Shown here: piece by piece, positions 1 through 64,000 of the stretch
How positions within the stretch are numbered: position 1 is the stretch's first letter
How the letters are laid out: the number at the start of each line of letters is the position of its first letter
Assembly (NCBI GenBank): GCA_964525875.1
Contig: CAZGJS010000002.1
Location: forward strand, 118,577 to 182,576
Direction of reading: 5' to 3'
Length of the DNA: 64,000 bases
Source of the DNA: an uncultured Eubacteriales bacterium
GTDB lineage: Bacteria > Acidobacteriota > Aminicenantia > Aminicenantales > Saccharicenantaceae
Program-made: the position numbers and the translations under genes
Notes under the pieces: generated by a model
Told to the model about the DNA's origin: nothing
Database searches by the model: none
The model's input: only the letters and a program-made list of their open reading frames with translations

Positions 1-1274
1 GCGGCCTCCTCCCCTCTGGGCTCGTGACCCTGGTCGCCATCCTCCTTTTTATCGGGGCGACGGGAAAATCGGCCCAGATCCCCCTATACGTCTGGCTTCC
101 CGACGCCATGGAGGGCCCGACGCCGGTGAGCGCCCTCATCCACGCCGCGACCATGGTCACGGCGGGGGTCTACATGGTCTGCCGCCTGAGCGGTCTCTAT
201 GCGGCCTCCGCTCCCGCCTCGACCGTCGTTGGCGGGATCGGCGCCGCGACGGCCCTGTTGGCCGCGACCATGGCCCTCGTCCAGAACGACATCAAGAAGG
301 TCCTGGCCTACTCCACCATCTCCCAGATCGGCTACATGTTCATCGGCTGCGGCGTAGGTGCCTATGCCGCCGGGATGTTCCACCTCGTCACCCACGCTTT
401 CTTCAAGAGCCTGCTCTTCCTGGCCGCGGGCAGCGTCATCCACGCCCTGGCCGGGGAGCAGGACATGCGCCGGATGGGCGGCCTCAGGAAGCATCTCCCG
501 GTGACCTTTCCCGTATTCCTCATCGGGGCCCTGGCGATTTCCGGAGTCCCGTTCCTCTCGGGTTTTTTCTCCAAGGACGCCATCCTGACGAGCGCGTTCG
601 CCGGCGGACAATATGCCCTCTGGGGGGCCGGGCTCCTCGGCGCCGTCCTGACGGCGTTCTACATGTTCCGGCTGGTTTACCTGACATTCTATGGAGAGGA
701 ACGGATGACTCCGGAAGCCGGTCTTCACATCCATGAGTCGCCGCGCGCGATGACCATTCCTCTCGTCTTCCTTGCCGCCTTCTCCATCCTGGCCGGCTAC
801 GTCGGACTGCCTGTCCTTTTCGGCGGGAAAGCCGACCTCTTCGGCCGCTTTTTGGAAAGCTCGGTCAAGACTGTCAGCCATCATCTAGCCGCCTCTACAG
901 AGGGACTGCTCGTCGTTTCGGCGACGGCCGCGGCGCTCCTGGGCATCGCCTTGGCTCATGTTTTCTACCGCAGGACGCCCGCCCTTCCCGCCCGTCTCGC
1001 TTCTCGTTTTCCCGGTATCTACCGGCTCCTCGTCCGCAAATATTATATCGACGAGGTTTATGACGCCGTCGCCGTCCGGCCGCTGGTCAAAGGGGCCGAA
1101 AAGGTCTATGAACATTTCGACCTCAAGGTCATCGACGGCGCGCTCAACGGGTCGGCTTCTGCCGCTTCTCTCGCCGGCAAGGGCTTGAATTTCCTACAGA
1201 GCGGTCTCGTTCGCGACTACGCCCTGGCTTTTCTTATCGGGGCGATAATTTTCCTGGGGTTCCTGCTGCTATGA
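1..1274 (+). CDS. nuoL: NADH-quinone oxidoreductase subunit L (complex I), 5'-truncated by window edge
   Basis: ORF 24..1274 carries the antiporter-type motif QIPLYVWLPDAMEGPTPVSALIHAATMVTAGVY and a TM-rich C-terminus. There is no start context at the window edge. nuoM and nuoN follow directly. Confidence 0.9.
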   Translation, partial: GLLPSGLVTLVAILLFIGATGKSAQIPLYVWLPDAMEGPTPVSALIHAATMVTAGVYMVCRLSGLYAASAPASTVVGGIGAATALLAATMALVQNDIKKVLAYSTISQIGYMFIGCGVGAYAAGMFHLVTHAFFKSLLFLAAGSVIHALAGEQDMRRMGGLRKHLPVTFPVFLIGALAISGVPFLSGFFSKDAILTSAFAGGQYALWGAGLLGAVLTAFYMFRLVYLTFYGEERMTPEAGLHIHESPRAMTIPLVFLAAFSILAGYVGLPVLFGGKADLFGRFLESSVKTVSHHLAASTEGLLVVSATAAALLGIALAHVFYRRTPALPARLASRFPGIYRLLVRKYYIDEVYDAVAVRPLVKGAEKVYEHFDLKVIDGALNGSASAASLAGKGLNFLQSGLVRDYALAFLIGAIIFLGFLLL

Positions 1275-2830
1275 CCGCGAACCTGCCGCTCGTTTCCATA
1301 GTCGCGTTTCTGCCTCTCGCCGGTGCGCTTCTCCTAGTTTTTTTCCGGCGGGAGTCGGTCAAGGCCATTCGGACGGCCGCACTGGTTGTGTCGCTCCTGA
1401 CCTTCGCCTTCTCCCTGCTTCTCTTTTTTGGGTTTGACGGAAAGGCCGGCCTTCCGGAGTTCGTCGAACATGCGCCGTGGCTCGGGCGCGGCCTCGATTA
1501 TCACGTCGGGGTCGACGGCATCAGTCTCTTCCTCGTCCTTCTCGCGGCTTTCCTCACTCCCCTGGCCCTTCTGTCATCCTGGCGGGCCGTTAACGACCGG
1601 GTCAAGGAATTCTCGTTCTTCATGCTCGTCCTCGAAACGGGCATGATCGGCGTCTTCGTTTCCCTCAACCTCTTCCTGTTCTATGTTTTCTGGGAGGCCA
1701 TGCTCATCCCGATGTATTTCCTCATCGGGATCTGGGGGGGGCACCGGCGGGTCTACGCCACCACGAAGTTCGTCCTTTTCACCATGTTCGGAAGCCTGCT
1801 CATGCTCGTCGGCATCTTCGTCCTCTATTCCGCTTACCACCGGGCGACGGGGTCCTTCTCCCTGGCCATCTTTGACCTGGCCGGCGCCAGTCTCTCCCCC
1901 ACCCTCCAGACCTGGGTTTTTCTCGCCTTCGGGTTGGCTTTCGCCGTCAAGGTACCTCTTTTCCCGCTTCACACCTGGCTCCCCGACGCCCACGTCGAGG
2001 CCCCTACGGCCGGGTCCGTCCTTCTGGCCGCGGTCCTCCTTAAGATGGGGGCATACGGCTTCCTGCGCTTGGGGATCCCCTTGTTCCCCCAGGCCGCGGC
2101 GTCCTTCGCTCCGGTCCTGTCCATCCTGGCCGTCATCGGGATCATCTACGGCGGCTTGATGGCCCTCGTCCAGAAGGACATGAAGTCCCTTGTCGCCTAC
2201 TCGAGCGTCAGCCACATGGGCCTCATCATGCTGGCCGTATTCTCTCTCAACTTCGAGGCCACCGAAGGCGCCCTCTACCAGATGCTCAACCACGGCTTGA
2301 GCACAGGCGCGCTTTTCCTCTGTGTCGGGATCCTCTACGAGCGGACGCACACCCGGCTCATCAAGGATTACGGCGGCGCTGCCGCCCGGATGCCCGTCTT
2401 CGCGGCCATCTTCCTCGTCTCCGTGCTCTCGTCCGCGGGACTGCCGGGACTCAACGGCTTCGTCGGGGAGATCCTGTGCTTCTTCGGCATATTCACCTCG
2501 AACAAGCTCCTTGCCGGGTTGAGCGTTTCGACCGTCATTCTTTCGGCCGCCTATCTTCTCTGGCTCTACCGGCGGGTCATGCACGGCCCGCTCAAGGACC
2601 CGGACGGCCTTCTCCGGGACGTCGATCGGCGGGAGGTCGCCACCCTTGCCCCCATCGTCGTCCTCATCGTCCTCATGGGCCTTTTTCCCGGCGCCATCCT
2701 GAGGAAGATGGATGCTTCGGTCACCCGTTATATCGAATCCGTCAGGGCCAAGGCTCCGGCCTCGCTGACCTGGAAGGTCCCCGTCGGGCCGGCCGAGACC
2801 GGACCGCTCGTCGGGGAGAAGGAGCGCTAG
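1271..2830 (+). CDS. nuoM: NADH-quinone oxidoreductase subunit M
   Basis: 519 aa polytopic protein with HTWLPDAHVEAPTAGSVLLAAVLLKMGAYGF, the NuoM/Mrp antiporter signature. Its ATG overlaps the nuoL stop (ATGA). Confidence 0.9.
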   Translation: MTANLPLVSIVAFLPLAGALLLVFFRRESVKAIRTAALVVSLLTFAFSLLLFFGFDGKAGLPEFVEHAPWLGRGLDYHVGVDGISLFLVLLAAFLTPLALLSSWRAVNDRVKEFSFFMLVLETGMIGVFVSLNLFLFYVFWEAMLIPMYFLIGIWGGHRRVYATTKFVLFTMFGSLLMLVGIFVLYSAYHRATGSFSLAIFDLAGASLSPTLQTWVFLAFGLAFAVKVPLFPLHTWLPDAHVEAPTAGSVLLAAVLLKMGAYGFLRLGIPLFPQAAASFAPVLSILAVIGIIYGGLMALVQKDMKSLVAYSSVSHMGLIMLAVFSLNFEATEGALYQMLNHGLSTGALFLCVGILYERTHTRLIKDYGGAAARMPVFAAIFLVSVLSSAGLPGLNGFVGEILCFFGIFTSNKLLAGLSVSTVILSAAYLLWLYRRVMHGPLKDPDGLLRDVDRREVATLAPIVVLIVLMGLFPGAILRKMDASVTRYIESVRAKAPASLTWKVPVGPAETGPLVGEKER

Positions 2831-2831
2831 G

Positions 2832-4262
2832 ATGACGACGTTCCTGGCCCTCGCCCCTCTGCTCGCCGTCGTTTCGGGCGCCCTCGTCGTCCTGCTCGCG
2901 GAAGCGTTCATGAAACGGGCCAACCGGGAGCCCCTCGGCTGCCTCGCCGTCATCGCCCTCCTCGCGGCCGGTTTCTTCACGGTCCGCTCCTGGAACCAGG
3001 GTTTGAGCTTTTTCGGTGGGCGTCTCCTCCTCGACCGGTTCGCCCTGCTCCTCATCGCCGTCTTCGTCGTCATCGGCCTCATCGTCGTCCTGATGAGCCT
3101 GGAATACGCGGCCCGCCAGGGCTTGAACCTCGGCGAGCTTTGCGGCCTTGTCCTCCTGGCCGTGTCCGGGCTGATGATCATGGTCTCCTCGACGGATTGG
3201 CTGGTTGTTTTCCTGGGCCTCGAGGTCCTCTCGGTCGCTTCTTATGCCCTGTCGGGGCTTAAGAAGACCGACAGGACTTCCTCCGAGGCGGCGGCCAAGT
3301 ACTTCCTGATGGGAAGTTTCGCCGGCGCTTTCTTCGTTTTCGGCCTGGCTCTCGTTTTCGGGACGTCGGGAAGCCTCGATTTTGCCGGGATCCTCTCCCC
3401 CGGAGCGTCGCGAGCCGGCCTCTCTCCCGCTGGCGCCGTGGGCCTGGGGCTTATCCTCGCGGCCCTGGGCTTCAAGATCGCCATTGCCCCCTTTCACATG
3501 TGGGCTCCGGACGTCTACGAGGGCGCCCCGACGCCCGTGACCGTATTCCTGACCGTCGGACCCAAGGCCGCCGGACTGGCCGTCCTCTTCAGGCTCCTTG
3601 TTCCTCTCCTGAGGAACGAACCGTTCGCCGCCGTCTTCGGACCTGCTCTAACCCTCATGGCGGTCCTGACCATGTTCGCCGGCAACCTGGCCGCGCTCCG
3701 TCAAAGAAGCGTCAAGAGGATGCTGGCTTATTCGAGCATCGCCCATTCGGGCTATCTCCTCGTCGCCGTCATCGCCGGGGACGGCCCGAGCCTCGTCTTC
3801 TACCTCGTCGTCTATCTTTTCATGAACGCCGGGGCGTTCAGCGTCCTGGCGGCCATGTCGCGGAAGGGCGCGGAATACACCTCTCTCGACGACTTCGCCG
3901 GCCTCGGCCGCCGCTATCCGTGGCTCGCCGCGTGTCTCTCCGTCTTCCTTCTTTCCCTGGCCGGCTTTCCGCCCACGGCCGGTTTCCTGGCCAAGTTCCA
4001 TGTCTTCAGCGGAGCAGTCAGGGAGGGGCATGTCGCGTTGGCCGTGGCCGCCGTCCTGGCCAGCCTGATCTCGGTCGCCTACTACCTGAAGGTCATCGTT
4101 GTCATGTACATGAAAGACGAGAACGGCGAGGTCGCCATCGACCAGGAGAATCCGGCCCTCTACTTGGTCACCTTCTTGTGTTTGTTCGGGACGGTCCAAT
4201 TGGGGTTGTGGCCGGGGAACCTCCTAACGCTCATCCGCCAAGCCTTCTCTTCGGTTCTCTAG
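2832..4262 (+). CDS. nuoN: NADH-quinone oxidoreductase subunit N
   Basis: 476 aa protein with APFHMWAPDVYEGAPTPVTVFL, the NuoN signature. It starts 2 nt after the nuoM stop, preceded by GGAG. Confidence 0.9.
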   Translation: MTTFLALAPLLAVVSGALVVLLAEAFMKRANREPLGCLAVIALLAAGFFTVRSWNQGLSFFGGRLLLDRFALLLIAVFVVIGLIVVLMSLEYAARQGLNLGELCGLVLLAVSGLMIMVSSTDWLVVFLGLEVLSVASYALSGLKKTDRTSSEAAAKYFLMGSFAGAFFVFGLALVFGTSGSLDFAGILSPGASRAGLSPAGAVGLGLILAALGFKIAIAPFHMWAPDVYEGAPTPVTVFLTVGPKAAGLAVLFRLLVPLLRNEPFAAVFGPALTLMAVLTMFAGNLAALRQRSVKRMLAYSSIAHSGYLLVAVIAGDGPSLVFYLVVYLFMNAGAFSVLAAMSRKGAEYTSLDDFAGLGRRYPWLAACLSVFLLSLAGFPPTAGFLAKFHVFSGAVREGHVALAVAAVLASLISVAYYLKVIVVMYMKDENGEVAIDQENPALYLVTFLCLFGTVQLGLWPGNLLTLIRQAFSSVL

Positions 4263-4284
4263 CTTTCGAGCCCCACCTGCCCGG

Positions 4285-5514
4285 CTAATCCAGCTCTTTG
4301 CCCATCGTCTCGGGTATGCCAATCCAGAACACCGCCGCTGCCAGGAAAGCCGCGGCGATCAGGATGAACGAAAAACCGAATCCCCGCCTCTGGGCCAGGG
4401 AGCCGACGACAAAGGGCGCCGCGGCGCTGACGATCCGTCCGGTGTTGTAGGTGATGCCCTGGGCCGTGGCCCGGACAGCCGTGGGGTAGATCTCCGCCGT
4501 CAAGGCGCCGAAACCCGTGAAGTAGCCCGTGCCGAAGAAAGCGAGGAATGGCCCCAGGATGAGGAGAAGAAGCGGCCGACGCGTCTGGGAGTATAGGAGC
4601 ATGAATACAGAGGCGGCAAGAAGGAATCCCACATACGACCGCTTCCGCCCGAGCTTGTCGCTGATGAAGCCGAAAGTTATGTAGCCCAGCCACATTCCGG
4701 CCTGCATGAAGATGACCAGCCCGGACATCGTCCGGGGGCTGAGGCCAATGCCGCCCTGGTCGGGGGCCATGGACAGATAGGCCGGCAGCCAGAGGTTGAA
4801 GCCCCACCAGGCGAACATGGTGCACGCGTTCATCGCGGTCACGAGAATAGTCAAGCGAAGCCGAGCTTTCCCGAAGATCTCCCCGAATCCGGACCGGACG
4901 CTCGGCGCCGCCGCCCGGCCCGCTTTCCAGATCTCGGGTTCCCGGACTCGCCTTCGTATCCAGAGCGTGAAGAAAGCCGGGATGACGCCGACGAAGAAGA
5001 CCCCTCTCCAGCCCCAGACCGGAAGGACGAGCGCGGCGACGGCCGCCGCGGCAGCGTAGCCGACGGCCCACGAGCTCTGGACGATGCCCAGGGCCTTGCC
5101 GCGGTGCTCGGCCGGCCAGGTTTCTGAGACGAGAGCGGCGCCGCTGGCCCACTCCCCGCCCATGCCCAGGCCCAGGAAAATCCGGAAGACGGCCAGCATG
5201 ACGACGCTCGAGGCGAAGCCGCAGGCCGCGGTGAAAACCGAATAGATGAGGATGCTGCCCATCAAGGCCCGGCGGCGGCCGAAGCGGTCTGCGATGATGC
5301 CGAAAACCAGGCCGCCGACCGCGGAAGCTATGAGCGTCAGAGAGCCCAGAAGTCCGGCCGTCGCCTTGGCCATGTTCATGTCGGACATGAGGGCCGCCAG
5401 GACCATGGCGTAGAGCATGACGTCGAAGGAGTCGAGCATCCAGCCGAACGAGGCCGCGATGAGGGCCCGCCGCGCGTCCGGCGACGCGTCCTTCCACCAG
5501 TCGAAACGGGTCAT
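4285..5514 (-). CDS. MFS transporter (metabolite:H+ symporter type)
   Basis: 409 aa protein with about 12 predicted TM helices. It has MFS motifs such as GIIADRFGRRRALM (the G-x-x-x-D-R/K-x-G-R-R/K loop). Confidence 0.8.
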   Translation of the reverse strand: MTRFDWWKDASPDARRALIAASFGWMLDSFDVMLYAMVLAALMSDMNMAKATAGLLGSLTLIASAVGGLVFGIIADRFGRRRALMGSILIYSVFTAACGFASSVVMLAVFRIFLGLGMGGEWASGAALVSETWPAEHRGKALGIVQSSWAVGYAAAAAVAALVLPVWGWRGVFFVGVIPAFFTLWIRRRVREPEIWKAGRAAAPSVRSGFGEIFGKARLRLTILVTAMNACTMFAWWGFNLWLPAYLSMAPDQGGIGLSPRTMSGLVIFMQAGMWLGYITFGFISDKLGRKRSYVGFLLAASVFMLLYSQTRRPLLLLILGPFLAFFGTGYFTGFGALTAEIYPTAVRATAQGITYNTGRIVSAAAPFVVGSLAQRRGFGFSFILIAAAFLAAAVFWIGIPETMGKELD

Positions 5515-5754
5515 CGGATCGGCACGCCCTTATAGCGCAGGTAGATGATACAGCCGAGCCCGTAGATCACCCATCCTATCAGCGAGATCAGCCGGCCGAT
5601 CCGGGATGGGAAGATGACGGGGATCAGGAAAACGACGACGGGAATTCCGGCGATGACGGCTCGCTCCTCAATCGTCTCAGCAACGACAAAAGCCCAGACC
5701 CCGAAAATGACGGCAATCCCGATTCCGATGCCCGCATAGGGGATTTGGGGGATC
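5511..5754 (-). CDS. small membrane protein (2-3 TM), unknown function
   Basis: An internal ATG within ORF 5511..6827 gives an 81-aa hydrophobic protein (MIPQIPYAGIGIGIAVIFGVWAF...). Its stop overlaps the MFS start codon (ATGA), so translation is probably coupled to the MFS gene. The upstream 357 aa of the tracked ORF are a GC-frame artefact opposite nothing plausible. Confidence 0.4.
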
Positions 5755-5806
5755 ATCGACCCGTTTATAGCATAAAATCGCCGCCCGGGACAGGGCGCGA
5801 AGCCCG

Positions 5807-6799
5807 TCAGCGTGTGACGAAAAGCAGATAGAGATTGACCCCAAAAATCAGGATGATGCCGAACGAATCCCAGGCCCAGACAAAACGCTTTTTTTCGGAG
5901 TTGTAGATGAGGCCGGCGACGGCCAGCCCGGTCATGGCCATGGCCAGAAGCGTGGGGATCATATGCTGGCTTTCCACGAACGACAGGAGCGGTCCCTTGA
6001 AATAGAACAGGTCCAAGACGGCCAGGATGAACATGTTGAAGATGTTGCTGCCGAAGATGTTGCCGACGGCCATGTCCACGGCTCCGATCCTCATGGCGGC
6101 GACGCAGACCGTCAACTCCGGGAGCGAGGTCGAAATGGCCACGAAGATGTTCCCGACGAAGGTCTGCCCGAGCCCCGTCATTTCGGCGATGCCCTCGGCG
6201 ATCGAGGGAAGGAAAACGGCGGCGCCGACGACGACGGCCGCGTGGAAGGCATACCGGAGAATTGCCGCCCGCAAGGTCATCGCGGACGACTCGCGATCTT
6301 CGGCCAGACCGGCAGCTGAGGCCGAGCGCCTCCTCTCGAACTTGAAGGCCATGCGCATCGTGCCCAGGTAGCCGGCGATGAGGAGTGGAGTATAGAAGCC
6401 CACATAGCCCAGCCCGGGAAGCCTCGCTCCAAGGAAGAGGCTCAACGAGACTCCGCCGAGGAAGAGGACGGACATCCCCGCCGAAAAAATGTTCGCCTGG
6501 TTGATCTTGGACGACAGGGGCACTTTTCTCGACAGCGTATCGAGTAGCCCGAGGATGAGGACGTTGAAGACACAGCTGCCGAGAATGTTGCCGACGGCGA
6601 TATCGGGGAGGTTCGACGCAACCGCGCTCAGACCCGTGGCCAGCTCGGGAAGCGATGTGACGCCGGCCATGAGGACCAGCCCCAGCCAGAGCCCGCTGAG
6701 GCCGGTCTTCTCGGAAATGACACTGCCGTAGCGGGTCAGTTTTGTTCCCGAGAAGAGAATGAGGCCCGTCACCCCGAGGAACTCGAACCAGATAATCAT
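5807..6799 (-). CDS. Ca2+/cation antiporter (CaCA family, YrbG-like Na+/Ca2+ exchanger)
   Basis: 330 aa protein with two alpha-repeat signatures, GNILGSCVFNVLILGL and GNIFGSNIFNMFILAVLD, separated by a cytoplasmic loop. Confidence 0.8.
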   Translation of the reverse strand: MIIWFEFLGVTGLILFSGTKLTRYGSVISEKTGLSGLWLGLVLMAGVTSLPELATGLSAVASNLPDIAVGNILGSCVFNVLILGLLDTLSRKVPLSSKINQANIFSAGMSVLFLGGVSLSLFLGARLPGLGYVGFYTPLLIAGYLGTMRMAFKFERRRSASAAGLAEDRESSAMTLRAAILRYAFHAAVVVGAAVFLPSIAEGIAEMTGLGQTFVGNIFVAISTSLPELTVCVAAMRIGAVDMAVGNIFGSNIFNMFILAVLDLFYFKGPLLSFVESQHMIPTLLAMAMTGLAVAGLIYNSEKKRFVWAWDSFGIILIFGVNLYLLFVTR

Positions 6800-6842
6800 T
6801 CCTTACGCCCCTCTCGAGTTTCAACAAACAGTAAAAAGAAAC

Positions 6843-7225
6843 GGCCGGAGCGGGACGTAAGCCGGATCCTGTTCCCGCCGAAACGGGCGACGGTCATTTG
6901 ACTAGGCCCCGGGTTGCCCCGGGGCTCGAGCGGCCGACCCGCCCCCTGGGACGGGCAGTCCCAAAACGGGGCTCGTTTGGCCTTGCTCCGGATGGGGTTT
7001 GCCTTGCCCCCGTCATCGCTGACGGGGCGGTGAGCTCTTACCTCGCCATTTCACCCTTGCTCCCCGGGGAGGCTGCGCCTGCCCTGGAGGGCGGTGTGTT
7101 TTCTGTGGCACTTTCCCCCGGTCGCCCGGGGTCGCGGTTAGCGACCATCCTGCCCTTCGGAGTCCGGACTTTCCTCCCCTCCTCCCTCGCGGGAAGGAGC
7201 GGCGACCGTCTCGCCCACTCCGGCC
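6843..7225 (-). ncRNA. rnpB: RNase P RNA (bacterial type A)
   Basis: The reverse complement contains GGGAGGAGGGGAGGAAAGTCCGGACTCCGAAGGGCAGG and AGCAAGGGTGAAATGGCGAGGTAAGAGCTCACC. It also contains ACCCCATCCGGAGCAAGGCCAAA and CCTAGTCAAATGACCGTCGCC...GAACAGGATCCGGCTTACG. These align with E. coli M1 RNA conserved regions (P4, P10-12, P15-P18). The 5' GGAGTGGGCGA and 3' TCCCGCTCC can form P1. Ends are approximate to about 5 nt. Confidence 0.85.
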
Positions 7226-8592
7226 GTTATCTTTATACCGTATTGTTCGAGTTTTTTATAGAGGTTGCTCCGCGGCGTGTCGATCTCCCGGGCCGTCTGG
7301 GAGATGTTCCAGCCGTTGGCTTCGAGCTTGGCCAAAAGGAAATCCCGCTCGGCCAGGTCCCGGAATTCGCGGAGCGTCTTGACCCCGGCCGCTTCGGGCA
7401 GCGACGCCTCCGGCTTCTCCCGCAGCGGTTCGGGGAGATCCCTTCTCTCGATCGTGTCCCGGTCGGTCATGATCATCAGCCGCTCGACGATGTTTTTGAG
7501 CTCGCGAACGTTGCCCTTCCAGGCGTAGCGGGACATGGCTTCGAGGGCCTCAGCAGAGAACTTCCGCGGCCGAAAGTTATTCTCCTCGGCGAACGTCCGC
7601 GAAAAATAGTCGACGAGGAGCGGGATGTCCTCCGGCCTCTCGCGCAGGGGCGGCGAATAGAGGGGAACGACGTTGAGCCGGAAATAGAGGTCTTCCCTGA
7701 ACCTCCCTTCCTGAATCTCCTTGCGGAGGTCCTTGTTCGTCGCGGCGATGACGCGGACGTCGACCTTGGCGATACGGTTCGACCCGACTTTCTGGACCTC
7801 GCCCTCTTCGAGCACACGGAGGACTTTGGACTGCGTCCGGAGGCTCATATCGCCGATCTCGTCGAGAAAAATGGTGCCGCCCTCGGCCTGCTCGAACTTG
7901 CCCGTCTTCTTCTCCGTGGCCCCGGTGAAGGCGCCCTTCTCGTGGCCGAAAAGCTCGCTCTCGATGAGCTCCTCGGGGATGGCTGCGCAGTTGACCTGGA
8001 CGAACGTCTCCCGGGCCCGCAGGCTGTGGGTGTGGATGGAACGGGCGATGAGCTCTTTCCCCGTGCCGCTTTCGCCGTAGATCAGGACCGTGGCGTTGGT
8101 CGGCGCGATCTTGAGGATCTCCTTCCAGAGGTTCTGGATGGCGGGGTGGTTGCCGACAATCTCGTAGTGTTTCTCCGCCTTCTTCTTGAGGTCCTGGCAC
8201 TCGCGGGCGAGGCTCGTCTGCTTGAGGGCGTTGCGGATGCTGATGAGGACGCGCTCCCTGTGTAGCGGCTTCTCCAGGAAATCGAAAGCGCCCAGCTTGG
8301 TGGCCTCGACGGCCGCATGAATCGTGCCCTGTCCCGAGATCATGATGACGTCCGGGACGAAGGGCCTCTGCTTGAGCTCGGCCAGGACATCGAGGCCGCT
8401 CTTCCCCGGCATCTTGATGTCGAGAAGGACGAGGTCGATGCCGACGGTCCCACGAAGCGCTTCCAGGCCATCCTCGCCGGTCCCGGCCTCGAAAAAGTCG
8501 TATCCCTCGTACTCGAGGATCATCTTCAGGGATTTACGGATGTTCTCCTCGTCGTCGATGACGAGGATCCTCGCCTTCCTCTCTGGTTTCAT
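7138..8592 (-). CDS. sigma-54-dependent response regulator (NtrC/AtoC family)
   Basis: N-terminal receiver domain (ILVIDDEENIR...LVLLDIKMPG) and a sigma-54 AAA+ domain (VLIYGESGTGKELIARSIH, GAFTGA, ESELFGHEKGAF). A C-terminal Fis-type HTH ends at ...LYKKLEQYGIK. The ORF then runs on about 30 codons into rnpB before the first stop. Confidence 0.85.
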   Translation of the reverse strand: MKPERKARILVIDDEENIRKSLKMILEYEGYDFFEAGTGEDGLEALRGTVGIDLVLLDIKMPGKSGLDVLAELKQRPFVPDVIMISGQGTIHAAVEATKLGAFDFLEKPLHRERVLISIRNALKQTSLARECQDLKKKAEKHYEIVGNHPAIQNLWKEILKIAPTNATVLIYGESGTGKELIARSIHTHSLRARETFVQVNCAAIPEELIESELFGHEKGAFTGATEKKTGKFEQAEGGTIFLDEIGDMSLRTQSKVLRVLEEGEVQKVGSNRIAKVDVRVIAATNKDLRKEIQEGRFREDLYFRLNVVPLYSPPLRERPEDIPLLVDYFSRTFAEENNFRPRKFSAEALEAMSRYAWKGNVRELKNIVERLMIMTDRDTIERRDLPEPLREKPEASLPEAAGVKTLREFRDLAERDFLLAKLEANGWNISQTAREIDTPRSNLYKKLEQYGIKITAGVGETVAAPSREGGGEESPDSEGQDGR

Positions 8593-8773
8593 GGATCTCT
8601 TGTCCTCTTATTCTGATTCTAGCACACTCCCCCGCCCCGAGCAAAAGCGGCCAATCCCGATAACAAGGGAGAAGTAAAGATATTTTACAGGCGGGACACG
8701 TTTCTCCGTGACCCGGCCCCGTTGGAGGAGGTTCGGGGTTTATGATAAGCTAGCAAGGGATTTGCTGGAAAGA

Positions 8774-10156
8774 ATGATGGTGGCTAGGAATCTTCGGAAC
8801 GCGTCAGGACTTTCGGGCGGGCTCCTGTTTTTCTGCCTGATGGCCTCCCTCGTGTCTGCCCGGAGCGTGGAGAATCCCGGCAAATTCTTCGTCCTCGACA
8901 ACGGCATGCGCGTTTTCCTCTATGAAAAACGCGACCTGCCCCTCCTCCACGTCGTCACCGGCTTCGACGTCGGCTCCAAGAACGAAACCGACGAAACGAG
9001 CGGCCTGGTCCACCTCCTCGAGCACTGCATTCTCTTCCGGGGGACATCCTTCCGTTCCGGAGCCGAGGTCAGCGCCGATATCCGCCGTCATGGGGCCTAT
9101 TTCAACGCCAACACGGGACAGGACCTGTCCCTTTTCGAGATCTCTCTTCCCGCCGAGCACGCCGAATTCGCGCTCCGGAACCAGAAGGACATCCTCTTCG
9201 GGCTCGACTTGAGCCAGATCGAACTCGACGAGGAGAAGGAAGTCCTCCTCGAAGAGTACAACCAGATGGAGGACGATCCGCAGCGGAACGCGGTGGACCT
9301 CGTCCTCCAGGCCCTTTTCCCCGGACATCCCTATGGACGTTCGGTTTACGGACGGCGGGAGGTCATCCGAACGGCCACGGTCGAGGGGGTGCTCGGCTTT
9401 TACCGGAAATATTTCGTCGCCGATAACTGCGCGCTGGCCGTCGTCGGCGATTTCGCGACAGCCGACATGGAGCGGTTGGTCCGGGATGTCTTCGGCCCGC
9501 TGCCGAAAACGGGTCTCTCGCCCGAGACGTTTCCTGGCGCCCTCCCCTTGAAAAAAGCCGTCGTCCAGCGCTTCGAGCGCGATGTCGAGGACGCCTATCT
9601 TTTTATCGGCTTTGTGGCCCCGGACTACAACCACGCCGACCAGTACGCCATGAACGTGCTGGCGGAGGTGCTGGGCCGGGGGGTCAACCCCCTTCTCCCC
9701 GCCCAGCTCCAAAGAGAACGGGATTCGGTCCAGACCGTCTCCATGGCCTACCTCGCCTTGCGCTTCGGCGGAGCGGCGATCGTCTCCATTAAAATGACTC
9801 CCGGGGACATGCCGGCCATCTATCGCGCGGCCGTGGGATATCTCAAGCAGGCTCATAACGAAGCTTATTCGAAAAAGGATTTCATGGGCGAGGCCGAAAT
9901 GTCCGCCTTCGACTACCTAGAGAGCGCCAAAAATCAGATCCGGTTCGCCGTGGGGCGAGCCGAAGAATCCGGGCTGCAGCTGGCCGGATCGCTGGCCAGG
10001 CACCTCCTCCTCAACACGCGCGATAAAACCGGGCGATACCTGGATGAGATCGGGAGGGTCGATTCGAGCGACCTCAGAAAAACGGCGGCCAGGTACCTCG
10101 GCAAGGGCGAATACGTCGCCGTTTCCATCGTCCCGCGGAAGGGCGGAAAAGGATGA
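8774..10156 (+). CDS. M16 family zinc peptidase (insulinase/pitrilysin-like), catalytic subunit, secreted
   Basis: Inverted zinc-binding motif HLLEHCILFRGT (HxxEH) plus an N-terminal signal-like segment. The start at the internal ATG (MMVARNL...) is preferred. The tracked ORF begins at 8708. Confidence 0.8.
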   Translation: MMVARNLRNASGLSGGLLFFCLMASLVSARSVENPGKFFVLDNGMRVFLYEKRDLPLLHVVTGFDVGSKNETDETSGLVHLLEHCILFRGTSFRSGAEVSADIRRHGAYFNANTGQDLSLFEISLPAEHAEFALRNQKDILFGLDLSQIELDEEKEVLLEEYNQMEDDPQRNAVDLVLQALFPGHPYGRSVYGRREVIRTATVEGVLGFYRKYFVADNCALAVVGDFATADMERLVRDVFGPLPKTGLSPETFPGALPLKKAVVQRFERDVEDAYLFIGFVAPDYNHADQYAMNVLAEVLGRGVNPLLPAQLQRERDSVQTVSMAYLALRFGGAAIVSIKMTPGDMPAIYRAAVGYLKQAHNEAYSKKDFMGEAEMSAFDYLESAKNQIRFAVGRAEESGLQLAGSLARHLLLNTRDKTGRYLDEIGRVDSSDLRKTAARYLGKGEYVAVSIVPRKGGKG

Positions 10157-11478
10157 AACGCGCTCCGGCAACGCTTTTGTGCACGGCCCTCATGATGACG
10201 GGCTGGTCGGCCGGCCCTCGTGAGCTGCCCTGGAAGGAGCGCCCCGAAAAATTCACGCTGACGACCGGCCTCCCCTGCGTTTACCAGAAGGACAAGAGCT
10301 CGCCGACGACGGTCGTTGGGCTGTTCGCTCCAGGGGGCAAGTCGGCCGTGCCCAAGGCGCTCGACGGGTTGGCCTACCTCGCGACGCGCCTGACCCTCGA
10401 GATCCCCGACGAGGGCAAGGTCCAGGACCTCATGTCCCAGGCGACGCGGTTGAGCGTCCTCTGCTCGGAGGACTTCTCGGCTGTCCTCATCGAGTGCCTG
10501 TCTGAAAACCTCGAAGAGGCCCTCCGGGTGGCCGGCAAGATCATCCAGGACCCCCTCATCACAAGTCTCCGGATCGGCCGGACCAAAGAGATGATGAAGC
10601 TCTACGGGCGGTCCGAGGAGGACGAATCCACCATCGCCGCCCATAACGCCGTCATGAAGGCCTTTTTCGACGGAAACGGCTGCGGGACCGCCGTTTACGG
10701 GACGGAAGAGAGCCTCAGGGCCATCGACCGGAAGGACGCCCTCGCCTTTTACCGCCGCTTTTTCACCAAGCCGAACCTCTTTTTTTGTGTCGGGACGGAC
10801 CTCGAGAAGGAGCCGGTCCGGGCCCTCCTCGAGAAGTATTTCGCCAAGTTTCCGGATGGTGAAGCCGGGGGCATCGCTCCGGCCCCGCCGGCCCTTCCAT
10901 CCAACCGCAAGATCGTCCTTCCCAAGGACACGAAACAAACCTATATCAGCCGCGCCTTCGCGCTTCCGGCTCCGGACGCGCCCAACCAGGCCAAGGGATA
11001 CCTGCTCGAGACCCTTCTCGGGAAGGGCCCCGGATCGCGGCTCTGGGGATTGCGGATGACCGAAAAGCTGGCCTACAACGTCGACGCCCATGTGACGTGG
11101 ACGAAAAGCTCGGGAATCCTCGAGGCCTACCTGGAGACCGAGAACGCCAAGAGCCCCCGGGCGTCAGAGGCGCTCGACCGGACTCTCGCCGGCCTCCAGG
11201 ACAAAGGGATCACGGAGGAAGAACTCCGGACGACCAGGACGATGGCCAAGGCCCAGCTCCTTCGCGCGACGGAAGGCAAGGCCCCCCGGGTGCGAATTCT
11301 CGGGCTTTTCGAGGTCCTCGGGCTGGGCCATGGACATCTCGCGGGGCTCTTCGAAGCCATCGATGACGTCACGCTCGAGGACATGAACGCCTACATACGC
11401 GAGGCCCTCGCCCCCGAGAGGGCGCTCAAGGTGACCATCGGACCGGCTGGGACCGGTCAAACGCAAGGAGGCCGTTGA
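10153..11478 (+). CDS. M16 family peptidase, second (probably non-catalytic) subunit
   Basis: 441 aa protein with M16 fold features but no HxxEH motif. Its ATG overlaps the upstream M16 stop (ATGA) and it has a signal-like N-terminus. Confidence 0.7.
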   Translation: MKRAPATLLCTALMMTGWSAGPRELPWKERPEKFTLTTGLPCVYQKDKSSPTTVVGLFAPGGKSAVPKALDGLAYLATRLTLEIPDEGKVQDLMSQATRLSVLCSEDFSAVLIECLSENLEEALRVAGKIIQDPLITSLRIGRTKEMMKLYGRSEEDESTIAAHNAVMKAFFDGNGCGTAVYGTEESLRAIDRKDALAFYRRFFTKPNLFFCVGTDLEKEPVRALLEKYFAKFPDGEAGGIAPAPPALPSNRKIVLPKDTKQTYISRAFALPAPDAPNQAKGYLLETLLGKGPGSRLWGLRMTEKLAYNVDAHVTWTKSSGILEAYLETENAKSPRASEALDRTLAGLQDKGITEEELRTTRTMAKAQLLRATEGKAPRVRILGLFEVLGLGHGHLAGLFEAIDDVTLEDMNAYIREALAPERALKVTIGPAGTGQTQGGR

Positions 11479-12626
11479 TGCCGGGCTTAAGCGAAAAAGA
11501 CCTTGTTGACCTCGTACGCTCCGTGTTCCCCGGGGACACCGGAGACCGCGCCCTCGGGATCCTCGTCGACATCCCGCGCGACCCCGCCCGCGACAACCCG
11601 GATTGGAAGGCTCGAAGGGCCATGGCCGAAGATTGGCACGCTCGCCTCAAAGCCGGAGCGGCGGCCGTTCCCCTGGAGACCGTTCTGCTCGTCGCCTACC
11701 CCGACGTCGGCTCCAACAACGCCGACCTGCCGGCCGAAGCCATGATCATGAACGCCGGCCTTCCGGGCGACGCCTCCGGGCTCGCCGGCCGCGGTGTGCT
11801 CCTTCCCTTTGAAAGGATCTTCCGGGAAACGCAGCTGTTTCTCGCCCCGACCGAGTACTCGACGACGGCCCCGCTCAAGAACGCCGCCGGACGCCACCTC
11901 TTCCGCGCCGCCACGATGCCCGGCTTCTCCGATCGGATGATCCCGGCCTTGCGCATCGACTACGGCGAGGTCGGTCGCCGCGTCGGTCTCCTCAAGGCCA
12001 AGCTGGACAGGGCGGAAGCGGCCGAGGTCGAGTTCCTGGTCGACGGCGAGCGGATCTGCGTCATGGTTTTCGACCTTCGGCACCGCACGGCCCATGAAAG
12101 CAGCGGACGTTTCCCGGTAAAAGGCACGGCCGGAAACCTCCCCAGCGGAGAAGCCTATATCGTCCCCTACGAGGGCGAAATGAAGGAAGCCAGCCTGACG
12201 GAGGGCATCCTCCCCGTCGAGATCGATGATGAGATCGTCATGTTCACGGTCGAAGGCAACAGGGCCGTCGCCGTTCGAGGTTCCGGAGCAGCCCGGGAAG
12301 CCGAGGCCGCCCATCTCGAAAGAGAGCCCGCCTACGGGAACATGGCCGAGCTCGGTTTCGGCGTCTTGGGCGATTTCGGGCTGCTTCCGGTCGGCGAGAT
12401 CCTCCTCGACGAAAAGCTGGGGCTGCATATCGCTTTCGGCCGGAGCGACCACTTCGGAGGCCGGGTGGGCCCGGCCGACTTCTCTTCCGCCGCCGAGGTC
12501 ATCCATCTTGACCGCATCTACATCCCGGCGACCCAGCCGAGGATCCTCGTCCGCTCCGTCGTCCTCCGCCACCCGGACTCCACCCTGGAGGTCCTCATGG
12601 AAAATGGCCGGTATACGGTCTTCTAG
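11478..12626 (+). CDS. M29 family aminopeptidase (AmpS/aminopeptidase T-like)
   Basis: Motifs GNLPSGEAYIVP, NMAELGFGVLGD and LHIAFGRSDHFGG resemble M29 signatures. AGGAGG lies 6 nt upstream of the ATG, which overlaps the M16 stop (TGATG). Confidence 0.6.
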   Translation: MPGLSEKDLVDLVRSVFPGDTGDRALGILVDIPRDPARDNPDWKARRAMAEDWHARLKAGAAAVPLETVLLVAYPDVGSNNADLPAEAMIMNAGLPGDASGLAGRGVLLPFERIFRETQLFLAPTEYSTTAPLKNAAGRHLFRAATMPGFSDRMIPALRIDYGEVGRRVGLLKAKLDRAEAAEVEFLVDGERICVMVFDLRHRTAHESSGRFPVKGTAGNLPSGEAYIVPYEGEMKEASLTEGILPVEIDDEIVMFTVEGNRAVAVRGSGAAREAEAAHLEREPAYGNMAELGFGVLGDFGLLPVGEILLDEKLGLHIAFGRSDHFGGRVGPADFSSAAEVIHLDRIYIPATQPRILVRSVVLRHPDSTLEVLMENGRYTVF

Positions 12627-12656
12627 GCCTCAGCGAAATTCTTTGCTGCGGATTCG

Positions 12657-15600
12657 CTACTCCGCCATTTTCTTGTAAGACGCGAAGCGCTTCTTGGCCT
12701 CCTCGGCGGCGCGGGCGAAGAGCTCCGTGGCGATTTCCGGGTTCTGCTGGACGAGCGTCCGGTAGCGGACCTCATTCTTGAGGAACGCGTCGTATTCGAG
12801 CTTGGGTTCCCGGGAGTCGAGCTGTAGCGGGTTTTTGCCTTCCTTGGCCAACAACGGGTTGAAACGATAGAGGATCCAGTAGCCCGTGTCCACGGCCAGC
12901 TTCATCTCGGCTTGGGCCTTGCTCATGTCGATACCGTGGTTGATGCACGGCGAGTAGGCGATGATGATCGCCGGGCCGGGAAAGGCCTCGGCCTCGAGGA
13001 AGGCCTTGAGGCACTGGTTCATGTTCGCGCCCATGGCCACGGACGCGACGTAGACGTAGCCGTAGCTCATGACCATCCGGCCGAGATCCTTCTTGGCCGT
13101 CTTCTTGCCCGAGGTGGCGAACTTGGCCACCGAGCCGAGCGGCGTGGCCTTGGAGGCCTGGCCGCCGGTGTTGGAATAGACTTCGGTGTCGAGGACAAGC
13201 ACGTTGATCTTGCGGTTCATGGCCAGGACGTGGTCGAGGCCGCCGTAGCCGATATCGTAGGCCCAGCCGTCGCCGCCGATGCACCAGACGCTTTTCTCGA
13301 CGAGGAAATCCTTGAGCTCGTCGACCTTCGTGAGATAGGGCTTGGCCCCGTTGGCCTTGGCCAGCGCCGCGGGCAGCGCGGCCCTGACCGCCTTGGCGGC
13401 GGCCTTGGCTTCCTCGCCCGTCGAAGTCCAGGCGCCCTTCATCTTGGCCAAAGCGTCCGTGAGCTCGGGCAGCGTTCCCGCGGCCAGGGCGCCTTCGATC
13501 GAAGCCGCCAGCAGACGGCGGTTGGCGTCAACGGCCAGGCGCATGCCGAAACCGTATTCGGCGTTGTCCTCGAAAAGGGAGTTGGCCCAGGCCGGCCCCT
13601 TGCCTTCGGCGTTCACGCAGTAGGGCGAGGTCGGGAACGTGCCGCCGTAGATCGACGAGCAGCCCGTGGCGTTGGCAATGATCATCCGGTCGCCGAAGAG
13701 CTGGGTGGCCAGCTTGACGTAGGGCGTTTCGCCGCAGCCGGCGCAGGCGCCGCTGAATTCGAACAGGGGCCTCAGGAACTGGCTGCCCTTGAGCGTGTCG
13801 GGCCTGATGCCGTCGACGACGTTGTCGGGGAGCCTGTCGAAGAATTCGGCCTTCTGGGTCTCGCCCGCAGCCCGCAGCTCCGCGATGGATGTCATGACCA
13901 GGGCCTTGTTCTTGGCCGGGCAAACCTGGGCGCACGAGCCGCACCCGACGCAGTCCTCGATGTAGCACTGGACGCGGTACTGGAGGACCCTGTCGTTCTT
14001 GGTGTTGGATTTGAGGGCGGTGAAACCCTGGGGAGCGCCCAGAAGGTCGGCCGGGGCGATCTGCTTGGCCCGGATCGAGGCGTGGGGGCAGACGAAGGAG
14101 CACTGGTTGCATTGGGTGCAGTTCTCGGGGATCCACTTCGGGCATTCGACGGCAATGCCGCGTTTTTCCAGACGGGAAGTCGCCGTGGGCACGGCTCCGT
14201 CGAGGGGCATCTTGGAGACGGGCAGGCTGTCGCCCTTGAACCGGGTGACGGGATCGATGACCTCCCGGGCGAAGGTGCCGGCGTCGTCGGGGACGATCTT
14301 GGTGACAGGGGCCGACTTGGTGATCTTGGCCGGGATGGGGATTTCTTCAAGGGCGGCGGCGGACCGGTCGACGGCGTCCCAGTTCATCTGGACGACTTCT
14401 TGGCCCTTGCGGACGTAAGTCTTTTCGATGGCCTTCTTGATGAGCTTGATGGCCTCGTCCCCGGGGAGGACTCCGGAGAGTTTGAAGAAGCAGGCCTGCA
14501 TGATCGAGTTGATACGCAGGCCCAGGCCGAGCTCGCCGGCGATCTTCAGGGCATCGATATTGTAGACCTTGACCTTCTTGGCGATGATCGTCTTCTGCAT
14601 GTCCTCGGTCAGGTTCTCGAAGACCTCGTCGGTCTTCCAGTTGGAGTTGATGAGGAACGTCCCGCCCTCGCGGATACCCTCGAGGATGTCCAGCCGCCCG
14701 ATATAAGACGGTTTGTGAAGGGCGACGAAATCGACCGTGCTGAGGAAGTACTGCGATTGGATGGGGCTTTTCCCGAAGCGGAGATGGGAGATGGTGACGC
14801 CGCCCGATTTTTTCGAGTCGTACTGGAAATAGCCCTGGCCGTACATGTCCGTGCTATCGGCGATGATCTTGATCGAGTTTTTGTTGGCGCCGACCGTCCC
14901 GTCCGAGCCGTAGCCGTAGAACTTGCAGCGGACCGTGCCGGGGAGCTCGGCGTCGATGGCCGGGCCGACGGGGATCGAAGTGTGGGCGACGTCGTCCGTG
15001 ATGCCTACGGTGAAGCCGTGCGTCGCCTGCCCGTCGAGATGGTCGTAGACGGCCTTGACCATGCTGGGGGTGAACTCCTTCGAGGAGAGGCCGTAGCGGC
15101 CGCCGATCGTCTTGACCGGCCGGCCGGAGAGGGCCAGGGCGACGTCGAGGTAGAGCGGCTCGCCGATCGAGCCGGGCTCCTTGGTCCTGTCGAGGACGGC
15201 GATCTTTTTCACCGAGGCCGGGATGGCCGCGAGGAGGGCGGCCGTATCGAAGGGGCGGTAGAGCCGGACCTTGACCAGCCCCAGCTTGGCCCCGCGCACG
15301 TTGAGGTAATTAATCGTTTCCTCGGCCGTTTCAGCGCCCGAACCCATCATGACGATGACCTTGTCGGCGTCGGGCGCCCCGAAATAGTCGAAGAGGTGGT
15401 ATTGACGGCCGATGACCTTGGCCACCTTGTCCATGTAATGCTGGACGAGGCCCGGGCACTCGGCGTAGTACTTGTTGACGGTCTCCCGTCCCTGGAAGTA
15501 TACGTCCGGGTTCTGCTGGCCGACCTTGAGCATGGGGCGCTCGGGGTTGAGGGAGCGTTTCCGGAATGCCTCGAGGTGCTCCGGCTCGAAGAGACCGGCC

Positions 15601-16187
15601 AGCGTCTCGTAGGAAACGAGGTCAACCTTCTCGACGACGTTCGAGGTCCGGAAGCCGTCGAAGAAGTGGAGGAAAGGGATCGTGCTCCGCAGGGTCGTCA
15701 AATAGGAGACGATGGCCAGGTCCTGGGCCTCCTGGACCGAGCCGGCGCAGGTCAGGGCGAAACCCGTGTTGCGGGCGGCCATGACATCGCTGTGGTCGCC
15801 GAAGATCGATAGCGACTGGCAGGCCAGCGACCGGGCCGAGACCAGGAAGAGCGTCGGCAGCATTTCGCCTGCGATCTTGTGCATGTTGGGGAGCATGAGC
15901 ATCAGGCCCTGGGACGCCGTGAAGGTCGTGGTCAGGGCGCCGGCCGAGAGAGCGCCGTGGACCGCGCCGGAGGCGCCGCCTTCGGACTGCATCTCGATGA
16001 CGTCCACCTGCTGGCCGAAAATGTTCTTCCGGCCTTCGGCGGACCACTCGTCGGCCAGTTCCCCCATCGTCGAGGACGGGGTGATCGGGTAGATGGCGGC
16101 TATCTCGGAATACGCGTAGGCGACGTGCGTCGCCGCCGTGTTCCCGTCGATCGTCTGCATATTCTTTTTCAAGTCGGACTCCTTCAA
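12657..16187 (-). CDS. nifJ: pyruvate:ferredoxin (flavodoxin) oxidoreductase, single-chain PFOR
   Basis: 1176 aa. N-terminus TIDGNTAATHVAYAYSEIAAIYPITPSS. Two ferredoxin-type 4Fe-4S motifs (CTQCNQCSFVCPHA, CVGCGSCAQVCP). TPP domain GGDGWAYDIGYGG. Confidence 0.95.
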   Translation of the reverse strand: MKESDLKKNMQTIDGNTAATHVAYAYSEIAAIYPITPSSTMGELADEWSAEGRKNIFGQQVDVIEMQSEGGASGAVHGALSAGALTTTFTASQGLMLMLPNMHKIAGEMLPTLFLVSARSLACQSLSIFGDHSDVMAARNTGFALTCAGSVQEAQDLAIVSYLTTLRSTIPFLHFFDGFRTSNVVEKVDLVSYETLAGLFEPEHLEAFRKRSLNPERPMLKVGQQNPDVYFQGRETVNKYYAECPGLVQHYMDKVAKVIGRQYHLFDYFGAPDADKVIVMMGSGAETAEETINYLNVRGAKLGLVKVRLYRPFDTAALLAAIPASVKKIAVLDRTKEPGSIGEPLYLDVALALSGRPVKTIGGRYGLSSKEFTPSMVKAVYDHLDGQATHGFTVGITDDVAHTSIPVGPAIDAELPGTVRCKFYGYGSDGTVGANKNSIKIIADSTDMYGQGYFQYDSKKSGGVTISHLRFGKSPIQSQYFLSTVDFVALHKPSYIGRLDILEGIREGGTFLINSNWKTDEVFENLTEDMQKTIIAKKVKVYNIDALKIAGELGLGLRINSIMQACFFKLSGVLPGDEAIKLIKKAIEKTYVRKGQEVVQMNWDAVDRSAAALEEIPIPAKITKSAPVTKIVPDDAGTFAREVIDPVTRFKGDSLPVSKMPLDGAVPTATSRLEKRGIAVECPKWIPENCTQCNQCSFVCPHASIRAKQIAPADLLGAPQGFTALKSNTKNDRVLQYRVQCYIEDCVGCGSCAQVCPAKNKALVMTSIAELRAAGETQKAEFFDRLPDNVVDGIRPDTLKGSQFLRPLFEFSGACAGCGETPYVKLATQLFGDRMIIANATGCSSIYGGTFPTSPYCVNAEGKGPAWANSLFEDNAEYGFGMRLAVDANRRLLAASIEGALAAGTLPELTDALAKMKGAWTSTGEEAKAAAKAVRAALPAALAKANGAKPYLTKVDELKDFLVEKSVWCIGGDGWAYDIGYGGLDHVLAMNRKINVLVLDTEVYSNTGGQASKATPLGSVAKFATSGKKTAKKDLGRMVMSYGYVYVASVAMGANMNQCLKAFLEAEAFPGPAIIIAYSPCINHGIDMSKAQAEMKLAVDTGYWILYRFNPLLAKEGKNPLQLDSREPKLEYDAFLKNEVRYRTLVQQNPEIATELFARAAEEAKKRFASYKKMAE

Positions 16188-16218
16188 TATGTTCGAACGC
16201 CATTCGCGGCGTGTCGTG

Positions 16219-16824
16219 TCAATCCTTGAGCTCCGTCCTGCCCTCCAGGGCTTTCTTGATGGTCACCTGGTCGGCGAAATCGAGGTCGGAGCCGACCGGA
16301 AGCCCCATGGCCAGCCGAGTGATCCGGATGCCGAACTCCTTGAGCACCCGGTGAAGGTAGAGGGCCGTGGCCTCCCCTTCCACCGTCGGATTGGTGGCGA
16401 CGATGATCTCCTTGAAGGCCCCCCCTTCGATCCTCTTGACGAGTTTCCCCAGCCGGAGCTCGTCGGGCCCGCGGCCCTTGAGCGGAGAGAGGGCGCCCAG
16501 GAGGACGTGGTAACGCCCGCTGTAGGCGCCCGTCTTCTCGATCGAGGAAATGTTGAACGGTTCCTCGACTATGCACAATGACTCGTCGGACCGTTGGGGG
16601 TCGGTACAGATCAGGCACGGGTCGACGTGGGTGATGTTGTTGCAGCGCCCGCAGTAAAAGATCTTCCTCTTGGCCTCCCGGATGGCCTCGGCCAGCCGGT
16701 CGGCGTCCTCGGTCGGGAGCCCGAGGAAATAAAAGGCGATACGCTGGGCGGTCTTGGCTCCGATGCCGGGGATCCGCCGCAGCTCCTCGATGAGCTCGTG
16801 CAGGGGCTGGGCGTATTCGAACAT
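16219..16824 (-). CDS. recR: recombination protein RecR
   Basis: 201 aa with a helix-hairpin-helix (IPGIGAKTAQRIAF), C4 zinc finger (CGRCNNITHVDPCLIC) and Toprim region. Confidence 0.9.
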   Translation of the reverse strand: MFEYAQPLHELIEELRRIPGIGAKTAQRIAFYFLGLPTEDADRLAEAIREAKRKIFYCGRCNNITHVDPCLICTDPQRSDESLCIVEEPFNISSIEKTGAYSGRYHVLLGALSPLKGRGPDELRLGKLVKRIEGGAFKEIIVATNPTVEGEATALYLHRVLKEFGIRITRLAMGLPVGSDLDFADQVTIKKALEGRTELKD

Positions 16825-17135
16825 CAGAACAATCCCGGGATCTTGAGCCCGCCGCCGAGGCCGCCCAGCTTCTGGGCCAACGCCTCGTCGACCTTGGCCG
16901 CCGCGTCGTTGAAGGCGGCCACGATCAGGTCCTGGAGCATCTCAACCTCGTTCTTGTCGGCGACTTCCGGCTCGATGCGTATGGACTGCAGGGCCTTGTG
17001 GCCGTCGAGGACGAGACTGACCATGCCGCCGCCGCTCGATCCCTCGACGCGCAGGGCCGCGAACTCCTGCTGGAGCCGGTCCTGCATCTCCTTGGCCGCT
17101 TTCATCATTTTCTGAAGGTCCATGACGTTTTTCAT
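16824..17135 (-). CDS. ybaB: nucleoid-associated protein YbaB/EbfC
   Basis: 103 aa: MKNVMDLQKMMKAAKEMQDRLQQE...GGGMVSLVLDG, the canonical YbaB family. It sits between dnaX and recR. Confidence 0.9.
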   Translation of the reverse strand: MKNVMDLQKMMKAAKEMQDRLQQEFAALRVEGSSGGGMVSLVLDGHKALQSIRIEPEVADKNEVEMLQDLIVAAFNDAAAKVDEALAQKLGGLGGGLKIPGLF

Positions 17136-18853
17136 GTTCCGTTCTCCGTTGGACCAGGTCCCTTGGGCGGGACGTCGCGCGTGGACTGGATGGGGTCCGC
17201 CGAGAGAACCGAAGCCTTGAACGTGTTCATGAAGAACTGCACGGCCGGGTCCTTGAGGGCCGCCTCGAGCTCCCGGCCCGGGCGGATGGGGCCGCCGTCG
17301 GTGGCGTTCTCCTCGGCAAAGCGGACCTTCGTTTCATGGCCCAGGACTTCCGAGGCCGCCCGCTCGACCGCCCGGATGTCCTTCTCCTGGATGCTCGTGA
17401 CGAAAAAGCCCCGGCCGCTTGCGAAAAAGACTTCGAGGACGTTGTCCTTGACCATGATCGATGAGTACTGGGCCAGGAGGGCGGCCAGCGGGGCCCTGTC
17501 CGTCGCCAGTTTTTCGAGGACACGCTTGAAGACGTCTTTCTGGACCGGAGGGGCGGTTTTGGCGACCGAAGCGGGGCCGGGCGGCGGTTCTCCGGCCGGG
17601 ATAGGACGTCCCGTCCCTCCGGCGGAGGGGGCGCCGGCAGGCGAAGTCCCCGGGGGTTTTGGGAGCGTCCGTTGGGGCTCCTTCTTGAGCGACTCCACGT
17701 CCCGGATGAGTTCCTGGAGTGGCACGATCTTGCGAAAGTGGCAGAGTTTAATGAGGAAGGCTTCGAGGTAGATCCGGGGCATGGCCGAGTACTTCAAGCC
17801 GGCTTCGGCCTGCTGGAGCGCGAGCAGGTAGCGGAGGAGGTCCTCGGCCGTGGCCTTCGAGGCCTGGCCGCGCAGGGCCTGGAGTTCTTCCGCGCTGGCG
17901 AGGAGCAGGTCCTCCGGCTTTTCGACGGAACGGACGAGGAGGAGGGCCCGAAAATGCTCGATGAGCTTGCCGAAGACGAAACGGAGGTCGTAGCCGGCGG
18001 CGGCAACGCTTTCGACCAGGGGGAAAACGTCCGCGGGCTTTTCGTCGAGGACGGCCGTCGAAAACTGGAAGACGACCTCCGGGCCGATCGCCCCGAGGAT
18101 CGTCTTGAGGTCCTCGTCGCCGATGTTCTCGCCGCTGAAGGCCACGGCCTGGTCGAGCAGGCTCTGGGCGTCCCGCATGCTGCCGTCGGCGGCCTCAGCG
18201 ATCATGGCCAGGCCGACGGGGGTGATGGTGATCGCTTCCTTCCTGGCGATCTCCACGAGGTGGTTGATGATGTCCTTGTGGGAGATCTTGCGGAACTCGA
18301 AGTGCTGGCACCGCGAAACGATCGTCGCCGGGACCTTGTTGAACTCCGTCGTCGCGAAGATGAAGACCGTGTTCGGCGGCGGCTCTTCGAGGGTCTTGAG
18401 AAGGGCGTTGAAGCCTTCCTTGGTGATCTGGTGGACCTCGTCGATGATGACGACCTTGTAGCGGGTGTAGATCGCCTTGTACTTCAGCGACTCGCGAAGG
18501 GCCCGGATCTCGTCGATACCCCGGTTGGAGGCGCCGTCGATCTCCAGGACGTCGATCGCCCTGTCCTCGCTGATGGCCGCGCAATATTCGCAGGGCTTGT
18601 TCTTTTCGTCCGCGCCGTCCTTGTCCTCGATCTTGCAGGGGCTCGCTGTCGGGCCGTTGGTGCAGTTCAGGGCCCTGGCCAAGATGCGGGCGACCGAGGT
18701 CTTTCCCGTCCCCCTCATCCCCGAGAAGAGGTAGGCTTGGGAGATCCGGCCCATTTGGATGGCGTTCTGGATCGTTCGGACGACGGACTTCTGCCCGATG
18801 ACCTCTTCGAAGGCTTGCGGCCTGTATTTCCTGGCGAATATCTTGTAGGACAT
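17132..18853 (-). CDS. dnaX: DNA polymerase III subunit gamma/tau
   Basis: N-terminus YRPQAFEEVIGQKSVVRTIQNAI, Walker A GMRGTGKTSVARILA, and zinc module CEYCAAI. It has a Pro/Ala-rich linker and tau C-terminal region. Confidence 0.9.
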   Translation of the reverse strand: MSYKIFARKYRPQAFEEVIGQKSVVRTIQNAIQMGRISQAYLFSGMRGTGKTSVARILARALNCTNGPTASPCKIEDKDGADEKNKPCEYCAAISEDRAIDVLEIDGASNRGIDEIRALRESLKYKAIYTRYKVVIIDEVHQITKEGFNALLKTLEEPPPNTVFIFATTEFNKVPATIVSRCQHFEFRKISHKDIINHLVEIARKEAITITPVGLAMIAEAADGSMRDAQSLLDQAVAFSGENIGDEDLKTILGAIGPEVVFQFSTAVLDEKPADVFPLVESVAAAGYDLRFVFGKLIEHFRALLLVRSVEKPEDLLLASAEELQALRGQASKATAEDLLRYLLALQQAEAGLKYSAMPRIYLEAFLIKLCHFRKIVPLQELIRDVESLKKEPQRTLPKPPGTSPAGAPSAGGTGRPIPAGEPPPGPASVAKTAPPVQKDVFKRVLEKLATDRAPLAALLAQYSSIMVKDNVLEVFFASGRGFFVTSIQEKDIRAVERAASEVLGHETKVRFAEENATDGGPIRPGRELEAALKDPAVQFFMNTFKASVLSADPIQSTRDVPPKGPGPTENGT

Positions 18854-18964
18854 GGGTTTCGGCCGTCCGCAGACGGAAGGGAAAACCGATCGTTTCCCTT
18901 AAAAAGTAAAGTTTATTTTAGCACAAACCGGCCAAAATTCAAGGAAAAGGAATATAATGAGCCC

Positions 18965-19825
18965 GTGCGAGCGCGCTCCCGCAGCCTTCTCGAGATCCAC
19001 CTGGCCGTCTTCCTGTTCGGCTTCCCGGGGCTCTTCGGGAAGTGGCTCGCCCTCTCCCCTCCCGTCATTGTTTTTGGCCGGGTCCTTTTTGCTTCCCTGG
19101 CGCTTTTCGCGGTCCTGGGCTTCGGGCGGCGTTCGTTCCGGATCGTCCCGCGGCGGGACCTGGTCCTCCTTGCCGTCTGCGGGCTCGCCCTGGCCGCCCA
19201 CTGGACGATGTTCTTCAAGGCCGTCCAGGTCTCCTCGGTGGCCGTCGGCCTCCTCGCTTATGCGAGCTTCCCGGTTTTCACGGTCTTCCTGGAACCGCTT
19301 CTGACGAGGGAACGCTGGGATCCGGCCAGCCTCGGCTACGCCTTCCTCTGCGTCCTGGGCCTATACCTGATCATCCCGGGCTTCGACCCTTCCGACGCCA
19401 TCGTTCGCGGCGTCCTCTGGGGGCTTGGGTCGGGACTGACATTTTCCATACTGTCGATCCTCAACCGGGTCCTGGCCTCGCGGCAATCGAGCCTGGCCGT
19501 GGCTTTCTACCAGGACCTCTTCGCCGCCATCTTCCTGGTCCCGGCCGTCGTCCGGGCCGACTTCGCACTATCGCTTCGGGACTGGGGGCTCATTGCCGTA
19601 CTCGGCGTTCTCTTCACGGCTGGGGCCCATACCCTGTTCATCGACGGAATGAGGGAGGTCCGGGCCAGGACGGCGAGCATCCTGAGCTCGCTCGAGCCGG
19701 TTTACGGCATCCTCCTCGCCCTGCTCTTCCTTAAAGAAAGCCCCTCCCTGAGAACGGTCTCGGGAGGGGCTGTCGTTCTGGCTGCCGCGCTCGTGGCCAC
19801 GGTCCGGGCGCGGCGGACGTCCTAG
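18965..19825 (+). CDS. EamA/DMT family transporter
   Basis: This is the C-terminal, real part of long ORF 17672..19825. It has about 10 TM helices. It starts at a GTG about 10 nt after AGGAA. The upstream 430 aa of that ORF are antisense to dnaX and rejected. Confidence 0.7.
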   Translation: MRARSRSLLEIHLAVFLFGFPGLFGKWLALSPPVIVFGRVLFASLALFAVLGFGRRSFRIVPRRDLVLLAVCGLALAAHWTMFFKAVQVSSVAVGLLAYASFPVFTVFLEPLLTRERWDPASLGYAFLCVLGLYLIIPGFDPSDAIVRGVLWGLGSGLTFSILSILNRVLASRQSSLAVAFYQDLFAAIFLVPAVVRADFALSLRDWGLIAVLGVLFTAGAHTLFIDGMREVRARTASILSSLEPVYGILLALLFLKESPSLRTVSGGAVVLAAALVATVRARRTS

Positions 19826-20994
19826 TTCTTGTCGATCTTCTTCCTGACCGGCGCTTTCTTCGTCTTCGCTTCCTCCGCCTTCTGCCGCTCCGTCATCTCG
19901 GCCTTCTCTTCTTCGTGTTTTTTCTTCAGCTCGGCGATCTTAGACTTGACTTGGCCGTCCACCTTCTGCTTCTCGGCCGGGTTTTGGATCTTCGCCTTTT
20001 CGTCATCGGCCTTGCGCCGAATCTCGTTGACCTCGGACTCCTGGCTCTCCTTCATGAGCGTCGCTTCCTGGTCGTGGGCTTGCCGCAGCGCGGTGCTCTC
20101 GGCGCGGGGAACACGGCGGAAAATACTGACACCCTGCTCGTTGTCGACCTGTTCCGCGGCCCTTTCCTGATCGATGACCTGCTTCGGCTTGGACGCTTCG
20201 TTTCGGGAGACTTTGGGTTTGTAGATGATCACGTCGTTGCCCTCGACCCGTTCTTCTCCCGCCCGCGACGCTTCTTTCAGCGCGTACTTGTCGACGGTGC
20301 TGTTGGTCCACCGGCGGACCTGGTCGACATCCACGCCGTCATTGACCACCCTGTTGTCGCGAACGTTGACGTTGACGTTGATGATGGTATTGTTGATGAT
20401 GGTGACGTTCCTCTCGACCGGCAGGATCCAGTGGTCGAGCGACCGGTCCATGAAATCACGGCCGCGGACGAAATTCCAGTGGTGACCGGGGATGTTCCAA
20501 TCGCGCCTGCCGAAACCGCGTCCGGGGTGGAAGTCCACGCCGGGCGGAAGAGGCGCCCATCCGATATGCGTGTCACCCCATCTCCAAGCCACCCAGGCCG
20601 GGCCCCAAACGACGTCGGGGACCCAGAACCAGCCCATCCGCCGGTCCCAACCCCAACGGCCGTAATGATAGGCGATCCAGCCCCAGCGCTCGAGGGAAAC
20701 CCACGTCCACCCGTAATCCGTCCAGGCCCAGTGCCCCCTCGAATAGGGACGCCACTTGTAGCCTACGTCCCGGGGGATCCAGACGTAACCAAAAGGAGAA
20801 TTGGACACCCAAATTCCATACGGCTGAAGCTGGTCATAAAAGTACGAGGTGTCCAGGTCGCCGTAAGGGGCCCTGTCGGCCTGGTACGGGTTTTCTTGAG
20901 GCGGTCTCGGCTGGGATTCGTCGTAGGGAACGTAGACTAAACAGCCCGCGCTCATCAGAATGACGAGAATCAGGAAGCCCAGGATCTTTTTCAT
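19822..20994 (-). CDS. Trp-rich repeat lipoprotein with Lys/Glu-rich C-terminal tail, unknown function
   Basis: Lipoprotein signal (LILVILMSAGC) with AGGAGG 7 nt upstream. Residues about 60-150 carry degenerate repeats: GYVWIP, GYKWRP, GHWAWTDYGWTWV, GWIAYHYGRWGW, MGWFWVP, WGPAWVAWRWG. A middle Asn/Val-rich segment is followed by a charged K/E-rich C-terminus. Confidence 0.6.
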   Translation of the reverse strand: MKKILGFLILVILMSAGCLVYVPYDESQPRPPQENPYQADRAPYGDLDTSYFYDQLQPYGIWVSNSPFGYVWIPRDVGYKWRPYSRGHWAWTDYGWTWVSLERWGWIAYHYGRWGWDRRMGWFWVPDVVWGPAWVAWRWGDTHIGWAPLPPGVDFHPGRGFGRRDWNIPGHHWNFVRGRDFMDRSLDHWILPVERNVTIINNTIINVNVNVRDNRVVNDGVDVDQVRRWTNSTVDKYALKEASRAGEERVEGNDVIIYKPKVSRNEASKPKQVIDQERAAEQVDNEQGVSIFRRVPRAESTALRQAHDQEATLMKESQESEVNEIRRKADDEKAKIQNPAEKQKVDGQVKSKIAELKKKHEEEKAEMTERQKAEEAKTKKAPVRKKIDKN

Positions 20995-21103
20995 CTCGCT
21001 CCTCCTAAACCGCTAATTTGCAAGGAATATGCCAAAACACATTTCAGGCTGCTCAAAAGGCCTTGGAGAGCCCGTTTGTCCTAAAAAATGGACAACGTCG
21101 CCC

Positions 21104-21126
21104 CCGAAAACCGGATTTTCCGGTTC
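21104..21126 (-). terminator. weak hairpin plus short U-run downstream of rocD
   Basis: Minus-strand AACCGG-AAAAT-CCGGTT followed by TTCGG. The stem is short and the U-tract only 4 nt. Confidence 0.25.
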
Positions 21127-21149
21127 CCGGCATTATACGGTCGCCCGGC

Positions 21150-22385
21150 TCAGGCCAGCCTCTTGAAGACGGTCTTGATGCGCTTGAGGGCCCAGTTGAG
21201 ATCCTTCTCCCGGATGATGAGCGGAGGCGCCAAGCGGATGACGTTGTCGTGGGTTTCCTTGCAGAGGAGGCCTTCCTTCATCAGCTCCTCGCAGAATCGC
21301 CGGGCGCCCCCGGCCCCCGGATGAAGCTCGATGCCGATGAGAAGCCCGCGGCCGCGGACCTCCCTGATGTGCCGGCTGCGGACCTTGCGCAGCTTTTCCA
21401 TGAAGGACCGGCCACGCTCGGCCGCGTTCTCGACGAGCTTCTCCTCCCGGATGACGCGCAGGCTTTCCCGGGCCACGGCGCAGCCGAGGGGGTTTCCCCC
21501 GAAGGTCGAGCCGTGCTCGCCGGGCTTGAAGACGCCGAGGATCTCCCGGTCGGCCAGGACCGCGGAAATGGGGTAGCAGCCTCCGCCCAAGGACTTGCCG
21601 ATGACGACCATGTCGGGCCTCACGTCCTCGAATTCACAAGCGAACAGCTTGCCCACCCGGCCGAGACCGGTCTGGATCTCGTCGGCGATGAAGAGGACGT
21701 TGTTTCTCTTGCAGATCTCGGCGGCTCTCTTGAGGAACCCGGCGGGGGGGATGAGGATCCCCGCTTCGGCCTGGATCGGTTCGACGATGAAGGCGGCCGT
21801 GTTAGGGGTGATGGCCTTCTCCAAAGCATCCGCGTCGCCGAAGGGGACGATGGTGAAACCCGGCGTGAAGGGGCCGAAATCCTTGCGGTAGAGGGGTTCG
21901 GTCGAGAAACTGATGACCGTGACAGTACGGCCATGGAAGTTGTTGGCGCAGGCGATGATCTCGGCCCTGTCCTGGGGAACGCCCTTGGTCACATAAGCCC
22001 ACTTGCGCGCCGTCTTGACGGCGGTTTCGACGGCTTCGGCCCCTGAATTCATGGGCAGGACCATGGAGTAGCCGGTCATTTCGCAAAGTTCCTTGGCCAG
22101 CATCGGCCACTGGTCGTTGCGGAACGCCCGGGAGGTCAGGGTCAGCTTGCGGGTCTGTTCGACGAGAGCCCGGACGATCCGGGGATGGCGGTGGCCCTGA
22201 TTGACGGCGGAGTAGGCGCTCAGGCAATCGAGGTACTTGCGGCCTTCGACGTCATACATCCAGATCCCCTGGGCTTTGGCGATAACGACATCGAGCGGAT
22301 GGTAGTTGTGGGCCCCGTAGAGGTCTTCCACCACGATGAGGTCTTTGCTGTCCATGTCATGTCTCCTTAAGGTTTTTTCTACCAC
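21150..22385 (-). CDS. rocD: ornithine--oxo-acid aminotransferase (class III PLP aminotransferase)
   Basis: 411 aa with DLYGAHNYHPLDVV, the OAT N-terminal signature. Also FIADEIQTGLGRVGK and GKSLGGG, with the PLP lysine region. Confidence 0.85.
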   Translation of the reverse strand: MVEKTLRRHDMDSKDLIVVEDLYGAHNYHPLDVVIAKAQGIWMYDVEGRKYLDCLSAYSAVNQGHRHPRIVRALVEQTRKLTLTSRAFRNDQWPMLAKELCEMTGYSMVLPMNSGAEAVETAVKTARKWAYVTKGVPQDRAEIIACANNFHGRTVTVISFSTEPLYRKDFGPFTPGFTIVPFGDADALEKAITPNTAAFIVEPIQAEAGILIPPAGFLKRAAEICKRNNVLFIADEIQTGLGRVGKLFACEFEDVRPDMVVIGKSLGGGCYPISAVLADREILGVFKPGEHGSTFGGNPLGCAVARESLRVIREEKLVENAAERGRSFMEKLRKVRSRHIREVRGRGLLIGIELHPGAGGARRFCEELMKEGLLCKETHDNVIRLAPPLIIREKDLNWALKRIKTVFKRLA

Positions 22386-22406
22386 TTATTCTTGTCGCCG
22401 CGTGAA

Positions 22407-22498
<92 letters not shown>

Positions 22499-22618
22499 GT
22501 TCCTCCGATCCAAAGGTCAGCGGGCCCGGATATCGATAACGTTATCAAAAAAACTTAGATTGGTCAACGCACCATGCGGTCAGCTGCAGAGGCGCCTCAG
22601 GAATCTCCTCCGTCCGCT

Positions 22619-22698
22619 GCGGTGATTTCATACGCCTTCCCGGTCCGGATCCGATGGGAGGTCGCCGCGTATCCGTCCCGGGAAGACTAAATCACCGC
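22619..22698 (-). repeat. 80-nt nested inverted-repeat (long hairpin) element in the tRNA-Ser spacer
   Basis: Outer stem GCGGTGATTT/AAATCACCGC (10 bp), middle stem CTTCCCGG/CCGGGAAG (8 bp), inner stem CGGAT/ATCCG around GGGAGGTCGCCGCG. Strand is assigned only by the flanking minus-strand tRNAs. Confidence 0.4.
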
Positions 22699-22755
22699 TT
22701 TATGCTCCCTCCGGTGATCCCCTCGGCCCCGGATTCAGTTGGGCGATGGGTACCT

Positions 22756-22908
22756 CTAGAACGGCGGACGGTAGATGTTGATGATGTCTTTGAGGAGGGC
22801 GGCCGCGGCGCCGCGCGGGCTGGACCTCCCGCCCGTCACCGTCACCGTGCCTATGGAGTCGGTGAGGAAGGTGATGCCCTTTTCCGTCCCGTTGACATGG
22901 GCGAGCTT
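22756..22908 (-). pseudogene. short gene remnant (about 50 codons, no usable start) between the two tRNA-Ser genes
   Basis: Minus-strand frame KLAHVNGTEKGITFLTDSIGTVTVTGGRSSPRGAAAALLKDIINIYRPPF* reads like a protein C-terminus. A TAA lies immediately upstream and there is no ATG. Confidence 0.25.
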
Positions 22909-22948
22909 TTATTTTCCATGAGGACGACCCCTCAAGGCCGGATTTTCA

Positions 22949-23040
22949 TGGCGGAGAGGGCGGGATTCGAACCCGCGATCCCAATCGCTCGAGATAACGG
23001 TTTTCGAGACCGTCGCCTTCAACCACTCGGCCACCTCTCC
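22949..23040 (-). tRNA. tRNA-Ser (anticodon CGA)
   Basis: Reverse complement GGAGAGGTGGCCGAGTGGTTGAAGGCGACGGTCTCGAAAACCGT...CGCGGGTTCGAATCCCGCCCTCTCCGCCA. Anticodon loop CTCGAAA, long variable arm. The 3' 29 nt are identical to the other tRNA-Ser. Confidence 0.9.
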
Positions 23041-23084
23041 GCAATAACGGGACACGAGAAGAGCCAAGATTATAGCCGAAATCC

Positions 23085-23534
23085 CTATTTCTTTCTACGG
23101 GCGCGGAAGAAGTCGCGGAGGAGCTTGGCGCACTCGTCGGCGAGGACGCCGCCGACGATTTCGGGCCGGTGATTGGTCCGCTCGAAGGGGAACTTCATGA
23201 TCGAGGAAACGGCGCCGGCCTTTGGATCGAGCGCGCCGAAGACCAGGCGGCGGATGCGGGCTTGGACGAGGGCGCCAAGGCACATCGCGCAAGGTTCGAC
23301 CGTCACGTAGATGTCACAGTCCGGGAGGCGGTAGTTCCCTGCCTTCCGGCAGGCGCTTCGAAGGGCGACGATTTCGGCGTGGGCCGTGGGGTCGGAGCTC
23401 TTGACAGGCTTGTTCGAACCGCGGGAGACGATGCGGCCGTCCCGGACGACGACGGCGCCAATTGGGACCTCTCCTGCCGTCGCGGCCTTGGCCGCTTCTT
23501 GAAGGGCCGTTTTCATGAAAACGACGTCGTCCAT
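23085..23534 (-). CDS. tadA: tRNA-specific adenosine deaminase
   Basis: 149 aa with a CDA zinc motif HAEIVAL ... PCAMCLGAL and typical TadA length. It lies 45 nt upstream of tRNA-Ser(CGA). Confidence 0.9.
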   Translation of the reverse strand: MDDVVFMKTALQEAAKAATAGEVPIGAVVVRDGRIVSRGSNKPVKSSDPTAHAEIVALRSACRKAGNYRLPDCDIYVTVEPCAMCLGALVQARIRRLVFGALDPKAGAVSSIMKFPFERTNHRPEIVGGVLADECAKLLRDFFRARRKK

Positions 23535-23671
23535 CGCAGCGTGATTCTACTTGGAAAAGTTCTTCCTGGCAATCAACCCATTCGACTCCTCGAATCCGTC
23601 CTCGTGGAAATCCACAAGATTCCCCTGTCCGGGCTCGAGTCGTGCCTCTCGCGATTGACTTAGCCGATTTG

Positions 23672-23680
23672 TGTTATAAT
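23672..23680 (+). promoter_or_regulatory. extended -10 promoter element (TGTTATAAT) upstream of hflK
   Basis: TGnTATAAT match in the 200-bp divergent intergenic region between tadA and hflK. TTGACT lies 14 nt upstream, which is too close for a canonical -35. Confidence 0.4.
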
Positions 23681-23737
23681 TAGGGTCAGCCAACCCGGAT
23701 TCGCGCCGGGAAGTGCATCCTTTCAAGGGAGGTCGAC

Positions 23738-24718
23738 ATGCCCTATGACTTTCAATCCATCCCGCGGCCCGAATGGCCGAAAATCCCGCCCAAGGTCGTG
23801 AAGGGGGTCCTCCTGGGACTCGCCGCAATCACTCTCCTCTGGGGGACCTTCTACCAGGTCAGCCCCGAGGAGATGGGCGTCATCCTCCGTTTCGGCAAGT
23901 TCGTAAGGTCTTCCGAGCCGGGCCTTCACATGAAGCTCCCCCTGGGGATCGAACGGCTGACCCGTGTCCCGGTTCAGCGTCAGCTCAAGGAAGAGTTCGG
24001 CTTCCGGACCGTCCGGTCGGGTATCCAGTCCGAGTTCATCACCACCGCCGAAACCCAGGGCGAATCGGTGATGCTCACCGGCGACCTCAACGTCGTCGAC
24101 GCCGAGTGGGTCGTCCAGTTCAAGATCCGGGACCCGTATCTCTTCCTGTTCAAGATGCGGGAAGCCAGGGCGACCTTCCGCAACATGACCGAGGCCGTCG
24201 TCCGGCGCGTCGTCGGCGACAGCGCCGTCGATGAGGTCATCACCGTCGGCCGGACCCGCATCGCCGATGAAGCCAAATCCCTCCTCCAGCAGCTCTGCGA
24301 CTCCTACGAGATCGGCATCGAAGTCAACCAGCTCATCTTCCAGGACGTCAACCCGCCCGAAACCGTCAAGCCCTCATTCAACGACGTCAACGAGGCCCTC
24401 CAGGAGAAAGAGAAGAAGATCAACGAATCCTGGGCCGAGTACAACCAGGTGATCCCCAGGGCGTCGGGCGAGGCCGAGCAGGTGCTTCGCGGCGCCGAGG
24501 GATACGCCACGGAAAGGGTCAACAACGCCGCCGGCGACGCCAGCCGGTTCTCTGCGGTTTACAGAGAATACGCCAAGGCTCCCGCGGTCACCCGAAAACG
24601 GCTTTACCTCGAGGCCCTCAACGACATCCTGCCTAAGATCACAAAAAAAATCGTCGTCGACCAGAACCAGAGGAATGTCCTGCCCCTCCTGAACCTGGGC
24701 GAGGAGGTGAAGAAGTGA
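23738..24718 (+). CDS. hflK: protease modulator HflK (SPFH/band-7)
   Basis: N-terminal TM then an SPFH domain (VSPEEMGVILRFGKFV...). Followed by overlapping hflC. Confidence 0.85.
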   Translation: MPYDFQSIPRPEWPKIPPKVVKGVLLGLAAITLLWGTFYQVSPEEMGVILRFGKFVRSSEPGLHMKLPLGIERLTRVPVQRQLKEEFGFRTVRSGIQSEFITTAETQGESVMLTGDLNVVDAEWVVQFKIRDPYLFLFKMREARATFRNMTEAVVRRVVGDSAVDEVITVGRTRIADEAKSLLQQLCDSYEIGIEVNQLIFQDVNPPETVKPSFNDVNEALQEKEKKINESWAEYNQVIPRASGEAEQVLRGAEGYATERVNNAAGDASRFSAVYREYAKAPAVTRKRLYLEALNDILPKITKKIVVDQNQRNVLPLLNLGEEVKK

Positions 24719-25665
24719 ACACCAAGAACACGACCCTCATCGTCGTCATCATCGGGGCGCTTCTCCTCGGGCTCCTCGTCCTCCTGGACGCCGTCTATGT
24801 CGTTTCCGAAACGGACCAGGTCATCGTCACCCAGTTCGGCGAGCCGAAGGGCGGGGCGGTCACGACCGCCGGCCTGCATTTCAAAATTCCGTTCATCCAG
24901 AAAACCCACTTCTTCGACAAGCGCTGGCTCGAATGGGACGGCGACCCCAACCAGATCCCGACCAAGGACAAGAAGTACATCTGGATCGACACCTATTGCC
25001 GCTGGAGGATCAGCAACCCCCTGGTTTTCTTCCAGCGTGTCCGGGATGAGCGGGGCGCCCACAGCCGCCTCGACGACATCGTCGACGGCGAGACCCGCAA
25101 CACCATCGCCAACTACGATCTCATCGAGATCATCCGGAGTTCGAATCGCGCCTTCGAGCTGACCGAGGACGCCGCGCTGCTCGATTTCTCCGAGGTCGTC
25201 GGCAAGATCGGTACGGGCCGCGACAAGCTGTCCAAGATCATCCTCGAGAACGCTGCCAAGATCACCCAAGAGTTCGGCGTCGAGCTCAAGGACGTCCAGG
25301 TCAAGCGCGTGAACTACGTCGACGAAGTCCAGCGGAAGGTCTTCGACAGGATGATAGCCGAGCGGAAGAGGATCGCCTCCAAGTACAGATCGGAGGGCGA
25401 TGGCAAGAGCGCCGAGATCAGCGGCCAGAAGGAGCGGGAGCTGAAGCGGATCGTCTCCGAGGCCTACCGGAAAGCCCAGGAGATCAAGGGCAAGGCCGAC
25501 GCCGAGGCGACCAAGATCTACGCTCAGGCCTACAACCTCGACCCCGAGTTCTACCAGTTCCTCAAAACCCTCGAAACCTACCGGGCGGCGCTTGAAAAGG
25601 ACACCTGGCTCATCCTGTCGACGGACAGCGAGTTCTTTAAATACTTGAAAAGCGCGGGTCGATAG
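24715..25665 (+). CDS. hflC: protease modulator HflC (SPFH/band-7)
   Basis: N-terminal TM plus SPFH domain (VVSETDQVIVTQFGEPKG). The start overlaps the hflK stop (GTGA). Confidence 0.85.
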   Translation: MNTKNTTLIVVIIGALLLGLLVLLDAVYVVSETDQVIVTQFGEPKGGAVTTAGLHFKIPFIQKTHFFDKRWLEWDGDPNQIPTKDKKYIWIDTYCRWRISNPLVFFQRVRDERGAHSRLDDIVDGETRNTIANYDLIEIIRSSNRAFELTEDAALLDFSEVVGKIGTGRDKLSKIILENAAKITQEFGVELKDVQVKRVNYVDEVQRKVFDRMIAERKRIASKYRSEGDGKSAEISGQKERELKRIVSEAYRKAQEIKGKADAEATKIYAQAYNLDPEFYQFLKTLETYRAALEKDTWLILSTDSEFFKYLKSAGR

Positions 25666-25684
25666 GGCTGGGAACGTCCGCCGT

Positions 25685-26767
25685 TCAGGATTTTCCGGCC
25701 AGGAAGCTGACGATCTTCTCCCGGTTGGGGAAGAGGGCCGGCGTTCCGCCCGTGTGGAGGAAGACGATCCTGTCCGTCTTCTTGAAAAAGCCCGTCCTGA
25801 CGAGGTCGATAAAGCCCATCATGGCCTTGGCCGTGTAGACCGGGTCGAGGACGATGCCTTCCGTCTGGAAGACCAGCCGGATCGTTTCGGCTACTCCCTT
25901 GTCGACGACGCCGTAGCCTTCACCCAGATACTCGTCGAAGACGACGACGTCCTCCGGCCTGACGTCCAGGCCGAGCCCGAGCGCTTCATCCGTGGCCCGG
26001 GCTATTTCGAGCACGTCGTCGGCGAAAGGCCCCTTCGGGTCGGAAACGCTGATGCCGATGACCCGACAGCCGTCGGTGAGGGCCCGGGCGCCGACGACGA
26101 GCCCCGCCTGCGTCCCGCCGGACCCGGTGGAATGGACGACATAATCGGGCTCAGCCCCGCCTGCCCTCATCTCGTCCACGAGTTCGGCAAAGGCGGCGAC
26201 ATAGCTCACCCCGCCCAGGGGCTTGTCCATGTCGCCACGGACAAGGGACCCTCCCACGGGCACGAGGTAGGGGCGGTGTCCCTGTCCCTTGACTTCCCTG
26301 GCCGCTTCTTCGAGGACGGACATCGCCTGGGCCGACTTGACGACTTTGCCTTTCTCCGCCTCCAGGATGCGGATATCGGCGCCGAGGATGACGTCGAGGA
26401 GCAGGTTGCCGTCGACCGCCGCCGGCAGGGCGTGGGTCTTGAAAAGGACGAGCACCGGCTTGATGCCGAAGGTCCGGGCGGCCGCCGCGGTCTGCATGCA
26501 CCAATTGGACTGGAGGCTGCCCCAGGTGATGACAACATCGGCCCTTTTTTCGAGCATGTCCCGGATGATGAATTCGAGCTTGCGTGATTTATTTCCTCCG
26601 AAAGCGAGGCCCGTCAAGTCGTCGCGCTTGATATAGATCTCCGGACCGCCGAGACGGGCGGTCAACCGCTCGAGCTTCCGCAGCGGTGTCGGGCGGTGGA
26701 TGAGGTCGACCCGGGGGAAGCGGCCGACCCGGCCGAGGACATCGTGGGTCTTGTAGGGCATGATCAC
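25685..26767 (-). CDS. PLP-dependent ACC deaminase / D-cysteine desulfhydrase family enzyme
   Basis: IKRDDLTGLAFGGNKSRKLEF (PLP-lysine motif of the fold-type II ACCD/DcyD family). 360 aa. Confidence 0.75.
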   Translation of the reverse strand: MIMPYKTHDVLGRVGRFPRVDLIHRPTPLRKLERLTARLGGPEIYIKRDDLTGLAFGGNKSRKLEFIIRDMLEKRADVVITWGSLQSNWCMQTAAAARTFGIKPVLVLFKTHALPAAVDGNLLLDVILGADIRILEAEKGKVVKSAQAMSVLEEAAREVKGQGHRPYLVPVGGSLVRGDMDKPLGGVSYVAAFAELVDEMRAGGAEPDYVVHSTGSGGTQAGLVVGARALTDGCRVIGISVSDPKGPFADDVLEIARATDEALGLGLDVRPEDVVVFDEYLGEGYGVVDKGVAETIRLVFQTEGIVLDPVYTAKAMMGFIDLVRTGFFKKTDRIVFLHTGGTPALFPNREKIVSFLAGKS

Positions 26768-26863
26768 GCCTCCGGAAAGCAGGGTAGCATGAACGGGGCA
26801 GGAAAAAAAGTGCCGCCCCCCCTTATGGAGGGGACGGCCCGTTGAAAGTGGTTTGTTTTAGGC

Positions 26864-29587
26864 CTAGTACCGCGGATCCTTGAGAACGGAGGCGGACGCG
26901 GTCTGCGTCTTGCCGTCGACCGAGAGGACGAACCTGTATTCGCCGGGTTGAACGGGGAACGAAGCGGAGGCCGTCTGTTCGCGCCGGCCGGTCATGTTCC
27001 AGAAGGCCTTGTTCAGCCCGACGTCGGCCGTGCCCTTGATCTCGTTGAGCAGCATGTTGCCGGCGTAGACCTGGAGCTTCACTTCGCCCTTCGGCTTGGC
27101 CTTGAGGCTGTAATAAACGACCATTCCCGCGGGCTCGCTCTCGCCGGCGAAGTTCGAAGAGCCCGATTCACGCCGGTTCGTGCCGACCCAGCGGACCTTG
27201 GATTCGATCGCGAAAAGGTGGACGTCCTCGGCCAGAACCTCGGATGTGAGCTCCTGGAGCGGCTTGATGTCGGCGATATAAGCGCCCCGGCCGTGCGTCG
27301 CGACGATGAGGTCGGCCTCCCTCGGATGGACCTTGAGATCATGGACGGGTTGAGTCGGCAAGTCGTTTTTCATCTTCATCCACGACTTGCCGCCGTCGAT
27401 CGAGACATACACGCCGAAGTCCGTCCCCGCGAAGAGGAGGTTCGGATTCTTGACGTCTTCCCGGACGACGTTGACCGGCCCCTCGGCGAGTCCCCCGGCG
27501 AGGGACGTCCAGGTGGCGCCGTAGTCTGTCGTCTTGTAGAGGAACGGGCGGAAATCGTCGTTGCGGAGACCCGTATAGCTAACGTAAGCCGTCCCCGGGT
27601 CGAAGTTCGAGGCCGCGACGCGACTGACCCAGTAGCCCGGATTTCCCGCGATCTTGTCGTTGAGCTTGGTCCAGGCCTTGCCGTTGTCCCGGCTGACCCA
27701 GACGTTTCCGTCGTCCGTGCCGGCCCAGAGCAGGCCGGGGACGAGCGGCGACTCATCGAAGGTCGTGATCGTGCAGTATTGGATATTCCCGTCGCCGCCC
27801 TTGCCCTCGACCGTGAGCTTGGCCGGGTCGTTCGTCGTCAGGTCGGGGCTGATCTCCGTCCAGGACTCGCCGCGGTTCAAGGACATGACGACGATGTTGC
27901 CGCAGTGATAGACCGTATCGCTGTTATGGTAGGAGACATGGATGGGGGCGCACCAGTTCCAGCGCGTTTCGGGTTTCAGCCGCTGGTAGGCAATGCCCTT
28001 GGCCTCCCCCGTCACGAGGTCGATCCGGGTGAGGGGCCCGAACTGGGACTCGTTGTAAAGGTAACGGTTCGTGGCCCGGTCGAAGACGTTGTACATTCCG
28101 TCTCCGCCGCCGACGCTGAACCAATCCTCGAGGCGGATGGGCGGCCCGGGCGGGATGCCGCCGCCGGTCACGCCCCGCCTGCCGGAGGGACCGGCGCCGG
28201 GCTTGGTGCTCGGCCCCAAAAGAGAGCCGTTGTCCTGGAGGCCGCCGGCCACCCTGTAGGGATAGGACATGTCGAAGTCGATGGCGTAGAACTGGGCCAG
28301 GGAAAGGAAATCCGGATGATACCAGTTCTTGCCGCCGTCCCAGGTCACGCCCAGCCCGTGGTCGTAGCCGAGGAGCATGTGGTTGCTGTCCTCGGGGTCG
28401 ATCCAGAGGGCGTGGTTGTCGCCGCCGAACTGGAAAGGCGCGATCCACGTCTTCCCGCCGTCACGGCTGGCCAGGACGCCGACGCTCAGGATGAAGACGT
28501 TATCGTCGTTCGTCGGGTCGATGATGATCTGCCCGTAGTAATAACCCGGCGCGCCGCCGATGCTTCGCTTGTCCGGGCTGACTTTGCGCCAGGTCGATCC
28601 GGCGTCGTCGGTGCGATAGATCTCCCCGTCGATCATGCCCTGGCTCGTCTTGCCGTCGACGATTTCCTTCCAGCGGTCCTCGGGAGACATGCCCGGCTTG
28701 TTGGCGTTCTCGACCATGGCGTAGAGGACCTTCGGGTTCTTCGGGGAAATGGCCAGGCCGATGCGGCCGAGGATGCCGCCGGGAAGGCCGTTCGTGAGCT
28801 TTGTCCAAGTCCTGCCGCCGTCGGCCGTCTTATGGACGCCGGAGCCCGGCCCGCCGAGCTGGAACGTCCAGGGCTTGCGGAGCCGGTCATAGGAGGCGGC
28901 ATAGAGCGTCTCCGGGTCGGCCGGGTCCATGACCAAATCGACGACTCCGATCGTCCGCCCGGCGGCGGCGACGTCGAGGACCTTGGTCCACATGATGCCA
29001 CCGTCGGTCGTCTTGTAAACGCCGCGCTCGGCGTTTTCCGAGTAGAGGTGGCCCAGGGCGGCCACGTAGACGATGTCGGCGTTGGCCGGGCTGATGACGA
29101 CCCGCCCGATATGATGGGATTCCTTGAGACCCATGTTGCGCCAGGTCTTGCCGGCGTCGGCGGACTTGTAGACGCCGTCCCCCCAGTAGGTCGAGCGCGA
29201 GTTGTTGGCCTCGCCCGACCCCAGCCAGAGGATGTCGGGGTTGGACGGGGCCACGGCGACGTCGCCGATCGAGAAGACCTTCTCGTTCTCGAAAAGCGGT
29301 TCGAACGTCTGACCGTTATTCTCCGTCTTCCACAGCCCGCCCGAAGCCGCGGCCGCGTAGAACGTGTTCGGCCGCTGGAGCGGGACGGCGAAATCGACGA
29401 ATCGGCCGCTCTGCTGGGTCGGCCCGATGGAACGATAATCAAGAGTTTTCAGGATCTCCGCGACGTTGAGAGGAGCCGCGACCGGTGTCCTGGCCTTGAC
29501 CACGACCCGCCCCTGGGACAGGACGCCCGACGGAGCGATCATGAGAAGAGCCATGACCAGAGCTGCGATAGTGAGCTTGCGTATCAT
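26864..29587 (-). CDS. secreted BNR/Asp-box repeat beta-propeller protein (sortilin/VPS10-like)
   Basis: Signal peptide plus at least 9 Asp-box motifs (SADAGKTW, TTDGGIMW, TADGGRTW, TDDAGSTW, SRDGGKTW, WDGGKNW, SRDNGKAW, TTDYGATW, SIDGGKSW). 907 aa. Confidence 0.75.
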   Translation of the reverse strand: MIRKLTIAALVMALLMIAPSGVLSQGRVVVKARTPVAAPLNVAEILKTLDYRSIGPTQQSGRFVDFAVPLQRPNTFYAAAASGGLWKTENNGQTFEPLFENEKVFSIGDVAVAPSNPDILWLGSGEANNSRSTYWGDGVYKSADAGKTWRNMGLKESHHIGRVVISPANADIVYVAALGHLYSENAERGVYKTTDGGIMWTKVLDVAAAGRTIGVVDLVMDPADPETLYAASYDRLRKPWTFQLGGPGSGVHKTADGGRTWTKLTNGLPGGILGRIGLAISPKNPKVLYAMVENANKPGMSPEDRWKEIVDGKTSQGMIDGEIYRTDDAGSTWRKVSPDKRSIGGAPGYYYGQIIIDPTNDDNVFILSVGVLASRDGGKTWIAPFQFGGDNHALWIDPEDSNHMLLGYDHGLGVTWDGGKNWYHPDFLSLAQFYAIDFDMSYPYRVAGGLQDNGSLLGPSTKPGAGPSGRRGVTGGGIPPGPPIRLEDWFSVGGGDGMYNVFDRATNRYLYNESQFGPLTRIDLVTGEAKGIAYQRLKPETRWNWCAPIHVSYHNSDTVYHCGNIVVMSLNRGESWTEISPDLTTNDPAKLTVEGKGGDGNIQYCTITTFDESPLVPGLLWAGTDDGNVWVSRDNGKAWTKLNDKIAGNPGYWVSRVAASNFDPGTAYVSYTGLRNDDFRPFLYKTTDYGATWTSLAGGLAEGPVNVVREDVKNPNLLFAGTDFGVYVSIDGGKSWMKMKNDLPTQPVHDLKVHPREADLIVATHGRGAYIADIKPLQELTSEVLAEDVHLFAIESKVRWVGTNRRESGSSNFAGESEPAGMVVYYSLKAKPKGEVKLQVYAGNMLLNEIKGTADVGLNKAFWNMTGRREQTASASFPVQPGEYRFVLSVDGKTQTASASVLKDPRY

Positions 29588-29622
29588 CGAAGGACCTCCT
29601 TAGGGTTTTGTATGGGTTACGG

Positions 29623-30744
29623 CTAATTGTCCGCAAGTTTATAAACGACGTTCTTGACGGCGAGCTCGGCCAGGACCGCTCGGAACGACGCTTCGTCGTC
29701 CCCGACGAATTCGGGCGGGCAGACGCCCTTGCGGCCGAATTTCCCGGCCAGGACGAGGCGCGCAACCGCCGTCGCCGGAAAACCCGTCGTCCGGGCCATC
29801 GAGGAGAATCCGGTCGTTCTGTCCCGCCGGTCGAAAAGGCCGTAGGTGTACCGCTTCGGACGACCGTCCTCCTCGCCCTCGACGATGATCCGCATGATCG
29901 TGAACTCGTCGTCCTCTTCATGGAGCCGCCAGTGCTTGAAGAGGACGGCCGAGGTGACGTCGAGAGGCCGGACGCTGCGGCCGCGGACCTCGATCTCCTC
30001 CCCGCCGAAGAAGCCGCTGTCGCGCAGCGCCCTGATGTGCCCGACGTGACCGGGATAGCGGAGGGTCTTCTCGATCATGTTCGGGACTTTCATGGTCGCG
30101 AGGAGCGAGCGGAGGCCGTCGGAGTTGAACGCCTCGAGCGTGCCGATCTCGGAGAAATCCATGTTCTCGACGTCCGAGAGGGCGGGCTTGACGACCACAT
30201 GGCCGTTCTCGACGTAGCGGGCCGGCCGGGTGTATTCCTCGATGACGTCGGCCGGCGAAAAAGGCGCCTTGTATTCGAACGGGAATTCCCTCAGGAACGG
30301 CAGCCCCCCGACATAGCATTGGAAGCGTCCGACCGACATCCGGGCGGCGTGATAACCGAGGATCATGTTGCTCATCCCCGGAGCGACCCCGCAATCGACG
30401 ACGGCGGTCACCCCGGCCTTCCTGGCGGCGTCGTCGAGGAGGAAGGCGTCCTCGGGGAAAAAGGAGATGTCCACGATGTCCTTCCCGACAGCAATGACCT
30501 CCCGCAGGGTGGCGAAGCCCATGGACCCGGGCACGGCCCCGACGACGAGATCGCATTCGCGGACGACGTTCCGGACGGCGGCGGCGTCCGATAAGTCCGC
30601 CTGCAGCCGTTTGACCGGGGTTTTTTTGAGCCCGTCCAGGTTGGCCGGACTGACATCGACGGCGGTGACCTCGAAGTCCGCGGCGAGGTCGGCGGCCATG
30701 ACCCGGCCGACCATTCCCGAACCCAGGACGACGATCTTCTTCAT
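29623..30744 (-). CDS. saccharopine dehydrogenase family oxidoreductase (NAD(P)-binding)
   Basis: N-terminal Rossmann motif KKIVVLGSGMVGR. Length and C-terminal region typical of the saccharopine dehydrogenase / carboxynorspermidine dehydrogenase family. Confidence 0.7.
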   Translation of the reverse strand: MKKIVVLGSGMVGRVMAADLAADFEVTAVDVSPANLDGLKKTPVKRLQADLSDAAAVRNVVRECDLVVGAVPGSMGFATLREVIAVGKDIVDISFFPEDAFLLDDAARKAGVTAVVDCGVAPGMSNMILGYHAARMSVGRFQCYVGGLPFLREFPFEYKAPFSPADVIEEYTRPARYVENGHVVVKPALSDVENMDFSEIGTLEAFNSDGLRSLLATMKVPNMIEKTLRYPGHVGHIRALRDSGFFGGEEIEVRGRSVRPLDVTSAVLFKHWRLHEEDDEFTIMRIIVEGEEDGRPKRYTYGLFDRRDRTTGFSSMARTTGFPATAVARLVLAGKFGRKGVCPPEFVGDDEASFRAVLAELAVKNVVYKLADN

Positions 30745-30849
30745 GGGATCTCCTCGAGAAGTCCTTGAGTGGAATACTATATATCAGGAGAGTCGCGTAT
30801 TCAATCCCCTTCGTGGGATTCGATGGACGTAAGTCCGTGGAGCTTCATC

Positions 30850-31983
30850 TCAATAAGCGCCGCCCGCCTCGGCGGCCTCGCCGAGGACGAGGACGTTCTC
30901 GCGGGGCGTCCGGGGGGCGATCGAGCAGGCCGTGCTGAGAATGTAGCCCCCGCCCGGCTTCCCCGTCGCGACACGGCGGAGGGCGTCCGAGCGGACGAGT
31001 TCCGTCGATCCGGAAAGGAGGACGTTGACGGGGTCGATATTTCCCTTGATGAAGACCTTCCCCCCGATGCGCCTCTTGGCGTCGGCGAGGTCCACGCGGC
31101 CGAGGGGCGGCGGGTCGAGACACTCGATCCCCGAAGTCCCGGAGCCGGCCATGAGCTCGAGCCGGTCATGGATGTCGCCGCAGGTGTGGATGTAAGCGCG
31201 GGCGCCGCGGGCTTCGATGGCCCGGACGATGCGCCCCTCATAAGGAAGGACGAAGGCCCGGTAGAAGGCCGCCGACAGGAAGCCCGCGCCGGCGAACGGT
31301 GAGGAGATCTTGACGGCATCCGCCCCTTCATCGACCAGCCCTTCGGCGACGGCGACGATCCCATCGGTGAATCTCCCAAGAACCTGGGCGGCTCGACCGG
31401 GGTCCTCGAGGAACCCGATCATGGCCTGTTCGAAGCCGAAGAGGTCGAGGAAGTAATCGAGGGGCGAAGTCACCTCGCCGTGGATGGAGAAATCCCCTCC
31501 AGCCTTGCCCCGGACGATGGAGATGGCGTCGAAAAGATGCTCCGGATCGAGGGCGAACCGGAGCCCCTGAGAAACGGGGATGTAGGCGGCTTCGGCCGGC
31601 AGGGATTCGGGATCGAACCGGCCGAACTCCGGCCGGACGGGCGGCCTGGCGGGTTGGACGACGGGGAGGTCGTCGAACGGGAAGAACGTCGTGTCCCCGT
31701 TTTTCCAGCGAACGCGCTCTCCGCCCGGCTCCTGTTCCACGGCCGCGACGCGGCGTTCCCAGCCGGCGTCATGGCCGTGAAGGCTGACCAGGATACCGTC
31801 GAAGCCGTAGAGCGACCTCATCTTGACGAGACCGTCGGCGAAGGCGTCTGCCGCGTGCCAGAAGCGGGACGGCTCGGTCCCTGTCTGCAAGAGCATGTGC
31901 CCGATGCTCATTTGGCACATCACCGGCACGCGGTCGGGAACGGACCCGGCCATGGCCGCAGCCATTCTCTCTTTCGGCGTCAT
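30850..31983 (-). CDS. uroporphyrinogen decarboxylase (URO-D) family protein (MtaA/CmuA-like)
   Basis: URO-D-like fold features (RVPVMCQMSIGHM, YIHTCGDI). Start chosen at the internal ATG (MTPKERM) with GGAGGA upstream. The tracked ORF extends to 32076. Confidence 0.6.
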   Translation of the reverse strand: MTPKERMAAAMAGSVPDRVPVMCQMSIGHMLLQTGTEPSRFWHAADAFADGLVKMRSLYGFDGILVSLHGHDAGWERRVAAVEQEPGGERVRWKNGDTTFFPFDDLPVVQPARPPVRPEFGRFDPESLPAEAAYIPVSQGLRFALDPEHLFDAISIVRGKAGGDFSIHGEVTSPLDYFLDLFGFEQAMIGFLEDPGRAAQVLGRFTDGIVAVAEGLVDEGADAVKISSPFAGAGFLSAAFYRAFVLPYEGRIVRAIEARGARAYIHTCGDIHDRLELMAGSGTSGIECLDPPPLGRVDLADAKRRIGGKVFIKGNIDPVNVLLSGSTELVRSDALRRVATGKPGGGYILSTACSIAPRTPRENVLVLGEAAEAGGAY

Positions 31984-32093
31984 CGGTCCTCCCGCGCCGG
32001 GGAGGATAGCCCCGTTTCCGGCGCCGGTCAAGGGCCGGGGTTTACATTTCGCGGCCCGGACGCTATCATAACCCAAACGACCAAAGGTAAAAG

Positions 32094-33224
32094 ATGATCA
32101 GACGCTCGTCCTTCCCCTCCGTCCTGATGATATGCGCCTGTGTCCTCGCGCCGTATCGCGCGTCCGCCCAAGACGTCCAGCCCGGGGGTGCCGAAAAAGA
32201 GACCAAAAACTCCAAGGACGCCTTCAAGGCCCACCTCATCGCCATCCCCTTTATCTATTACTCCCCCGAGACGAAACTCGCGTTCGGCGGCGGCGGCGTC
32301 CTCAATTTCCGGGCGGGACGCAACAAGGAGCAGACCCGAGCCTCCACCGTCTGGGCCTTCGGCAGCTACAACCTGGCCAGGCAGTTCCAGGTCGTGGTCA
32401 AGCCCGAGATCTACTTCGAGCGCAACCGTTTCTTCCTGAGCGGCAACATCCGTTACGAGAGGACTCCCCAGATATTTTTCGGCGTCGGCAACGACATGCC
32501 GTCGACCGCCGAGGAATCCTACACGCCGCGGATCATGACCGTTCAAATGGGCGTGAAAAAGAAATTCCTGGGGCACCTATTCGCCGGCGTCCAATATGAT
32601 TTCGAGCAGATGACGATGGAAAGCGTCGAGCCCGGCGGCATCCTCAGTTCGGGGAGCATCACGGGAAGCCGCGGCGGCCTGCTCTCCGGCTTCGGGGTCA
32701 GTCTGGACTGGGACACCCGCGACGGCGTCCTCTACCCCCGCAAGGGTGTCTTTTTCCAGCTCACGGCCGACACTTACGGCGCCATGACCGGGAGCGACTT
32801 CGCGTTCACCAGCCTCAAGCTCGATTGCCGCGAGTATTTCCTCGTCGCGCCCGACCAAGTCCTGGCTCTCCAGGCGTACTTCAGGTCGAACTCCGGAGAG
32901 GTCCCGTTCCATAAACTCGCCTTGCTCGGCGGGGAGTCCCTCATGCGCGGCTATTACAAGGGCCGTTTCCGGGACAAGGACATCCTGGCCGTCCAGGCCG
33001 AATACCGGGTCATGGTGACGAAAAGGATCGGCGTCGTCGGGTTCGCCGGTCTGGCCGACGTCTTTCCCGACTTCTCGGAATTCGATCTCAAGACGATCAA
33101 GTATTCCGTGGGCACCGGCGTCCGCTACATGGTCAACAAACGCGAGGGCACGACCCTGCGTATGGACATGGCCTGGGGCAAAGCGAACTTCGGTCTCTAC
33201 TTCACCGCCCAGGAAGCCTTTTAG
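32094..33224 (+). CDS. outer-membrane beta-barrel protein (Omp85/surface-antigen D15-like barrel only)
   Basis: Signal peptide, alternating-hydrophobic beta-strand pattern and C-terminal aromatic residue (ends ...YFTAQEAF). Motifs resemble the Omp85 barrel (GVRYMVN, RMDMAWG). Confidence 0.6.
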   Translation: MIRRSSFPSVLMICACVLAPYRASAQDVQPGGAEKETKNSKDAFKAHLIAIPFIYYSPETKLAFGGGGVLNFRAGRNKEQTRASTVWAFGSYNLARQFQVVVKPEIYFERNRFFLSGNIRYERTPQIFFGVGNDMPSTAEESYTPRIMTVQMGVKKKFLGHLFAGVQYDFEQMTMESVEPGGILSSGSITGSRGGLLSGFGVSLDWDTRDGVLYPRKGVFFQLTADTYGAMTGSDFAFTSLKLDCREYFLVAPDQVLALQAYFRSNSGEVPFHKLALLGGESLMRGYYKGRFRDKDILAVQAEYRVMVTKRIGVVGFAGLADVFPDFSEFDLKTIKYSVGTGVRYMVNKREGTTLRMDMAWGKANFGLYFTAQEAF

Positions 33225-33239
33225 CCGGAAACGACGCGG

Positions 33240-33692
33240 CTATTTCGGGAGTTCCGACGTGCAATGCGGGCAGCGGACCGCCTTGAGCGGGACGGCCGTG
33301 GCGCAGAACGGGCACTCTTTCGTCGTCGGGGCCGTGGCGGGGGCCTCGGCTTTCCTCTTCATCCGGTTCATGCTCCGGATCATCATGAAGAGAGAAAAGG
33401 CGACGATGATGAAGCTGATGATCTTATTGATGAAGGCGCCGTAGTTCAGCGTGACCGCGCCGGCCTGCTGGGCGGCGGCGAGCGAGGCGTAGGGGCCCGG
33501 TGTTAGCCCGGCCGTCAGGAGCACGTAGAGGTTGGCGAAATCGACTTTGCCGAGGAGCAGTCCGATCGGCGGCATGAGGACGTCGGCGACGAGCGACGTG
33601 ACGATGGCCCCGAAGGCGGCGCCGACGATGATGCCCACGGCCATGTCCAGGACCGAGCCGCGCATGGCGAATTCGCGGAATTCTTTGAACAT
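33240..33692 (-). CDS. mscL: large-conductance mechanosensitive channel MscL with C-terminal zinc-ribbon-like tail
   Basis: [25 protein letters not shown] (MscL TM1 signature). A C-terminal extension has CPFC...CPHC. Confidence 0.85.
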
Positions 33693-33747
33693 TCTTCCCT
33701 CCTCACCAAATATTTCTACCCATTTTTAACGAAATCTGCGATGCCTG

Positions 33748-34327
33748 TCAATCTTTGACGACCGGGAACGTGGAGATCCGCAGGCGGGCACAGCCCATGG
33801 GGATGAGCTCGACCTCCTCGATCGGGCCTTCCCCAGCGGCGGGGCTCGGCGGAAGCCCATGGCGATGTTGACGCCGTGGTAAAACGAGCTCTCGACTCCG
33901 TCCTTGTCCCGTGCGGGCGTGAGGATGGGCGAGGTCGAGGAGGAATCTCTCTCCCGTCCGGTTATAGAGCCAATAGACGCTCTCCAGGTTCTCCCCTCCC
34001 CTAAGCTTCTGCCAGCTTTCCGGCAGGAGGTCTTCGGCGGCGAGATGGAATTCGAACTGGAAATAGCGGCTCATGTGGGACAGAACGCGGCTGGAGCTGG
34101 GCCATGAGCCAGCCGCGCGGCTCGACCGCTCCGACCGGCAGCTTGACCAGAGGGCTCACGGCCAGGGGGGATCTGTTGGAGGGATAGTGGACGTTCGGCG
34201 CGGCGGACGGGGGGACGTCCACGGTCGTCGCTTCTTGGAGTCCCGTTTCAGGCGCGGCCGGAGAGCCGAGCCGTGATTGGAGGAATACGAGCGCCAGGAG
34301 GAGCGCCGGGATGAACAGATGTTTCAT
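33748..34327 (-). pseudogene. decayed gene for a secreted protein (signal-peptide N-terminus plus frameshifted and truncated body)
   Basis: ORF 34001..34327 starts with a signal peptide (MKHLFIPALLLALVFLQS). Its body continues in another frame (ORF 33748..34074). A third frame then reads DKDGVESSFYHGVNIAMGF before returning to ...PIEEVELIPMGCARLRISTFPVVKD*. That makes at least two frame changes, and the total length is only about 190 codons. Confidence 0.4.
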
Positions 34328-34360
34328 GGAAGCCCTCCGCCGGGCCCTTTCTCGGAGCTC

Positions 34361-36217
34361 TTACCAAGCAATGCCGTAGTCCTCGCCGTAGTTGCTGCTG
34401 CCTCCCCAGAACGTGCCGTGGGCGCGGTCGAAGAAAATGGCGTTGATCGGGCCCGAGGTGTATTTCTTGACGGACAAAATATACCCCATGGCCCGGAGCT
34501 TTTCCCGGACCTCACTCGAGACTGTTTCGTTGACGTCGAGCTTCCCTGGAAAGGTCTTATGGTCGTTGAAGGAATCATGCATCTGGTAGCTCGTGATGTT
34601 GGCCGCCTCGCAGGCCTGCTGGACGTTCATCCCGAACTCGACCATGTCGAGGAAGAATTGGAGGAGGTTCTGGTCCTGGGTGTCCCCGCCCTGGACGGCG
34701 AAGGAGAGAAAAGGCCGGCCGTCTTTGAGGGCCAGCCCCGGCGTCAGCGTCGCCCGCGGCCTTTTCCCGGGCGCGATGACGTTGAAAGGGTTCTTCCACT
34801 CGTCGAGGACGAAGCTTTGGGCCCGCTGACTCATTCCGACTCCCGTCCTGCCGGCGATGACGCACGGGATCCAACCTCCGCTGGGGGTCACGGAGACGAC
34901 CCATCCTTCCTTGTCGGCGGCCTGGATGGACGTCGTCCCCGTTCGAAAGGCCTCCTCGACGGCGGCCGCCTCATCGGGGCCGAGCGCCCCGGCCTCTCCC
35001 CTGCCCCACTCGGGCCAGCGGTCGAGAAAGCCTAGATAGGGGTTGCTTTTCCCCTCGTAAGGGTAAGGATCACCGGGTTTGATATCGGGGTCGTTCTTGT
35101 CGCCCTGGATGAGCTTGGCCCGGTCTTTAGCGTAGGATTTTGACAGCAGGCCGCGGAGGGGCTCCTGCGGCGGAAAATAAGGGTCGCCATAATAGAAATC
35201 CCGGTCGGCGAAGGCCAGGCTCATGACCTGGTAGAGGGTATGGATGTAAGCGGCGCTGTTGTAGCCCATGGACTTGAGGTCGAACGTCTCGAGCATGTTG
35301 AGGGCCTGGAGCATGACCGGACCCTGCACCCAGCTCGTGAGTTTGAAGACTTCGATGCCTTTGTAATCGGTCGACACGGGCTCTTCGAGATGGACCTTCC
35401 AGGCGTCGAGGTCCGCCATGGTGATGAGGCCGCCCTGCTCGGCCGAGCCGCGGACGAATTCGCGGCCGATGTCACCCTTGTAGAAGCGGTCATAAGCGGC
35501 ATAGATCGCCTCTTTCCGGTTCTTGCCGGCGGCCCGGGCCCGCCGCTCGGCGGCGATGAGTTTTTTCAGGGTGTCGAGGAGGTCCGGCTGGCGGAAGAGC
35601 TCCCCGGGATGTGGCGCTTCGCGCGCCTTGCCGGGATGGGGCAGGAGAACGGCCCGGGAATAGGGCCACAACTTGATCTTGTCCTTGTCTTTTTCTATCC
35701 GGTCGCCGGTTTCCTTGTCCATGGGATAGCCTTCGGCCATCCGGAGAGCGGGTTCGAGGACCTCTTCGAGGCTCATCGTCCCGAATTCGGCCAGCATCGT
35801 AAAGAGGCCGCCGGGAGTGCCGGGAGTCACGGCCGAGAGGACGCCGTCGACGGGCGGGTACTCGAAGCCCTTGGCCTTGTAGAACTCGGCCGTCGCGGCC
35901 GCGGGGGCGACGCCCAGGGCGTTCAGACCGATGACCTTCTTCGTCTTGGGGTTGTAGATGAGGGCCTGGGTCTCGCCGCCCCAGCTCAGGACGTCGTACA
36001 TGGTGCAGACGGCGCCGAGCATGGCGCAGGCCGCGTCGACGGCGTTGCCGCCCTTGGCGAAGACGAGCGCCCCCGCCGTCGCGGCCAGCGGCTTTCCGGT
36101 GATGGCCACCCAGTTTTGGCCGTGGAGGACGGGTTTCTCCGTCCTCTGGCCGGATGATAGCCCGACCCAGAGCAAGAGACACGCGATGAGAACGACCGTC
36201 ACAGCATGCTTTTTCAT
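34361..36217 (-). CDS. ggt: gamma-glutamyltransferase family protein (Ntn hydrolase)
   Basis: Signal peptide, then the catalytic-Thr region FRTGTTSIQAADKEGWVVSVTPSGG and conserved GGS-like motifs. Start at the second ATG (MKKHAV) with AAGGA upstream. The tracked ORF starts at 36238. Confidence 0.8.
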   Translation of the reverse strand: MKKHAVTVVLIACLLLWVGLSSGQRTEKPVLHGQNWVAITGKPLAATAGALVFAKGGNAVDAACAMLGAVCTMYDVLSWGGETQALIYNPKTKKVIGLNALGVAPAAATAEFYKAKGFEYPPVDGVLSAVTPGTPGGLFTMLAEFGTMSLEEVLEPALRMAEGYPMDKETGDRIEKDKDKIKLWPYSRAVLLPHPGKAREAPHPGELFRQPDLLDTLKKLIAAERRARAAGKNRKEAIYAAYDRFYKGDIGREFVRGSAEQGGLITMADLDAWKVHLEEPVSTDYKGIEVFKLTSWVQGPVMLQALNMLETFDLKSMGYNSAAYIHTLYQVMSLAFADRDFYYGDPYFPPQEPLRGLLSKSYAKDRAKLIQGDKNDPDIKPGDPYPYEGKSNPYLGFLDRWPEWGRGEAGALGPDEAAAVEEAFRTGTTSIQAADKEGWVVSVTPSGGWIPCVIAGRTGVGMSQRAQSFVLDEWKNPFNVIAPGKRPRATLTPGLALKDGRPFLSFAVQGGDTQDQNLLQFFLDMVEFGMNVQQACEAANITSYQMHDSFNDHKTFPGKLDVNETVSSEVREKLRAMGYILSVKKYTSGPINAIFFDRAHGTFWGGSSNYGEDYGIAW

Positions 36218-36262
36218 TTGCCCATCCTTTTTACACATTGGGGTTTGGCGCCATCGAACGTA

Positions 36263-37207
36263 TTAATAGACCCGGTCGAGGTTATAATGGAAGCCCACAG
36301 TGATGCCCCTTCCGGAACAGCCGAGGACCGGGACCAGGCGCTGTCTCCGGGTGTGGCTGCGCACGACCAACCGGGCGACGAGGTGGCCGATGACCGCCCC
36401 GACGAAGACATCGGACATCCAATGACAGTCCTCGGTCACGCGCGACAGCCCCACTCCGGCGGCGATGGCGTAGGCGAGGACCGGCACCCAGGGCCGGTGG
36501 CGATACTGTAGGGCTACGACTGTCGCCACGCTGAAGGCCGTGGCCGAGTGGCCGGACGGGAAGGAGTCGTAGAAGCCTTCGTAGTCCGGGTCGTAACGTT
36601 TGAAAAACCCGGCCGGCCCGGCCCAATGGTCTTCCCCGTCGGCGGCGAAGGGGCGCTGCCGTCCGCTCATCCCCTTGATGAAGTGGTCGACGAGAAACGT
36701 CTGAACGATCGCGCTGGCCGCGAGGTACCCCGTGTCTCTCGCCCGCTCGTCCTTGAAGATGAGCCCGGCCCCGAAGAAAATCCCCGCTGTCGCCGCCGCG
36801 CCCAAAGCCCCCATCCGCGTGATGACCGGGCCGACGTCCTGCACCCAGACGTGCCCGTCGGCGTAGCCCTTGAAGCCATCGCGGATGTCCTCGTCGGCGG
36901 CGATGAGAAAGCCGGCGGCCGCGGTCAGGAGGATGAGCGGGGCCACGTGCCGCTCCTTGATGCGGAAGGGCGAGCTCCAGATCCGGCCCGCGTCTTCGAC
37001 GAAATCCCGCGCGGGCTTTTTTAGAACGGGAGAATTTTTTGTTTCGCCGGGACGGCCGGCAGTCTCATTCGCGGCCGGCGGGTCTTTTCCGGGCGTCTCC
37101 TGAGCGGCCAGATGAACGGCGAGAAGGAACAGGATGAGCAGCGCCACCATCGCCGAGCGGATATTTTCTCTCGACCTCATCGTCTTCGGCCCGATTATAC
37201 ACCACAT
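36263..37207 (-). CDS. PAP2 family phosphatase (phosphatidic acid phosphatase type 2 / haloperoxidase fold)
   Basis: Three PAP2 motifs: KGMSGRQRP (KxxxxxxRP), PSGHS, SRVTEDCHWMSDV (SRxxxxxHxxxD). Signal/TM N-terminus. An alternative start 27 nt downstream is possible. Confidence 0.75.
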   Translation of the reverse strand: MWCIIGPKTMRSRENIRSAMVALLILFLLAVHLAAQETPGKDPPAANETAGRPGETKNSPVLKKPARDFVEDAGRIWSSPFRIKERHVAPLILLTAAAGFLIAADEDIRDGFKGYADGHVWVQDVGPVITRMGALGAAATAGIFFGAGLIFKDERARDTGYLAASAIVQTFLVDHFIKGMSGRQRPFAADGEDHWAGPAGFFKRYDPDYEGFYDSFPSGHSATAFSVATVVALQYRHRPWVPVLAYAIAAGVGLSRVTEDCHWMSDVFVGAVIGHLVARLVVRSHTRRQRLVPVLGCSGRGITVGFHYNLDRVY

Positions 37208-37296
37208 CAGATCTTTCTACCCGCAAAAAATGCGTTATGCTATAATACGCGTCTTTGCCGGGGCCGCTGTCGAAGGCGGAAGGAGAATGGTCGCCC

Positions 37297-39411
37297 GTGT
37301 ACCGCATTGAGCAACACCCCATCCTGCCCATCCCTCCCCGCAAGTCCATCTCCTTGACATGGAAGGGCCGCTCGCTGGAGGCCTTCGAAGGAGAGACCTT
37401 GTCTTCCGCCCTTTTCGCGGCCGGGGTCCGCGTTTTCGGACACCACGCCAAGGACGGGGCGGCCCAGGGCATTTTCTGCGCCAACGGCCAGTGCGCCCAG
37501 TGTCTCGTCCTGGCCAACGGCATCCCCGTCAAGTCCTGCATGGAGATCGTCAGGCCCGGTATGCGGGTCGAACCCGCCGAGGGCCTGCCCGAGCTGCCCC
37601 GTATCGACGCCGCCGCCCTCGGCGCCGCGAAGACCCACCCTGTCGAAACTCTCCACGTGCCCGTCCTTGTCATCGGCGGCGGCCCGGCCGGCCTCTCGGC
37701 CGGGATCGAGCTCGGCAAACGCGGCATCGAGACCCTCATCATCGACGACAAGCACCGGCTCGGCGGCAAGCTCGTCCTCCAGACGCACCGCTTCTTTGGC
37801 TCGATCGAGGCCGTCTATGCCGGCACGCGCGGCATCGATATCGCCACACGCCTCGAACACGAGGTCCGCGCGTTTCCGCACGTCCGCGTCTGGCTCCAGA
37901 GCGCCGCTCTAGCCGTCTACAGCGACAAGACCGTCGGCGTCATCGTCGAGGGCCGGCGGTACGTCATGGTGAAACCGGATGTCCTTCTCACAACCGCCGG
38001 GGCGAGAGAGAAGAACCTGGCCTTTCCGGGCAGCACCCTGCCCGGGGTCTACGGCGCGGGCGCCTTCCAAACCCTCGTCAACCGGGACCTGGTCAAGCCG
38101 ACGGGCCGGCTGTTCATCGTCGGCGGCGGCAACGTCGGACTCATCGCCGGCTACCATGCCCTGCAGGCCGGCATATCCGTCGTCGGGCTGATCGAGATCC
38201 TGGCCGAGTGCAGCGGCTACAAGGTCCACCGGGACAAGCTGGCCCGCCTCGGCGTGCCCATCTACACGTCGCACACCGTCCTCGGCGCCAACGGGACGGA
38301 CGCCGTCGAATCCGTGACCATCGCCCGCGTCGATGCGCACTTCAAACCCGTTTCGGGGACGGAGCGCTCCTTCGACTGCGATACCGTGCTCATCGCCGTC
38401 GGTCTCGACCCGGTCAACGAATTCCACGAGAAAGCCCGCGAGTTCGGGCTCCCCGCGTTCGCCGCCGGAGACGCCGAGGAGATCGCCGAAGCCTCCGCGG
38501 CCATATTTTCGGGCAAGATCCGCGGCTTGGAAGTCGCCCGGGCCCTCGGCCACGACGTCGGCGAGATCTCGCCGGATTGGTACCGGACCGCCGACATCCT
38601 CAAGTCCCATCCCGGAAAGACGACGCTCGAAATTACGCCTGCGGAGGCGGCGGGCGTTTTCCCGGTCCTCCACTGTCACCAAGAGATCCCTTGCGACCCG
38701 TGCACGGGCGTCTGCCCGAACGACCTCATCGAAATGGACGAGACGGACATCCGTCTTCTCCCGTCGTTCGTCGGCGAGAAGGGCGGCAAGGGCTGCACGG
38801 GCTGCGAAAAATGCGTCGCCATCTGCCCCGGTCTGGCCATCACTCTTGTCGACTACCGCAAGGACCTGGACTTCCCGACCGTAGCCGTTCCGTTCGAGTT
38901 CCTCAAGGACGCCTTGAAGGCCGGCGACACCGTAACCGTCGAAGACACACAAGGAAACGCCCTGGGCCGGGTCGAGGTCGGGGCGGTCAAGGCCCTCAAG
39001 GCCAACGACCGGACCGTGATCGTCAAGGTCCGGGCGCCCCGGGAATATGCCAATAAGATCGCCGGGATCCAGGTTCAGCCGGCCGAGGTCGGCCAGGCCC
39101 TGGGCGGTAACGTCGAGCGCACGGCCGAGGACACCGTCATCTGCCGTTGCGAGCGGGTCACGGCCGGGGCCATCCGGAAACTCATCCGGGACGGCGTCCG
39201 GGACATCAACGAGATCAAATCGGTGACCCGGGCGAGCATGGGCTCCTGCGGCGCCAAGACCTGCACGCCCCTCATCCACCAGCTCTTCCGCGAGGAGGGC
39301 GTCCCCGAGTCCGAGATCGTCGACCAGCCGAAACGGCCCCTGTTCCTGGAGGTGTCCCTGGGGGTGTTCGCGGGCCTTGACGAGGAGGAAGACAGCCGTG
39401 GCACCGGATAG
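37297..39411 (+). CDS. multidomain FAD/NAD(P)-binding oxidoreductase alpha subunit (SoxA/HcnB/PDH1-alpha-like) with 2Fe-2S and ferredoxin-like domains
   Basis: N-terminal Cys cluster (CANGQCAQC), two Rossmann motifs (VLVIGGGPAGLSAG and LFIVGGGNVGLIAGY), ferredoxin-like CDPCTGVCP / CTGCEKCVAICP, and a BFD-like C-terminus (CRCERVTAGAIRK...SCGAKTC). Start set at the GTG 9 nt after GGAAGGAG. The tracked TTG start is 37255. Confidence 0.7.
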   Translation: MYRIEQHPILPIPPRKSISLTWKGRSLEAFEGETLSSALFAAGVRVFGHHAKDGAAQGIFCANGQCAQCLVLANGIPVKSCMEIVRPGMRVEPAEGLPELPRIDAAALGAAKTHPVETLHVPVLVIGGGPAGLSAGIELGKRGIETLIIDDKHRLGGKLVLQTHRFFGSIEAVYAGTRGIDIATRLEHEVRAFPHVRVWLQSAALAVYSDKTVGVIVEGRRYVMVKPDVLLTTAGAREKNLAFPGSTLPGVYGAGAFQTLVNRDLVKPTGRLFIVGGGNVGLIAGYHALQAGISVVGLIEILAECSGYKVHRDKLARLGVPIYTSHTVLGANGTDAVESVTIARVDAHFKPVSGTERSFDCDTVLIAVGLDPVNEFHEKAREFGLPAFAAGDAEEIAEASAAIFSGKIRGLEVARALGHDVGEISPDWYRTADILKSHPGKTTLEITPAEAAGVFPVLHCHQEIPCDPCTGVCPNDLIEMDETDIRLLPSFVGEKGGKGCTGCEKCVAICPGLAITLVDYRKDLDFPTVAVPFEFLKDALKAGDTVTVEDTQGNALGRVEVGAVKALKANDRTVIVKVRAPREYANKIAGIQVQPAEVGQALGGNVERTAEDTVICRCERVTAGAIRKLIRDGVRDINEIKSVTRASMGSCGAKTCTPLIHQLFREEGVPESEIVDQPKRPLFLEVSLGVFAGLDEEEDSRGTG

Positions 39412-40558
39412 GTCCTGCGACGTCGTCATAGTCGGGGCCGGCAGCGTCGGCGCGCCCGCCGCGCTCTCCCTGGCCGAAGCCGGGCTCCGCGTCCTGGTCA
39501 TCGACCAGTATCCGAGCGTCGGACAGGGCTCGAACAAGCGGGCCATCGGCGGCCTCCGGGCCACCCATTCCGACCCGGCCAAGATCCGCATCTGCCTGCG
39601 CAGCCTCGAGGTCTTCTCGACCTGGCAGGAGCGCTTCGGGGACAAGATCGAATGGCGCAAGGGCGGCTACTCGTTCGTCGCCTACCGCGGCGAAGAGGAG
39701 CGGACCCTCAAGGAGCTCCTCGTCATCCAGAAAAAATTCGGCTTGAACATCGACTGGCTGGATGCCAAGGCCCTCCTGGGCGTCATCCCCGACCTCAACC
39801 CCGGAGGCCTCATCGGCGGGACGTTCTCCCCCGACGACGGCCACGCCTCTCCCCTGCTGGCGATCCATGCTTTCTACAGCCGGGCGAAAAAACTGGGCGC
39901 CGAGTTCCTGTTCAATGAAAAAGTCACGGGATACGTCATCGACGGCGGCCGGATCCGGGGCGTTCGGACCGACAAGGGCGAATACGGGGCCGCGGTCGTC
40001 GTCAACGCCGCCGGGCCCTGGGGAGCGGAGATGGCGGCGCTGGCCGGGATCGACGTCCCCGTCCGGCCCGACTCGCACGAGGGCGCAGTGACCGAGGCGG
40101 TCGGCCGTTTTCTCGAGCCCATGGTCGTCGACATCCGCCCCGTCGCCGGCTCGGCCAACCACTATTTTTATCAGCACGACACGGGCCAGGTCATCTTTTG
40201 TATCACCCCCAGCCCCAGCATCTGGGGGATGGACGTCCGCGAGACAAGCTCGTTCCTGCCCATGGTCGCCCGGCGGATGGTCAACCTCATCCCCCGGCTC
40301 AAGAACCTCCGGGTCCGGCGGACCTGGCGGGGCCTCTACCCCATGACGCCTGACGGATTTCCGGTCGTCGGCTGGACACGCGAGCTCGAAGGCTACATGC
40401 TGGCGGTCGGCATGTGCGGCCAGGGTTTCATGCTCGGACCCGGGCTCGGTGAGCTCATGGCCCGCATGGTCCTGGGCACGACCGACGAAAAGGACCGGGA
40501 GACGCTTTCCTACCTCAGCCCCTACCGGGAGTTCAAGGGCCAGGAAAAGCTGAAATAG
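39395..40558 (+). CDS. FAD-dependent oxidoreductase beta subunit (DAO family; sarcosine oxidase beta/HcnC/PDH1-beta-like)
   Basis: DVVIVGAGSVGAPAALSLAEAGLRVLVID (GxGxxG dinucleotide fold) with DAO family length. Its start overlaps the alpha subunit stop. The tracked TTG start is 39377. Confidence 0.75.
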   Translation, partial: AVAPDRSCDVVIVGAGSVGAPAALSLAEAGLRVLVIDQYPSVGQGSNKRAIGGLRATHSDPAKIRICLRSLEVFSTWQERFGDKIEWRKGGYSFVAYRGEEERTLKELLVIQKKFGLNIDWLDAKALLGVIPDLNPGGLIGGTFSPDDGHASPLLAIHAFYSRAKKLGAEFLFNEKVTGYVIDGGRIRGVRTDKGEYGAAVVVNAAGPWGAEMAALAGIDVPVRPDSHEGAVTEAVGRFLEPMVVDIRPVAGSANHYFYQHDTGQVIFCITPSPSIWGMDVRETSSFLPMVARRMVNLIPRLKNLRVRRTWRGLYPMTPDGFPVVGWTRELEGYMLAVGMCGQGFMLGPGLGELMARMVLGTTDEKDRETLSYLSPYREFKGQEKLK

Positions 40559-40620
40559 GCCTCGCCCCTCTATCCCTGACCTGGTTTTTCATCGAGTGAG
40601 CTGGGTCCCGGACCCGGTCG

Positions 40621-41379
40621 TCAGCGGACGATGAGCTGCCTCCCGTCCACGGTCATGATGCTCATCTCGATGTCATAGACGGCCTTGAGGAGGGCCTCGC
40701 TCAGGATGTCGCCGGGCCGACCGGCGGCCACGATCCCGCCGCCCTTCATGAACACCATTTCATCGGAGTACTTCACCGCCATGTCCAGGGTGTGCAGGGT
40801 GACGATGACGGTTTTTCCCATCTCCCTGGCCAGTCGCCGGATGAGCTCCAGGATCTCGATCTCGTGGCGGGGGTCGAGGAATGTGGTCGGCTCGTCGAGG
40901 AGCAGGATGTCGGGTTCCTGGGCCAGCGTCCGGGCGATGAGGACGAGCCGCCTCTCCCCCGAACTGAGCTCGAAAAACGGCCGGGCCGGGTAGTCGGCAA
41001 GTCCGACATAGCCCAGGGCCGCTTTGGCGGCCGCGACATCGTGGCGCGAAGGCGATGAGAAGACCGGGATGGAGGCGGCCCGGCCCGTCAGGACGAAATC
41101 CAGGACGGAATAGTTGAAGGTGAAGGCGGGCTCCTGGGGCACGTAGCCGACGAGTCGGGCCCGGCTCTTCCCGCTGAGGCCGGCCAGGTCTTTTCCGTCC
41201 ACGAAGACCGAGCCCCGGGACGCCGGGAGGACGGCGGCGAGGCACTTGAGGAAGGTCGACTTGCCTGCGCCGTTGGGGCCGACGATGGATGTCACCCGGG
41301 CCTCGGCGAACGTCTGGCCGGCGACCCGGAGCGAAAACTCCCCGTAGGAGAAATGCAGATACTCGACACGGACCTTCAT
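40621..41379 (-). CDS. ABC transporter ATP-binding protein (FecE/BtuD-type)
   Basis: Walker A GPNGAGKST, signature LSSGERRLVLIARTL, Walker B ILLLDEPTTFLD. Start at the internal ATG (MKVRVEYL) overlapping the permease stop (ATGA). Confidence 0.85.
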   Translation of the reverse strand: MKVRVEYLHFSYGEFSLRVAGQTFAEARVTSIVGPNGAGKSTFLKCLAAVLPASRGSVFVDGKDLAGLSGKSRARLVGYVPQEPAFTFNYSVLDFVLTGRAASIPVFSSPSRHDVAAAKAALGYVGLADYPARPFFELSSGERRLVLIARTLAQEPDILLLDEPTTFLDPRHEIEILELIRRLAREMGKTVIVTLHTLDMAVKYSDEMVFMKGGGIVAAGRPGDILSEALLKAVYDIEMSIMTVDGRQLIVR

Positions 41380-42395
41380 AGCCAGATCTTGCCCGATTTT
41401 TTCAGAAGGACGATGAAAAAGGGGATCCCGACGACACTCGTCAGGATGCCTATGGGAATTTCGAAGGAGGCCGCGCTCCGGGCGATGTCGTCGGCGACGA
41501 TGAGGAGCGAGGCCCCGCAAGCGGCCGAAAGCGGGATGACCTTCCGGTTGTCGGCGCCGACGGCCATGCGGACGAGGTGGGGGACGATGAGTCCGACCCA
41601 GCTGATGACGCCCGTGACGGCCGTGGCGGCGGCCGTCGTCAGAGCGGCCAGGACGACGACGGCGATCTTCTCCCGCTTGATGTTGACGCCCAGGGCGCGG
41701 GCTTCGTCGTCGCCGAGCGAAAGGACGTTCATCCGCCAGCGGAGGAGGATCAGCACGGTCACGCCGACGCCGATGACGGGCAGGGTCACACCGAGGTCCT
41801 TCCAGTCGGCCTGGGCCAGGCTGCCCATGAGCCAGAAGATCAGGGATTGAAGGGCATAGGGGTTGGCGAAGAACTCGACGAGAGACAGAAGGGCCTGGAA
41901 AAGGGCCGAGACGATGACGCCGCTGAGAAGGATGGTCACGACCTGCGAGGCGGCCTTGCCGGCGATGAACAGAACGGCCAGGACGGCGATGATGGCGAAT
42001 AAGAAGGCCGCGGCCTGGGCCGGGACCTTGCGACCGAGGAAAACGAGAGACAGGGCGGCGCCGAAGGCCGCGCCGTAGGATATTCCAAGACTGAATTCGA
42101 AGACCAGAGGATTCTTGAAGATGGCCTGGAGGGAAGCGCCGGACACCGCGAGAGCAGCGCCGGCGAAAAGCGCCAGGAGGAGCCGCGGCAGGCGGATACG
42201 GAAGAGGATGTCCGCATAGGGCGAGGGGCCGCCCGAGGCGCCGCCGGGAAAAATCGCGCCGACGATGGTTGTGAAGACAGCCTTGGGCGGAATGCGGTAG
42301 GCGCCGATGTTCAAGGACAGCAGGAGAAGGACGATAGGCAGCACGGCGGCCAGGACGAAAGCCGCCGTCGCTCTTTTATTCCGGTTTCCACTCAT
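41376..42395 (-). CDS. FecCD-family ABC permease (iron-siderophore/cobalamin-type importer)
   Basis: Polytopic membrane protein with the FecCD C-terminal region ...LTTAAATAVTGVISWVGLIVPHLVRM...IPIGILTSVVGIPFFIVLL. Start at the internal ATG (MSGNRNK). Confidence 0.8.
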   Translation of the reverse strand: MSGNRNKRATAAFVLAAVLPIVLLLLSLNIGAYRIPPKAVFTTIVGAIFPGGASGGPSPYADILFRIRLPRLLLALFAGAALAVSGASLQAIFKNPLVFEFSLGISYGAAFGAALSLVFLGRKVPAQAAAFLFAIIAVLAVLFIAGKAASQVVTILLSGVIVSALFQALLSLVEFFANPYALQSLIFWLMGSLAQADWKDLGVTLPVIGVGVTVLILLRWRMNVLSLGDDEARALGVNIKREKIAVVVLAALTTAAATAVTGVISWVGLIVPHLVRMAVGADNRKVIPLSAACGASLLIVADDIARSAASFEIPIGILTSVVGIPFFIVLLKKSGKIWL

Positions 42396-43455
42396 GGCAG
42401 TCGAGGATGCCGCAGAGGGCGCTGAAGAGGCCCTCCACTCCATAGAATTCCTTGAAAATGGCATCGCCTTCCCGGGTCAGGTCGAAGTTCGGGAAGCTTC
42501 CCGGATGAAAAAGCCGGGCGAGGTAGGCCGTTTCGACGAGGACGAGGGCCGGATCCCACCAGTACCAGAACCCGAACGTGTAATGGACGCGTCCATCCCG
42601 CACCGCCCGGACCGAGGCGATCCGGGGGTCCCCGAGGATACCCTCGACGGTCACCAGTCTCTCGGCCGGAGGATAATTGCCCTGGACGAGGATGACCTCC
42701 GGGTCCCAGAGCAGGATCTGTTCGAGGGATACGGTCGCGCCGGCCGTGCCGAGATAGGAAGGGAGGAGACGGGAGGCCAGGTTTCTTCCGCCGGCCGCTT
42801 CGACGGGCTCATAGGAGACCGGGGTCCGGAGGAGAGAGCCCCAAAAGGACAGGTAAACCGAGGGTCCGGCATCCGCTGCCCGGGGAGGGCCGATTCCGCG
42901 CACCAATTCCATGCGGCTTCCGAAGAAGGAAACGAGCTCCGCCGCGCGCTCCTCTCTGCCGAGGATCCGGCCGAGCGTTTCGATCTCCGCAAGGAGGTTC
43001 CGGAACTTGCCCATCGAGGCCAGCGCCACCACCGGCCGCTTCATTTTCCGCTCGATCGACTCGGTCATCCGGAATTCCGAAGGCGATGAAAAAATGATGT
43101 CGGGCCGCAGCCGGATGGCTTCCTCGTAGTTGAGTTCCTGGCCCTGGTTCGAAACGACCGGAAGGCGTTCGGAGGGAGGAAAAACGAGAGGAAAAAGCCG
43201 GTCGTGGTTGCGAAGAAAGAAGTCAACCCCCACCAGCCTCTTCCCCTCCCCCAGGGCGACGATGATCCGGGTGATCTCCGGCTCGAGCGAGATGATCCGC
43301 TCGACCCTGGCGGGGATGGCGACCGTCCGCCTCAGGCTGTCGACGACATTAATGGGACCTCCGGCCTGTCCGGCAACGCCGGCCGGCGCAGCCAGCATAA
43401 TCAGTACGGCCCCGCAGAGGAGACGATTTTTTCCGGCGCGGCCAAGGCATCTCAT
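42376..43455 (-). CDS. periplasmic substrate-binding protein, TroA-like/cluster-A (FecB/BtuF-type)
   Basis: Signal peptide and the class III PBP layout (RIISLEPEITRIIVALGEGKRLVGVD ... RPDIIFSS). Its start overlaps the upstream gene stop (ATGA). Confidence 0.75.
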   Translation of the reverse strand: MRCLGRAGKNRLLCGAVLIMLAAPAGVAGQAGGPINVVDSLRRTVAIPARVERIISLEPEITRIIVALGEGKRLVGVDFFLRNHDRLFPLVFPPSERLPVVSNQGQELNYEEAIRLRPDIIFSSPSEFRMTESIERKMKRPVVALASMGKFRNLLAEIETLGRILGREERAAELVSFFGSRMELVRGIGPPRAADAGPSVYLSFWGSLLRTPVSYEPVEAAGGRNLASRLLPSYLGTAGATVSLEQILLWDPEVILVQGNYPPAERLVTVEGILGDPRIASVRAVRDGRVHYTFGFWYWWDPALVLVETAYLARLFHPGSFPNFDLTREGDAIFKEFYGVEGLFSALCGILDCHEWKPE

Positions 43456-44123
43456 CGAAACCCGAAGACGACTTCGCCGAAGAATTCGGGCCGGTGGAAG
43501 TCGGGAGAAGGCGTGTCGACCGGGTTCCAGGCCCCATAGTGGGGGACTTCCGTCTCGTCACCGCACTTGTAGAAATTCGCTCTGGCCCGATGTCCGGGAA
43601 GGATATCCTGACCGTAGATCTTCCGGAAAAGGACGAGCGGCACCCTATACTCGAGGGTCCACGTGTCGCCGCCGTGCTCGCCGTCGCAGGGCCCGCCGAT
43701 CGACGAGGCGACGTCGAAGCCGGAAAGGTCTTCGGGCCAGAGCGGTTTTCGGTTGTTACGGTCGGGACCGAAGGCGGCCAATAGGATTCCCGCGGCGTTG
43801 GTCTCGAAATTGACGTATCCCTGCCGGCTCTCCGGGAAAGCGTCGATGAAGAACTCGACGCAGCTGTCCTTGTAGACGGGGTCCTGGAATTTCACGTATT
43901 TGACGCGAACCCGGCGCTCCCCCACCAGGAACCTGACATGGAGGGAACTGCGGGAATAACACAGCTTGACCTCGACAGGAGGGCGGTAGCCGTTGTCGAG
44001 CCAGAGATAGTGATCGATCCCGAGCGACGGGATCCCCGGCCAGGGCCCGGAGGCATCGCCGGGCAGGAACTCGGCGTCGACCGGCAGGATCGTGTACGAG
44101 CGTCGCGGTGCAGAGAGCGTCAT
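43452..44123 (-). CDS. cytoplasmic CBM9-like / DOMON-like domain protein
   Basis: 223 aa from the internal ATG (MTLSAPRR). The C-terminal PSPDFHRPEFFGEVVF resembles the family-9 carbohydrate-binding-module-like fold. No signal peptide. ATGA overlaps on both sides. Confidence 0.5.
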   Translation of the reverse strand: MTLSAPRRSYTILPVDAEFLPGDASGPWPGIPSLGIDHYLWLDNGYRPPVEVKLCYSRSSLHVRFLVGERRVRVKYVKFQDPVYKDSCVEFFIDAFPESRQGYVNFETNAAGILLAAFGPDRNNRKPLWPEDLSGFDVASSIGGPCDGEHGGDTWTLEYRVPLVLFRKIYGQDILPGHRARANFYKCGDETEVPHYGAWNPVDTPSPDFHRPEFFGEVVFGFR

Positions 44124-46249
44124 TTGACCGGCCCCGCACAGGCCTTGACCAACTTGGTCACGGCCGAGAGAACAGCGAGCTCGGCGTGGGCCGCCGGTTT
44201 GGCAGCTTCGGCCAGGATCGTCCCCTTTTCCTCCGCCCAGGCCGCCGGCTGGCTCTGCCCCTTCATGAGCCGGTCGAGCGCCTCGAGTCCGACCTCGCAG
44301 GCACGGGCCAGGCCGAGAGACAGAGGCTCGATCTCTCTCAAGGCCGGCGAAGCCGCGATGACCGGCAGGACCAGGACATGGTTGGCCTTCCATAGCGCCA
44401 GGGTCGCGCCGATCTCCCGGCCGAGCATCGGGTCTTTTCCAGCCAGGAATTGGTCGACTTTCTTCCTGAAGACCCGCGCGGCGAGGGATTCGGGCGCGCA
44501 GGCGTCGACGAAGCGCGTGAAGGGGGAAAGGCTGGTGTAGGCGGCCTGGCCGTGCCGCTGGTAATTCTTGAGCGGCTCGACGGCTTCCGCCAGGACCTGC
44601 AGCGGCTCGATCTGCGCGTCACCGGCGAGGCGTCTGAGCAGCATGTCCGGGTTCTTGAGATGCAGGAGGCCCAGCTCCTCGAGCTCGATGCTGACCGGAC
44701 CAAGCCGGCGGTACATTTCGTCGACGTTCGTCACCGAAGCCGGGGACCAGAGCCGCTCGGCGATGGCCGCCGTCCGCGGCCAGATCCGCGAGTCGATCGT
44801 TTCCGGCGTCACCAGCTCGGACCACATCGTCGCTTCGCCGCCCAGGATGAGCGCTTTCTGACGGTCGTCGAGCGGCGAATCCGGAGGCAGGGGGTCGTTC
44901 AGATAATGGACCTCGGCCGGCAGGCAGAGGTCGATGTAATAGCCGTTCGAGAGGATCCCCTGATATCCTTTTTGGGCGGCTTCGACGAGGGCCTTCGGGC
45001 CGCGCCACGAATGAATGACGATGTCGTTCGGCAGCCCGGGCTGAAAGACCTCGTCCCAGCCGACCATCTTCTTGCCGTACTTGGTCAGGATCTTGAGAAG
45101 ACGCTTGTTGAAATAGGCCTGGAGGGCGCCGTTGTCCACGAGGCCGTTCTTTTTCTTGAAGGCCTGGATGGCCGGGTTGGCGTCCCACTGATGGCCTTCG
45201 ACCTCGTCCCCACCGATGTGCAGGTACGGGTCGGGGAATAGGGCGCTCATCTCCTTGAGGAACGCGTCGAAGAAGGGATAGATCCGCTCGTCGGCCGGGT
45301 TGAAGGCCGGGCCGAAGACGCCGAACTTCCTTTCGATCCCGTAAGGGCCCGGCGCGCTCGAGAATTCGGGGTAGGCGACGAACCAGCTCGTCGAATGGCC
45401 GGGGATGTCGAACTCGGGCATGACCCGGATGCCGCGTTCGGCCGCGTAATCGATGACATCCCGGATCTGGGCCTGGGTGTAGAACATCCCATCGGAGCCG
45501 AGCTGGTGGAGCTTGGGAAACACCTTGGATTCGACCCGGAAGCCCTGGTCCTCGGTCAGATGCCAGTGGAAGACGTTCATCTTGACGGCGGCCATAGCGT
45601 CGAGGTTCCGCTTGATCACGTCGACGGGTTGGAAGTGCCGGCCGACGTCGATGAGCAGCCCGCGCCAGGTGAAGCGGGGCCTGTCGGCGATGTCGACGCA
45701 GGGAAAATAATAGCCTGCCTCGTCCGCGCTGAGAAGCTGGAGCAGGGTCTCGAGGCCGCGCAGGATGCCGATGTCGGTTTTCGCGCTCAGGACGACCTTC
45801 GCCGTATCGATTGAGAGAATGTAAGACTCGTCTTCGTTGGGCACGAGCGTGCCCGTCTTGTCGAAGCTGTAGAGGATTCCGCCTTCACCGGCCGGCTTTT
45901 GGACGGCCAGGAAATCCTGCTTCAGGAAGAGGCCCGTCCGGCCGGCCAACCGGGACATGAAACGGGCAGCGGCCCTGAAGGCACGGTCAGACGGAGCGAT
46001 GGGCAGGCGCTGGATGACGGAATCCCCGGACGGGAAACTGAGAATCTCGGGCTTCGTGCCGCCGATGACCAAGTTTTCATCGACCCTGAAGCGGCCCTCC
46101 CGGACGGTCACGCTCGCGGGAGCGGGCATGAGCTTGAGGACGCCGTCGACGGAAGCAGCGGCGGGCGCGTGTATCGCAAGGACGCTCCCGAGTGTCAAGA
46201 AGGTCAAGATGAAGAGAACCAGGGGTTTCGCCGACTGGTGTCCGGTCAT
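44120..46249 (-). CDS. beta-N-acetylhexosaminidase (GH20), secreted
   Basis: Signal peptide and GH20 catalytic region HIGGDEV (D-E pair), with RGLLIDVGRHF and the N-terminal chitobiase/zincin-like domain. 709 aa. Confidence 0.85.
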   Translation of the reverse strand: MTGHQSAKPLVLFILTFLTLGSVLAIHAPAAASVDGVLKLMPAPASVTVREGRFRVDENLVIGGTKPEILSFPSGDSVIQRLPIAPSDRAFRAAARFMSRLAGRTGLFLKQDFLAVQKPAGEGGILYSFDKTGTLVPNEDESYILSIDTAKVVLSAKTDIGILRGLETLLQLLSADEAGYYFPCVDIADRPRFTWRGLLIDVGRHFQPVDVIKRNLDAMAAVKMNVFHWHLTEDQGFRVESKVFPKLHQLGSDGMFYTQAQIRDVIDYAAERGIRVMPEFDIPGHSTSWFVAYPEFSSAPGPYGIERKFGVFGPAFNPADERIYPFFDAFLKEMSALFPDPYLHIGGDEVEGHQWDANPAIQAFKKKNGLVDNGALQAYFNKRLLKILTKYGKKMVGWDEVFQPGLPNDIVIHSWRGPKALVEAAQKGYQGILSNGYYIDLCLPAEVHYLNDPLPPDSPLDDRQKALILGGEATMWSELVTPETIDSRIWPRTAAIAERLWSPASVTNVDEMYRRLGPVSIELEELGLLHLKNPDMLLRRLAGDAQIEPLQVLAEAVEPLKNYQRHGQAAYTSLSPFTRFVDACAPESLAARVFRKKVDQFLAGKDPMLGREIGATLALWKANHVLVLPVIAASPALREIEPLSLGLARACEVGLEALDRLMKGQSQPAAWAEEKGTILAEAAKPAAHAELAVLSAVTKLVKACAGPVK

Positions 46250-46329
46250 GATCGCTCCTCCATCCTTCGGAATCCGAGGGACCAGTTATAGCACGGAGGA
46301 GCGCCGAAGAAAAGCGACAGGCGGGAAGG

Positions 46330-46596
46330 TCAGTCTTCGGTCTTCTCGACGACGATGGTCAGGTTCGATGCGAGCGCGGCGATCGCCCCGACGGCGGCCA
46401 GAATAGGAGCGACGATGGCGCCGACGACGCCGACGGTGAGCGGGATCTCCATGAACGTCTTGCCGTGCTCGTCCTTGAGGATGATCCGGCGGACGTTGCC
46501 CTGGTGGATGATCTCCTTGACCTTGTTGATGATCTCCCCGCCGTTCAGCCGGAATTCCTCATACCTCGTTTTGCCTTGTTTTTTTTCATCGTCCAT
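46330..46596 (-). CDS. DUF4342 family small protein
   Basis: YEEFRLNGGEIINKVKEIIHQGNVRRIILKDEHGKTFMEIPLTVGVVGAIVAPILAAVGAIAAL matches the DUF4342 pattern. Start set at the ATG 6 nt after GGAGG (MDDEKK). The tracked ORF starts at 46656. Confidence 0.55.
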   Translation of the reverse strand: MDDEKKQGKTRYEEFRLNGGEIINKVKEIIHQGNVRRIILKDEHGKTFMEIPLTVGVVGAIVAPILAAVGAIAALASNLTIVVEKTED

Positions 46597-46667
46597 GTTC
46601 ATCCTCCAAACGTCGATGAGGAGCGACCCGACCTGCGGCCGGAAACGTTCCTTCATTCAGGGATACG

Positions 46668-47192
46668 CTAAAGGTCTGGAAAAAGTTTCTTCAGGATCTC
46701 CAGGGATTCCGGGAAGAGGTCGGTGAGCGAGACGGACTGCCAATCCGCAAAGGCGAAACGCCACTCCCCTTTCCCGGTTTTATCCAGGTCGAACCGGAAA
46801 CGGTAAAACTCGCCCGTGTAGCGGATGAGCTTTCTCAGGACCTCGGCCGCTCCGTGCGAGAAGGACATCTCGCACTCGACGACGGCCCGTCCGTCCGGGC
46901 CGGGGACGTCCACGCGCACGCTCAGGAGATGGATGACGATCCCCCGGAACCTCCCCAGGTAATCACCGATGAGACGCTCCGCGTCCGCCTTGTCCCTCCC
47001 CTCGAAATCGGAATAATCCGGCGAAAAACGCTCCATCAGGGCGCCGATCTGCTTTTCTTCGGCCAGGGCCACGGACTTTTTCAGGAACTCCTTGATGCGG
47101 GCCTCTTCGGACGGCGTCCCGCACCCGCCCGGGAAAAAGCAGACCGCGGCGAGGACCAGAGCCCCGAAGGACGACTTCTTCACGCCCTTCAT
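46668..47192 (-). CDS. lipoprotein, unknown function (NTF2/SnoaL-like size)
   Basis: Internal ATG gives MKGVKKSSFGALVLAAVCFFPGGC (lipobox). 174 aa. Its start overlaps the DUF2207 stop (ATGA). The upstream 125 Arg/Gly-rich codons of the tracked ORF are an out-of-frame reading of the Gly-rich tail. Confidence 0.5.
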   Translation of the reverse strand: MKGVKKSSFGALVLAAVCFFPGGCGTPSEEARIKEFLKKSVALAEEKQIGALMERFSPDYSDFEGRDKADAERLIGDYLGRFRGIVIHLLSVRVDVPGPDGRAVVECEMSFSHGAAEVLRKLIRYTGEFYRFRFDLDKTGKGEWRFAFADWQSVSLTDLFPESLEILKKLFPDL

Positions 47193-49063
47193 CAGCCCGC
47201 GCCTCCGCCGCCTCCGCCCCTGCCGCCGCCTCCTCCTCCGCCGCTGAAGCCCCCGCCTCCCCCCGAAGAATAGTGGGCGGCCGAGGTGCTGGCCTGATGA
47301 ATGGCCGTCGCCGTATGCTCGATACTGCTGATCACGCTCTGGAGCCCGCCGCCGGCCAGGAAATTCGCCTGGTTGAACCCGGCGTACCACATGGGGACGG
47401 CGGCCCGTTCGTCCTGGAGGATGACCGGCAGCATCTTGAGGATCTTCTTGGCGTTTCCGAAGAGGATGCCGAAGACGAGGTAGTGTTCCCAGAGCTTGTA
47501 GGCTTCCGCGGGGATCTCCTTGAATTCCGAGAAATCGTCGAGGAAGCGCTTCAGGCCATTCCAAGCCTCGTTCTCGCGCGCCCAGCTCATCGTCCTTCTT
47601 TTAAAAGTCGGGATCAGGACCAATGCGAGGATGAGCAGGACGGGACTGAGCGTCAGGACGGCCACGGGCATGGAAACGGCGTAGAAGATATTCCTCGTCT
47701 TAAGCCCCTCGGGCTCGAGGAAGCCCAGGGACTTCGCTTCTTCCCGGATCCCTTTGGTCCACTTCAAGTACCAGGTCTGGAATTTCTGGGGTTTTTTCTT
47801 CATGAAGCTCTGGAGCTCGTCGACGCTGAAGGCGGCTCCCGGGCTAGTCCCCACGGGCACGGCTTCCTTAAAGAGAAAATCGAGGAGCACTTTCTCGAAG
47901 GACCGCAGGTCCGCGGACCGGGAAATGTCTTTTTTCAGGGTGATGACCGTCTCCACCGCTTCTTTGGAGCCGAACATCCTTTTTTTCAGGACGTTCCGGT
48001 CCTCCATCTCCAGGACGCCCCGCCGCGCCAGGTCGAAGAGGGTCGCCGTGAAGGCCGCCGAGGTCACGGTCCGTCCTTCGCGCATGAGCGTCTGGACCTG
48101 GGCGGGCGGCTTGTCGGAGGGAAGCTCGCGGACATAATCCGGCAGGCCCTCGAAACGATAATCCTTGCCCACGGCGGACCAGGCCCGGAAGAACAGGAGG
48201 AGCCAGATGAGCGGGCCTGCGACCTGCCAGGTCCCCCAAACGCCCAAGCCCTTGAGGAAATTCCGCTTGTTCGCCGCGGACCTCTGCCGGCCGAGTTCCT
48301 TTTCCCTCTGGGCCCTGCGGACACGCTCGATCGTGTCTCGGACATAGCCCGCCTCCTCGGCCTTGATCGAGGCGAGGGCGTACCTGTCCGACGGGACTCC
48401 GGCGACGATCCCGGCCGGCCAGACGACGCGGATCTCGAAAAACCGGCGAGAGGCCAGGTCCGGAGCGGAAAAACGGGCCGTGCGCTCGTCGACGACCTCG
48501 GCCCAGCCGGCGAGAGGGCCGTGGCCCCAGACGTTGAGCTCCTCCTTCTTCGCGACCGGGCCGGGCAGAGTGACGGTGACCCGGATGTTCCTGGCCGGCT
48601 TATCCCAACCGTCACCTATCGCCTTCCAGTAGAGCTCGGTGACGTCTTGATGGCTGGCGATCCCTCCCGCGACGCGGTAGCGAATGTGGAACGTCCGCCG
48701 CTCGTCGCGGGCGGAATAAAACCATTTGGCCGTGAGCCGCCCGCCCTCTTCGGCGAGCTCCGTCCTCAAGGTCTGGTCCTTCTCGTCTGTCACCGCGAGT
48801 TCGGTCACCGAAACCTCGCGCCGGAGGCCCGAGCGTTCGACGCGCAGGGGAATGACGACGTAAGCGTAGCTGAAACTCCCCTGGAATTCGAACGTCCTGT
48901 ATTCATCGACGAGGAAAGTGCCGTCGCTCTTGATCGAAATGTCCACCCGGACTTCGGGGAAATAGTAGTCCTTGGGCGCGGTGGCCGCGGTTGCGGGAAA
49001 AAGCAAGACGGCCAGGGCCGCGGCGGCGAGGGCCAGGGCTGCTTTCGAGGTTCGCATGTTCAT
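47192..49063 (-). CDS. DUF2207 family membrane protein with Gly-rich C-terminal tail
   Basis: Signal peptide, YYFPEVRVDISI N-terminal domain, and central TM helices (GPLIWLLLFF, VLTLSPVLLILALVLIP). The C-terminus is SSGGGGGFSGGGGGGGRGGGGGGAG. 623 aa. Confidence 0.6.
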   Translation of the reverse strand: MNMRTSKAALALAAAALAVLLFPATAATAPKDYYFPEVRVDISIKSDGTFLVDEYRTFEFQGSFSYAYVVIPLRVERSGLRREVSVTELAVTDEKDQTLRTELAEEGGRLTAKWFYSARDERRTFHIRYRVAGGIASHQDVTELYWKAIGDGWDKPARNIRVTVTLPGPVAKKEELNVWGHGPLAGWAEVVDERTARFSAPDLASRRFFEIRVVWPAGIVAGVPSDRYALASIKAEEAGYVRDTIERVRRAQREKELGRQRSAANKRNFLKGLGVWGTWQVAGPLIWLLLFFRAWSAVGKDYRFEGLPDYVRELPSDKPPAQVQTLMREGRTVTSAAFTATLFDLARRGVLEMEDRNVLKKRMFGSKEAVETVITLKKDISRSADLRSFEKVLLDFLFKEAVPVGTSPGAAFSVDELQSFMKKKPQKFQTWYLKWTKGIREEAKSLGFLEPEGLKTRNIFYAVSMPVAVLTLSPVLLILALVLIPTFKRRTMSWARENEAWNGLKRFLDDFSEFKEIPAEAYKLWEHYLVFGILFGNAKKILKMLPVILQDERAAVPMWYAGFNQANFLAGGGLQSVISSIEHTATAIHQASTSAAHYSSGGGGGFSGGGGGGGRGGGGGGAG

Positions 49064-49145
49064 GGCGAGTCTCCGTCTGTCATTTCCGGGACAGGTTTCT
49101 TTTTTAACTTAGGACAGGGAGAAAAGCAAGCCCGGTAGGGAGGGG

Positions 49146-49508
49146 TCAGGCCCCGCTGTCGTCCTTGGCCCCGAAAATGTGGTCGATCAACGCGAACTCG
49201 GCGTTGGGTTCCAGGCCGACGAACTGGAGCCCGGCCTCGAAGACCTCCTTGCCGTAGAGCTCCCTGGCCCAGCGGACCTCGCCGATGGCCCGTATCCGCT
49301 TGCGGGAGCGGCCCAGGGTGATGTCCAGACGGACGCGCGCGCCCATTTCGAGCGGGGCCACGGTCATGATGCGGACTCCGCCCATGGAAATATCGCGGGT
49401 GAGGGAATAGTAGACCGCCGGAGTGCCGGGGTGGATCTCGCCGGTCATCAACGAAACGACGACCTTGTTTTCCTCGACGATACGGACGTCCCGGCGCTTG
49501 TCCTTCAT
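49146..49508 (-). CDS. PilZ domain protein (c-di-GMP receptor-like)
   Basis: RRDVR (RxxxR) and DISMGG (DxSxGG) motifs in a 120-aa protein. Confidence 0.7.
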   Translation of the reverse strand: MKDKRRDVRIVEENKVVVSLMTGEIHPGTPAVYYSLTRDISMGGVRIMTVAPLEMGARVRLDITLGRSRKRIRAIGEVRWARELYGKEVFEAGLQFVGLEPNAEFALIDHIFGAKDDSGA

Positions 49509-49625
49509 GGCCGCGTGTTCGTCCCAGGAGTCAACGTCCGCAAACGGGTGCCTCCGGATACATAATGTCCCGCGTTGGGTTAGTCGGCTCGGGCCGGTCG
49601 AGAATGAATTTTGACATTTGAGAAA

Positions 49626-49655
49626 TTGACAATCCGTCGATTTTTAAGGTATGTA
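49626..49655 (+). promoter_or_regulatory. candidate sigma-70 promoter (TTGACA-17/18-TATGTA) for the Gfo/Idh/MocA gene
   Basis: Two TTGACA hexamers (49611 and 49626) in the divergent PilZ/Gfo intergenic region. The second is followed after 17-18 nt by GTATGT/TATGTA. Confidence 0.3.
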
Positions 49656-49741
49656 GAGTCCTAAAAAAAAGTGGCCCCTCTGAGGGACCATATGGGGACA
49701 TGAACTTCTTAACCGTGTCCCCGATGCGGGAGATTCAAGAC

Positions 49742-50998
49742 ATGACAAAGAAAGCACAGGTCCTCGGCGTTGGAATCGTCGGCGGCGGGTTCATCGCCCG
49801 CTTCCACATCAAGTCCTGGGTCGGCGTCCGCGACGCCGACATCTTGGGCGTCTTCGACCCCGACGCGAAACGGGCACGGGAGGCCTGCGCCCTGGCCAAG
49901 TCGCTCGGCGTCGGCGAGGCCAGGCCCTACGCCTCGATCACGGACATGGCCGCCGATCCGCGCATCGGAGCCCTCTGGATCTGCGCCCCGAACTACACGC
50001 GGGGCGAGGTCATGGAGGAGATCAGTCAGGCCGTGATCAAGGGGAAGGCCGAGCTCGTCGGCGTGGCCTGCGAGAAGCCGCTCGGCCGCAACGTCCGCGA
50101 AGCGAAGAAGATGCTCGAGCTCGCGAGGAAGGCCGGCCTCCTCGACGGCTACCTGGAGAACCAGGTCTTCTCCCCGGCCGTCGTCCGGGGCAAGGAGATC
50201 GTCTGGGCCCGCGGCGCCGCTCTCTCCGGGCCGCCCTACCTGGCCCGCGCGGCTGAGGAGCACAGCGGACCCCACATGCCCTGGTTCTGGGAAGGCACGC
50301 TCCAGGGCGGCGGCGTCCTCAACGATATGATGTGCCACTCGGTCGAAGAGGCCCGGTTCATGCTGACCCCGCCCGGCGCCCGCCGCGACGTCCTGACCCC
50401 GGTGAACGTCACCGCCTATACCAACTGCCTCAAGTGGCAGGAGCCCAGATACGCCGCCATCCTGGCCAAAAACAGCGGCGGCAAGACGGACTACCTCAAG
50501 CGGCCGTCCGAGGACTTCGCCCGGGCGCTCGTCGAATTCAAGGACAGGGCCGGCAAGATCCTCGTCGTCGAGACGACGACGAGCTGGTGCTACGTGGGAG
50601 CGGGTCTCCGCCTGAGCATGGAGCTTCTCGGTCCCGAGTACGCCCTCCAGATCAACTCGCTCGACGCCGGACTCAAGGTCTTCTTCAGCCGCGAGGTCAA
50701 GGGCAAGGCCGGCGAGGACCTCGTCGAGAAACAAAACGCCGAGATCGGGCTGATGCCCATCGTCGCCGACGAAGCCGGCGAATACGGCTACATCGCCGAG
50801 AACCGACACATGGTCCAGTCCTTCATCCGCGGCGTCCGGCCGGAGGAGAATTTCACCGACGGCGTCGCCGTCGCCGAACTTCTCATGGCCGCCTATCGGA
50901 GCGCCGAGCTGGGCAAGACCCTGGCCTTCCCGTTCAAAGGCATGGATGATTACGTCCCGCCCGTAGCCCGTGGGAAATGGAACCCGAAGTCGAAGTGA
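49742..50998 (+). CDS. Gfo/Idh/MocA family NAD(P)-dependent oxidoreductase
   Basis: N-terminal Rossmann motif KAQVLGVGIVGGGFIARFH and the conserved EKP motif (ACEKPLGRN). Start set at MTKKAQ. The tracked ORF starts at 49700. Confidence 0.8.
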   Translation: MTKKAQVLGVGIVGGGFIARFHIKSWVGVRDADILGVFDPDAKRAREACALAKSLGVGEARPYASITDMAADPRIGALWICAPNYTRGEVMEEISQAVIKGKAELVGVACEKPLGRNVREAKKMLELARKAGLLDGYLENQVFSPAVVRGKEIVWARGAALSGPPYLARAAEEHSGPHMPWFWEGTLQGGGVLNDMMCHSVEEARFMLTPPGARRDVLTPVNVTAYTNCLKWQEPRYAAILAKNSGGKTDYLKRPSEDFARALVEFKDRAGKILVVETTTSWCYVGAGLRLSMELLGPEYALQINSLDAGLKVFFSREVKGKAGEDLVEKQNAEIGLMPIVADEAGEYGYIAENRHMVQSFIRGVRPEENFTDGVAVAELLMAAYRSAELGKTLAFPFKGMDDYVPPVARGKWNPKSK

Positions 50999-51018
50999 GA
51001 ACGAACGAAGGAGAACTC

Positions 51019-52500
51019 ATGAAACGCATTCCCGCCATCCTCGCCCTCGCCGTCTTCCTCGCCGCAGCGGCCGCCCCGGCCCTCGCGGCGGGCACGCCGG
51101 CCGCACCGCAGATCCGGCACATCTCGCCCGAGCTCCAGAAAGCCGTCGCTTCGACGGACTATGCGGGCGTGCGGATCAAGAAATTCCCCTTCGCCTCGGA
51201 GGCCTGGACGTTCCGCAATTTCACCTTTGTCGAGACCCTCCGGATGCTCAAGGAGCTGGGTGTCGCCGCCGTTGAGGCCTTCCCCGGCCAGGCCCTCGCG
51301 GCCGAGCTCCCCGGCGCACGCTTCGACGAGACGATGACGGCCGAACAGGTCGCCTTCGCCAAGGAGGCCCTCAAGGAGGCCGGCGTCACGCTCTACGGCT
51401 ACGGCGTCGTCGACATCGGCAAGACCGAAGAAAGCATGCGCAAGGTCTTCGACTTCGCCCGCAAGATGGGCATCCGCGTCGTCGTCTGCGAGCCGGCCGA
51501 CGACGACTTCACCCTGCTCGAGAAGCTGGTCAAGGAATACGACATCAAAATCGCCATCCACAACCACCCTGCGCCCTCGAAGTACAACCTGCCCGAGACC
51601 GTCTTCAGCCATATCGACGGCAAGGACCCGCGCATCGGCTCCTGCGCCGACAGCGGCCACTGGATGCGGGGCCTGAACGACCCGCGCGAGGCCTTCAAGC
51701 TCCTCCAGGGCCGTATCCTCGACGTCCACCTCAAGGATCGCAGCGATTTCGGCACGGCCAAGGGCGTCGACGACGTCTCTTGGGGCGCGGGCAAGGGGAT
51801 GATCCGCGACCTCCTGGCCGAGCTGACCCTCCAGGACTACGACGGCTACCTGACTATGGAATACGAGAACGAATCCGAGGTCGGCGACCCCCGGCCCGCC
51901 TTCCGCAAGAGCATCGCCTACGTCAAGAGCGTCACCTATTTCGAGGGCTACACCCAGATCCTCCGGCGTTCCGGCGGCCGCTACGAGAAACACGGCTGGA
52001 ACCACTATGGGCCGGGCTACTTCGAGGTCGACGAGAGGACGGGCGTCCTCAAGGGCCAGAGCGGCATGGGCCTCCTCTGGTACTCGAAAAAAGTCAGGGA
52101 CTTCGTCCTCGAGTTCGATTTCAAGTGTTCGACCGAGGCCACGAACTCGGGCATCTTCCTCCGCGTGCCCTCCGTCCCCGTGAGCGACGACTATATTTAT
52201 CATTCGATCGAGATCCAGATCGACGATAAGTCGACGGGCATCCATCACACCGGGGCCGCCTACGACATCGAGGCGCCCAAGGCCCTGGCCTCGCTCCCCA
52301 CGGGCGAATGGAACCACTTCAAGATCGAATTCAAGGGCATGCGCCTCAAGATCGAGCTCAACGGCAAGCCGGTCATGGACTGGGAGGCCAGGCCGGGCGG
52401 CAAGGTCAAGGACATCTCTCCCGAGGGCTACATCGGCCTCCAGAACCACGACAGCCAGTCCCCTCCCTACTTCCGGAACGTCTTTCTTAAAGAGCTCTGA
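51019..52500 (+). CDS. secreted fusion of a xylose-isomerase-like TIM-barrel (sugar phosphate isomerase/epimerase family) and a DUF1080 (3-keto-disaccharide hydrolase-like) domain
   Basis: GAAGGAGAA RBS, then signal peptide MKRIPAILALAVFLAAAAAPALAAG. The TIM-barrel part carries IAIHNHP...EYEN metal-site-like motifs. The C-terminal about 200 aa (WNHYGPGYFEV...GYIGLQNHDS...FRNVFLKEL) fits the DUF1080 jelly-roll pattern. Confidence 0.65.
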   Translation: MKRIPAILALAVFLAAAAAPALAAGTPAAPQIRHISPELQKAVASTDYAGVRIKKFPFASEAWTFRNFTFVETLRMLKELGVAAVEAFPGQALAAELPGARFDETMTAEQVAFAKEALKEAGVTLYGYGVVDIGKTEESMRKVFDFARKMGIRVVVCEPADDDFTLLEKLVKEYDIKIAIHNHPAPSKYNLPETVFSHIDGKDPRIGSCADSGHWMRGLNDPREAFKLLQGRILDVHLKDRSDFGTAKGVDDVSWGAGKGMIRDLLAELTLQDYDGYLTMEYENESEVGDPRPAFRKSIAYVKSVTYFEGYTQILRRSGGRYEKHGWNHYGPGYFEVDERTGVLKGQSGMGLLWYSKKVRDFVLEFDFKCSTEATNSGIFLRVPSVPVSDDYIYHSIEIQIDDKSTGIHHTGAAYDIEAPKALASLPTGEWNHFKIEFKGMRLKIELNGKPVMDWEARPGGKVKDISPEGYIGLQNHDSQSPPYFRNVFLKEL

Positions 52501-52549
52501 TCGGCCATCAGGCGCCTGGGAGAGCTGTTAGATAAAAGGAGAAGTGAGC

Positions 52550-53878
52550 ATGACAGCGGTAAAGAGTACGCGCAGCAGACTGTTTATCATGATGGTGATG
52601 GAGTTCTTCATCTGGGGCGCATGGCTTCCGCTGATATTCAGCTATTTGCCGAGTCTCGGATTCACCACGACCCAGCAAGCCTGGATCCTGAATGCCTTCC
52701 CCCTCTCGGCCATCGTCGGCATGTTTTTCAGCAACCAGTTCGCGGATCGACGTTTCGCCGCCGAGAAGTTCCTGGGTTTGAGTCACCTCATCGGCGGACT
52801 CGCGATACTCGGGCTGGGGTTCACCCGCGAGTTCTGGCCCTTTTTTGTCCTGATGTTCGTGCATTGCCTTTTCTACGTCCCGACCATCTCGATCGCCAAC
52901 TCGATCGCCTTCACCCACATGAAGGACGCGCAGAAGGAGTTCGGTTTTGTCCGCATGGGGGGCACCATAGGCTGGATTCTCGCCGCCTGGCCATTCACGT
53001 TCATCCTTGTGGATTGGGCCAGAGTTAAGGCAGCGGCGCCGCATGGAGTGGTCGCTTGGCTCGGAACAGTGCTCGGCTCGGGACTCTCCGGCCAAGCGTT
53101 GAAACAAGCGACGCGCTGGACATTCATCGTAGCGGGCGTCGTCTCTCTGGGCCTGGCCGCCTACAGCCTGCTTCTCCCGCACACGCCGCCAAAGAAAAAA
53201 AAGCTGGATGCTTCCGCTGCCGAACGCTTCGCGTGGCTTGAAGCGGTGAGGTTGCTCAAGCACCCGTTCGTACTGGTCCTTTGGTTCTTGACGTTCGTCG
53301 ACGCTTTCGTTCATAACTCGTATTTCAACTGGACCGCTTCGTTCCTCGGCGCTAGGCCGGAGGCCGGAGGAGTCGGCATTCCCGGCAACTGGATCATGCC
53401 CGTCATGAGTTTGGGCCAGGTCTCGGAGATCCTGACCATGCTCGCCCTGGGAGCCGTGTTGAAAAAACTCGGCTGGCGGATGACGATGCTCATAGGCATT
53501 CTTGGGCATGCCGGCCGGTTCGCGGTATACGCCTTTTTCCCCTCCCAGCCTTGGATGATCGTGGCTATCCAGGTCTTGCATGGCATCTGCTATGCTTTCT
53601 TCTTCGCCACGGTTTACATTTTTGTGGACGCGTATTTCCCTAAGGACGTTCGTTCGAGCGCGCAGGGGCTGTTCAATGTGATGATTCTCGGCCTCGGAGT
53701 GCTGGCGGCCAACTCGCTGTGCCCGTGGCTGATACAATCGGTCTTCACCGTCAACGGCGTTACAGACTTCCGCTCGATGTTCTTGCTGCCGTGCCTGACC
53801 GCGCTGGGAGCCGCTATCTTGCTGGCTGTGGCCTTCCGGCCTCCGGCAAGGGTCGAGACGGGCCAAGGCCTATCTTAG
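52550..53878 (+). CDS. MFS transporter, nucleoside:H+ symporter (NHS/NupG-like) family
   Basis: N-terminus [23 protein letters not shown], the NHS family hallmark, with 12 TM helices. AGGAG lies 8 nt upstream of the ATG. Confidence 0.7.
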
Positions 53879-53891
53879 GGTTCACTCGGAT

Positions 53892-54107
53892 TTGCGGGCT
53901 GCGATGAAGATCCGCTACCTCGACGGCAACAGACTGTACTACGCCTTCCTCGCCGGCGGACAGGCGGTCATCCGCGTCCCAACGTTTCTTCTTGTCCGGG
54001 TCTCCGGCATCCCGATGCTCGAGAAAAAATACGCCGGGAACGCGGAGTTCCAAGCCTACGCCCGCAGGACGAACGCCTTCGTCCCCTGGTTCCCGAAAAA
54101 GCCTTAG
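53892..54107 (+). pseudogene. C-terminal fragment of an ICMT/PEMT/DUF1295-like membrane methyltransferase
   Basis: The 71-aa ORF ends ...[32 protein letters not shown]. This matches the conserved C-terminal EE..L...FG..Y..Y...VP.FIP tail of that family. It lacks the TM/SAM-binding body. Confidence 0.3.
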
Positions 54108-57100
54108 AAGCCCGGGCTGATGCTCAACTGCAGATGCCAGCCGCGGACCGGCCGGTCGATCGGGTAGACGTAGTTCAACCCGAGGATGAGGTAGCCGAAG
54201 AGGTTCGTCCTCAGGCCGATACCGGCGCTGCTGATGGGCTTCCGGTTGCCGCCCAAGAACGTGGGTTTGACGTCCTCCGGGGTCTCCCCGCCCCACCAAT
54301 AACCGGGGTTCTGGGCGTAGGCGATGCCCCAGTCGAAGAAACCGAAGAATTCGAGGGGCCAGGCGCCGAAGTAGCCCTTGCCGATGCCCAGGACACCGAG
54401 CAGGGGAAAGCGCAATTCCACGTTGCCCATTAGCATCTTGCTACCGTAGAGCCGGTTGGGATCGAAGGCGTTGTCCGGATCCTGTTGGTACACGCTCAAC
54501 TCAGCGCTGGAGAACGACTCGTAGCCGCGGACGAGGTCCCAGTAGGCGATATAAAGGGGATAGAACCGATCGTCCTCGGCGTCCTTCCCATAGCGCCCCA
54601 CGTGAAGAGCCCGGAAGGCCAGCGTGAAAGGCCTCAACGGCATGAAGTACTTACGGAAATCCGCCGAGGCCGTTATAAAGTTTATGCTTCCGATGGCCGG
54701 AGACACGGACAGGCCGATATTCTGTCCGAGGATGGGGCTCGTCGCCCCGAATATCCCGCTGTCATAATAATAGCCCGCTGTCAGGTAGCCGAAGGACATC
54801 GCCGGGGGCGTCGGCACTCTCTCTTTTTCGTAGGCGATCAGGCCGCCGCTGACCAAGGAATAGATCCGGGTGTAAAGCGTCCGTTGGAAATCCTGGATGC
54901 GGAAACCCGCGCTCAGCGAGAACCGGCTGACCTGGCTGAAGGGATAGGAGCCGAAGACGGAGAAGTCGTAGTTGATGAGCCGGTAGATATCCCGCACCTC
55001 GAAGATCGCGGGTTCTCCCGCGAATTCGTCCTCGAACAGATAGTAATAGGGATAAGGATAGACGATCCGCTGGGCCGCCGAGCCCCAGTTGAAGCGTCCT
55101 TTGTTGTTGAGGTAGGCCAGGACGCCGGAGGTGTCGACGATTTGCGACCCGGTGAACGCGGTCGTGATGATCGTCTGGGTGCCGAGCATGTCGCTCCAGA
55201 ACGCGGAGACGCCGCCTGCGGCGTAGGTCCCATAGCGGTCGGCGCCGATGCCGATGGAAGCCGGCGAAACATAGTCCAGGGCGAGCTTGGGCTTGTATGC
55301 GGAAATCGCGAAGTTCGTGTCCTTGGGCAGGCCGAAGAGCGGGTTCTTGAGGAGGCCAAGGAGTGCGCCCTCGGCTTCCGCGCGCGGCGGCAGGAGGGCC
55401 GGGTTGCGGTCGAACTGAGCCAGGAAAGCCTGCCCCTCGAGGACCTTCGCGTCGTCGATCGAATAGACCGTGTAGTAACTGTCCTGGTAGCCGGAGAAGA
55501 CGACCCGGCCGGTGTTCAGGGCGACCGAAATGGCGGGACTGAGCTCGGTGATGCCGCTGATACCCGTGTACAGGTTCGTGACCTGGAAAAGTTGGCCCGA
55601 GGCGATATCGATCCGGTAGAGGTCGGTCTTGCCGTTCTGGTCGGAGAGGAAATAGAGCCCCTTCGAGTCCGCGGTCCATTGGGGGTTGATGTTCTTGCCG
55701 TTGGGGAAGCCCAGGAGCTTCTGGATCCGGCCCGACTCGACGTCGAGCAGGGCCAGCTCGTAGTTCCCGATATCGACCCAGTCGAGGTTGGTCGAGAACC
55801 GCTCGGTAACGAAGGCGATGGTCTTGCCGTCGGGCGACCAGACCGGCTGGAGGTCGGCGAAGACGTCCCTTGTCATCTGTTTGAGGACGTTGTCTTTGAG
55901 GTCGTAGATGAAGAGGTCCGAGACCCCGCCGGTCAGGGCGGTGAAGGTGACGTAGCGGCCGTCGGGCGACCAGGCCGGGCTGAGGATCTCGGCCAGTTCG
56001 CCGAAGGGGATCTCCCGCTCGATCTTGTCCTTCTTCATGTCGAGGATGATCAAGACCGGGCGGCCCTTGGCCACGCCGCCGAAGACAAATTTCTCGCCCG
56101 TGGCGTCCCAGGAGCCGGCGGACTTGATGAATTGGATGCTCTCGAAATGGGGGTCCACGGCGGTCGAGATGATCTTCCGCCTGATCTTGCCGGCGTCGGC
56201 ATCCGCCAGGTAAAGGTCGATCGAGAACATGTCCCGGGTCGAAAGAAACACGAGTTCTTTGCCGTCGGGGCTGATGGACGGCGCGATATTGTAGGGATTG
56301 GATTCCACGCCTTTGAACAACGCCTTGGCGAACTTGTCGGGCGCCTGGGTTTTTTCGATGAGCCCGTTGTAGGCGTCCTGCATCGATTTATGCCAATCGG
56401 CCGAAAGCTGCTTCAGCTTGATGCCGAGCACGCCCTCGAGGATGATCTCGTAGTCCCCGGCGCGGCCGACGGACTTCATCATCTTGCCGATGACTTCGTC
56501 CCCCCATCGTCCGGTGATGTACGCCCACACGGCCTGGCCCCAGCGGTAGGGGAAATACTTGTAGGAGTTTCCAAGCTTGCTGATCTGCGGCAGTTCCTTG
56601 CGGCGGACGGCGTCCCGCATCCACATCGAGGTGTTCTGATCGACCGGCCCGATGGACAGATACTCGGCCATGCCCTCGATGAACCAGAGGGGAATGCGGA
56701 GGCCCATCTCGTTCCCCCGGGCCTGGTCGGAATGGCCCTGGGCCATGATATCGTACTGGAAGGCGTGGACGAGCTCGTGTCCGATGACGTGGTCGGTTTC
56801 GGAGAGCGAGGCGCCATAGGGCAGGACGATCCGGCGCTTGAACGACTCGGTGACGCCGCCGGTGCCTTCGCCCAGGATCTCGCTGATGACGGTCGTCTGC
56901 TGGAATTCCGGGCCGCTCCCGTAGAGGATGAGCGGCTGACGGCCCTTGAGCTCATGGTTGAACATCCGGGAGAGACGCGCATACCAGCGCTCGGCCATGA
57001 GGGCGGCCAGCTTGACCGTCTGTTCGTCCTGGAGATAGAAGTAGATGTCGTAGTGCCGGGTCTTCATGATCTTGAAATCGAACTTCTGGTACTGAACCTT

Positions 57101-57205
57101 GTTCCGGCCGTAATACTGGGCCTGGAGGCCCGGCGCGCCCACGCCGGCCAGGAAGCCCACGAGGCTCAACGCAATTAGGACTCTGGAAAGAGCGGTATGC
57201 CGCAT
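54104..57205 (-). CDS. multidomain surface protein: HExxH metallopeptidase (MA-clan-like) + TolB-like PD40 beta-propeller repeats + C-terminal Omp85/BamA-type beta-barrel
   Basis: Start at [21 protein letters not shown] with GAGGAGG 7 nt upstream, followed by a signal peptide. [10 protein letters not shown]...[11 protein letters not shown] (HExxH...E zincin). PD40-like repeats [56 protein letters not shown]. The C-terminal about 400 aa is a beta-strand-rich barrel ending ...[12 protein letters not shown]. The tracked ORF starts at 57295. Confidence 0.65.
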
Positions 57206-57553
57206 GGATGTCCTCCTCTGAATACGGACGTATTGTAGCGGAAAAAGACCAAAGCGGGAAATGCCCTCCCGAACGGGAGGCTTTGATGCGAGCATAGGTC
57301 GAAACTCCTTTCGACCCCTTTCCGCCGATATCTTACCGGAAACATCGGGTTTTGTCTATAACGCACTAGGATGCAGCTAAGTTGCTGGCACATGACGCCA
57401 CCCGGGCTGTGATGGGGACCATCCAGAGCCCCCGTAGCGGAGGGGGACCCATCGGCTTGCCGATGGGGGAACCGCCGGGACTGGTTCCCGGGGGGGCCGG
57501 GGGATATGGGTGGTCCCCGTCGCAGCCAAAAGGGGTGGCGTCAAAGGGGCGTG

Positions 57554-57583
57554 TTGACCGAACTGTCCGAATTCCTGTAAGAT
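57554..57583 (+). promoter_or_regulatory. candidate sigma-70 promoter TTGACC-18-TAAGAT upstream of the transporter gene
   Basis: TTGACC at 57554-57559 and TAAGAT at 57578-57583, 14 nt before the ATG at 57598. This implies a very short leader with no clear SD. Confidence 0.35.
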
Positions 57584-57597
57584 GCTGGGCGTTAGGC

Positions 57598-58905
57598 ATG
57601 ACGACACAGATCCTAATCATTCTCGTGGTCATGGTCGCCGCTTATGTCGCGGCCAAGGCCGCCAAGCTGTCCGTCGAGCTGAGCATCTTCGCCTCGGCCC
57701 TGGCCGGCGGCGTCGCCGGCGCTTTCCTCAAGACACCGCCTGTCGCCGACTTGGGGCGCCACCTCGTCGAGGGCTCTTTCACCTACCTCGACGTCATCCT
57801 CGTCTTCTTCACGGCGACGCTCTTCATGACCATCGTCAACGAATCGGGCGGGGTCGTCTACGTCGTCCGAGCGACGCTCCGCGTCTTCGGCGGCAAGAGG
57901 GCCCTCGTCCTGCTCGTCCTGATGGTCATCGTCCTCATCCCCGGCGCCCTGACCGGGGCCGGGAGCGTGTCGCTTCTCGTCGTCGGCGCCCCGGTGGCTA
58001 TGGCTCTCGGCCGCCTCGGCGTCTCCCGCAAGAAGGCGGCCGCCATCCTCTTCATCGTGGCCGGCCTGAGCGCGGCGGCGCCCCCGGTCAACATCTGGGC
58101 CATGATCCTCTGCGCGGGAACGGCCATCCCCTACGTCGGCTTCGAGTTCACCCTGGGCATCCCCGTCCTCATCCTGGGCACGTTCACCGTCCTCGTCCTT
58201 GGCTGGAAGAAGGACCCGGGCGCCGCGGCGGGACCCCTCGAACTGCCGGAGCCGCCGAAGGGCATGACCTGGTGGCGGGTCCTCCTGCCTTTCGCCGTCT
58301 TTTTCGGGCTGGTCATCGCCTACCGGGCCTGGCCCTTCGCGACGCCCATCTTCGGCCTGTCCCTCGAGTTCGCCGTCGCCGGTGCGGCAGCCCTGCTCCT
58401 CAGCCCGAAAAAGATCGCTTTCCTGACGCTGGCCCGGGACACGCTGAAAAGGCTTCTGCCCCTTCTCGCCACCATGGTCGTCGTCGGCATGCTCCAGCAG
58501 GTCATGACCGTGACCGGCGTCCGCGGCCTCGTGTCGTTCGCCGTCATCTCGACGCCCCTCGTCCTCCTCTTCTTTCTTCTTCCGGTCATCATCCCCTTCT
58601 CCGAAGGGATCCTGACCTATGGCGCGGCGGCGATCATCGGCATTCCGCTGATCTGGTTTCTGGATTCGATCGGTTTTCACGCGACCGTCGTCATCGCCGG
58701 GCTGAGCCTCCTCTGGCCCCTCGGCGACGGCCTGCCGCCGACGGCCCTCATCGGCCGGCTGAGCAACATGGTTTCCGGGTACGACGGCTCCTATAAGGAC
58801 TTTCTTAAGGCGACCTGGCTCCCCTGGCTGGTCATCACCGCCGCGGGCATGGCCATGATCATCTTCAGTTCGAAACTGGCCTTCCTGGTCAAATGGAGCA
58901 TGTAG
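57598..58905 (+). CDS. polytopic membrane transporter, ion-transporter-superfamily-like (DctM/YfcC/NhaC-type), family unresolved
   Basis: About 435 aa from the internal ATG (MTTQILIILVVMV). 11-13 hydrophobic helices and Gly/Ala-rich re-entrant-like segments (GAGSVSLLVVGAPVAMALG). The upstream 72 codons of the tracked ORF are GC-rich non-coding sequence. Confidence 0.6.
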   Translation: MTTQILIILVVMVAAYVAAKAAKLSVELSIFASALAGGVAGAFLKTPPVADLGRHLVEGSFTYLDVILVFFTATLFMTIVNESGGVVYVVRATLRVFGGKRALVLLVLMVIVLIPGALTGAGSVSLLVVGAPVAMALGRLGVSRKKAAAILFIVAGLSAAAPPVNIWAMILCAGTAIPYVGFEFTLGIPVLILGTFTVLVLGWKKDPGAAAGPLELPEPPKGMTWWRVLLPFAVFFGLVIAYRAWPFATPIFGLSLEFAVAGAAALLLSPKKIAFLTLARDTLKRLLPLLATMVVVGMLQQVMTVTGVRGLVSFAVISTPLVLLFFLLPVIIPFSEGILTYGAAAIIGIPLIWFLDSIGFHATVVIAGLSLLWPLGDGLPPTALIGRLSNMVSGYDGSYKDFLKATWLPWLVITAAGMAMIIFSSKLAFLVKWSM

Positions 58906-58924
58906 CGAGGCGAAGGACGCACCG

Positions 58925-59074
58925 ATGATCATGATCGCCTATTACGTCATCACGGCCTTCATCCTCTTCCTCACTGGCTGGAACTTCGTCCGGGAGAAGA
59001 AGAGCCGTGACGACCTCGTCCTCTACATCCTGGTCATGATTCCCCTCCTCCTGAGGCTCCTGAGGATGAAATGA
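58925..59074 (+). CDS. 49-aa single-TM micro-protein (not in ORF track)
   Basis: MIMIAYYVITAFILFLTGWNFVREKKSRDDLVLYILVMIPLLLRLLRMK. Its stop overlaps the ATG of the next gene (ATGA). It lies 20 nt after the transporter stop. Confidence 0.35.
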   Translation: MIMIAYYVITAFILFLTGWNFVREKKSRDDLVLYILVMIPLLLRLLRMK

Positions 59075-60249
59075 AAGACGACGGCATGAAACGGGAAGTT
59101 CTGTTCAAAGCCATTCTGGCAGGCGCTTTCCTCGGCCTCGTGCTCTGGGGCGGCCTGCCGCTTTTCCGTCACAGGCATTACGATGTCCCCATCATCAAAG
59201 GCCCTGGCGTTACCGCGGTCCTCCGCCTGAGCGATTTCTCTCCGAGGCTCAAGGGGACAGAGGGCGACACGTATGTTTTCGTCCTTCAGGGAAAAGAGCC
59301 CGGCGGCAAGGCCCTGATCATGGGCAACACCCACTCGAACGAACCCGAGGGCATGCTCACCGCCCTCGTCTTCATCGAGAACGCCGTCGTCGATAAAGGA
59401 ACTCTCTACGTCATCCCCTTCTTCAACAACAGCGGCAGCCGCAACACGCGCCCGGGCGACGGCTACCCGCTTTACTTCGACGTCCCGACGGACTGGGGCT
59501 CGCGGCGGTTCCGTTACGGCAACCGCGACGCCTCCCCGCTCGACCAGTGGCCCGACCCGGACGCCTACATCCACTACCCTGACCGGCAGCTCCTCTCGTT
59601 CATCGACGTCCGCAACACCAACCGGACCTGGCCGGGACGGCCGGACGGCCCCCTCATGGAACGGGTGACCTACGGGGCCATGGAGCTCATGCGCCGCGAC
59701 AAGATCGACGTGGCTGTCGACATCCACGGCGCGGAGACGATGTTCCCGGTGACGAACTGCATCGTCGCCCCGGAAAGATCGGTCAAGATCGCGACCCTGG
59801 CCTCAATGACCGTCAAGGCCATGGAGGGGTTCGAGAACCACGTCGAGCCGTCGCCGGCCGGTTTCCGCGGCCTCTCCCACCGGGAGATCGGTGACCACTC
59901 GGACGCCATGCCCTTCCTTCTCGAGGCTCCCATCCCCTTCCTCGACCAGCCCACCGGGCCGAAGACGACGAAGTTCCTTCTCGATGGCAAGGACCCGTTC
60001 CTGCTCAGCCTGTCCAGGAAGAAAAAACTCTTCGTCCCCTATGACGAGAGCGGCTGGCCGCTCGAAAAAAGGGTCGGCCAGAACCTGTCGGTGACCCTCG
60101 AGATATTCCGTCAATTTTCCAAGAAGACGGCTGACCGGCCCATCGTCCTCCGGGGCGTCCCCCGCTACGCCGACGTCGTCAAGAACGGCGTCGGCCGCTA
60201 TCTCGGCGACCCGGCTAAGGCCGCGGCGGGCACCGTCGTCATGAATTGA
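59071..60249 (+). CDS. membrane-anchored succinylglutamate desuccinylase/aspartoacylase (AstE/AspA) family zinc hydrolase
   Basis: N-terminal TM (VLFKAILAGAFLGLVLWGGL), then LIMGNTHSNEPEG (H-x-x-E zinc site of the AstE/AspA/M14-like fold) and a later DIHGAE motif. Confidence 0.65.
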   Translation: MKDDGMKREVLFKAILAGAFLGLVLWGGLPLFRHRHYDVPIIKGPGVTAVLRLSDFSPRLKGTEGDTYVFVLQGKEPGGKALIMGNTHSNEPEGMLTALVFIENAVVDKGTLYVIPFFNNSGSRNTRPGDGYPLYFDVPTDWGSRRFRYGNRDASPLDQWPDPDAYIHYPDRQLLSFIDVRNTNRTWPGRPDGPLMERVTYGAMELMRRDKIDVAVDIHGAETMFPVTNCIVAPERSVKIATLASMTVKAMEGFENHVEPSPAGFRGLSHREIGDHSDAMPFLLEAPIPFLDQPTGPKTTKFLLDGKDPFLLSLSRKKKLFVPYDESGWPLEKRVGQNLSVTLEIFRQFSKKTADRPIVLRGVPRYADVVKNGVGRYLGDPAKAAAGTVVMN

Positions 60250-60283
60250 GCGGGATCGGCTGCTCTCCAAGCCGCCCCGAGAG

Positions 60284-62017
60284 GTGTTCAAGATGTTCGA
60301 CAAGAAAAGGATTCACGGCGTCCTGGCCCTCGCCGCCGTCCTCTTGTTCGCAGGCGGGCTGAGCCTGGACCTCGGCCATAACCCGGCTTCCGGCCCCGCC
60401 CTCGACAAGACGGCGGAAGCCTGCACGGTCATCATGGTCGGCCGCGAGGCCTCGACCGACGGCTCGGTCATGAGCACGCACGCCGCCGACTGCGGCGTCT
60501 GTGACTTCACCTGGAGGCATGTCCCGGCCGCCGCCCATAAGCCGGGCTCCACGAGAAAGCTCTACCACATCGACCAGATCCGGACCTGGCCGCCCTCCGA
60601 GGGTCTCAAGTGGGACATGGTCCTCAAGGACTTCACCGGAGTCGAGATCCCGCAGGTGTCGCACACCTACGGCTACCACCACTCCGTCTTCGGCTACATG
60701 AATGACCAGCAGCTGGCCATTGCCGAATCGACCATCAGCAACGTCCGCAAGCTCTCAAACCCCACGCCGACCCCTGCTCTGAACATCTCCATGCTGACCC
60801 TCCTGGCCATGGAACGGGGCCGGACGGCCCGCGAGGCCATCACGCTCATGGGCGCGCTGGCCGAGGAGTACGGTTATGGCTACCACGACGGCGGCGAGAT
60901 GCTGGCCGTCTCCGATGCGAAGGAGATCTGGGTTTTCGAGATCATGCCGGTCGGCCCGCTGTGGACGCCTAAGTCGGGAAAGCCAGGGGCGGTCTGGGCG
61001 GCCCAACGGGTTCCGGACGACCACGTCTCCGTCTGTCCTAACGAGGCGCGCATCGGGGAAATGGACCTCGCCAATTCAGACTATTTCATGTCCTCGGCGC
61101 ACGTTGTGACTTACGCCGTCGAGGCCGGGCTCTACGACCCGAAAATTGGTAAACCCTTCAGCTGGAAGAAAGCGTATTCGCCTGCCGAGGGGAGTGCGCT
61201 CAGCACCGAGGGCCGCCGCTCCCGCATGTGGCGTTTCTTCGACCTCGTCGCCCCCTCCCAGAAGTTCAAGGTCGAATTGCCCAACATGGACTTCCCCTTC
61301 TCCGTCAAACCCGACGCCAAGCTCTCGGTCCGGGACGTCATGGCCCTGACCCGCGATAAATCCCAGGGCTCGGTTTTCGATCCCGTCCGGGGGCTCCGAG
61401 GCGGCCCCTTCAAGAACCCGAACTATTACAAGGGCACGCGCCTCATCAGCGTCCCCAACGTCGAGTATACGACCCTGACCCAGTGCCGCTCGTGGCTTCC
61501 CGACCCGGTCGGAGGCATCGTCTGGGTCGCCCTCGGCGCCCAGGACACGTCCTGCTACGTCCCGTTCTACGCCGGGGCGACCGAGATCCCCAAGTCCTTC
61601 GGCATCGGCGACCACTTCGTCCTCAACCGGGACTCCGCCCGCTGGGCCTTCGACTACGTCGACTTCCACGTCCAGGTCGCCTACAACGCCGCCGTCGAGG
61701 ACGTCAAGGCGGCCCGGAAAACCTGGGAGGACGGCGCTCTCGACCGCGTCCCCGAGATCGACGCCCGGGCGGCCGAGCTCTACAAGAAGAATCCCAAGGA
61801 GGCCGTCCGCTTTCTCACCGACTTCAGCCTGAGCAACGCGACGAGCGTGGTCGGCGCCTGGTGGAAGCTCGGCGACGACCTCTGGGTGAAATACAACCAC
61901 CTCGGCCTCTACGACGCCGAGAAGCGGTCGAGCGGCCGCATCCCCACGGCCAACCCGGAGTGGTGGAACAGGGCCGTCAAGGCCTTCGACGTCCTGACGG
62001 AACCGGAAAAGAAGTAG
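60284..62017 (+). CDS. peptidase C69 family dipeptidase (Ntn-hydrolase, secreted), copy 1
   Basis: Signal peptide then AEACTVIMVGREASTDGSVM (nucleophile Cys exposed after processing). 577 aa. Shares about 75% identity with the next gene. Confidence 0.8.
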   Translation: MFKMFDKKRIHGVLALAAVLLFAGGLSLDLGHNPASGPALDKTAEACTVIMVGREASTDGSVMSTHAADCGVCDFTWRHVPAAAHKPGSTRKLYHIDQIRTWPPSEGLKWDMVLKDFTGVEIPQVSHTYGYHHSVFGYMNDQQLAIAESTISNVRKLSNPTPTPALNISMLTLLAMERGRTAREAITLMGALAEEYGYGYHDGGEMLAVSDAKEIWVFEIMPVGPLWTPKSGKPGAVWAAQRVPDDHVSVCPNEARIGEMDLANSDYFMSSAHVVTYAVEAGLYDPKIGKPFSWKKAYSPAEGSALSTEGRRSRMWRFFDLVAPSQKFKVELPNMDFPFSVKPDAKLSVRDVMALTRDKSQGSVFDPVRGLRGGPFKNPNYYKGTRLISVPNVEYTTLTQCRSWLPDPVGGIVWVALGAQDTSCYVPFYAGATEIPKSFGIGDHFVLNRDSARWAFDYVDFHVQVAYNAAVEDVKAARKTWEDGALDRVPEIDARAAELYKKNPKEAVRFLTDFSLSNATSVVGAWWKLGDDLWVKYNHLGLYDAEKRSSGRIPTANPEWWNRAVKAFDVLTEPEKK

Positions 62018-62045
62018 CGGTATTCTTGAAAGATAGGAGGGCATC

Positions 62046-63770
62046 ATGAACAGGAAACGACTCATCGCCGTCGGCGGGACACTCGTCCTGGCCGTCGTCC
62101 TGGCCGGCCTCATTTCGACGGCCGGGAGCCAGGCCCTGGCCGGCCTCGACGACATCGTCCTCGCCGGCGAAGCGTGCACGTCCATCCTCGTCGGCAAGGA
62201 CGCCTCGACGGACGGCTCCGTCATGACGACGCACACCTGCGACTGCGGCACGTGCGACTGGACCTGGCGTCACGTCCCGGCCGCCGACCACAAGCCCGGC
62301 TCGACCCGAAAGATCTACCATATCTCGCAGTACAAGACCTGGCCGCCGTCGGAGGGCCTCAAGTGGGACCTCTACAAGAAGGACTTCGCCGGTCTCGAGA
62401 TCCCCGAAGTCCCCCGAACCTACGCCTACCACCACGGCATGTTCGGCTACATGAACGAGAAGCAGGTTTCGATCGGCGAATCGACCATCGGCTGTCAGCG
62501 CAAGATGCAAAACCCAACGCCGGCGGCCAAGCTCGACCTGACCATGCTGACGCTGCTGGGGATGGAACGAGGCGGCACGGCTCGCGAGGCCATCCAGGTC
62601 ATGGGCTCTCTCGCCGAAAAGTACGGCTACGGCTTCCATGACGACGGCGAGATGCTGGCCGTGGCCGATACGAAGGAGGCCTGGATCTTTGAGATCATGC
62701 CCGCGGGACCCCTGTGGACCCCGGAGAGCGGCAAGCCCGGCGCCGTCTGGTGCGCCCAGCGCGTCCCCGACGATCACGTCAGCGTCTGCCCCAACGAATC
62801 GCGCATCGGCGAGATCGACCTCGACAACAAGGACTTCTTCATGGCCTCGTCGAATGTCGTCTCGCTGGCCGTCGACATGGGCTACTACGACCCGAAGGGC
62901 GGCAAGCCCTTCAACTGGAAGAGGGCCTACTCCCCGGTCGAGGGCAGCGCGGCCGGCACCAACGGCCGGATCCAGAGGCTGTGGCGCTTCTTCGATATCG
63001 TCGCCCCGTCCAAGAAGTTCAAGCCCGAGACGCCTAACATGGACCTGCCGTTCTCGGTGAAACCCGACGCCAAGGTTTCCGTCCAGGACGTCATGAACAT
63101 GACCCGGGACCGGAGTTACGGGACGCCCTTCGACCCGGTCATGGGCATCCGCGGCGGGCCGTTCAAGAACCCCAACTACTACCGCGGGACGCGGGTCATC
63201 GACCACGGCCTGGCCGAGTACTCAACGGTCACCCAAAGCAGGACCGGCCTGCCCGACGCGATCGGCGGCATCGTCTGGATCGCCTTCGGCTCCCAGGACA
63301 CATCCTGCTACATGCCGCTTTACGCCGGAATGACCGAGATGCCCAAGTCCTTCATGGTCGGAGACCATTGGACCTTCAGTCGGGATTCGGTCCGCTGGGC
63401 CTTCGACTACACCGATTTCCACGTCCAGGTCGCCTACTCCGAGGCCATCAAGGACGTCATGGCGGCCCAGGCCAAATACGAAGGGGAAACGATCGCCCGC
63501 ATCCCGGAGATCGACCAGCAGGCCCTGGCCCTCTACAAAAAGAAACCGGCCAAGGCAGCCGAGTTCCTGACAGGGTTCGCGCTCAATAACGTCACGACGG
63601 TCGTCAACGCCTGGTGGAAGCTCGGCGACGACCTCCTCGTCAAGTACAACCGGCTCTACCTCTACAACGCCGAGAAACGGGGCTTCTCCCGCGGCCAGCC
63701 GGCGACTCCCGACTGGTGGAAGAAGGCCGTTCGGGCGTTCGACATTCTCATGGAACCCGAGAAGAAGTAG
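62046..63770 (+). CDS. peptidase C69 family dipeptidase, copy 2 (tandem paralog)
   Basis: AGGAGG RBS, signal peptide, then GEACTSILVGKDASTDGSVM. Colinear with copy 1 over the full length. Confidence 0.8.
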   Translation: MNRKRLIAVGGTLVLAVVLAGLISTAGSQALAGLDDIVLAGEACTSILVGKDASTDGSVMTTHTCDCGTCDWTWRHVPAADHKPGSTRKIYHISQYKTWPPSEGLKWDLYKKDFAGLEIPEVPRTYAYHHGMFGYMNEKQVSIGESTIGCQRKMQNPTPAAKLDLTMLTLLGMERGGTAREAIQVMGSLAEKYGYGFHDDGEMLAVADTKEAWIFEIMPAGPLWTPESGKPGAVWCAQRVPDDHVSVCPNESRIGEIDLDNKDFFMASSNVVSLAVDMGYYDPKGGKPFNWKRAYSPVEGSAAGTNGRIQRLWRFFDIVAPSKKFKPETPNMDLPFSVKPDAKVSVQDVMNMTRDRSYGTPFDPVMGIRGGPFKNPNYYRGTRVIDHGLAEYSTVTQSRTGLPDAIGGIVWIAFGSQDTSCYMPLYAGMTEMPKSFMVGDHWTFSRDSVRWAFDYTDFHVQVAYSEAIKDVMAAQAKYEGETIARIPEIDQQALALYKKKPAKAAEFLTGFALNNVTTVVNAWWKLGDDLLVKYNRLYLYNAEKRGFSRGQPATPDWWKKAVRAFDILMEPEKK

Positions 63771-63797
63771 CGGAAATCGATCGGAAGGAGACCGAAT

Positions 63798-64000
63798 ATG
63801 AAAACGAAAACCCTATTGGGCCTGGCCGCGGGCGCGGTCCTCGGCTTGTCCCTGCTCATCGCCGCACAAACGATCCCCAAGGCCGGCCTGCCCGTGCTGA
63901 CAACCTCGGCCGGCCAGAGCACGGACGTCACGACCCTCAACATCGTCCTCGACGAAGCGGCCATCGCCTACGACTACTGCGATGTCCCGACCTCCGAGAT
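63798..64000 (+). CDS. secreted hypothetical protein, 3'-truncated by window edge
   Basis: GGAAGGAG RBS, ATG, then signal peptide MKTKTLLGLAAGAVLGLSLLIAAQT. Only 67 codons are visible. Confidence 0.4.
   Translation, partial: MKTKTLLGLAAGAVLGLSLLIAAQTIPKAGLPVLTTSAGQSTDVTTLNIVLDEAAIAYDYCDVPTSE

Follow-up and report, generated by a model that had tools for sequence, protein, structure and literature searches.

Among sigma-54 systems, GlrK/GlrR (QseE/QseF) is linked to the cell envelope, and the outer-membrane lipoprotein QseG is required for GlrK/QseE activity. GlrR recognizes the consensus TGTCN10GACA, and in E. coli it acts with IHF from three sites that lie over 100 bp upstream (PMC3045617). 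A Proteus study places qseE-qseG-qseF in one locus (PMC8745638). A further sigma-54 regulon, that of PrsK/PrsR, comprises PEP-CTERM proteins (Haft et al. 2006, PMC1569441).

The locus analyzed here lies in a 64-kb window (the whole stretch of DNA under study) and encodes a lipoprotein of the DUF6600 family. Its predicted regulatory module resembles the GlrK/GlrR system of Enterobacteriaceae, which also combines a sigma-54 promoter, TGTC-N10-GACA sites and a REC-AAA+-HTH regulator. However, GlrR uses its three distal sites with IHF, whereas the present locus has one site at about -77, and the GlrR targets are the sRNAs glmY/glmZ, whereas the targets of the present module are genes for secreted proteins. 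The PrsR regulon is likewise composed of many single-gene operons for secreted proteins in sediment and soil bacteria, with an activator motif and a sigma-54 promoter. The PrsR motif, however, has TTTACA within it and a spacer averaging 63 nt, and so differs from the present palindrome, and the PEP-CTERM sorting signal of its regulon proteins is missing from the present protein.

The DUF6600 gene and its conservation

The gene and the parts of its product are as follows, with the basis of each call in brackets.

19822..20994, minus strand: coding sequence of the DUF6600 lipoprotein, 390 aa plus stop (ORF list, translation, orthologues)
21000..21006, minus strand: ribosome-binding site AGGAGGA, 6-12 nt before the ATG (upstream sequence)
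20941..20994, minus strand: signal peptide with lipobox, aa 1-18, MKKILGFLILVILMSAGC, with the Cys18 codon at 20941-20943 (sequence)
20863..20940, minus strand: Pro/Tyr/Asp-rich linker, aa 19-44 (composition)
20170..20862, minus strand: predicted single compact globular domain, aa 45-275 (AF2; homology in distant relatives)
20542..20838, minus strand: Trp-rich block matching Pfam DUF6600 (PF20245), aa 53-151 (Pfam HMM)
19825..20169, minus strand: K/E-rich tail, predicted helical, aa 276-390 (composition, AF2)

The ORF starts with ATG and contains all peptides quoted in the initial annotation, which had not given its strand. A chance ORF is excluded, because the gene has a GC3 of 0.79, is preceded by the AGGAGGA site and has 6236 homologues at E<=1e-3, the best 120 of which are full length with 56-90% identity. 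The ribosome-binding site is kept in an anchored alignment of 44 loci. The initial annotation had also allowed for a non-functional low-complexity ORF that would be absent or disrupted in relatives; what was found instead are full-length orthologues down to 40% identity at the syntenic position. Apart from its odd composition, nothing points to such an ORF, and the 12,264 representative clusters of the family, the confident fold prediction and the conserved ribosome-binding site and promoter all speak against it, so that its probability is vanishingly small and conservation already refutes it.

The N-terminus consists of a basic n-region (MKK), a hydrophobic stretch (ILGFLILVILM) and the sequence SAG-C18. 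The lipobox is atypical in having Ser rather than Leu at position -3, which the PROSITE lipoprotein pattern PS51257 permits, and the lipobox-type Cys18 is invariant in 26/26 aligned orthologues, which upholds the lipobox proposed at first. The protein would thus be lipidated at Cys18 and would reside in the cell envelope. Among the N-termini of 145 diverse relatives, 59 are lipobox-like and 79 carry another hydrophobic signal. The linker that follows is probably flexible: it is the least conserved region (45% mean identity), with a pLDDT of about 30-44 in the AF2 model built from an alignment of 26 close orthologues.

Although the protein had been considered not assignable to a named family, residues 53-151 match Pfam DUF6600 with a score of 114.6 bits (cut-off 27; E=2.6e-33), covering positions 1-100 of the 102 in the profile, and close relatives carry the NCBI name "DUF6600 domain-containing protein". 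The family comprises 12,264 clusters at 50% identity and occurs in Acidobacteriota, Proteobacteria, Verrucomicrobia and others. Among its culturable carriers is Cupriavidus metallidurans CH34, whose chromid has a DUF6600 gene of 847 aa. No function is recorded in the Pfam entry, and literature searches for DUF6600 and PF20245 returned no matching paper in the collection covered; since the family is catalogued without known function, the match does not assign the block to a well-characterized domain. An NCBIfam scan of the 390-aa protein gave no match, PDB sequence searches, run with the protein alone and with a profile, returned only low-complexity noise from the tail, and no catalytic domain was detected, in line with the reported lack of catalytic motifs. 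DUF6600 proteins exist in two forms, a short lipoprotein such as the present one and a long one whose N-terminus carries a FecR domain. No fused domain was seen in the long close relatives, and jackhmmer with the FecR segment found nothing among 273 proteins, which places the FecR fusion in a DUF6600 subfamily further removed from the present protein.

The Trp-rich block, the core domain and the tail

The Trp-rich block and the Asn/Val stretch described initially are both present. Residues 53-151 contain 18 Trp (18% of 99 residues), 12 Gly and 8 Tyr; in total, the protein has 22 Trp (5.6%). The Asn/Val stretch lies at about residues 196-218. The Trp/Gly block is common to the present protein and diverse DUF6600 members: in 146 diverse sequences, 14 of its 18 Trp positions are Trp in >=92%, and the invariant residues are G60, W62, P83, G87, W89, Y111, G112, W114, W124, P126, W130, P132, V135 and W146.

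AF2 modeling with the 146-sequence alignment gave a mean pLDDT of 96.2 and a pTM of 0.92 for the domain of residues 45-275. The model built from the 26 close orthologues, with a mean pLDDT of 47.9, was dropped for the domain and kept only for the tail helices. The predicted domain consists of an N-terminal helix, four Trp-rich β-hairpins and an α/β part that includes the Asn/Val stretch. The Pfam profile spans only residues 53-151, whereas the homology of distant relatives covers query residues of about 45-270 and the confident model reaches about residue 275 as one domain. The initial description of tandem repeats holds only loosely: the Trp region has no tandem repeat at the DNA level and weak internal protein similarity (37% over 19 aa, E=0.015 in a single comparison), and its units appear in the model as four β-hairpins inside one globular domain.

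The stretch HWAWT-DY-GWTWV is predicted to form a tight hairpin in which Trp alternates with other residues along each strand, as in the tryptophan-zipper β-hairpins (WTW...WTW) that Cochran et al. reportedly designed in 2001; the likeness is one of sequence pattern only. A fold search of the PDB and BFVD with the core model returned no structural neighbor, and no solved structure of DUF6600 was found. Among described families, the β-flower or Tubby-like lipoproteins (PF21784-6; Durairaj et al. 2023, PMC10584680) are likewise hairpin-built folds of bacterial lipoproteins that lacked a PDB match in standard searches. Comparison with known aromatic binding repeats (choline-binding, GW/SH3b, WXXGXW PF12779 and β-flower PF21784-6) gave neither a profile match nor fold similarity.

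These comparisons give no structural support to the glycan, membrane or peptidoglycan interaction suggested initially. They bear on the possibility that the Trp block is a lectin- or CBM-like module which binds glycan or peptidoglycan and so tethers the lipoprotein to a polysaccharide or the sacculus. Surfaces rich in aromatic residues are a typical mark of carbohydrate binding, a homologue in Legionella adelaidensis lies beside two α-amylase-family genes, another (L087) lies beside GH123 and GH43 genes, and the promoter module of the DUF6600 gene is also found at the gene of a CBM9/DUF5916 protein. However, the hydrolase neighbors are not recurrent, no known binding repeat was matched in Pfam at E<=1, and the model shows no likeness to solved CBM, LysM, SPOR, SH3b, OmpA-like or choline-binding folds. 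The Trp residues are also nearly invariant across more than 12,000 clusters, which suits core packing, and to judge from this conservation they may fit structural packing at least as well as ligand binding. We therefore regard a glycan-binding role as unlikely, and naming any ligand of the Trp domain would be speculative. Such a role would be compatible with the sigma-54 regulation proposed below, differing only in that it names the ligand.

The helical K/E-rich tail noted initially is borne out by composition and modeling: residues 276-390 are 46% KRED and 16% hydrophobic, residues 271-390 include 29 K+R and 26 D+E, and helices are predicted at 299-335 and 339-378 (block pLDDT 62-86 in the 26-orthologue model). 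Polar tails are found family-wide, with a median of 136 aa, 36% KRED and 11% hydrophobic residues. An Lpp-like coiled coil was considered for the tail and rejected, because in the best heptad register only 7/23 a/d positions are hydrophobic, with Ala counted as hydrophobic. The C-terminus (...KTKKAPVRKKIDKN) contains neither a PEP motif nor a transmembrane helix.

Promoter, palindrome and genomic context

The following elements surround the gene.

21019..21034, minus strand: predicted sigma-54 (-24/-12) promoter TGGCATATTCCTTGCA, GG at 21033-21032 and GC at 21021-21020 (motif search)
21077..21094, no strand assigned: palindrome TGTCCATTTTTTAGGACA of the TGTC-N10-GACA type (single site in the window)
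21150..22385, minus strand: class-III aminotransferase (rocD-like), upstream neighbor (Pfam Aminotran_3, E=2.7e-130)
18965..19825, plus strand: EamA transporter, convergent neighbor (Pfam EamA)

The predicted promoter has GG at -24 and GC at -12 in exact spacing (TGGCAC-N5-TTGCW) and is the sole match to TGGCAY-N5-TTGCW in the 64 kb, where 0.05 matches are expected. The strict motif occurs in 49/79 related loci, mostly at -40 (+/-1) from the ATG, out of a total of 54 occurrences in 1.86 Mb on both strands; allowing one relaxed position raises the number of promoter-bearing loci to 60. The strict promoter is missing from about 19 Aminicenantes loci, among them an AT-rich clade without any form of it, and upstream of the examined DUF6600 homologues from outside Aminicenantes it was absent except for one candidate (L089). 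Judged by these motifs, transcription would start near 21008 and expression would depend on sigma-54 and an activator. No rpoN gene was seen within the window, and literature searches combining Aminicenantes and sigma-54 returned nothing.

The palindrome (half-sites TGTCC-N8-GGACA) lies upstream of the promoter, 42 nt from the -24 element, and fits the GlrR consensus. It was found in 47 of the 60 promoter-bearing loci at a fixed offset of -57 to -62 or -66 to -70, and is probably where a sigma-54 activator (enhancer-binding protein) binds. One candidate regulator, a REC-Sigma54_activat-HTH_8 protein, is encoded in the window at 7138-8592 on the minus strand, 12 kb from the DUF6600 gene. It scores below every NCBIfam cut-off (GlrR 351.7 vs 763; PrsR 395 vs 502.6) and could be assigned by these profiles neither to GlrR nor to PrsR; its AtoC, NtrC and NtrX scores exceed its GlrR score while all remaining below their own cut-offs.

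The palindrome could alternatively be the terminator hairpin of rocD, with the lipoprotein gene tied to rocD/EamA amino-acid metabolism. A consensus scan does place a terminator-like site at 21103-21090, and the order rocD-DUF6600-EamA is conserved across Aminicenantes, with the palindrome and promoter between rocD and the DUF6600 gene and the EamA stop codon overlapping that of the lipoprotein by 4 nt. However, the half-sites are conserved while the spacer varies, the T-run falls inside the loop (an A-run in one clade), the position of the palindrome is fixed relative to the -24 element, and the same palindrome and promoter pair precedes unrelated genes elsewhere. As for the metabolic tie, synteny is lost outside the lineage, EamA is dispensable, being missing between the DUF6600 gene and dnaX in two loci (L017 and L037), and the dnaX-ybaB-recR neighbors are housekeeping genes. 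Both parts of this reading thus appear highly improbable. The co-conservation with rocD and EamA that the initial annotation proposed to check is accordingly real within Aminicenantes and does not extend beyond it; it is lineage synteny. An operon with rocD/EamA was also rejected, given the gene's own promoter and palindrome, the loss of synteny and the dispensable EamA. The neighborhoods of distant homologues are inconsistent and contain no conserved partner gene.

Among the metagenome matches listed, which are of unassigned taxonomy and of which by our estimate roughly tens may be due to chance, the palindrome-promoter gap is phased at about 30, 40 or 50 bp. In these matches the module also stands before many other genes whose products are secreted or belong to the outer membrane, and DUF6600 genes are its commonest target.

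This prominence, together with the GlrR/QseF-type activator site, raises the question of whether the lipoprotein, by analogy with QseG, might act as an accessory protein or co-sensor in the two-component system by which its own promoter is activated, and hence be a part of the signaling itself. The qseE-qseG-qseF arrangement described in Proteus (PMC8745638) would offer a precedent, and one DUF6600 gene (L090) is directly followed by genes for a histidine kinase and a sigma-54 response regulator. However, this adjacency is single and anecdotal, the Aminicenantes gene sits amid housekeeping genes with no kinase or regulator adjoining, and the protein resembles no solved protein in sequence or fold. 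We consider a co-sensor role rather improbable.

Proposed role in the envelope

On balance, we slightly favor a sigma-54-driven single-gene unit whose product is an exported envelope lipoprotein belonging to an envelope regulon. The DUF6600 gene would form its own transcription unit under the sigma-54 promoter, probably activated by an NtrC-family enhancer-binding protein through the TGTC-N10-GACA palindrome, centered about 77 bp before the inferred start. The product would be exported and lipid-anchored at Cys18. Behind the anchor would come a flexible linker (about 26 residues), a single rigid domain (about 230 residues) built by the packing of four Trp-zipper-like β-hairpins with an α/β part, and a charged tail of about 115 residues resembling single helices. 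Because the module precedes many genes for secreted and outer-membrane proteins, we read the lipoprotein as a possible inducible, periplasm-facing component of this regulon; its Trp domain may serve as a rigid scaffold or binding module, and its tail as a polar spacer or interaction arm.

More tentatively, and with appreciable doubt, we hypothesize that an undescribed envelope regulon with sigma-54 promoters and GlrR-like TGTC-N10-GACA sites may operate in Aminicenantes and related, probably acidobacterial, sediment bacteria, that DUF6600 proteins, in both the short and the FecR forms, may be its signature output and perhaps a QseG-like co-sensor within it, and that the 230-residue core may have a fold of a new kind, based on Trp zippers and lacking any solved relative.

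DUF6600 ranks among the larger protein families without a function, and the very confident model provides, with residues 45-275, domain boundaries and a construct for structural work. The regulatory hypothesis is precise, pairing a sigma-54 promoter with TGTC-N10-GACA at helically phased distances, and can be used in reporters, DNA-binding assays and phylogenetic profiling for the cognate activator. The locus thereby points to a candidate regulon of uncultured sediment bacteria that comprises secreted and outer-membrane proteins and, if confirmed, would extend envelope signaling logic of the GlrR/QseF type far outside Enterobacteriaceae.

A DUF6600 lipoprotein with one Trp-packed domain

Translation of the 390-aa ORF matched the sequence quoted in the initial annotation exactly, confirming its observation; its interpretation was partly supported. 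The GC3 of the ORF is 0.79.

Features of the gene and its product (minus strand; residues in protein numbering)
19822-20994: DUF6600 lipoprotein ORF, 390 aa, ATG start (translation)
6-12 nt 5' of the ATG: ribosome-binding site AGGAGGA (upstream sequence)
Residues 1-18: N-terminus MKKILGFLILVILMSAGC (read from the translation)
Residues 53-151: Trp block, 18 Trp, 12 Gly and 8 Tyr per 99 residues
Near residues 196-218: Asn/Val-rich segment (composition)
Residues 271-390: charged tail, 29 K+R and 26 D+E
First element of domain 45-275: N-terminal helix (AF2)
60-65/69-74: beta-hairpin 1 (AF2)
87-92/95-100: beta-hairpin 2 (AF2)
111-117/121-130: beta-hairpin 3 (AF2)
135-139/143-148: beta-hairpin 4 (AF2)
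After the hairpins, within 45-275: alpha/beta part, including the Asn/Val strands (AF2)

The initial annotation could not assign the architecture to a named family; the HMM search proposed there matched the Trp block to Pfam DUF6600 (PF20245; residues 53-151; score 114.6 bits, cut-off 27 bits; E=2.6e-33), and the protein is a further member of this catalogued family without assigned function. NCBIfam and PDB sequence searches with the protein returned nothing meaningful, and the literature searched contained no mention of "DUF6600" or "PF20245". The exceptional Trp content of the block holds, but "tandem repeats" was an overstatement, since no DNA-level tandem repeat was found in the Trp region and internal protein similarity is weak (YGIWVSNSPFGYVWIPRDV versus YGRWGWDRRMGWFWVPDVV, 37% identity, E=0.015 for that single comparison).

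A word-indexed protein search gave 6236 homologues. The best 120 of these are all 386-404 aa long, with 56-90% identity over 88-100% of the query (coverage at least 95% in all but one), and originate, where named, from Candidatus Aminicenantes or Acidobacteriota MAGs; the ORF is thus neither absent nor disrupted in close relatives. Across 26 aligned orthologues, essentially every Trp is invariant, as is Cys18, in agreement with the proposed lipobox, and mean identity to the window protein is 84% in the Pfam block (53-151), 63% in residues 152-275, 55% in the tail (276-390) and 45% in the linker (19-44). When 1.84 billion cluster representatives were scanned exhaustively with HMMER, 12,264 matched at E<=1e-3, 2,734 of them at E<=1e-30; homology extends well past the Pfam model, because the alignments typically cover query residues about 45-270, often reaching about 380. 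The plan is constant in 145 diverse representatives. A signal peptide (lipobox-like in 59, of another hydrophobic type in 79) comes first, the core of ~237 residues begins after a median of 41 residues, and the protein closes with a polar tail of 1-361 residues (median 136; 36% KRED, 11% hydrophobic). A Pfam scan of ten long close relatives (558-728 aa) found no domain besides DUF6600.

AF2 modeling with close orthologues only did not resolve the domain (mean pLDDT 47.9), and gave tail helices at 299-335 and 339-378 (block pLDDT 62-86), in line with the helical Lys/Glu tail predicted initially. With 146 diverse sequences, residues 45-275 form one compact domain (mean pLDDT 96.2, pTM 0.92), so that the architecture comprises a lipobox, a linker, one 230-residue Trp-packed domain and a charged helical tail. 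The HWAWT-DY-GWTWV hairpin follows the pattern of designed tryptophan zippers, a likeness in sequence only. That the Trp residues are nearly invariant speaks for a role in structural packing, but is compatible with an aromatic binding face as well. By a heptad test the tail is not a coiled coil (7 of 23 a/d positions hydrophobic); it resembles a charged single helix or a spacer.

Gene neighbourhood, promoter and palindrome

Almost every Aminicenantes locus keeps the gene order tadA–rocD-like aminotransferase–DUF6600–EamA (opposite strand)–dnaX–ybaB–recR, even where identity of the DUF6600 protein falls to 40%. The suggested co-conservation with rocD and EamA therefore stands within Aminicenantes, but the order is lost in other lineages and EamA is missing from two loci (L017 and L037). 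An operon with rocD/EamA was rejected, as the synteny is lineage-level around housekeeping genes and carries no operon evidence. The lipoprotein (39-91% identity) diverges much faster than rocD (72-96%), and comparison of neighbourhoods around distant homologues revealed no shared partner gene. The stretch between the rocD-like and TadA-like genes holds two tRNA-Ser genes (22407-22498 and 22949-23040, both minus; anticodons GGA and CGA). The region is flanked on one side by a 1176-aa single-chain pyruvate:ferredoxin oxidoreductase (12657-16187, minus) and on the other by a 907-aa Sortilin/BNR-repeat protein (26864-29587, minus), the latter also found close to the orthologous locus in L001.

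Elements upstream of the DUF6600 gene
40 nt before the ATG, minus: sigma-54 -24/-12 element TGGCATATTCCTTGCA (motif match)
21077-21094: palindrome, TGTCC-N8-GGAC(A/G) type
23085-23534, minus: TadA-like tRNA adenosine deaminase gene

TGGCATATTCCTTGCA, a canonical -24/-12 element, is the sole sigma-54 motif match in the window (0.05 expected). The strict motif occurs in 49 of 79 related loci, mostly at -40 (±1) from the ATG, and only 54 times in the whole 1.86 Mb examined on both strands; relaxing one position (CGGCAT, Saccharicenans clade) brings 60 loci to qualify. When 44 upstream regions were anchored on the motif, only the promoter, the ribosome-binding site and the palindrome were conserved. 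The palindrome is present in 47 of the 60 promoter-bearing loci, 57-62 nt upstream of the promoter motif start, or 66-70 nt, one helical turn more, in the Saccharicenans clade. The conserved DUF6600 gene is preceded by a sigma-54 promoter that is itself conserved and by a palindrome in phase with it. Conserved half-sites around an A/T-rich spacer that varies and can have either polarity speak for a protein-binding site over a rocD terminator hairpin. The sigma-54 activator GlrR/QseF has the published binding consensus TGTC-N10-GACA (PMC3045617), to which the palindrome conforms.

An AT-rich Aminicenantes clade (loci L043, L057, L058, L060-L062, L065, L066 and L079) keeps the syntenic lipoprotein. 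Promoter and palindrome are absent upstream in these loci, where A/T-rich regions show sigma-70-like features, and regulation has therefore been replaced in that lineage. At the more distant locus L089, a sigma-54-like -24/-12 element, GGGCACGCTTCTTGCC (about 3912-3927), lies 89 nt before the called start (4001) of a 487-aa DUF6600 gene whose product shares just 36% identity with the window protein, a hint that the sigma-54 link may reach more distant family members.

The palindrome–promoter module in metagenomes

An exact-pattern scan of metagenome contigs (palindrome, N30-50, promoter) returned at least 120 instances. The counts in this section refer to the 120 matches listed.

Gaps and first ORFs of the module among the matches listed
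Gap 30-31 nt: 20 instances
Gap 39-41 nt: 69 instances
Gap 49-50 nt: 14 instances
Other gaps: 17 instances
Acidobacterial VWFA-related proteins (TIGR03436): ten first ORFs
143-aa secreted proteins: five
Tyr/Trp-rich lipoproteins with basic tails: four
TPR proteins: three
Small lipoproteins: three
FadL/TodX-type outer-membrane proteins: two
CBM9/DUF5916 protein: one

Phasing is strong, with 103 of 120 matches on 7 of the 21 allowed gap values (P about 1e-32), and extends to instances lacking DUF6600 (62 of 75). A DUF6600 core lies downstream in at least 45 instances (45 among the 120 listed), about six of these genes being of the short form, like the window gene; in 38 of 45 the core begins 222-265 residues from the promoter end, consistent with long-form proteins. 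The only long form read full length (contig L170, 7695-9647, 650 aa) starts with a signal peptide and an N-terminal region, followed by DUF6600 and a tail rich in Ser, Pro and Arg. Pfam detected a FecR domain only on the similar but truncated protein of contig L191, and for the other long forms the FecR fusion is a prediction; six further contigs end within proteins clustering with that of L191. The N-terminal region of L170 resembles the L191 FecR segment. In L170, L118 (10399-12519) and L153 (4318-6546), the long form with its module is followed by a ~260-aa membrane or lipoprotein-like gene (9898-10692, 12733-13509 and 7009-7809, respectively).

The other first ORFs fall into the recurrent families tabulated, and 41 of 57 in-phase first ORFs have a signal-peptide-like N-terminus, placing the same module ahead of many secreted-protein genes. 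On contigs L163, L148, L181 and L203 the first ORFs encode ~200-aa lipoproteins with an extreme Tyr/Trp/Gly-rich segment (e.g. YYWGYYPYSYYWGRGYYYPYG) and a basic Ser/Thr/Arg tail; Pfam gave no match for this family, whose design echoes the window lipoprotein.

Sigma-54 activators and a proposed envelope regulon

NtrC-family activator of the window and overlapping gene
7138-8592, minus: sigma-54 activator, REC-Sigma54_activat-HTH_8, GAFTGA motif
6843-7221, minus: class-A RNase P RNA gene, 267.9 bits

The one NtrC-family activator encoded in the window, 12 kb from the DUF6600 gene, reached none of the NCBIfam equivalog cut-offs and cannot be tied to the palindrome at 21077-21094. Over its last ~84 nt the ORF runs into the 5' end of the RNase P RNA gene; since the HTH_8 match stops at residue 451 of the 484, this overlap may encode a dispensable C-terminal extension. 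On one contig, L090 (4001-8350), genes for a histidine kinase (HisKA, HATPase_c) and a REC-Sigma54_activat-HTH_8 response regulator come directly after a 529-aa DUF6600 gene, ahead of which no sigma-54 promoter was found.

We infer that the window protein is an exported, lipid-anchored, activator-induced component of an envelope regulon under a GlrR-like regulator. This reading fits the title of PMC3162934, which calls sigma-54 "a central controller of the bacterial exterior". As in the PrsK/PrsR sigma-54 regulon of PEP-CTERM proteins, with its single-gene operons and secreted products (PMC1569441), the module set includes single-gene operons for secreted proteins; unlike that regulon, the activator motif differs and the window locus has no PEP-CTERM signal.

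Proteobacterial members include an 800-aa protein on a Legionella adelaidensis plasmid and one of 847 aa encoded by the chromid of Cupriavidus metallidurans CH34 (locus L085, 4194-6737; NC_007974.2, about 539.9-542.5 kb), whose Q/R-rich C-terminal tail has >250 residues of QQMDQQRQAQERQ-like repeats and which has no entry in the PLSDB gene table. A GGDEF/EAL-like gene adjoins it. The Cupriavidus gene may offer a genetic handle, its host being culturable. Speculatively, the domain could have a glycan, peptidoglycan, the membrane or a protein as its partner, or could act as a co-sensor in the manner of QseG; what the window locus adds to the family is the definition of a domain without any solved structural relative and a regulatory link to sigma-54 and TGTC-N10-GACA.

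Follow-up and report, generated by a model that had tools for sequence, protein, structure and literature searches.

FjGH20 (6YHH) is a periplasmic chitobiase from the chitin utilisation locus of Flavobacterium johnsoniae (PMC7426924), and an H-x-G-G-D-E motif with a catalytic Asp-Glu pair has been defined for the GH20 family to which it belongs (PMC7426924). True CBM9 modules, such as the one in Xyn10A of Thermotoga maritima (1I82), have no catalytic activity; they are appended to a secreted glycoside hydrolase and bind glucans at the reducing end, through a Trp pair. The importers YiuABC of Yersinia, TM0189-0191 of Thermotoga and MolABC of Haemophilus share a three-component architecture with a FecCD permease and a single-domain ATPase. 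Here we describe an operon, located in a 64,000-nucleotide stretch of Candidatus Aminicenantes DNA (hereafter the window), in which a gene of the first type is joined to a CBM9_2 gene and to an importer with the same architecture as the third.

The five-gene operon and its putative promoter

An initial annotation of the window placed five consecutive minus-strand genes between positions 40621 and 46249. These boundaries were reproduced by an independent gene caller: on an identical Logan contig (L165), the same five lengths were recovered, with the same overlaps of 4, 4, 20 and 4 nt. The genes follow one another without gaps.

46309-46314 (approximate): -35-like hexamer CTTTTC, about 17-18 nt 5' of TGCTATAA
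46286-46293, minus strand: extended -10 element TGCTATAA, promoter-like, directly 5' of GH20
46253-46303, minus strand: inverted repeat CGCTCCTCC(G)T ... ATGGAGGAGCG, flanking the -10 element on both sides
44120-46249, minus strand: GH20 gene, 709 aa
44120-44123, minus strand: GH20/CBM9_2 junction, ATGA stop/start overlap
43452-44123, minus strand: CBM9_2 gene, 223 aa
43452-43455, minus strand: CBM9_2/SBP junction, ATGA stop/start overlap
42376-43455, minus strand: binding protein (SBP) gene, 359 aa
42376-42395, minus strand: SBP/permease junction, 20-nt overlap
41376-42395, minus strand: FecCD permease gene, 339 aa
41376-41379, minus strand: permease/ATPase junction, ATGA stop/start overlap
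40621-41379, minus strand: ATPase gene, 252 aa

The initial annotation had counted four ATGA overlaps in addition to the 20-nt one. The junctions do overlap, the 20-nt one included, but five genes have only four junctions and the ATGA overlaps number three; the 20-nt overlap contains an ATGA where the permease gene starts, and this was probably counted as the fourth. A lone ATGA overlap is common in compact GC-rich operons, but here relatives have kept the junctions. Among related loci, the permease/ATPase junction is -4 nt in all 59 cases, the SBP and permease genes overlap in all 65 (by 20 nt in 55), and the GH20/CBM9_2 junction is -4 nt in 23 of 30. The CBM9_2/SBP junction is the loosest of the four: 10 of 53 loci have -4 nt there, most distances are below 30 nt, and gaps in other loci run from 2 to 275 nt.

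The extended -10 element is kept in about 30 Aminicenantes loci, where it lies directly 5' of GH20, or of CBM9_2 if GH20 is missing. This 8-mer occurs three times in the window against an expectation of 0.13, and another copy is found just 5' of a different gene. The right arm of the inverted repeat is the GH20 Shine-Dalgarno sequence, and anti-SD pairing at GH20 is possible: an alignment fold of 17 loci gave nine pairs, four of them with compensatory changes, while the single-sequence fold was not significant (z = -0.79). No Fur-box-like site with seven or fewer mismatches was found in the promoter region, and the Rfam riboswitch search gave no match at the operon. Downstream of the ATPase gene lies a convergent gene (DAO). 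The -10 element just 5' of GH20, the gapless gene order and this convergent boundary support the view, already put forward in the initial annotation, that the five genes form a single polycistronic unit. In one subclade a promoter-like TGnTATAAT site stands immediately 5' of SBP (16 of 92 loci, against about one expected).

Predicted gene products

The GH20 protein matches PF00728 (catalytic TIM barrel, 1.3e-94) and PF02838 (GH20b N-terminal domain, 3e-10), carries the catalytic motif HIGGDE at residues 344-349 and has a hydrophobic signal-like segment at its N-terminus. It aligns with 6yhh at 4e-177 (query residues 85-700 onto chain residues 36-671), and this alignment takes in the unusual C-terminal helical bundle, such that all three domains of FjGH20 are matched. 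On sequence grounds it is a predicted periplasmic chitobiase of the FjGH20 type, an exo-beta-N-acetylhexosaminidase.

The CBM9_2 protein matches PF16011 (1.5e-42), and its homologues are single-domain. We found no signal peptide or hydrophobic signal-like segment at its N-terminus; as a stand-alone protein of 223 aa, it is ruled out as a classical appended module of a secreted glycoside hydrolase. Its closest structure, 4jpq (5.8e-28), is BACUNI_03838, itself uncharacterised, whose PDB title reads putative carbohydrate-binding protein and mentions no cofactor. The predicted model (pLDDT 81.7) has a CBM9/DOMON-like beta-sandwich fold, for which 4jpq ranked first, followed by CBM9 and then by the haem-binding EBDH gamma subunit; Foldseek placed CBM9, with matches including 1i82 and 7nwo, well above haem proteins. 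In contrast to true CBM9, the family has far more invariant polar residues: many carboxylate, His and Cys residues are invariant, among them two Cys and two His conserved family-wide.

The SBP has a signal-like N-terminus and belongs to cluster A (PF01497, Peripla_BP_2, 8e-23). Its nearest structures, at 24-26% identity, are 2etv, YiuA (6b2x/9if3), MolA (3psa) and 4hn9; its closest kin bind metal chelates or oxyanions, and the haem-binding HmuT, ShuT and RhuT are more distant than the YiuA group. No NCBIfam equivalog passed its cut-off (best PRK14048, 40.7 bits against 374). Ferric-siderophore binders of cluster A-2 (YiuA/CeuE type) have a basic Arg/Lys triad in the binding cleft, which in YiuA consists of Arg64, Arg165 and Arg223; in a pairwise alignment, Glu60 and Trp205 stand opposite the first and third of these, and the second falls in a gap next to Ser147; the SBP has other invariant Arg residues (R63, R82, R210, R266) and an invariant Trp-rich motif, FWYWWDP. 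The permease is of FecCD/BtuC type (PF01032, 4.7e-85), with BtuC, FhuB and FecD as its best NCBIfam models, all under their cut-offs. The ATPase (PF00005) carries Walker A GPNGAGKS (34-41), signature LSSGE (138-142) and Walker B ILLLDEP (158-164). Together, the three proteins are the parts of a predicted type II (BtuCD/FecBCDE-like) ABC importer. No TonB-dependent receptor was found among the scanned window genes, nor within 10 kb in relatives.

The domain matches and N-terminal segments agree with earlier descriptions of a secreted GH20 beta-N-acetylhexosaminidase, a cytoplasmic CBM9-like protein and a secreted binding protein with FecCD permease and ATPase. The SBP, described there as TroA-like, is closest to YiuA, TM0189 and MolA. 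A firm grouping with characterised ferric-siderophore binders was not observed, given the low identity and the three Arg positions that are not conserved at the aligned columns.

Recurrence and independent loss of the modules

The linkage of GH20, CBM9_2 and FecCD genes recurs in dozens of related loci from uncultured Aminicenantes, and the concern that relatives might never show it can be set aside. CBM9_2 lies directly 5' of the orthologous SBP in 61 of 71 informative loci, and CBM9_2 or GH20 is present in 69 (one locus, L122, was re-classed by hand, its CBM9_2 match being visible). The five-gene unit is widespread in Candidatus Aminicenantes and confined to that lineage. Among the 42 loci with both flanks captured, 18 have GH20, CBM9_2 and the ABC genes, 11 have CBM9_2 and ABC without GH20, six have GH20 and ABC without CBM9_2, five have GH20 and CBM9_2 without ABC, and two have CBM9_2 alone. 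Two loci, L001 and L003, share about 87% DNA identity with the window but lack the three transporter genes, the missing stretch lying precisely between the stop codon of CBM9_2 and the convergent DAO gene. The operon is a real, lineage-specific composite, and each of its modules can be lost alone.

Over the same divergence range, synteny takes in the entire neighbourhood (DUF2207-DUF4342-...-DAO-FeS oxidoreductase-PAP2-GGT). Identities of CBM9_2 and SBP correlate no better (r = 0.89) than those of SBP and DAO (r = 0.89), and all flanking genes co-diverge equally; within this syntenic context, adjacency thus argues only weakly for a common function. The CBM9_2-SBP-permease-ATPase block is also intact in a second, unrelated context, where SpoIID-SpeE precedes it and a GH109-like gene follows. 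In both contexts the block is adjoined by an exported N-acetylhexosaminidase-family gene, GH20 in one and the GH109-like gene in the other.

Outside the phylum, none of 65 CBM9_2 loci has a FecCD neighbour. The neighbours found there include sugar kinases, NagA-like amidohydrolases, NagB/PIG-L, GH20 and MFS transporters, and are of sugar-salvage type in 18 of the 65 loci. Examples are NTP_transferase-APH kinase-CBM9_2-GalE (L023; the same genes in another order in L019), ROK-NagB/PIG-L-CBM9_2-GH20 (L078) and MFS-ROK-APH-CBM9_2 (L040). In Flavobacteria, exported CBM9_2 members adjoin a sugar dehydrogenase-cytochrome c fusion. In the window itself, nag and kinase genes are absent.

Explanations of the linkage and comparison with known systems

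The functional readings offered in the initial annotation (a glycosylated ligand, a haem carrier or a new substrate class) are not established, in view of independent module loss, the promoter-like site in a subclade, equal co-divergence and the lack of FecCD genes beside CBM9_2 outside the phylum. We tentatively prefer to view the operon as a composite of separable amino-sugar and type II importer modules, co-expressed but neither needing the other. In the former, the periplasmic GH20 chitobiase would release GlcNAc/GalNAc, accompanied by the cytoplasmic CBM9_2, whose family elsewhere in bacteria lies in sugar and N-acetylhexosamine salvage operons. The importer, by analogy with all its characterised relatives (YiuA, MolA, CeuE, haem and B12 systems), would import a metal in chelated form or another bulky ligand of comparable scarcity, and co-expression would reflect a lineage-specific gene arrangement preserved by strong local synteny. 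We infer that substrate is not handed directly between the modules, and we slightly favour a metal chelate over a hexosamine-linked ligand. The intact block in two flank contexts, each with an N-acetylhexosaminidase-family gene, and the near-constant presence of CBM9_2 or GH20 next to SBP count against separable modules. Siderophore, haem and B12 uptake loci of diderms usually, though not obligatorily, have a TonB-dependent receptor and a Fur box or cobalamin riboswitch nearby; the lack of all three here and the unmatched YiuA triad speak against a metal-chelate importer.

These same observations would fit a possible, though somewhat doubtful, alternative, in which GH20 or the GH109-like enzyme trims N-acetylhexosamine oligosaccharides or glycoconjugates, the importer carries the product, filling the slot held by MFS carriers beside CBM9_2 in other phyla, and CBM9_2 binds or converts the reducing end, e.g. 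as an anomerase in a 'GalM slot' or as a small glycosidase. Tight gene coupling, the sugar-salvage neighbours of CBM9_2 elsewhere, the reducing-end binding known for the CBM9 fold, the many invariant CBM9_2 residues and the Trp-rich SBP motif are also consistent with it. Against this, no sugar carrier is known to us among type II importers or cluster-A binding proteins, and a literature search found none; moreover, the modules disappear independently of one another (six fully flanked loci keep the importer but lack CBM9_2), a subclade has an internal promoter-like site, other invariant SBP Arg and Tyr residues could still form a chelate site, and nag and kinase genes are missing from the window. 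It is unlikely that the importer serves specifically for an N-acetylhexosamine-derived ligand (GlcNAc, chitobiose or a HexNAc glycoside) with CBM9_2 as an amino-sugar salvage enzyme, be it a small glycosidase with a beta-sandwich fold or a reducing-end anomerase that does the work of GalM before anomeric kinases act. Should this be so, the operon would provide the first case of such a ligand for a type II ABC importer with a cluster-A binding protein, and CBM9_2 would be an amino-sugar salvage enzyme not recognised before. We regard it as improbable that CBM9_2 partners the importer in the cytoplasm as a DOMON-like handler of haem or iron, either a haem chaperone or a ferric-chelate-releasing protein (cf. 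HmuS/ChuS and siderophore-interacting reductases), with GH20 as a passenger. The family-wide Cys and His pairs, the cytochrome c fusion in Flavobacteria and the standing of CBM9_2 as the importer's most constant neighbour would agree with such a role, but most members outside the phylum lie with sugar kinases or hydrolases rather than haem or iron genes, and the Foldseek ranking, the title of 4jpq and the distance of haem-type SBPs point away from it. Removal by GH20 of a periplasmic GlcNAc cap from a metallophore or cofactor before chelate import would reconcile the importer's metal-chelate ancestry with the GH20 linkage. This seems very improbable, as no GlcNAc-capped metallophore is known to us or was found in a literature search, 11 fully flanked loci without GH20 keep CBM9_2 and the importer, and the cytoplasmic sugar-module protein is left without a role.

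Compared with known systems, the CBM9_2 gene of Firmicutes, which lies among genes for an APH-family kinase, a nucleotidyltransferase and a GalE-like epimerase, holds the position of GalM in galETKM. The likeness to the Leloir galETKM and NahK/AmgK anomeric-kinase salvage routes would be one of analogy only: GalM and CBM9_2 have no fold similarity (3nre, E = 0.32), and the Aminicenantes operon lacks kinase, transferase and epimerase genes. The hmuRSTUV haem loci likewise combine an importer operon with a cytoplasmic accessory protein; however, HmuS/ChuS differ in fold from CBM9_2, the receptor gene is absent here and haem-type SBPs are more distant. Relative to YiuABC, TM0189-0191 and MolABC, the present operon adds a cytoplasmic CBM9_2 gene and usually GH20, with no TonB-dependent receptor gene nearby. 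Whereas FjGH20 is encoded alongside GH18 chitinases in a SusC/SusD polysaccharide utilisation locus, its counterpart here is accompanied by neither chitinase nor SusCD, and its gene, as read from the sequence, is translationally coupled to those for CBM9_2 and the FecCD importer.

The operon and its putative promoter

Five minus-strand genes of the window form a real, conserved, lineage-specific operon of three separable modules: a GH20 hexosaminidase, the PF16011 protein CBM9_2, and an importer cassette (ABC) of binding protein (SBP), FecCD permease and ATPase. The features of this locus are as follows.

44120-46249, minus: GH20, 709 aa (PF00728, 1.3e-94; also PF02838)
43452-44123, minus: CBM9_2, 223 aa (PF16011, 1.5e-42)
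42376-43455, minus: SBP, 359 aa (PF01497, 8e-23)
41376-42395, minus: permease, 339 aa (PF01032, 4.7e-85)
40621-41379, minus: ATPase, 252 aa (PF00005; Walker A, signature and Walker B motifs present)
46253-46303, minus: inverted repeat CGCTCCTCC(G)T...ATGGAGGAGCG, with compensatory changes at four of nine pairs in 17 loci

Stop and start codons overlap as ATGA at GH20/CBM9_2, CBM9_2/SBP and permease/ATPase, and SBP and permease overlap by 20 nt; the overlaps noted in the initial annotation thus stand, but there are four junctions and not the five (four ATGA plus one of 20 nt) counted there. A separate gene prediction, on a public contig of identical sequence (L165), agrees in every gene length and overlap, and junction spacing is conserved among relatives, most loosely at CBM9_2/SBP. 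The closest loci to the window belong to Candidatus Aminicenantes MAGs. A same-strand DUF4342 gene lies 80 bp upstream and a convergent FAD oxidoreductase gene (DAO) 62 nt downstream. That the genes constitute one operon, as first proposed, is borne out by the overlapping junctions, the conserved -10 before GH20 and the convergent DAO after the ATPase; a consensus scan for intrinsic terminators and sigma-70 promoters between the operon genes gave nothing above shuffles. Hydrophobic, signal-like N-termini on GH20 and SBP, and none on CBM9_2, agree with the initial annotation of GH20 as secreted and CBM9_2 as cytoplasmic. GH20 has the catalytic motif HIGGDE and aligns along the whole length, C-terminal helical bundle included, with FjGH20, a chitobiase of F. 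johnsoniae (6yhh; 4e-177); FjGH20 is described as a periplasmic enzyme that converts imported chito-oligosaccharides to GlcNAc (PMC7426924).

Directly upstream of GH20 is CTTTTC-N17-18-gTGCTATAA, kept in about 30 related loci and containing the promoter-like extended -10 element TGCTATAA; where GH20 is absent, the element precedes CBM9_2 instead. Within the window the -10 8-mer has three copies where 0.13 would be expected; besides the GH20 copy, one stands directly upstream of another gene, and the motif therefore looks like the organism's own extended -10. In the inverted repeat, the right arm coincides with the GH20 ribosome-binding site and the left arm falls in the spacer from -35 to -10; only in transcripts reading through from DUF4342 could the repeat sequester the Shine-Dalgarno sequence. 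Every relative has a small variable hairpin after the -10. The promoter region has no Fur box match at seven or fewer mismatches, and an Rfam search of the whole window recovered RNase P RNA and two tRNAs only, with no riboswitch or other known RNA upstream of the operon. Other features of the window include:

6843-7221, minus: RNase P RNA class A (267.9 bits)
22410-22498 and 22952-23040, minus: two long (89-nt) tRNA genes (Rfam)
54104-57295, minus: peptidase-MA/PD40 (tricorn-like) gene, 1063 aa
60284-62017 and 62046-63770, plus: two tandem Peptidase_C69 paralogues

The window also encodes a single-polypeptide pyruvate:ferredoxin oxidoreductase (12657-16187, minus) and three consecutive Proton_antipo_M (complex I/Mrp-type) subunits (24-4262, plus), which are consistent with an anaerobic lifestyle. 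A plus-strand cluster at 49700-53878 comprises a Gfo/Idh/MocA oxidoreductase, a xylose-isomerase-like TIM barrel fused to a 3-keto-disaccharide hydrolase domain, and a nucleoside:H+ symporter-like MFS protein; it is conserved (also in the related locus L162 and on the identical contig L165) and looks like a 3-keto-glycoside sugar pathway.

Recurrence, module loss and synteny

In a CBM9_2-centred scan of reference genomes, GH20 was directly upstream in 12 of 15 Aminicenantes loci, and all five genes were present in eight. Two loci whose DNA is about 87% identical to that of the window (L001 and L003) lack the three transporter genes exactly between the CBM9_2 stop and DAO; the cassette is replaced by 760-830 bp, whose ORF has no Pfam match. 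In a further locus, L005, GH20 is missing too. An SBP-centred metagenome scan yielded 80 loci (51-89% identity), 71 of them with sufficient upstream sequence. CBM9_2 is present in 61 of these: 28 have GH20-CBM9_2-SBP, 22 have CBM9_2-SBP with the upstream side cut off, 10 have another gene upstream, and L122 was added by hand on its own CBM9_2 match. Eight loci have GH20-SBP without CBM9_2, and two have neither. The linkage of GH20, CBM9_2 and importer, for which the initial annotation proposed a comparison with relatives, recurs in dozens of related loci. The 42 loci with both flanks captured, a seeding-biased set that includes a few near-duplicate contigs, are divided by module content below.

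Module combinations in the both-flank set (42 loci; seeding-biased, a few near-duplicate contigs included)
GH20-CBM9_2-ABC: 18 loci
CBM9_2-ABC: 11 loci
GH20-ABC: 6 loci
GH20-CBM9_2: 5 loci
CBM9_2 alone: 2 loci

Immediately before the SBP start, TGnTATAAT is found in 16 of 92 loci, all of one subclade, against about one expected. This suggests an internal promoter from which the importer can be transcribed alone in that subclade, possibly as a leaderless mRNA.

6-15 nt before the predicted SBP start codon: TGGTATAAT or TGATATAAT element, in L094, L095, L104, L105, L110, L111, L113, L115, L116, L119-L122, L125, L126 and L141

Two genomic contexts were distinguished. Context A, of which L162 and L163 are deletion variants, reads DUF2207-(unknown)-DUF4342-[GH20]-[CBM9_2]-[ABC]-DAO-FeS oxidoreductase-PAP2-GGT. 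Context B (about 20 loci, 11 with both flanks captured) reads SpoIID/SPOR-spermidine synthase-CBM9_2-ABC, followed by a convergent GH109-like gene with a TAT signal and DUF1028.

L138:9860-11242 and equivalents in about 17 context-B loci, convergent to ATPase: GH109-like gene, TAT signal (PF21252, 3.4e-60)

Since both contexts hold CBM9_2-ABC, this four-gene block has been kept through one rearrangement, and in each an exported N-acetylhexosaminidase-family gene adjoins it (GH20 in A, GH109-like in B). Measured against the window, CBM9_2, SBP and DAO identities rise and fall together to an equal degree across loci (r 0.86-0.95), and context A is syntenic over the same divergence; that genes stay together in context A is therefore little guide to function. 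A special CBM9_2-SBP tie from co-divergence was rejected, as the flanking DAO correlates equally well. Between operon end and DAO, many relatives have a variable gene for a hypothetical protein of about 230 aa without Pfam match (L002:6172-6873, L003:8791-9492, L161:10736-11419); it is absent from the window (40559-40620).

The CBM9_2 family

PF16011 is widespread, with over 3,000 members (E<=1e-5), and has a solved structure, the uncharacterised 4jpq, which is the only match to CBM9_2 (5.8e-28); a GalM-like fold gave no significant match. Literature searches returned nothing relevant on PF16011 function, 4JPQ/BACUNI_03838, 9HRJ, FecCD with GH20, or CBM9 with DOMON and an ABC transporter. In some flavobacterial members the N-terminus resembles a signal or lipoprotein sequence.

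Outside Aminicenantes, a sample of 65 CBM9_2 loci (about 40% identity; L016-L080) had no FecCD neighbour. Enriched among close same-strand neighbours were APH-family kinases (7), amidohydrolases (7), ROK kinases (6), GH32 (5), sugar dehydrogenase-cytochrome c fusions (5), enolase-superfamily enzymes and AraC/HTCS regulators. Examples are NTP_transferase-APH-CBM9_2-GalE-like, a Leloir-like anomeric salvage order (L023; reordered in L019), MFS-ROK-APH-CBM9_2 (L040) and ROK-NagB/PIG-L fusion-CBM9_2-GH20 (L078). These neighbourhoods share a theme, salvage of sugars and often of N-acetylhexosamines.

Among 60 members from several phyla, about 16 residues are 95-100% conserved, two Cys and two His included (D86, C88, E90, N105, E107, N109, W155, N183, K186, C187, H195, W199, D208, H210, R211 and E213), more than a passive binding module would be expected to keep. 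Together with the salvage-operon contexts, this conservation suggests that PF16011 is an enzyme not yet described or binds a specific ligand; the neighbourhoods, in at least three phyla, give a clear biochemical hypothesis of sugar or hexosamine salvage, independent of the importer. A natural fusion of CBM9_2 to DUF436 (L021:7959-9158; PF04260, 7.4e-77) is a possible Rosetta-stone clue to family function.

The binding protein and the cargo of the importer

By sequence and predicted structure (pLDDT 85.4), SBP is closest to TM0189 (2etv), YiuA (6b2x; 9if3), MolA (3psa) and 4hn9, with which it shares 24-26% identity, and lies further from binders of haem, B12 and hydroxamates. Classification by profile, as called for initially, gave no NCBIfam match that comes near its cut-off. 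The YiuA structure 9if3 contains Fe-DHB-Arg-Ser, and a basic triad Arg64/Arg165/Arg223 has been proposed for YiuA (PMC5683015); these positions align to Glu60, a gap and Trp205 of SBP, which has other invariant Arg and Tyr residues elsewhere. Neither a TonB-dependent receptor nor nag genes were found among the roughly 60 ORFs scanned in the window.

We tentatively favour a composite operon with a metal-chelate-type importer, because of the cargo of every characterised relative, the loss of modules one by one, the promoter-like site inside the operon, the overall synteny and the absence of the linkage from the CBM9_2 loci sampled elsewhere. Hexosamine-linked uptake is a somewhat less probable reading; in its favour are the persistence of CBM9_2-ABC as a block in both contexts, each with a hexosaminidase-family gene beside it, the near-universal adjacency of CBM9_2 or GH20 to this SBP clade, the divergence of SBP, the habitual company of transporters and sugar kinases around CBM9_2, and the lack of a detected receptor, Fur box or riboswitch. 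That CBM9_2 itself handles haem or iron we consider improbable, and a glycosylated metallophore as the ligand more so. Whichever class the cargo belongs to, we infer it rather than observe it directly. If the modules of the favoured composite operon are simply co-transcribed, the locus is a cautionary case, since membership of one operon in so syntenic a lineage gives little ground for assuming a shared function; the importance of the locus would rise if SBP binds a sugar or CBM9_2 is an enzyme.

GH20, CBM9_2 and the importer are components of known kinds, in a combination undescribed in the literature searched. To our knowledge, the cargo of type II ABC importers is always metal-related (siderophores, haem, corrinoids, Ni-histidine, Mo/W oxyanions), and an SBP clade with such constant links to chitobiase and cytoplasmic CBM9-like genes offers a concrete case in which to test for another class of cargo.

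Follow-up and report, generated by a model that had tools for sequence, protein, structure and literature searches.

A three-gene cassette with one cytoplasmic and one exported enzyme

Within the 64-kb window (the whole stretch of DNA analysed, from an uncultured Aminicenantes bacterium), three co-directional genes on the plus strand encode a Gfo/Idh/MocA oxidoreductase, a fusion of a TIM barrel to a DUF1080 domain, and an NHS-family MFS permease (Table 1). Pfam matched the ORF at 49700-50998 to GFO_IDH_MocA (PF01408, E=2.6e-19) and GFO_IDH_MocA_C3 (PF22725), the ORF at 50977-52500 to AP_endonuc_2, a xylose-isomerase-like TIM barrel (E=1.2e-16), followed by PF06439, and the ORF at 52544-53878 to Nuc_H_symport (PF03825; E-values for the last two domains in Table 1). 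These matches, together with the sequence itself, bear out the first-pass annotation in its gene content, its domain calls and its placement of a signal-bearing TIM::DUF1080 fusion between Gfo and permease. Neither of the two outcomes that this annotation named as refuting it was observed: PF06439 is matched by the C-terminal domain, and Gfo and TIM miss the cut-offs of the inositol enzymes (see below). DUF1080 (PF06439) presently goes by the name 3keto-disac_hyd. The cassette frames had GC3 values of 0.76-0.90.

Gene starts were refined to ATG 49742 for Gfo (ribosome-binding site GGGAG), ATG 51019 for the fusion (GGAG 6 nt upstream, in agreement with the gene caller) and ATG 52550 for the permease. 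The Gfo start is fixed by its orthologues, which carry an in-frame stop after the ATG at 49700 (TGA in five orthologous loci).

Table 1 Coordinates of the cassette genes, their domains, upstream elements and neighbours
Feature	Position	Strand	Remarks
PilZ gene	49146-49508	minus	divergent neighbour, bounds the cassette
Promoter-like element, TTGACA-N18-TATGTA	49626..49655	+	directly 5′ of the cassette; read from sequence
Leader hairpin, GGGGACA-N15-TGTCCCC	49694..49722	+	within the ~80-nt 5′ leader; spans the non-conserved ATG 49700
Gfo/Idh/MocA NAD(P)-dependent sugar oxidoreductase, 418 aa, cytoplasmic	49742..50998	+	Pfam PF01408, PF22725
Two-domain exported enzyme, 493 aa (signal peptide, TIM barrel, DUF1080)	51019..52500	+	Pfam
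Sec signal peptide, aa 1-23, AXA cleavage site	51019..51087	+	read from sequence
Xylose-isomerase-like TIM-barrel domain, orphan 3p6l/3lmz/4kw2 subfamily	51190..51930	+	
DUF1080 / 3-keto-disaccharide ‘hydrolase’ (lyase-hydratase) domain, 3s5q/3imm subfamily	51991..52497	+	PF06439, E=4.3e-34
NHS-family MFS permease, 442 aa	52550..53878	+	PF03825, E=3.2e-113
PD40/peptidase gene, 1063 aa	54104-57295	minus	convergent neighbour, bounds the cassette

The promoter-like block, TTGACAAyCCG...TAtnTA, is kept immediately 5′ of Gfo in all loci of layout C and persists where a co-directional AMP-ligase gene replaces PilZ as the upstream gene. A generic promoter scan did not call TTGACA-N18-TATGTA; its conservation suggests that it may nevertheless serve as a promoter. 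The arms of the leader hairpin were identical across the window clade (the window, L003, L005, L006, L007 and L049) around a variable loop, while more distant layout-C loci, whose leaders are short, were devoid of it. The hairpin matched no Rfam family.

The Gfo protein displays the Rossmann GxGxxG at residue 9 (G9VGIVG), the EKP motif (E111-K-P) and the GGG-x3-D-x3-(H/Y) motif (GGGxxxD195xxxH199; G189GGVLNDMMCH199) that define its family. We detected no Tat or Sec signal from either start, nor in any orthologue, and a cryptic Tat signal, suspected earlier for the 49700 start, proved absent, that reading frame being interrupted by TGA in relatives. The protein has no close characterised relative: its best PDB matches were only GenD2/KanD2 (1e-19), enzymes that oxidise the 3″-OH of aminoglycoside sugars. 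An assignment as levoglucosan dehydrogenase was rejected (NF052479, 47 bits against a cut-off of 650; 6a3f matched only at E~1e-12).

In contrast to this signal-less enzyme, the fusion carries a classical Sec signal at its N terminus (MKRIPAILALAVFLAAAAAPALA, followed by AG; peak 15-residue hydropathy 2.56), and all of its homologues carry signal peptides of the Sec or lipoprotein type. An AlphaFold2 model of the fusion (pLDDT 89.6, pTM 0.87) rendered the signal peptide as a low-confidence N-terminal helix. The identical protein is also present in two Logan assemblies. Its DUF1080 profile hit 3s5q and 3imm at ~4e-48 and AL2 (8v31) at 2.7e-22. Residues lining the channel of AL2-type enzymes were reported as Asn, Glu-x-Gln, Tyr, Lys and Gln-x-His (bioRxiv 10.1101/2024.03.25.586180); in the alignment with AL2, N376, E398-x-Q400, Y415 and Q475-x-H477 are conserved in the window domain, which lacks two loops that its nearest relatives have, a deletion that leaves the equivalent of BT2 Lys245 unmappable. 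The fusion thus contains an exported DUF1080 domain of the lyase/hydratase type found in the AL/BT pathway.

Structures related to either domain, 3p6l (BDI_1903), 3lmz, 4kw2 (BDI_1873), 3s5q, 3imm and 3u1x (BDI_1869) of Parabacteroides distasonis, are of single-domain proteins to which no function has been assigned. BDI_1869 lies four locus tags from BDI_1873, a hint that both subfamilies may also travel together unfused.

Conservation in Aminicenantes and a longer operon across phyla

We compared loci of 52 Aminicenantes species, inspecting ~13 kb per genome. Gfo followed by the fusion, adjacent and co-oriented, was found in 45/52, these being the loci where the sequence stretch covers both genes, and no other order was seen. 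An NHS permease adjoins the pair in nearly all loci with the flank covered; in 23 complete loci the NHS paralogue follows the pair (downstream type), and in 18 it precedes it (upstream type). The upstream type shares 58-68% identity with NHS′ from the longer operon described below. Since both the Gfo-fusion order and the NHS neighbour are conserved across loci, the arrangement is not due to chance. The trimmed trio is kept in ~50 species (70-96% identity, syntenic). The combination had initially struck the annotator as unusual, a view that did not survive this comparison: the fusion is a common, so far uncharacterised architecture occurring in thousands of sequence clusters, and the link to NHS is retained across ~50 Aminicenantes species and three other lineages.

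DoxX and a Tat-exported Gfo were absent from the locus in 51/52 species, and no periplasmic 3-dehydrogenase was encoded within 6 kb of the cassette in 51/52 species loci. Likewise, the window's cassette is without DoxX, and the 64-kb window revealed neither a periplasmic 3-dehydrogenase (Tat-exported Gfo) nor any sugar-oxidising gene besides the cassette Gfo. Tat-Gfo proteins labelled Aminicenantes do exist.

A longer operon, with the content DoxX / Tat-exported Gfo / NHS permease / cytoplasmic Gfo / TIM(::)DUF1080, is found in low-GC Aminicenantes relatives, KSB1, Gemmatimonadota and GCA_029907585.1. The order DoxX / Tat-Gfo / NHS′ / Gfo / fusion recurs at L065, L067, L069, L043 and L073 (KSB1), and L066, from Gemmatimonadota, combines DoxX / Tat-Gfo / NHS / Gfo with a stand-alone TIM gene upstream. 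At a further locus (L074), TIM and DUF1080 are separate adjacent genes in the fusion's slot. The TIM protein there shares 52% identity with the TIM domain of the window, and the split provides Rosetta-stone evidence linking both domains. The window fusion or its TIM part is 47-68% identical to the longer-operon counterparts; between the window Gfo and its cytoplasmic equivalent in the operons of other phyla, identity is 70-76%. The window shares with the cross-phylum operon the gene order Gfo, TIM, DUF1080, but is missing DoxX and Tat-Gfo, and its permease is a paralogue of NHS′ (~35% identical) that sits downstream instead of upstream. In Planctomycetota, the same fusion has a Tat-exported (twin-arginine) Gfo on both sides, and cytochromes also flank it.

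Relation to known 3-keto-glycoside systems

Among the closest known systems is the 3-keto-glycoside pathway of Bacteroides thetaiotaomicron (BT2156-BT2159) and Alistipes (AL1-AL4) (bioRxiv 10.1101/2024.03.25.586180; PMC8121099). AL1, AL2 and AL3 of Alistipes are exported and AL4 is cytosolic; AL1/BT1 is a TIM-barrel 3-keto-beta-glycoside 1,2-lyase that binds its metal through His/Asp/His and uses Glu as the base, AL1 cleaves methyl 3-keto-beta-glucoside, and AL4/BT2159 has no established role in the literature. The 3-keto-glucose product is mainly furanose, and respiratory proteins might re-oxidise the periplasmic Gfo. In protein family and topology the window resembles this pathway: TIM barrel and DUF1080 are exported, whereas Gfo is cytosolic. 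It differs in the Tat-exported Gfo, which the BT and AL loci share with the longer relatives of the cassette: no Tat-exported glycoside 3-dehydrogenase is encoded within the 64 kb. The longer operon has the same complement of enzymes as BT2156-2159 / AL1-4, to which it adds a permease and, probably, a quinone link. Together with the Tat-Gfo flanks in Planctomycetota, this strengthens the 3-keto-glycoside theme of the first-pass annotation.

Also among the closest is the periplasmic 3-ketoglycoside route of Agrobacterium and Caulobacter, comprising a ThuAB or LacABC dehydrogenase, a DUF1080 ‘hydrolase’, AtOGE/AtHYD and a 3-ketoglucose reductase (PMC9007349, PMC10628242); for 3-keto-galactose, a transporter and a reductase have been proposed in Caulobacter (PMC9007349). 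The levoglucosan system LgdA/LgdB1/LgdB2/LgdC (PMC10066097) and the C-glycoside system DgpA/DgpBC follow the chemical logic that we propose below: a Gfo enzyme oxidises C3, TIM-barrel enzymes carry out elimination and hydration, and a second Gfo performs the reduction. Unlike the window, however, Lgd and Dgp are wholly cytoplasmic and do without DUF1080.

A proposed route for keto-sugar salvage and its alternatives

We favour, with moderate confidence, a reading in which the three genes form one operon on an Aminicenantes chromosome, a trimmed derivative of the cross-phylum operon. It draws on the domains identified, on the two enzymes having opposite topologies, on the conservation of the operon and on its homology to the longer one. 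A C3-oxidised glycoside would arise in the periplasm, through a Tat-exported Gfo encoded elsewhere in the genome or through other organisms; the exported fusion would cleave and hydrate this 3-keto-glycoside; the NHS permease would import the resulting keto-sugar, perhaps in furanose form; and the cytoplasmic Gfo would use NAD(P)H to reduce it to an ordinary sugar. Furanose import would fit because the permease retains the ribose-binding residues of NupG. Given its lack of a signal alongside an exported fusion, the window Gfo probably corresponds, by match of topology, to the second, cytosolic Gfo (AL4/BT2159) and not to the periplasmic 3-dehydrogenase. We propose the cytoplasmic Gfo as a keto-sugar reductase, and the permease as a putative importer of the keto-sugar product, although no NHS family member is known to carry a non-nucleoside substrate. 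The layout suggests possible roles for both in the salvage of sugars split off glycosides after prior oxidation.

Alternatively, these Aminicenantes could possess no dehydrogenase of their own and scavenge 3-keto-glycosides or keto-sugars from other organisms or abiotic sources by means of the exported fusion, permease and reductase. The absence of DoxX and Tat-Gfo from nearly all Aminicenantes loci, at which the trio is yet well conserved and syntenic, would suit such a lifestyle, as would the absence of further sugar-oxidising genes from the window. We nonetheless consider it unlikely, as the ~13 kb inspected per genome leaves room for an unlinked Tat-Gfo, candidates for which exist among Aminicenantes-labelled proteins, and environmental pools of 3-keto-glycosides are undocumented.

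The pathway theme would be unchanged if the TIM domain were a keto-sugar epimerase or isomerase, with DUF1080 alone performing elimination and hydration. A precedent would be YcjR, a 3-keto-glucoside 4-epimerase, to which the domain shows no sequence-level affinity (E=1.1); its HxH...D...H...E constellation, common to most members of the fold, cannot discriminate, and we deem this assignment quite improbable. As to the role of partner lyase, originally ascribed to the TIM domain, sequence comparison did not demonstrate kinship with characterised lyases, and the match to DgpBC was one of generic fold only.

According to the original idea of a self-contained cassette, C3 oxidation of a glycoside is the task of its own Gfo, and the oxidised product is subsequently cleaved by the fusion. 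Both are established activities, of Gfo enzymes on the one hand and of TIM and DUF1080 enzymes on the other, and the two genes are always adjacent. However, the enzymes reside in different compartments: with no signal peptide at either start, in any orthologue, and with the longer ORF from 49700 broken in relatives, the cassette Gfo cannot feed a periplasmic fusion. Moreover, the periplasmic dehydrogenase, where found, is another, Tat-exported Gfo that is ~25% identical to the window's. This scheme is hence very unlikely.

Equally doubtful is a nucleoside or pseudonucleoside cassette, in which a nucleoside-like glycoside would enter through the permease and serve as substrate for Gfo, and a related precursor outside the cell would be processed by the fusion. 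The strong PF03825 match places the permease among the NHS nucleoside:H+ symporters (TC 2.A.1.10), with the fold of NupG, XapB and YegT, and the best PDB relatives of Gfo act on aminoglycoside sugars. The uridine-binding set of NupG (24% identical to the window permease) comprises R136, T140, F143, Q225, N228, Q261, E264, Y318 and F322, and D323 is required for uridine binding as well (PMC8042404). The ribose contacts R136, T140 and E264, plus Q261, are retained and invariant, but the full set is not: the window permease has F143->W, Q225->N, N228->F, Y318->H, F322->Y and D323->A, so that the base contacts N228 and Y318 are replaced, as is D323 (overall N228->F/Y, Y318->H, D323->A/V). In addition, it scores below the nucleoside-permease subfamily cut-off (TIGR00889, 172 vs 446 bits), and no nucleoside-catabolic genes lie near the cassette, its genomic partners being sugar-redox enzymes rather than nucleoside enzymes.

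Finally, an inositol-type locus (IolG plus an IolE inosose dehydratase) or a GH16-type glycoside hydrolase, suggested by weak NCBIfam matches and by the NCBI label ‘family 16 glycoside hydrolase’ on some homologues, appears effectively refuted: Gfo and TIM fall far below the IolG (TIGR04380, 56 vs 355 bits) and IolE (TIGR04379, 26 vs 290 bits) cut-offs, an exported location is unfit for inosose dehydratase, no other iol genes were found, and the fusion is devoid of the GH16 motif E-[ILV]-D-[IVAF]-[VILMF](0,1)-E, just as the AL2/BT2 authors note no GH16 catalytic motif in DUF1080 (bioRxiv 10.1101/2024.03.25.586180).

A cassette of a predicted cytoplasmic oxidoreductase, an exported fusion protein and a permease

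The window has a G+C content of 63%, carries housekeeping genes (RNase P RNA, two tRNA-Ser, NuoLMN, PFOR and DnaX) and encodes proteins whose close homologues bear the name Candidatus Aminicenantes. Within it, high-GC3 frames delimit three co-directional genes. Pfam searches confirmed every domain named in the first-pass annotation: a GFO_IDH_MocA oxidoreductase (Gfo; E=2.6e-19), a single signal-bearing protein in which an AP_endonuc_2 TIM barrel (E=1.2e-16) is followed by PF06439 (DUF1080, currently named 3keto-disac_hyd; E=4.3e-34), and a Nuc_H_symport permease (NHS; E=3.2e-113). Two Logan assemblies hold an identical fusion protein in the same gene neighbourhood.

Features of the window and of related loci
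Sequence	Position	Strand	Feature
Window	6843-7221	minus	RNase P RNA, bacterial class A, 268 bits; ordinary chromosomal marker
Window	8708-11478		M16 peptidases
Window	22407-22498, 22949-23040	minus	Two tRNA-Ser, GGA and CGA anticodons; ordinary chromosomal markers
Window	34361-36238		Gamma-glutamyltranspeptidase
Window	37255-40558		Overlapping genes: 718-aa 2Fe-2S/FAD-pyridine-nucleotide-disulphide/4Fe-4S protein and DAO-family FAD oxidoreductase
Window	41376-46249	minus	GH20 beta-hexosaminidase (44120-46249), CBM9-like protein, periplasmic binding protein, FecCD-type ABC permease
Window	49146-49508	minus	PilZ gene; divergent neighbour, cassette boundary
Window	49626-49655		Promoter-like block, TTGACA-N18-TATGTA
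Window	49660-49741		5' leader, ~80 nt
Window	49742-50998	plus	Gfo
Window	51019-52500	plus	TIM::DUF1080 fusion
Window	52550-53878	plus	NHS permease
Window	54104-57295	minus	1063-aa PD40 beta-propeller protein with peptidase-MA/M9-like region; convergent neighbour, cassette boundary
Window	60284-63770		Two tandem C69 dipeptidase paralogues
L024	7531-8844		Permease with in-frame stop
L054	4765-7491		Gfo and fusion genes, matching in two reading frames
L059	1-2107		1356-aa ThuA, HEAT-repeat and DUF1080 protein
L061	7871-10424		Multihaem cytochrome and next gene
L063	3458-5966		Multihaem cytochrome and next gene
L065	5236-6183		ApbE gene region
L066	5414-6448		ApbE gene region
L067	4409-6068		ApbE gene region
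L069	4334-5993		ApbE gene region
L071	4518-6249		ApbE gene region

The fusion starts at ATG 51019, preceded by GGAG, and its N-terminus, MKRIPAILALAVFLAAAAAPALA|AG, is a textbook Sec signal. For Gfo, starting at ATG 49742, the possibility of a cryptic Tat signal had been raised in case translation began at 49700. This was ruled out, as no twin arginine (RR motif) occurs among the 14 additional residues and five orthologous loci read AAC TTC TGA after the 49700 ATG, which places an in-frame TGA after three codons; nor does any Gfo orthologue carry a signal peptide. Because Gfo lacks a signal and the fusion bears one for Sec, the former is predicted to be cytoplasmic and the latter exported, a topology that does not fit the earlier proposal of the cassette's Gfo making the fusion's substrate. 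The theme of that proposal, oxidative (3-keto) glycoside catabolism, stands; the role and compartment it gave to Gfo do not.

All three proteins lack close relatives that have been characterised. Gfo possesses the Rossmann, EKP and GGG-x3-D-x3-H motifs, and its best matches, at 1e-19, are GenD2 and KanD2, which are 3''-dehydrogenases of aminoglycoside sugars. These are followed by an uncharacterised oxidoreductase (4gqa, 2e-16) and, all near 1e-12, an uncharacterised dehydrogenase (3ezy), levoglucosan dehydrogenase, anhydrofructose reductase and DgpA. The protein misses the equivalog cut-offs for IolG and levoglucosan dehydrogenase by a wide margin, and an inositol locus was ruled out by scores. 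The permease was compared by alignment with E. coli NupG, whose binding residues are described in the literature (PMC8042404). Three residues that contact ribose (R136, T140 and E264) and Q261 are invariant, in the window's NHS type as well as in a paralogous type (NHS'); compared with NupG, the base-contacting N228 is replaced by F or Y and Y318 by H, and D323 by A or V. The permease keeps the family fold but not a canonical nucleoside pocket.

The gene arrangement is conserved in Aminicenantes

A conservation scan with one genome per species returned 52 Aminicenantes loci. Gfo is immediately followed by the fusion wherever both genes are covered (45 of 52), and an NHS permease adjoins the pair in nearly all loci with a covered flank; the link between permease and enzyme pair is therefore conserved, not incidental. 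A combination that had been called unusual is thus a regular feature of these loci, and the fusion itself is common. The window's layout (Gfo/fusion/NHS) occurs in 23 complete loci, with permeases 74-96% identical to the window's, while 18 loci show the order NHS'/Gfo/fusion, their NHS' being ~35% identical to the window permease.

Many of the loci (L004, L011, L014, L019-L022, L028, L034, L036, L043 and L051) come from records titled 'uncultured Eubacteriales bacterium' and share 57-91% protein identity with Aminicenantes genomes; judging from these sequences, the record taxonomy of such assemblies is probably wrong. The frame breaks in L054 and the stop in L024 reflect either sequencing indels in long-read metagenome-assembled genomes or decaying cassette copies.

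Generic promoter and terminator scans returned nothing above background. Alignment alone made the promoter-like block visible: it lies directly upstream of Gfo in all loci of the window's layout, whatever the upstream gene. The leader between this block and the Gfo start is the same across the window's clade bar a few substitutions and holds a GGGGACA-N15-TGTCCCC hairpin as well as a second, imperfect hairpin at 49672-49690; it matched no Rfam family. More distant loci of this layout have short or different leaders.

The cassette resembles a trimmed form of a longer operon

L043, the most divergent Aminicenantes-type locus, carries an extra upstream 532-aa Gfo with a twin-arginine signal, RRRDILK (Tat-Gfo). 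It is the sole exception: paralogues or a Tat-Gfo were found neither in the window nor near the other orthologous loci, the Tat-Gfo search having covered 6 kb around the cassette in the remaining 51 species. Searching with the L043 protein and reading the neighbourhoods of its matches revealed a longer operon with the recurrent order DoxX, Tat-Gfo, NHS', cytoplasmic Gfo and TIM::DUF1080, present in low-GC Aminicenantes relatives and metagenome contigs (L065, L067, L069, L071, L072) and in candidate division KSB1 (L073). A Gemmatimonadota variant (L066) has a stand-alone TIM gene upstream and no DUF1080 in the stretch covered. In L074, two separate genes take up the same slot: one for a 275-aa TIM protein that bears a lipoprotein signal and is 52% identical to the window's TIM domain, and after it a multi-DUF1080 gene. 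This provides a Rosetta-stone link joining TIM and DUF1080.

The window's Gfo shares 70-76% identity with its cytoplasmic counterpart in the longer operons, whose NHS' is 58-68% identical to that of the NHS'/Gfo/fusion loci. Given this homology, the window's cassette appears to be a trimmed derivative of the longer operon that lacks DoxX and Tat-Gfo and in which a downstream paralogue has replaced the permease. One match to the L043 protein, the 698-aa P0496, fuses the Tat-Gfo family with a DoxX domain (PF07681), which points to a joint function of the periplasmic dehydrogenase and DoxX.

An ApbE flavin-transferase gene adjoins DoxX and Tat-Gfo in full operons. It is accompanied by a NusG_II-domain protein in L067, L069, L071 and L072; that of L069, the only one read, has its own twin-arginine signal. 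The covalent flavinylation motif [ST]GA[ST] was found in none of the proteins of the ApbE-adjacent operons.

A large fusion family with relatives in Planctomycetota

An exhaustive search of 50%-identity representatives with the fusion returned 4469 matches at E<=1e-3, among them TIM::DUF1080 proteins of full length (32-39% identity) and variants carrying additional DUF1080, HEAT or ThuA modules. A profile of distant fusions reached 5594 clusters at E<=1e-20, many of them from Planctomycetota and named 'family 16 glycoside hydrolase' or 'DUF1080 domain-containing protein'. All fusion-family sequences inspected start with Sec or lipoprotein signals. A GH16 hydrolase was ruled out by the absent motif. 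The names 'family 16 glycoside hydrolase' and 'sugar phosphate isomerase/epimerase', borne by thousands of database entries, are probably incorrect.

Three Planctomycetota loci have Gfo enzymes on the flanks of the fusion, every one with a twin-arginine signal, and two of these loci (L061/L062 and L063) also contain multihaem cytochrome and cytochrome b genes, which could provide an electron outlet for periplasmic sugar oxidation. In L061 and L063, a ~610-630-aa multihaem cytochrome comes after Tat-Gfo and fusion; the next gene encodes a cytochrome-b-like membrane protein in L061/L062 and has no Pfam match in L063. As to module variants, the Planctomycetota protein of L059 lies just upstream of Tat-Gfo genes, P0160 joins ThuA to DUF1080 in a shorter protein, and P0131 combines HEAT, TIM and DUF1080. 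Single-domain matches in Verrucomicrobia and Mucilaginibacter (L055-L058) had no linked Gfo, NHS or DoxX.

Relation to the 3-keto-glycoside pathway of gut Bacteroidota

The oxidise-eliminate-hydrate-reduce route for cleaving glycosidic bonds has been worked out biochemically only recently, in gut Bacteroidota. In the pathway of Alistipes (AL1-AL4) and Bacteroides (BT1-BT4; BT2156-2159), AL1/BT1 is a Sec-exported TIM barrel acting as 3-keto-beta-glucoside 1,2-lyase, AL2/BT2 a DUF1080 lipoprotein with 3-keto-alpha-glucoside lyase and 2-hydroxy-3-keto-glucal hydratase activities, AL3/BT3 a Tat-exported Gfo 3-dehydrogenase with tightly bound NAD, and AL4/BT4 a cytosolic Gfo dispensable in vitro (bioRxiv 10.1101/2024.03.25.586180). 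The longer operon encodes exactly the same enzyme set, plus a permease and DoxX. The window's locus and its relatives, from uncultured phyla of sediment and soil (Aminicenantes, KSB1, Gemmatimonadota and Planctomycetota), package the set differently, with lyase and hydratase fused and a dedicated NHS-type permease paired with a very conserved cytoplasmic Gfo.

Among solved structures, the window's DUF1080 domain is closest to the shorter proteins 3s5q and 3imm. It can also be aligned with AL2 (8v31) and retains N376, E398-x-Q400, Y415 and Q475-x-H477, corresponding to N134, E164, Q166, Y190, Q273 and H275 of BT2. Going by motif order and spacing, a putative metal site of the TIM domain may correspond to that of AL1/BT1. 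The AlphaFold model of the fusion is confident, with a pLDDT of 89.6 and a high pTM of 0.87.

From domain identities, topology signals, synteny and homology, we infer the following catalytic and transport steps. In the full operon, Tat-Gfo would be the periplasmic enzyme that oxidises glycosides at C3, and the electrons could reach quinone through DoxX (or cytochromes in Planctomycetota); the AL authors likewise suggested that respiratory proteins might re-oxidise AL3. Were reducing equivalents drained in this manner, the 3-keto-sugar from the lyase/hydratase could not be re-reduced in the periplasm; its reduction would then depend on import into the cytoplasm, and this would explain the conserved pairing of permease and cytoplasmic Gfo. 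3-keto-glucose reportedly exists mainly as the furanose, which would be in keeping with a transporter whose furanose-binding residues are retained, and a transporter and reductase for 3-keto-galactose have been proposed in Caulobacter from fitness data (PMC9007349).

In the window's lineage, the dehydrogenase step would be either unlinked or lost. A further-reaching reading, which we consider unlikely, holds that high-GC Aminicenantes dropped the periplasmic dehydrogenase and that the trio works on its own to salvage sugars that are already oxidised (3-keto-glycosides or keto-sugars from neighbours), the NHS permease importing the keto-sugar, possibly a 3-keto-hexofuranose, and the cytoplasmic Gfo acting as a dedicated 3-keto-sugar reductase. 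If true, the NHS transporter family would gain keto-sugars as its first class of substrates other than nucleosides, and the reductase role would also assign a function to AL4/BT2159-type enzymes. The locus and its relatives offer testable hypotheses on the role of the cytosolic AL4/BT2159 Gfo, on the re-oxidation of the periplasmic NAD-bound enzyme, which DoxX or cytochromes could drain into respiration, and on the substrates of NHS permeases with an altered base pocket.

Other genes in the window

The GH20 group lies 3.5 kb upstream of the cassette; in L008 and L009, a GH29-like fucosidase is found near the cassette in its place. The overlapping iron-sulphur/flavoprotein and DAO-family genes resemble opine, sarcosine or HCN-synthase-type oxidases. 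The window's peptidase genes fit the view of Aminicenantes as peptide degraders.
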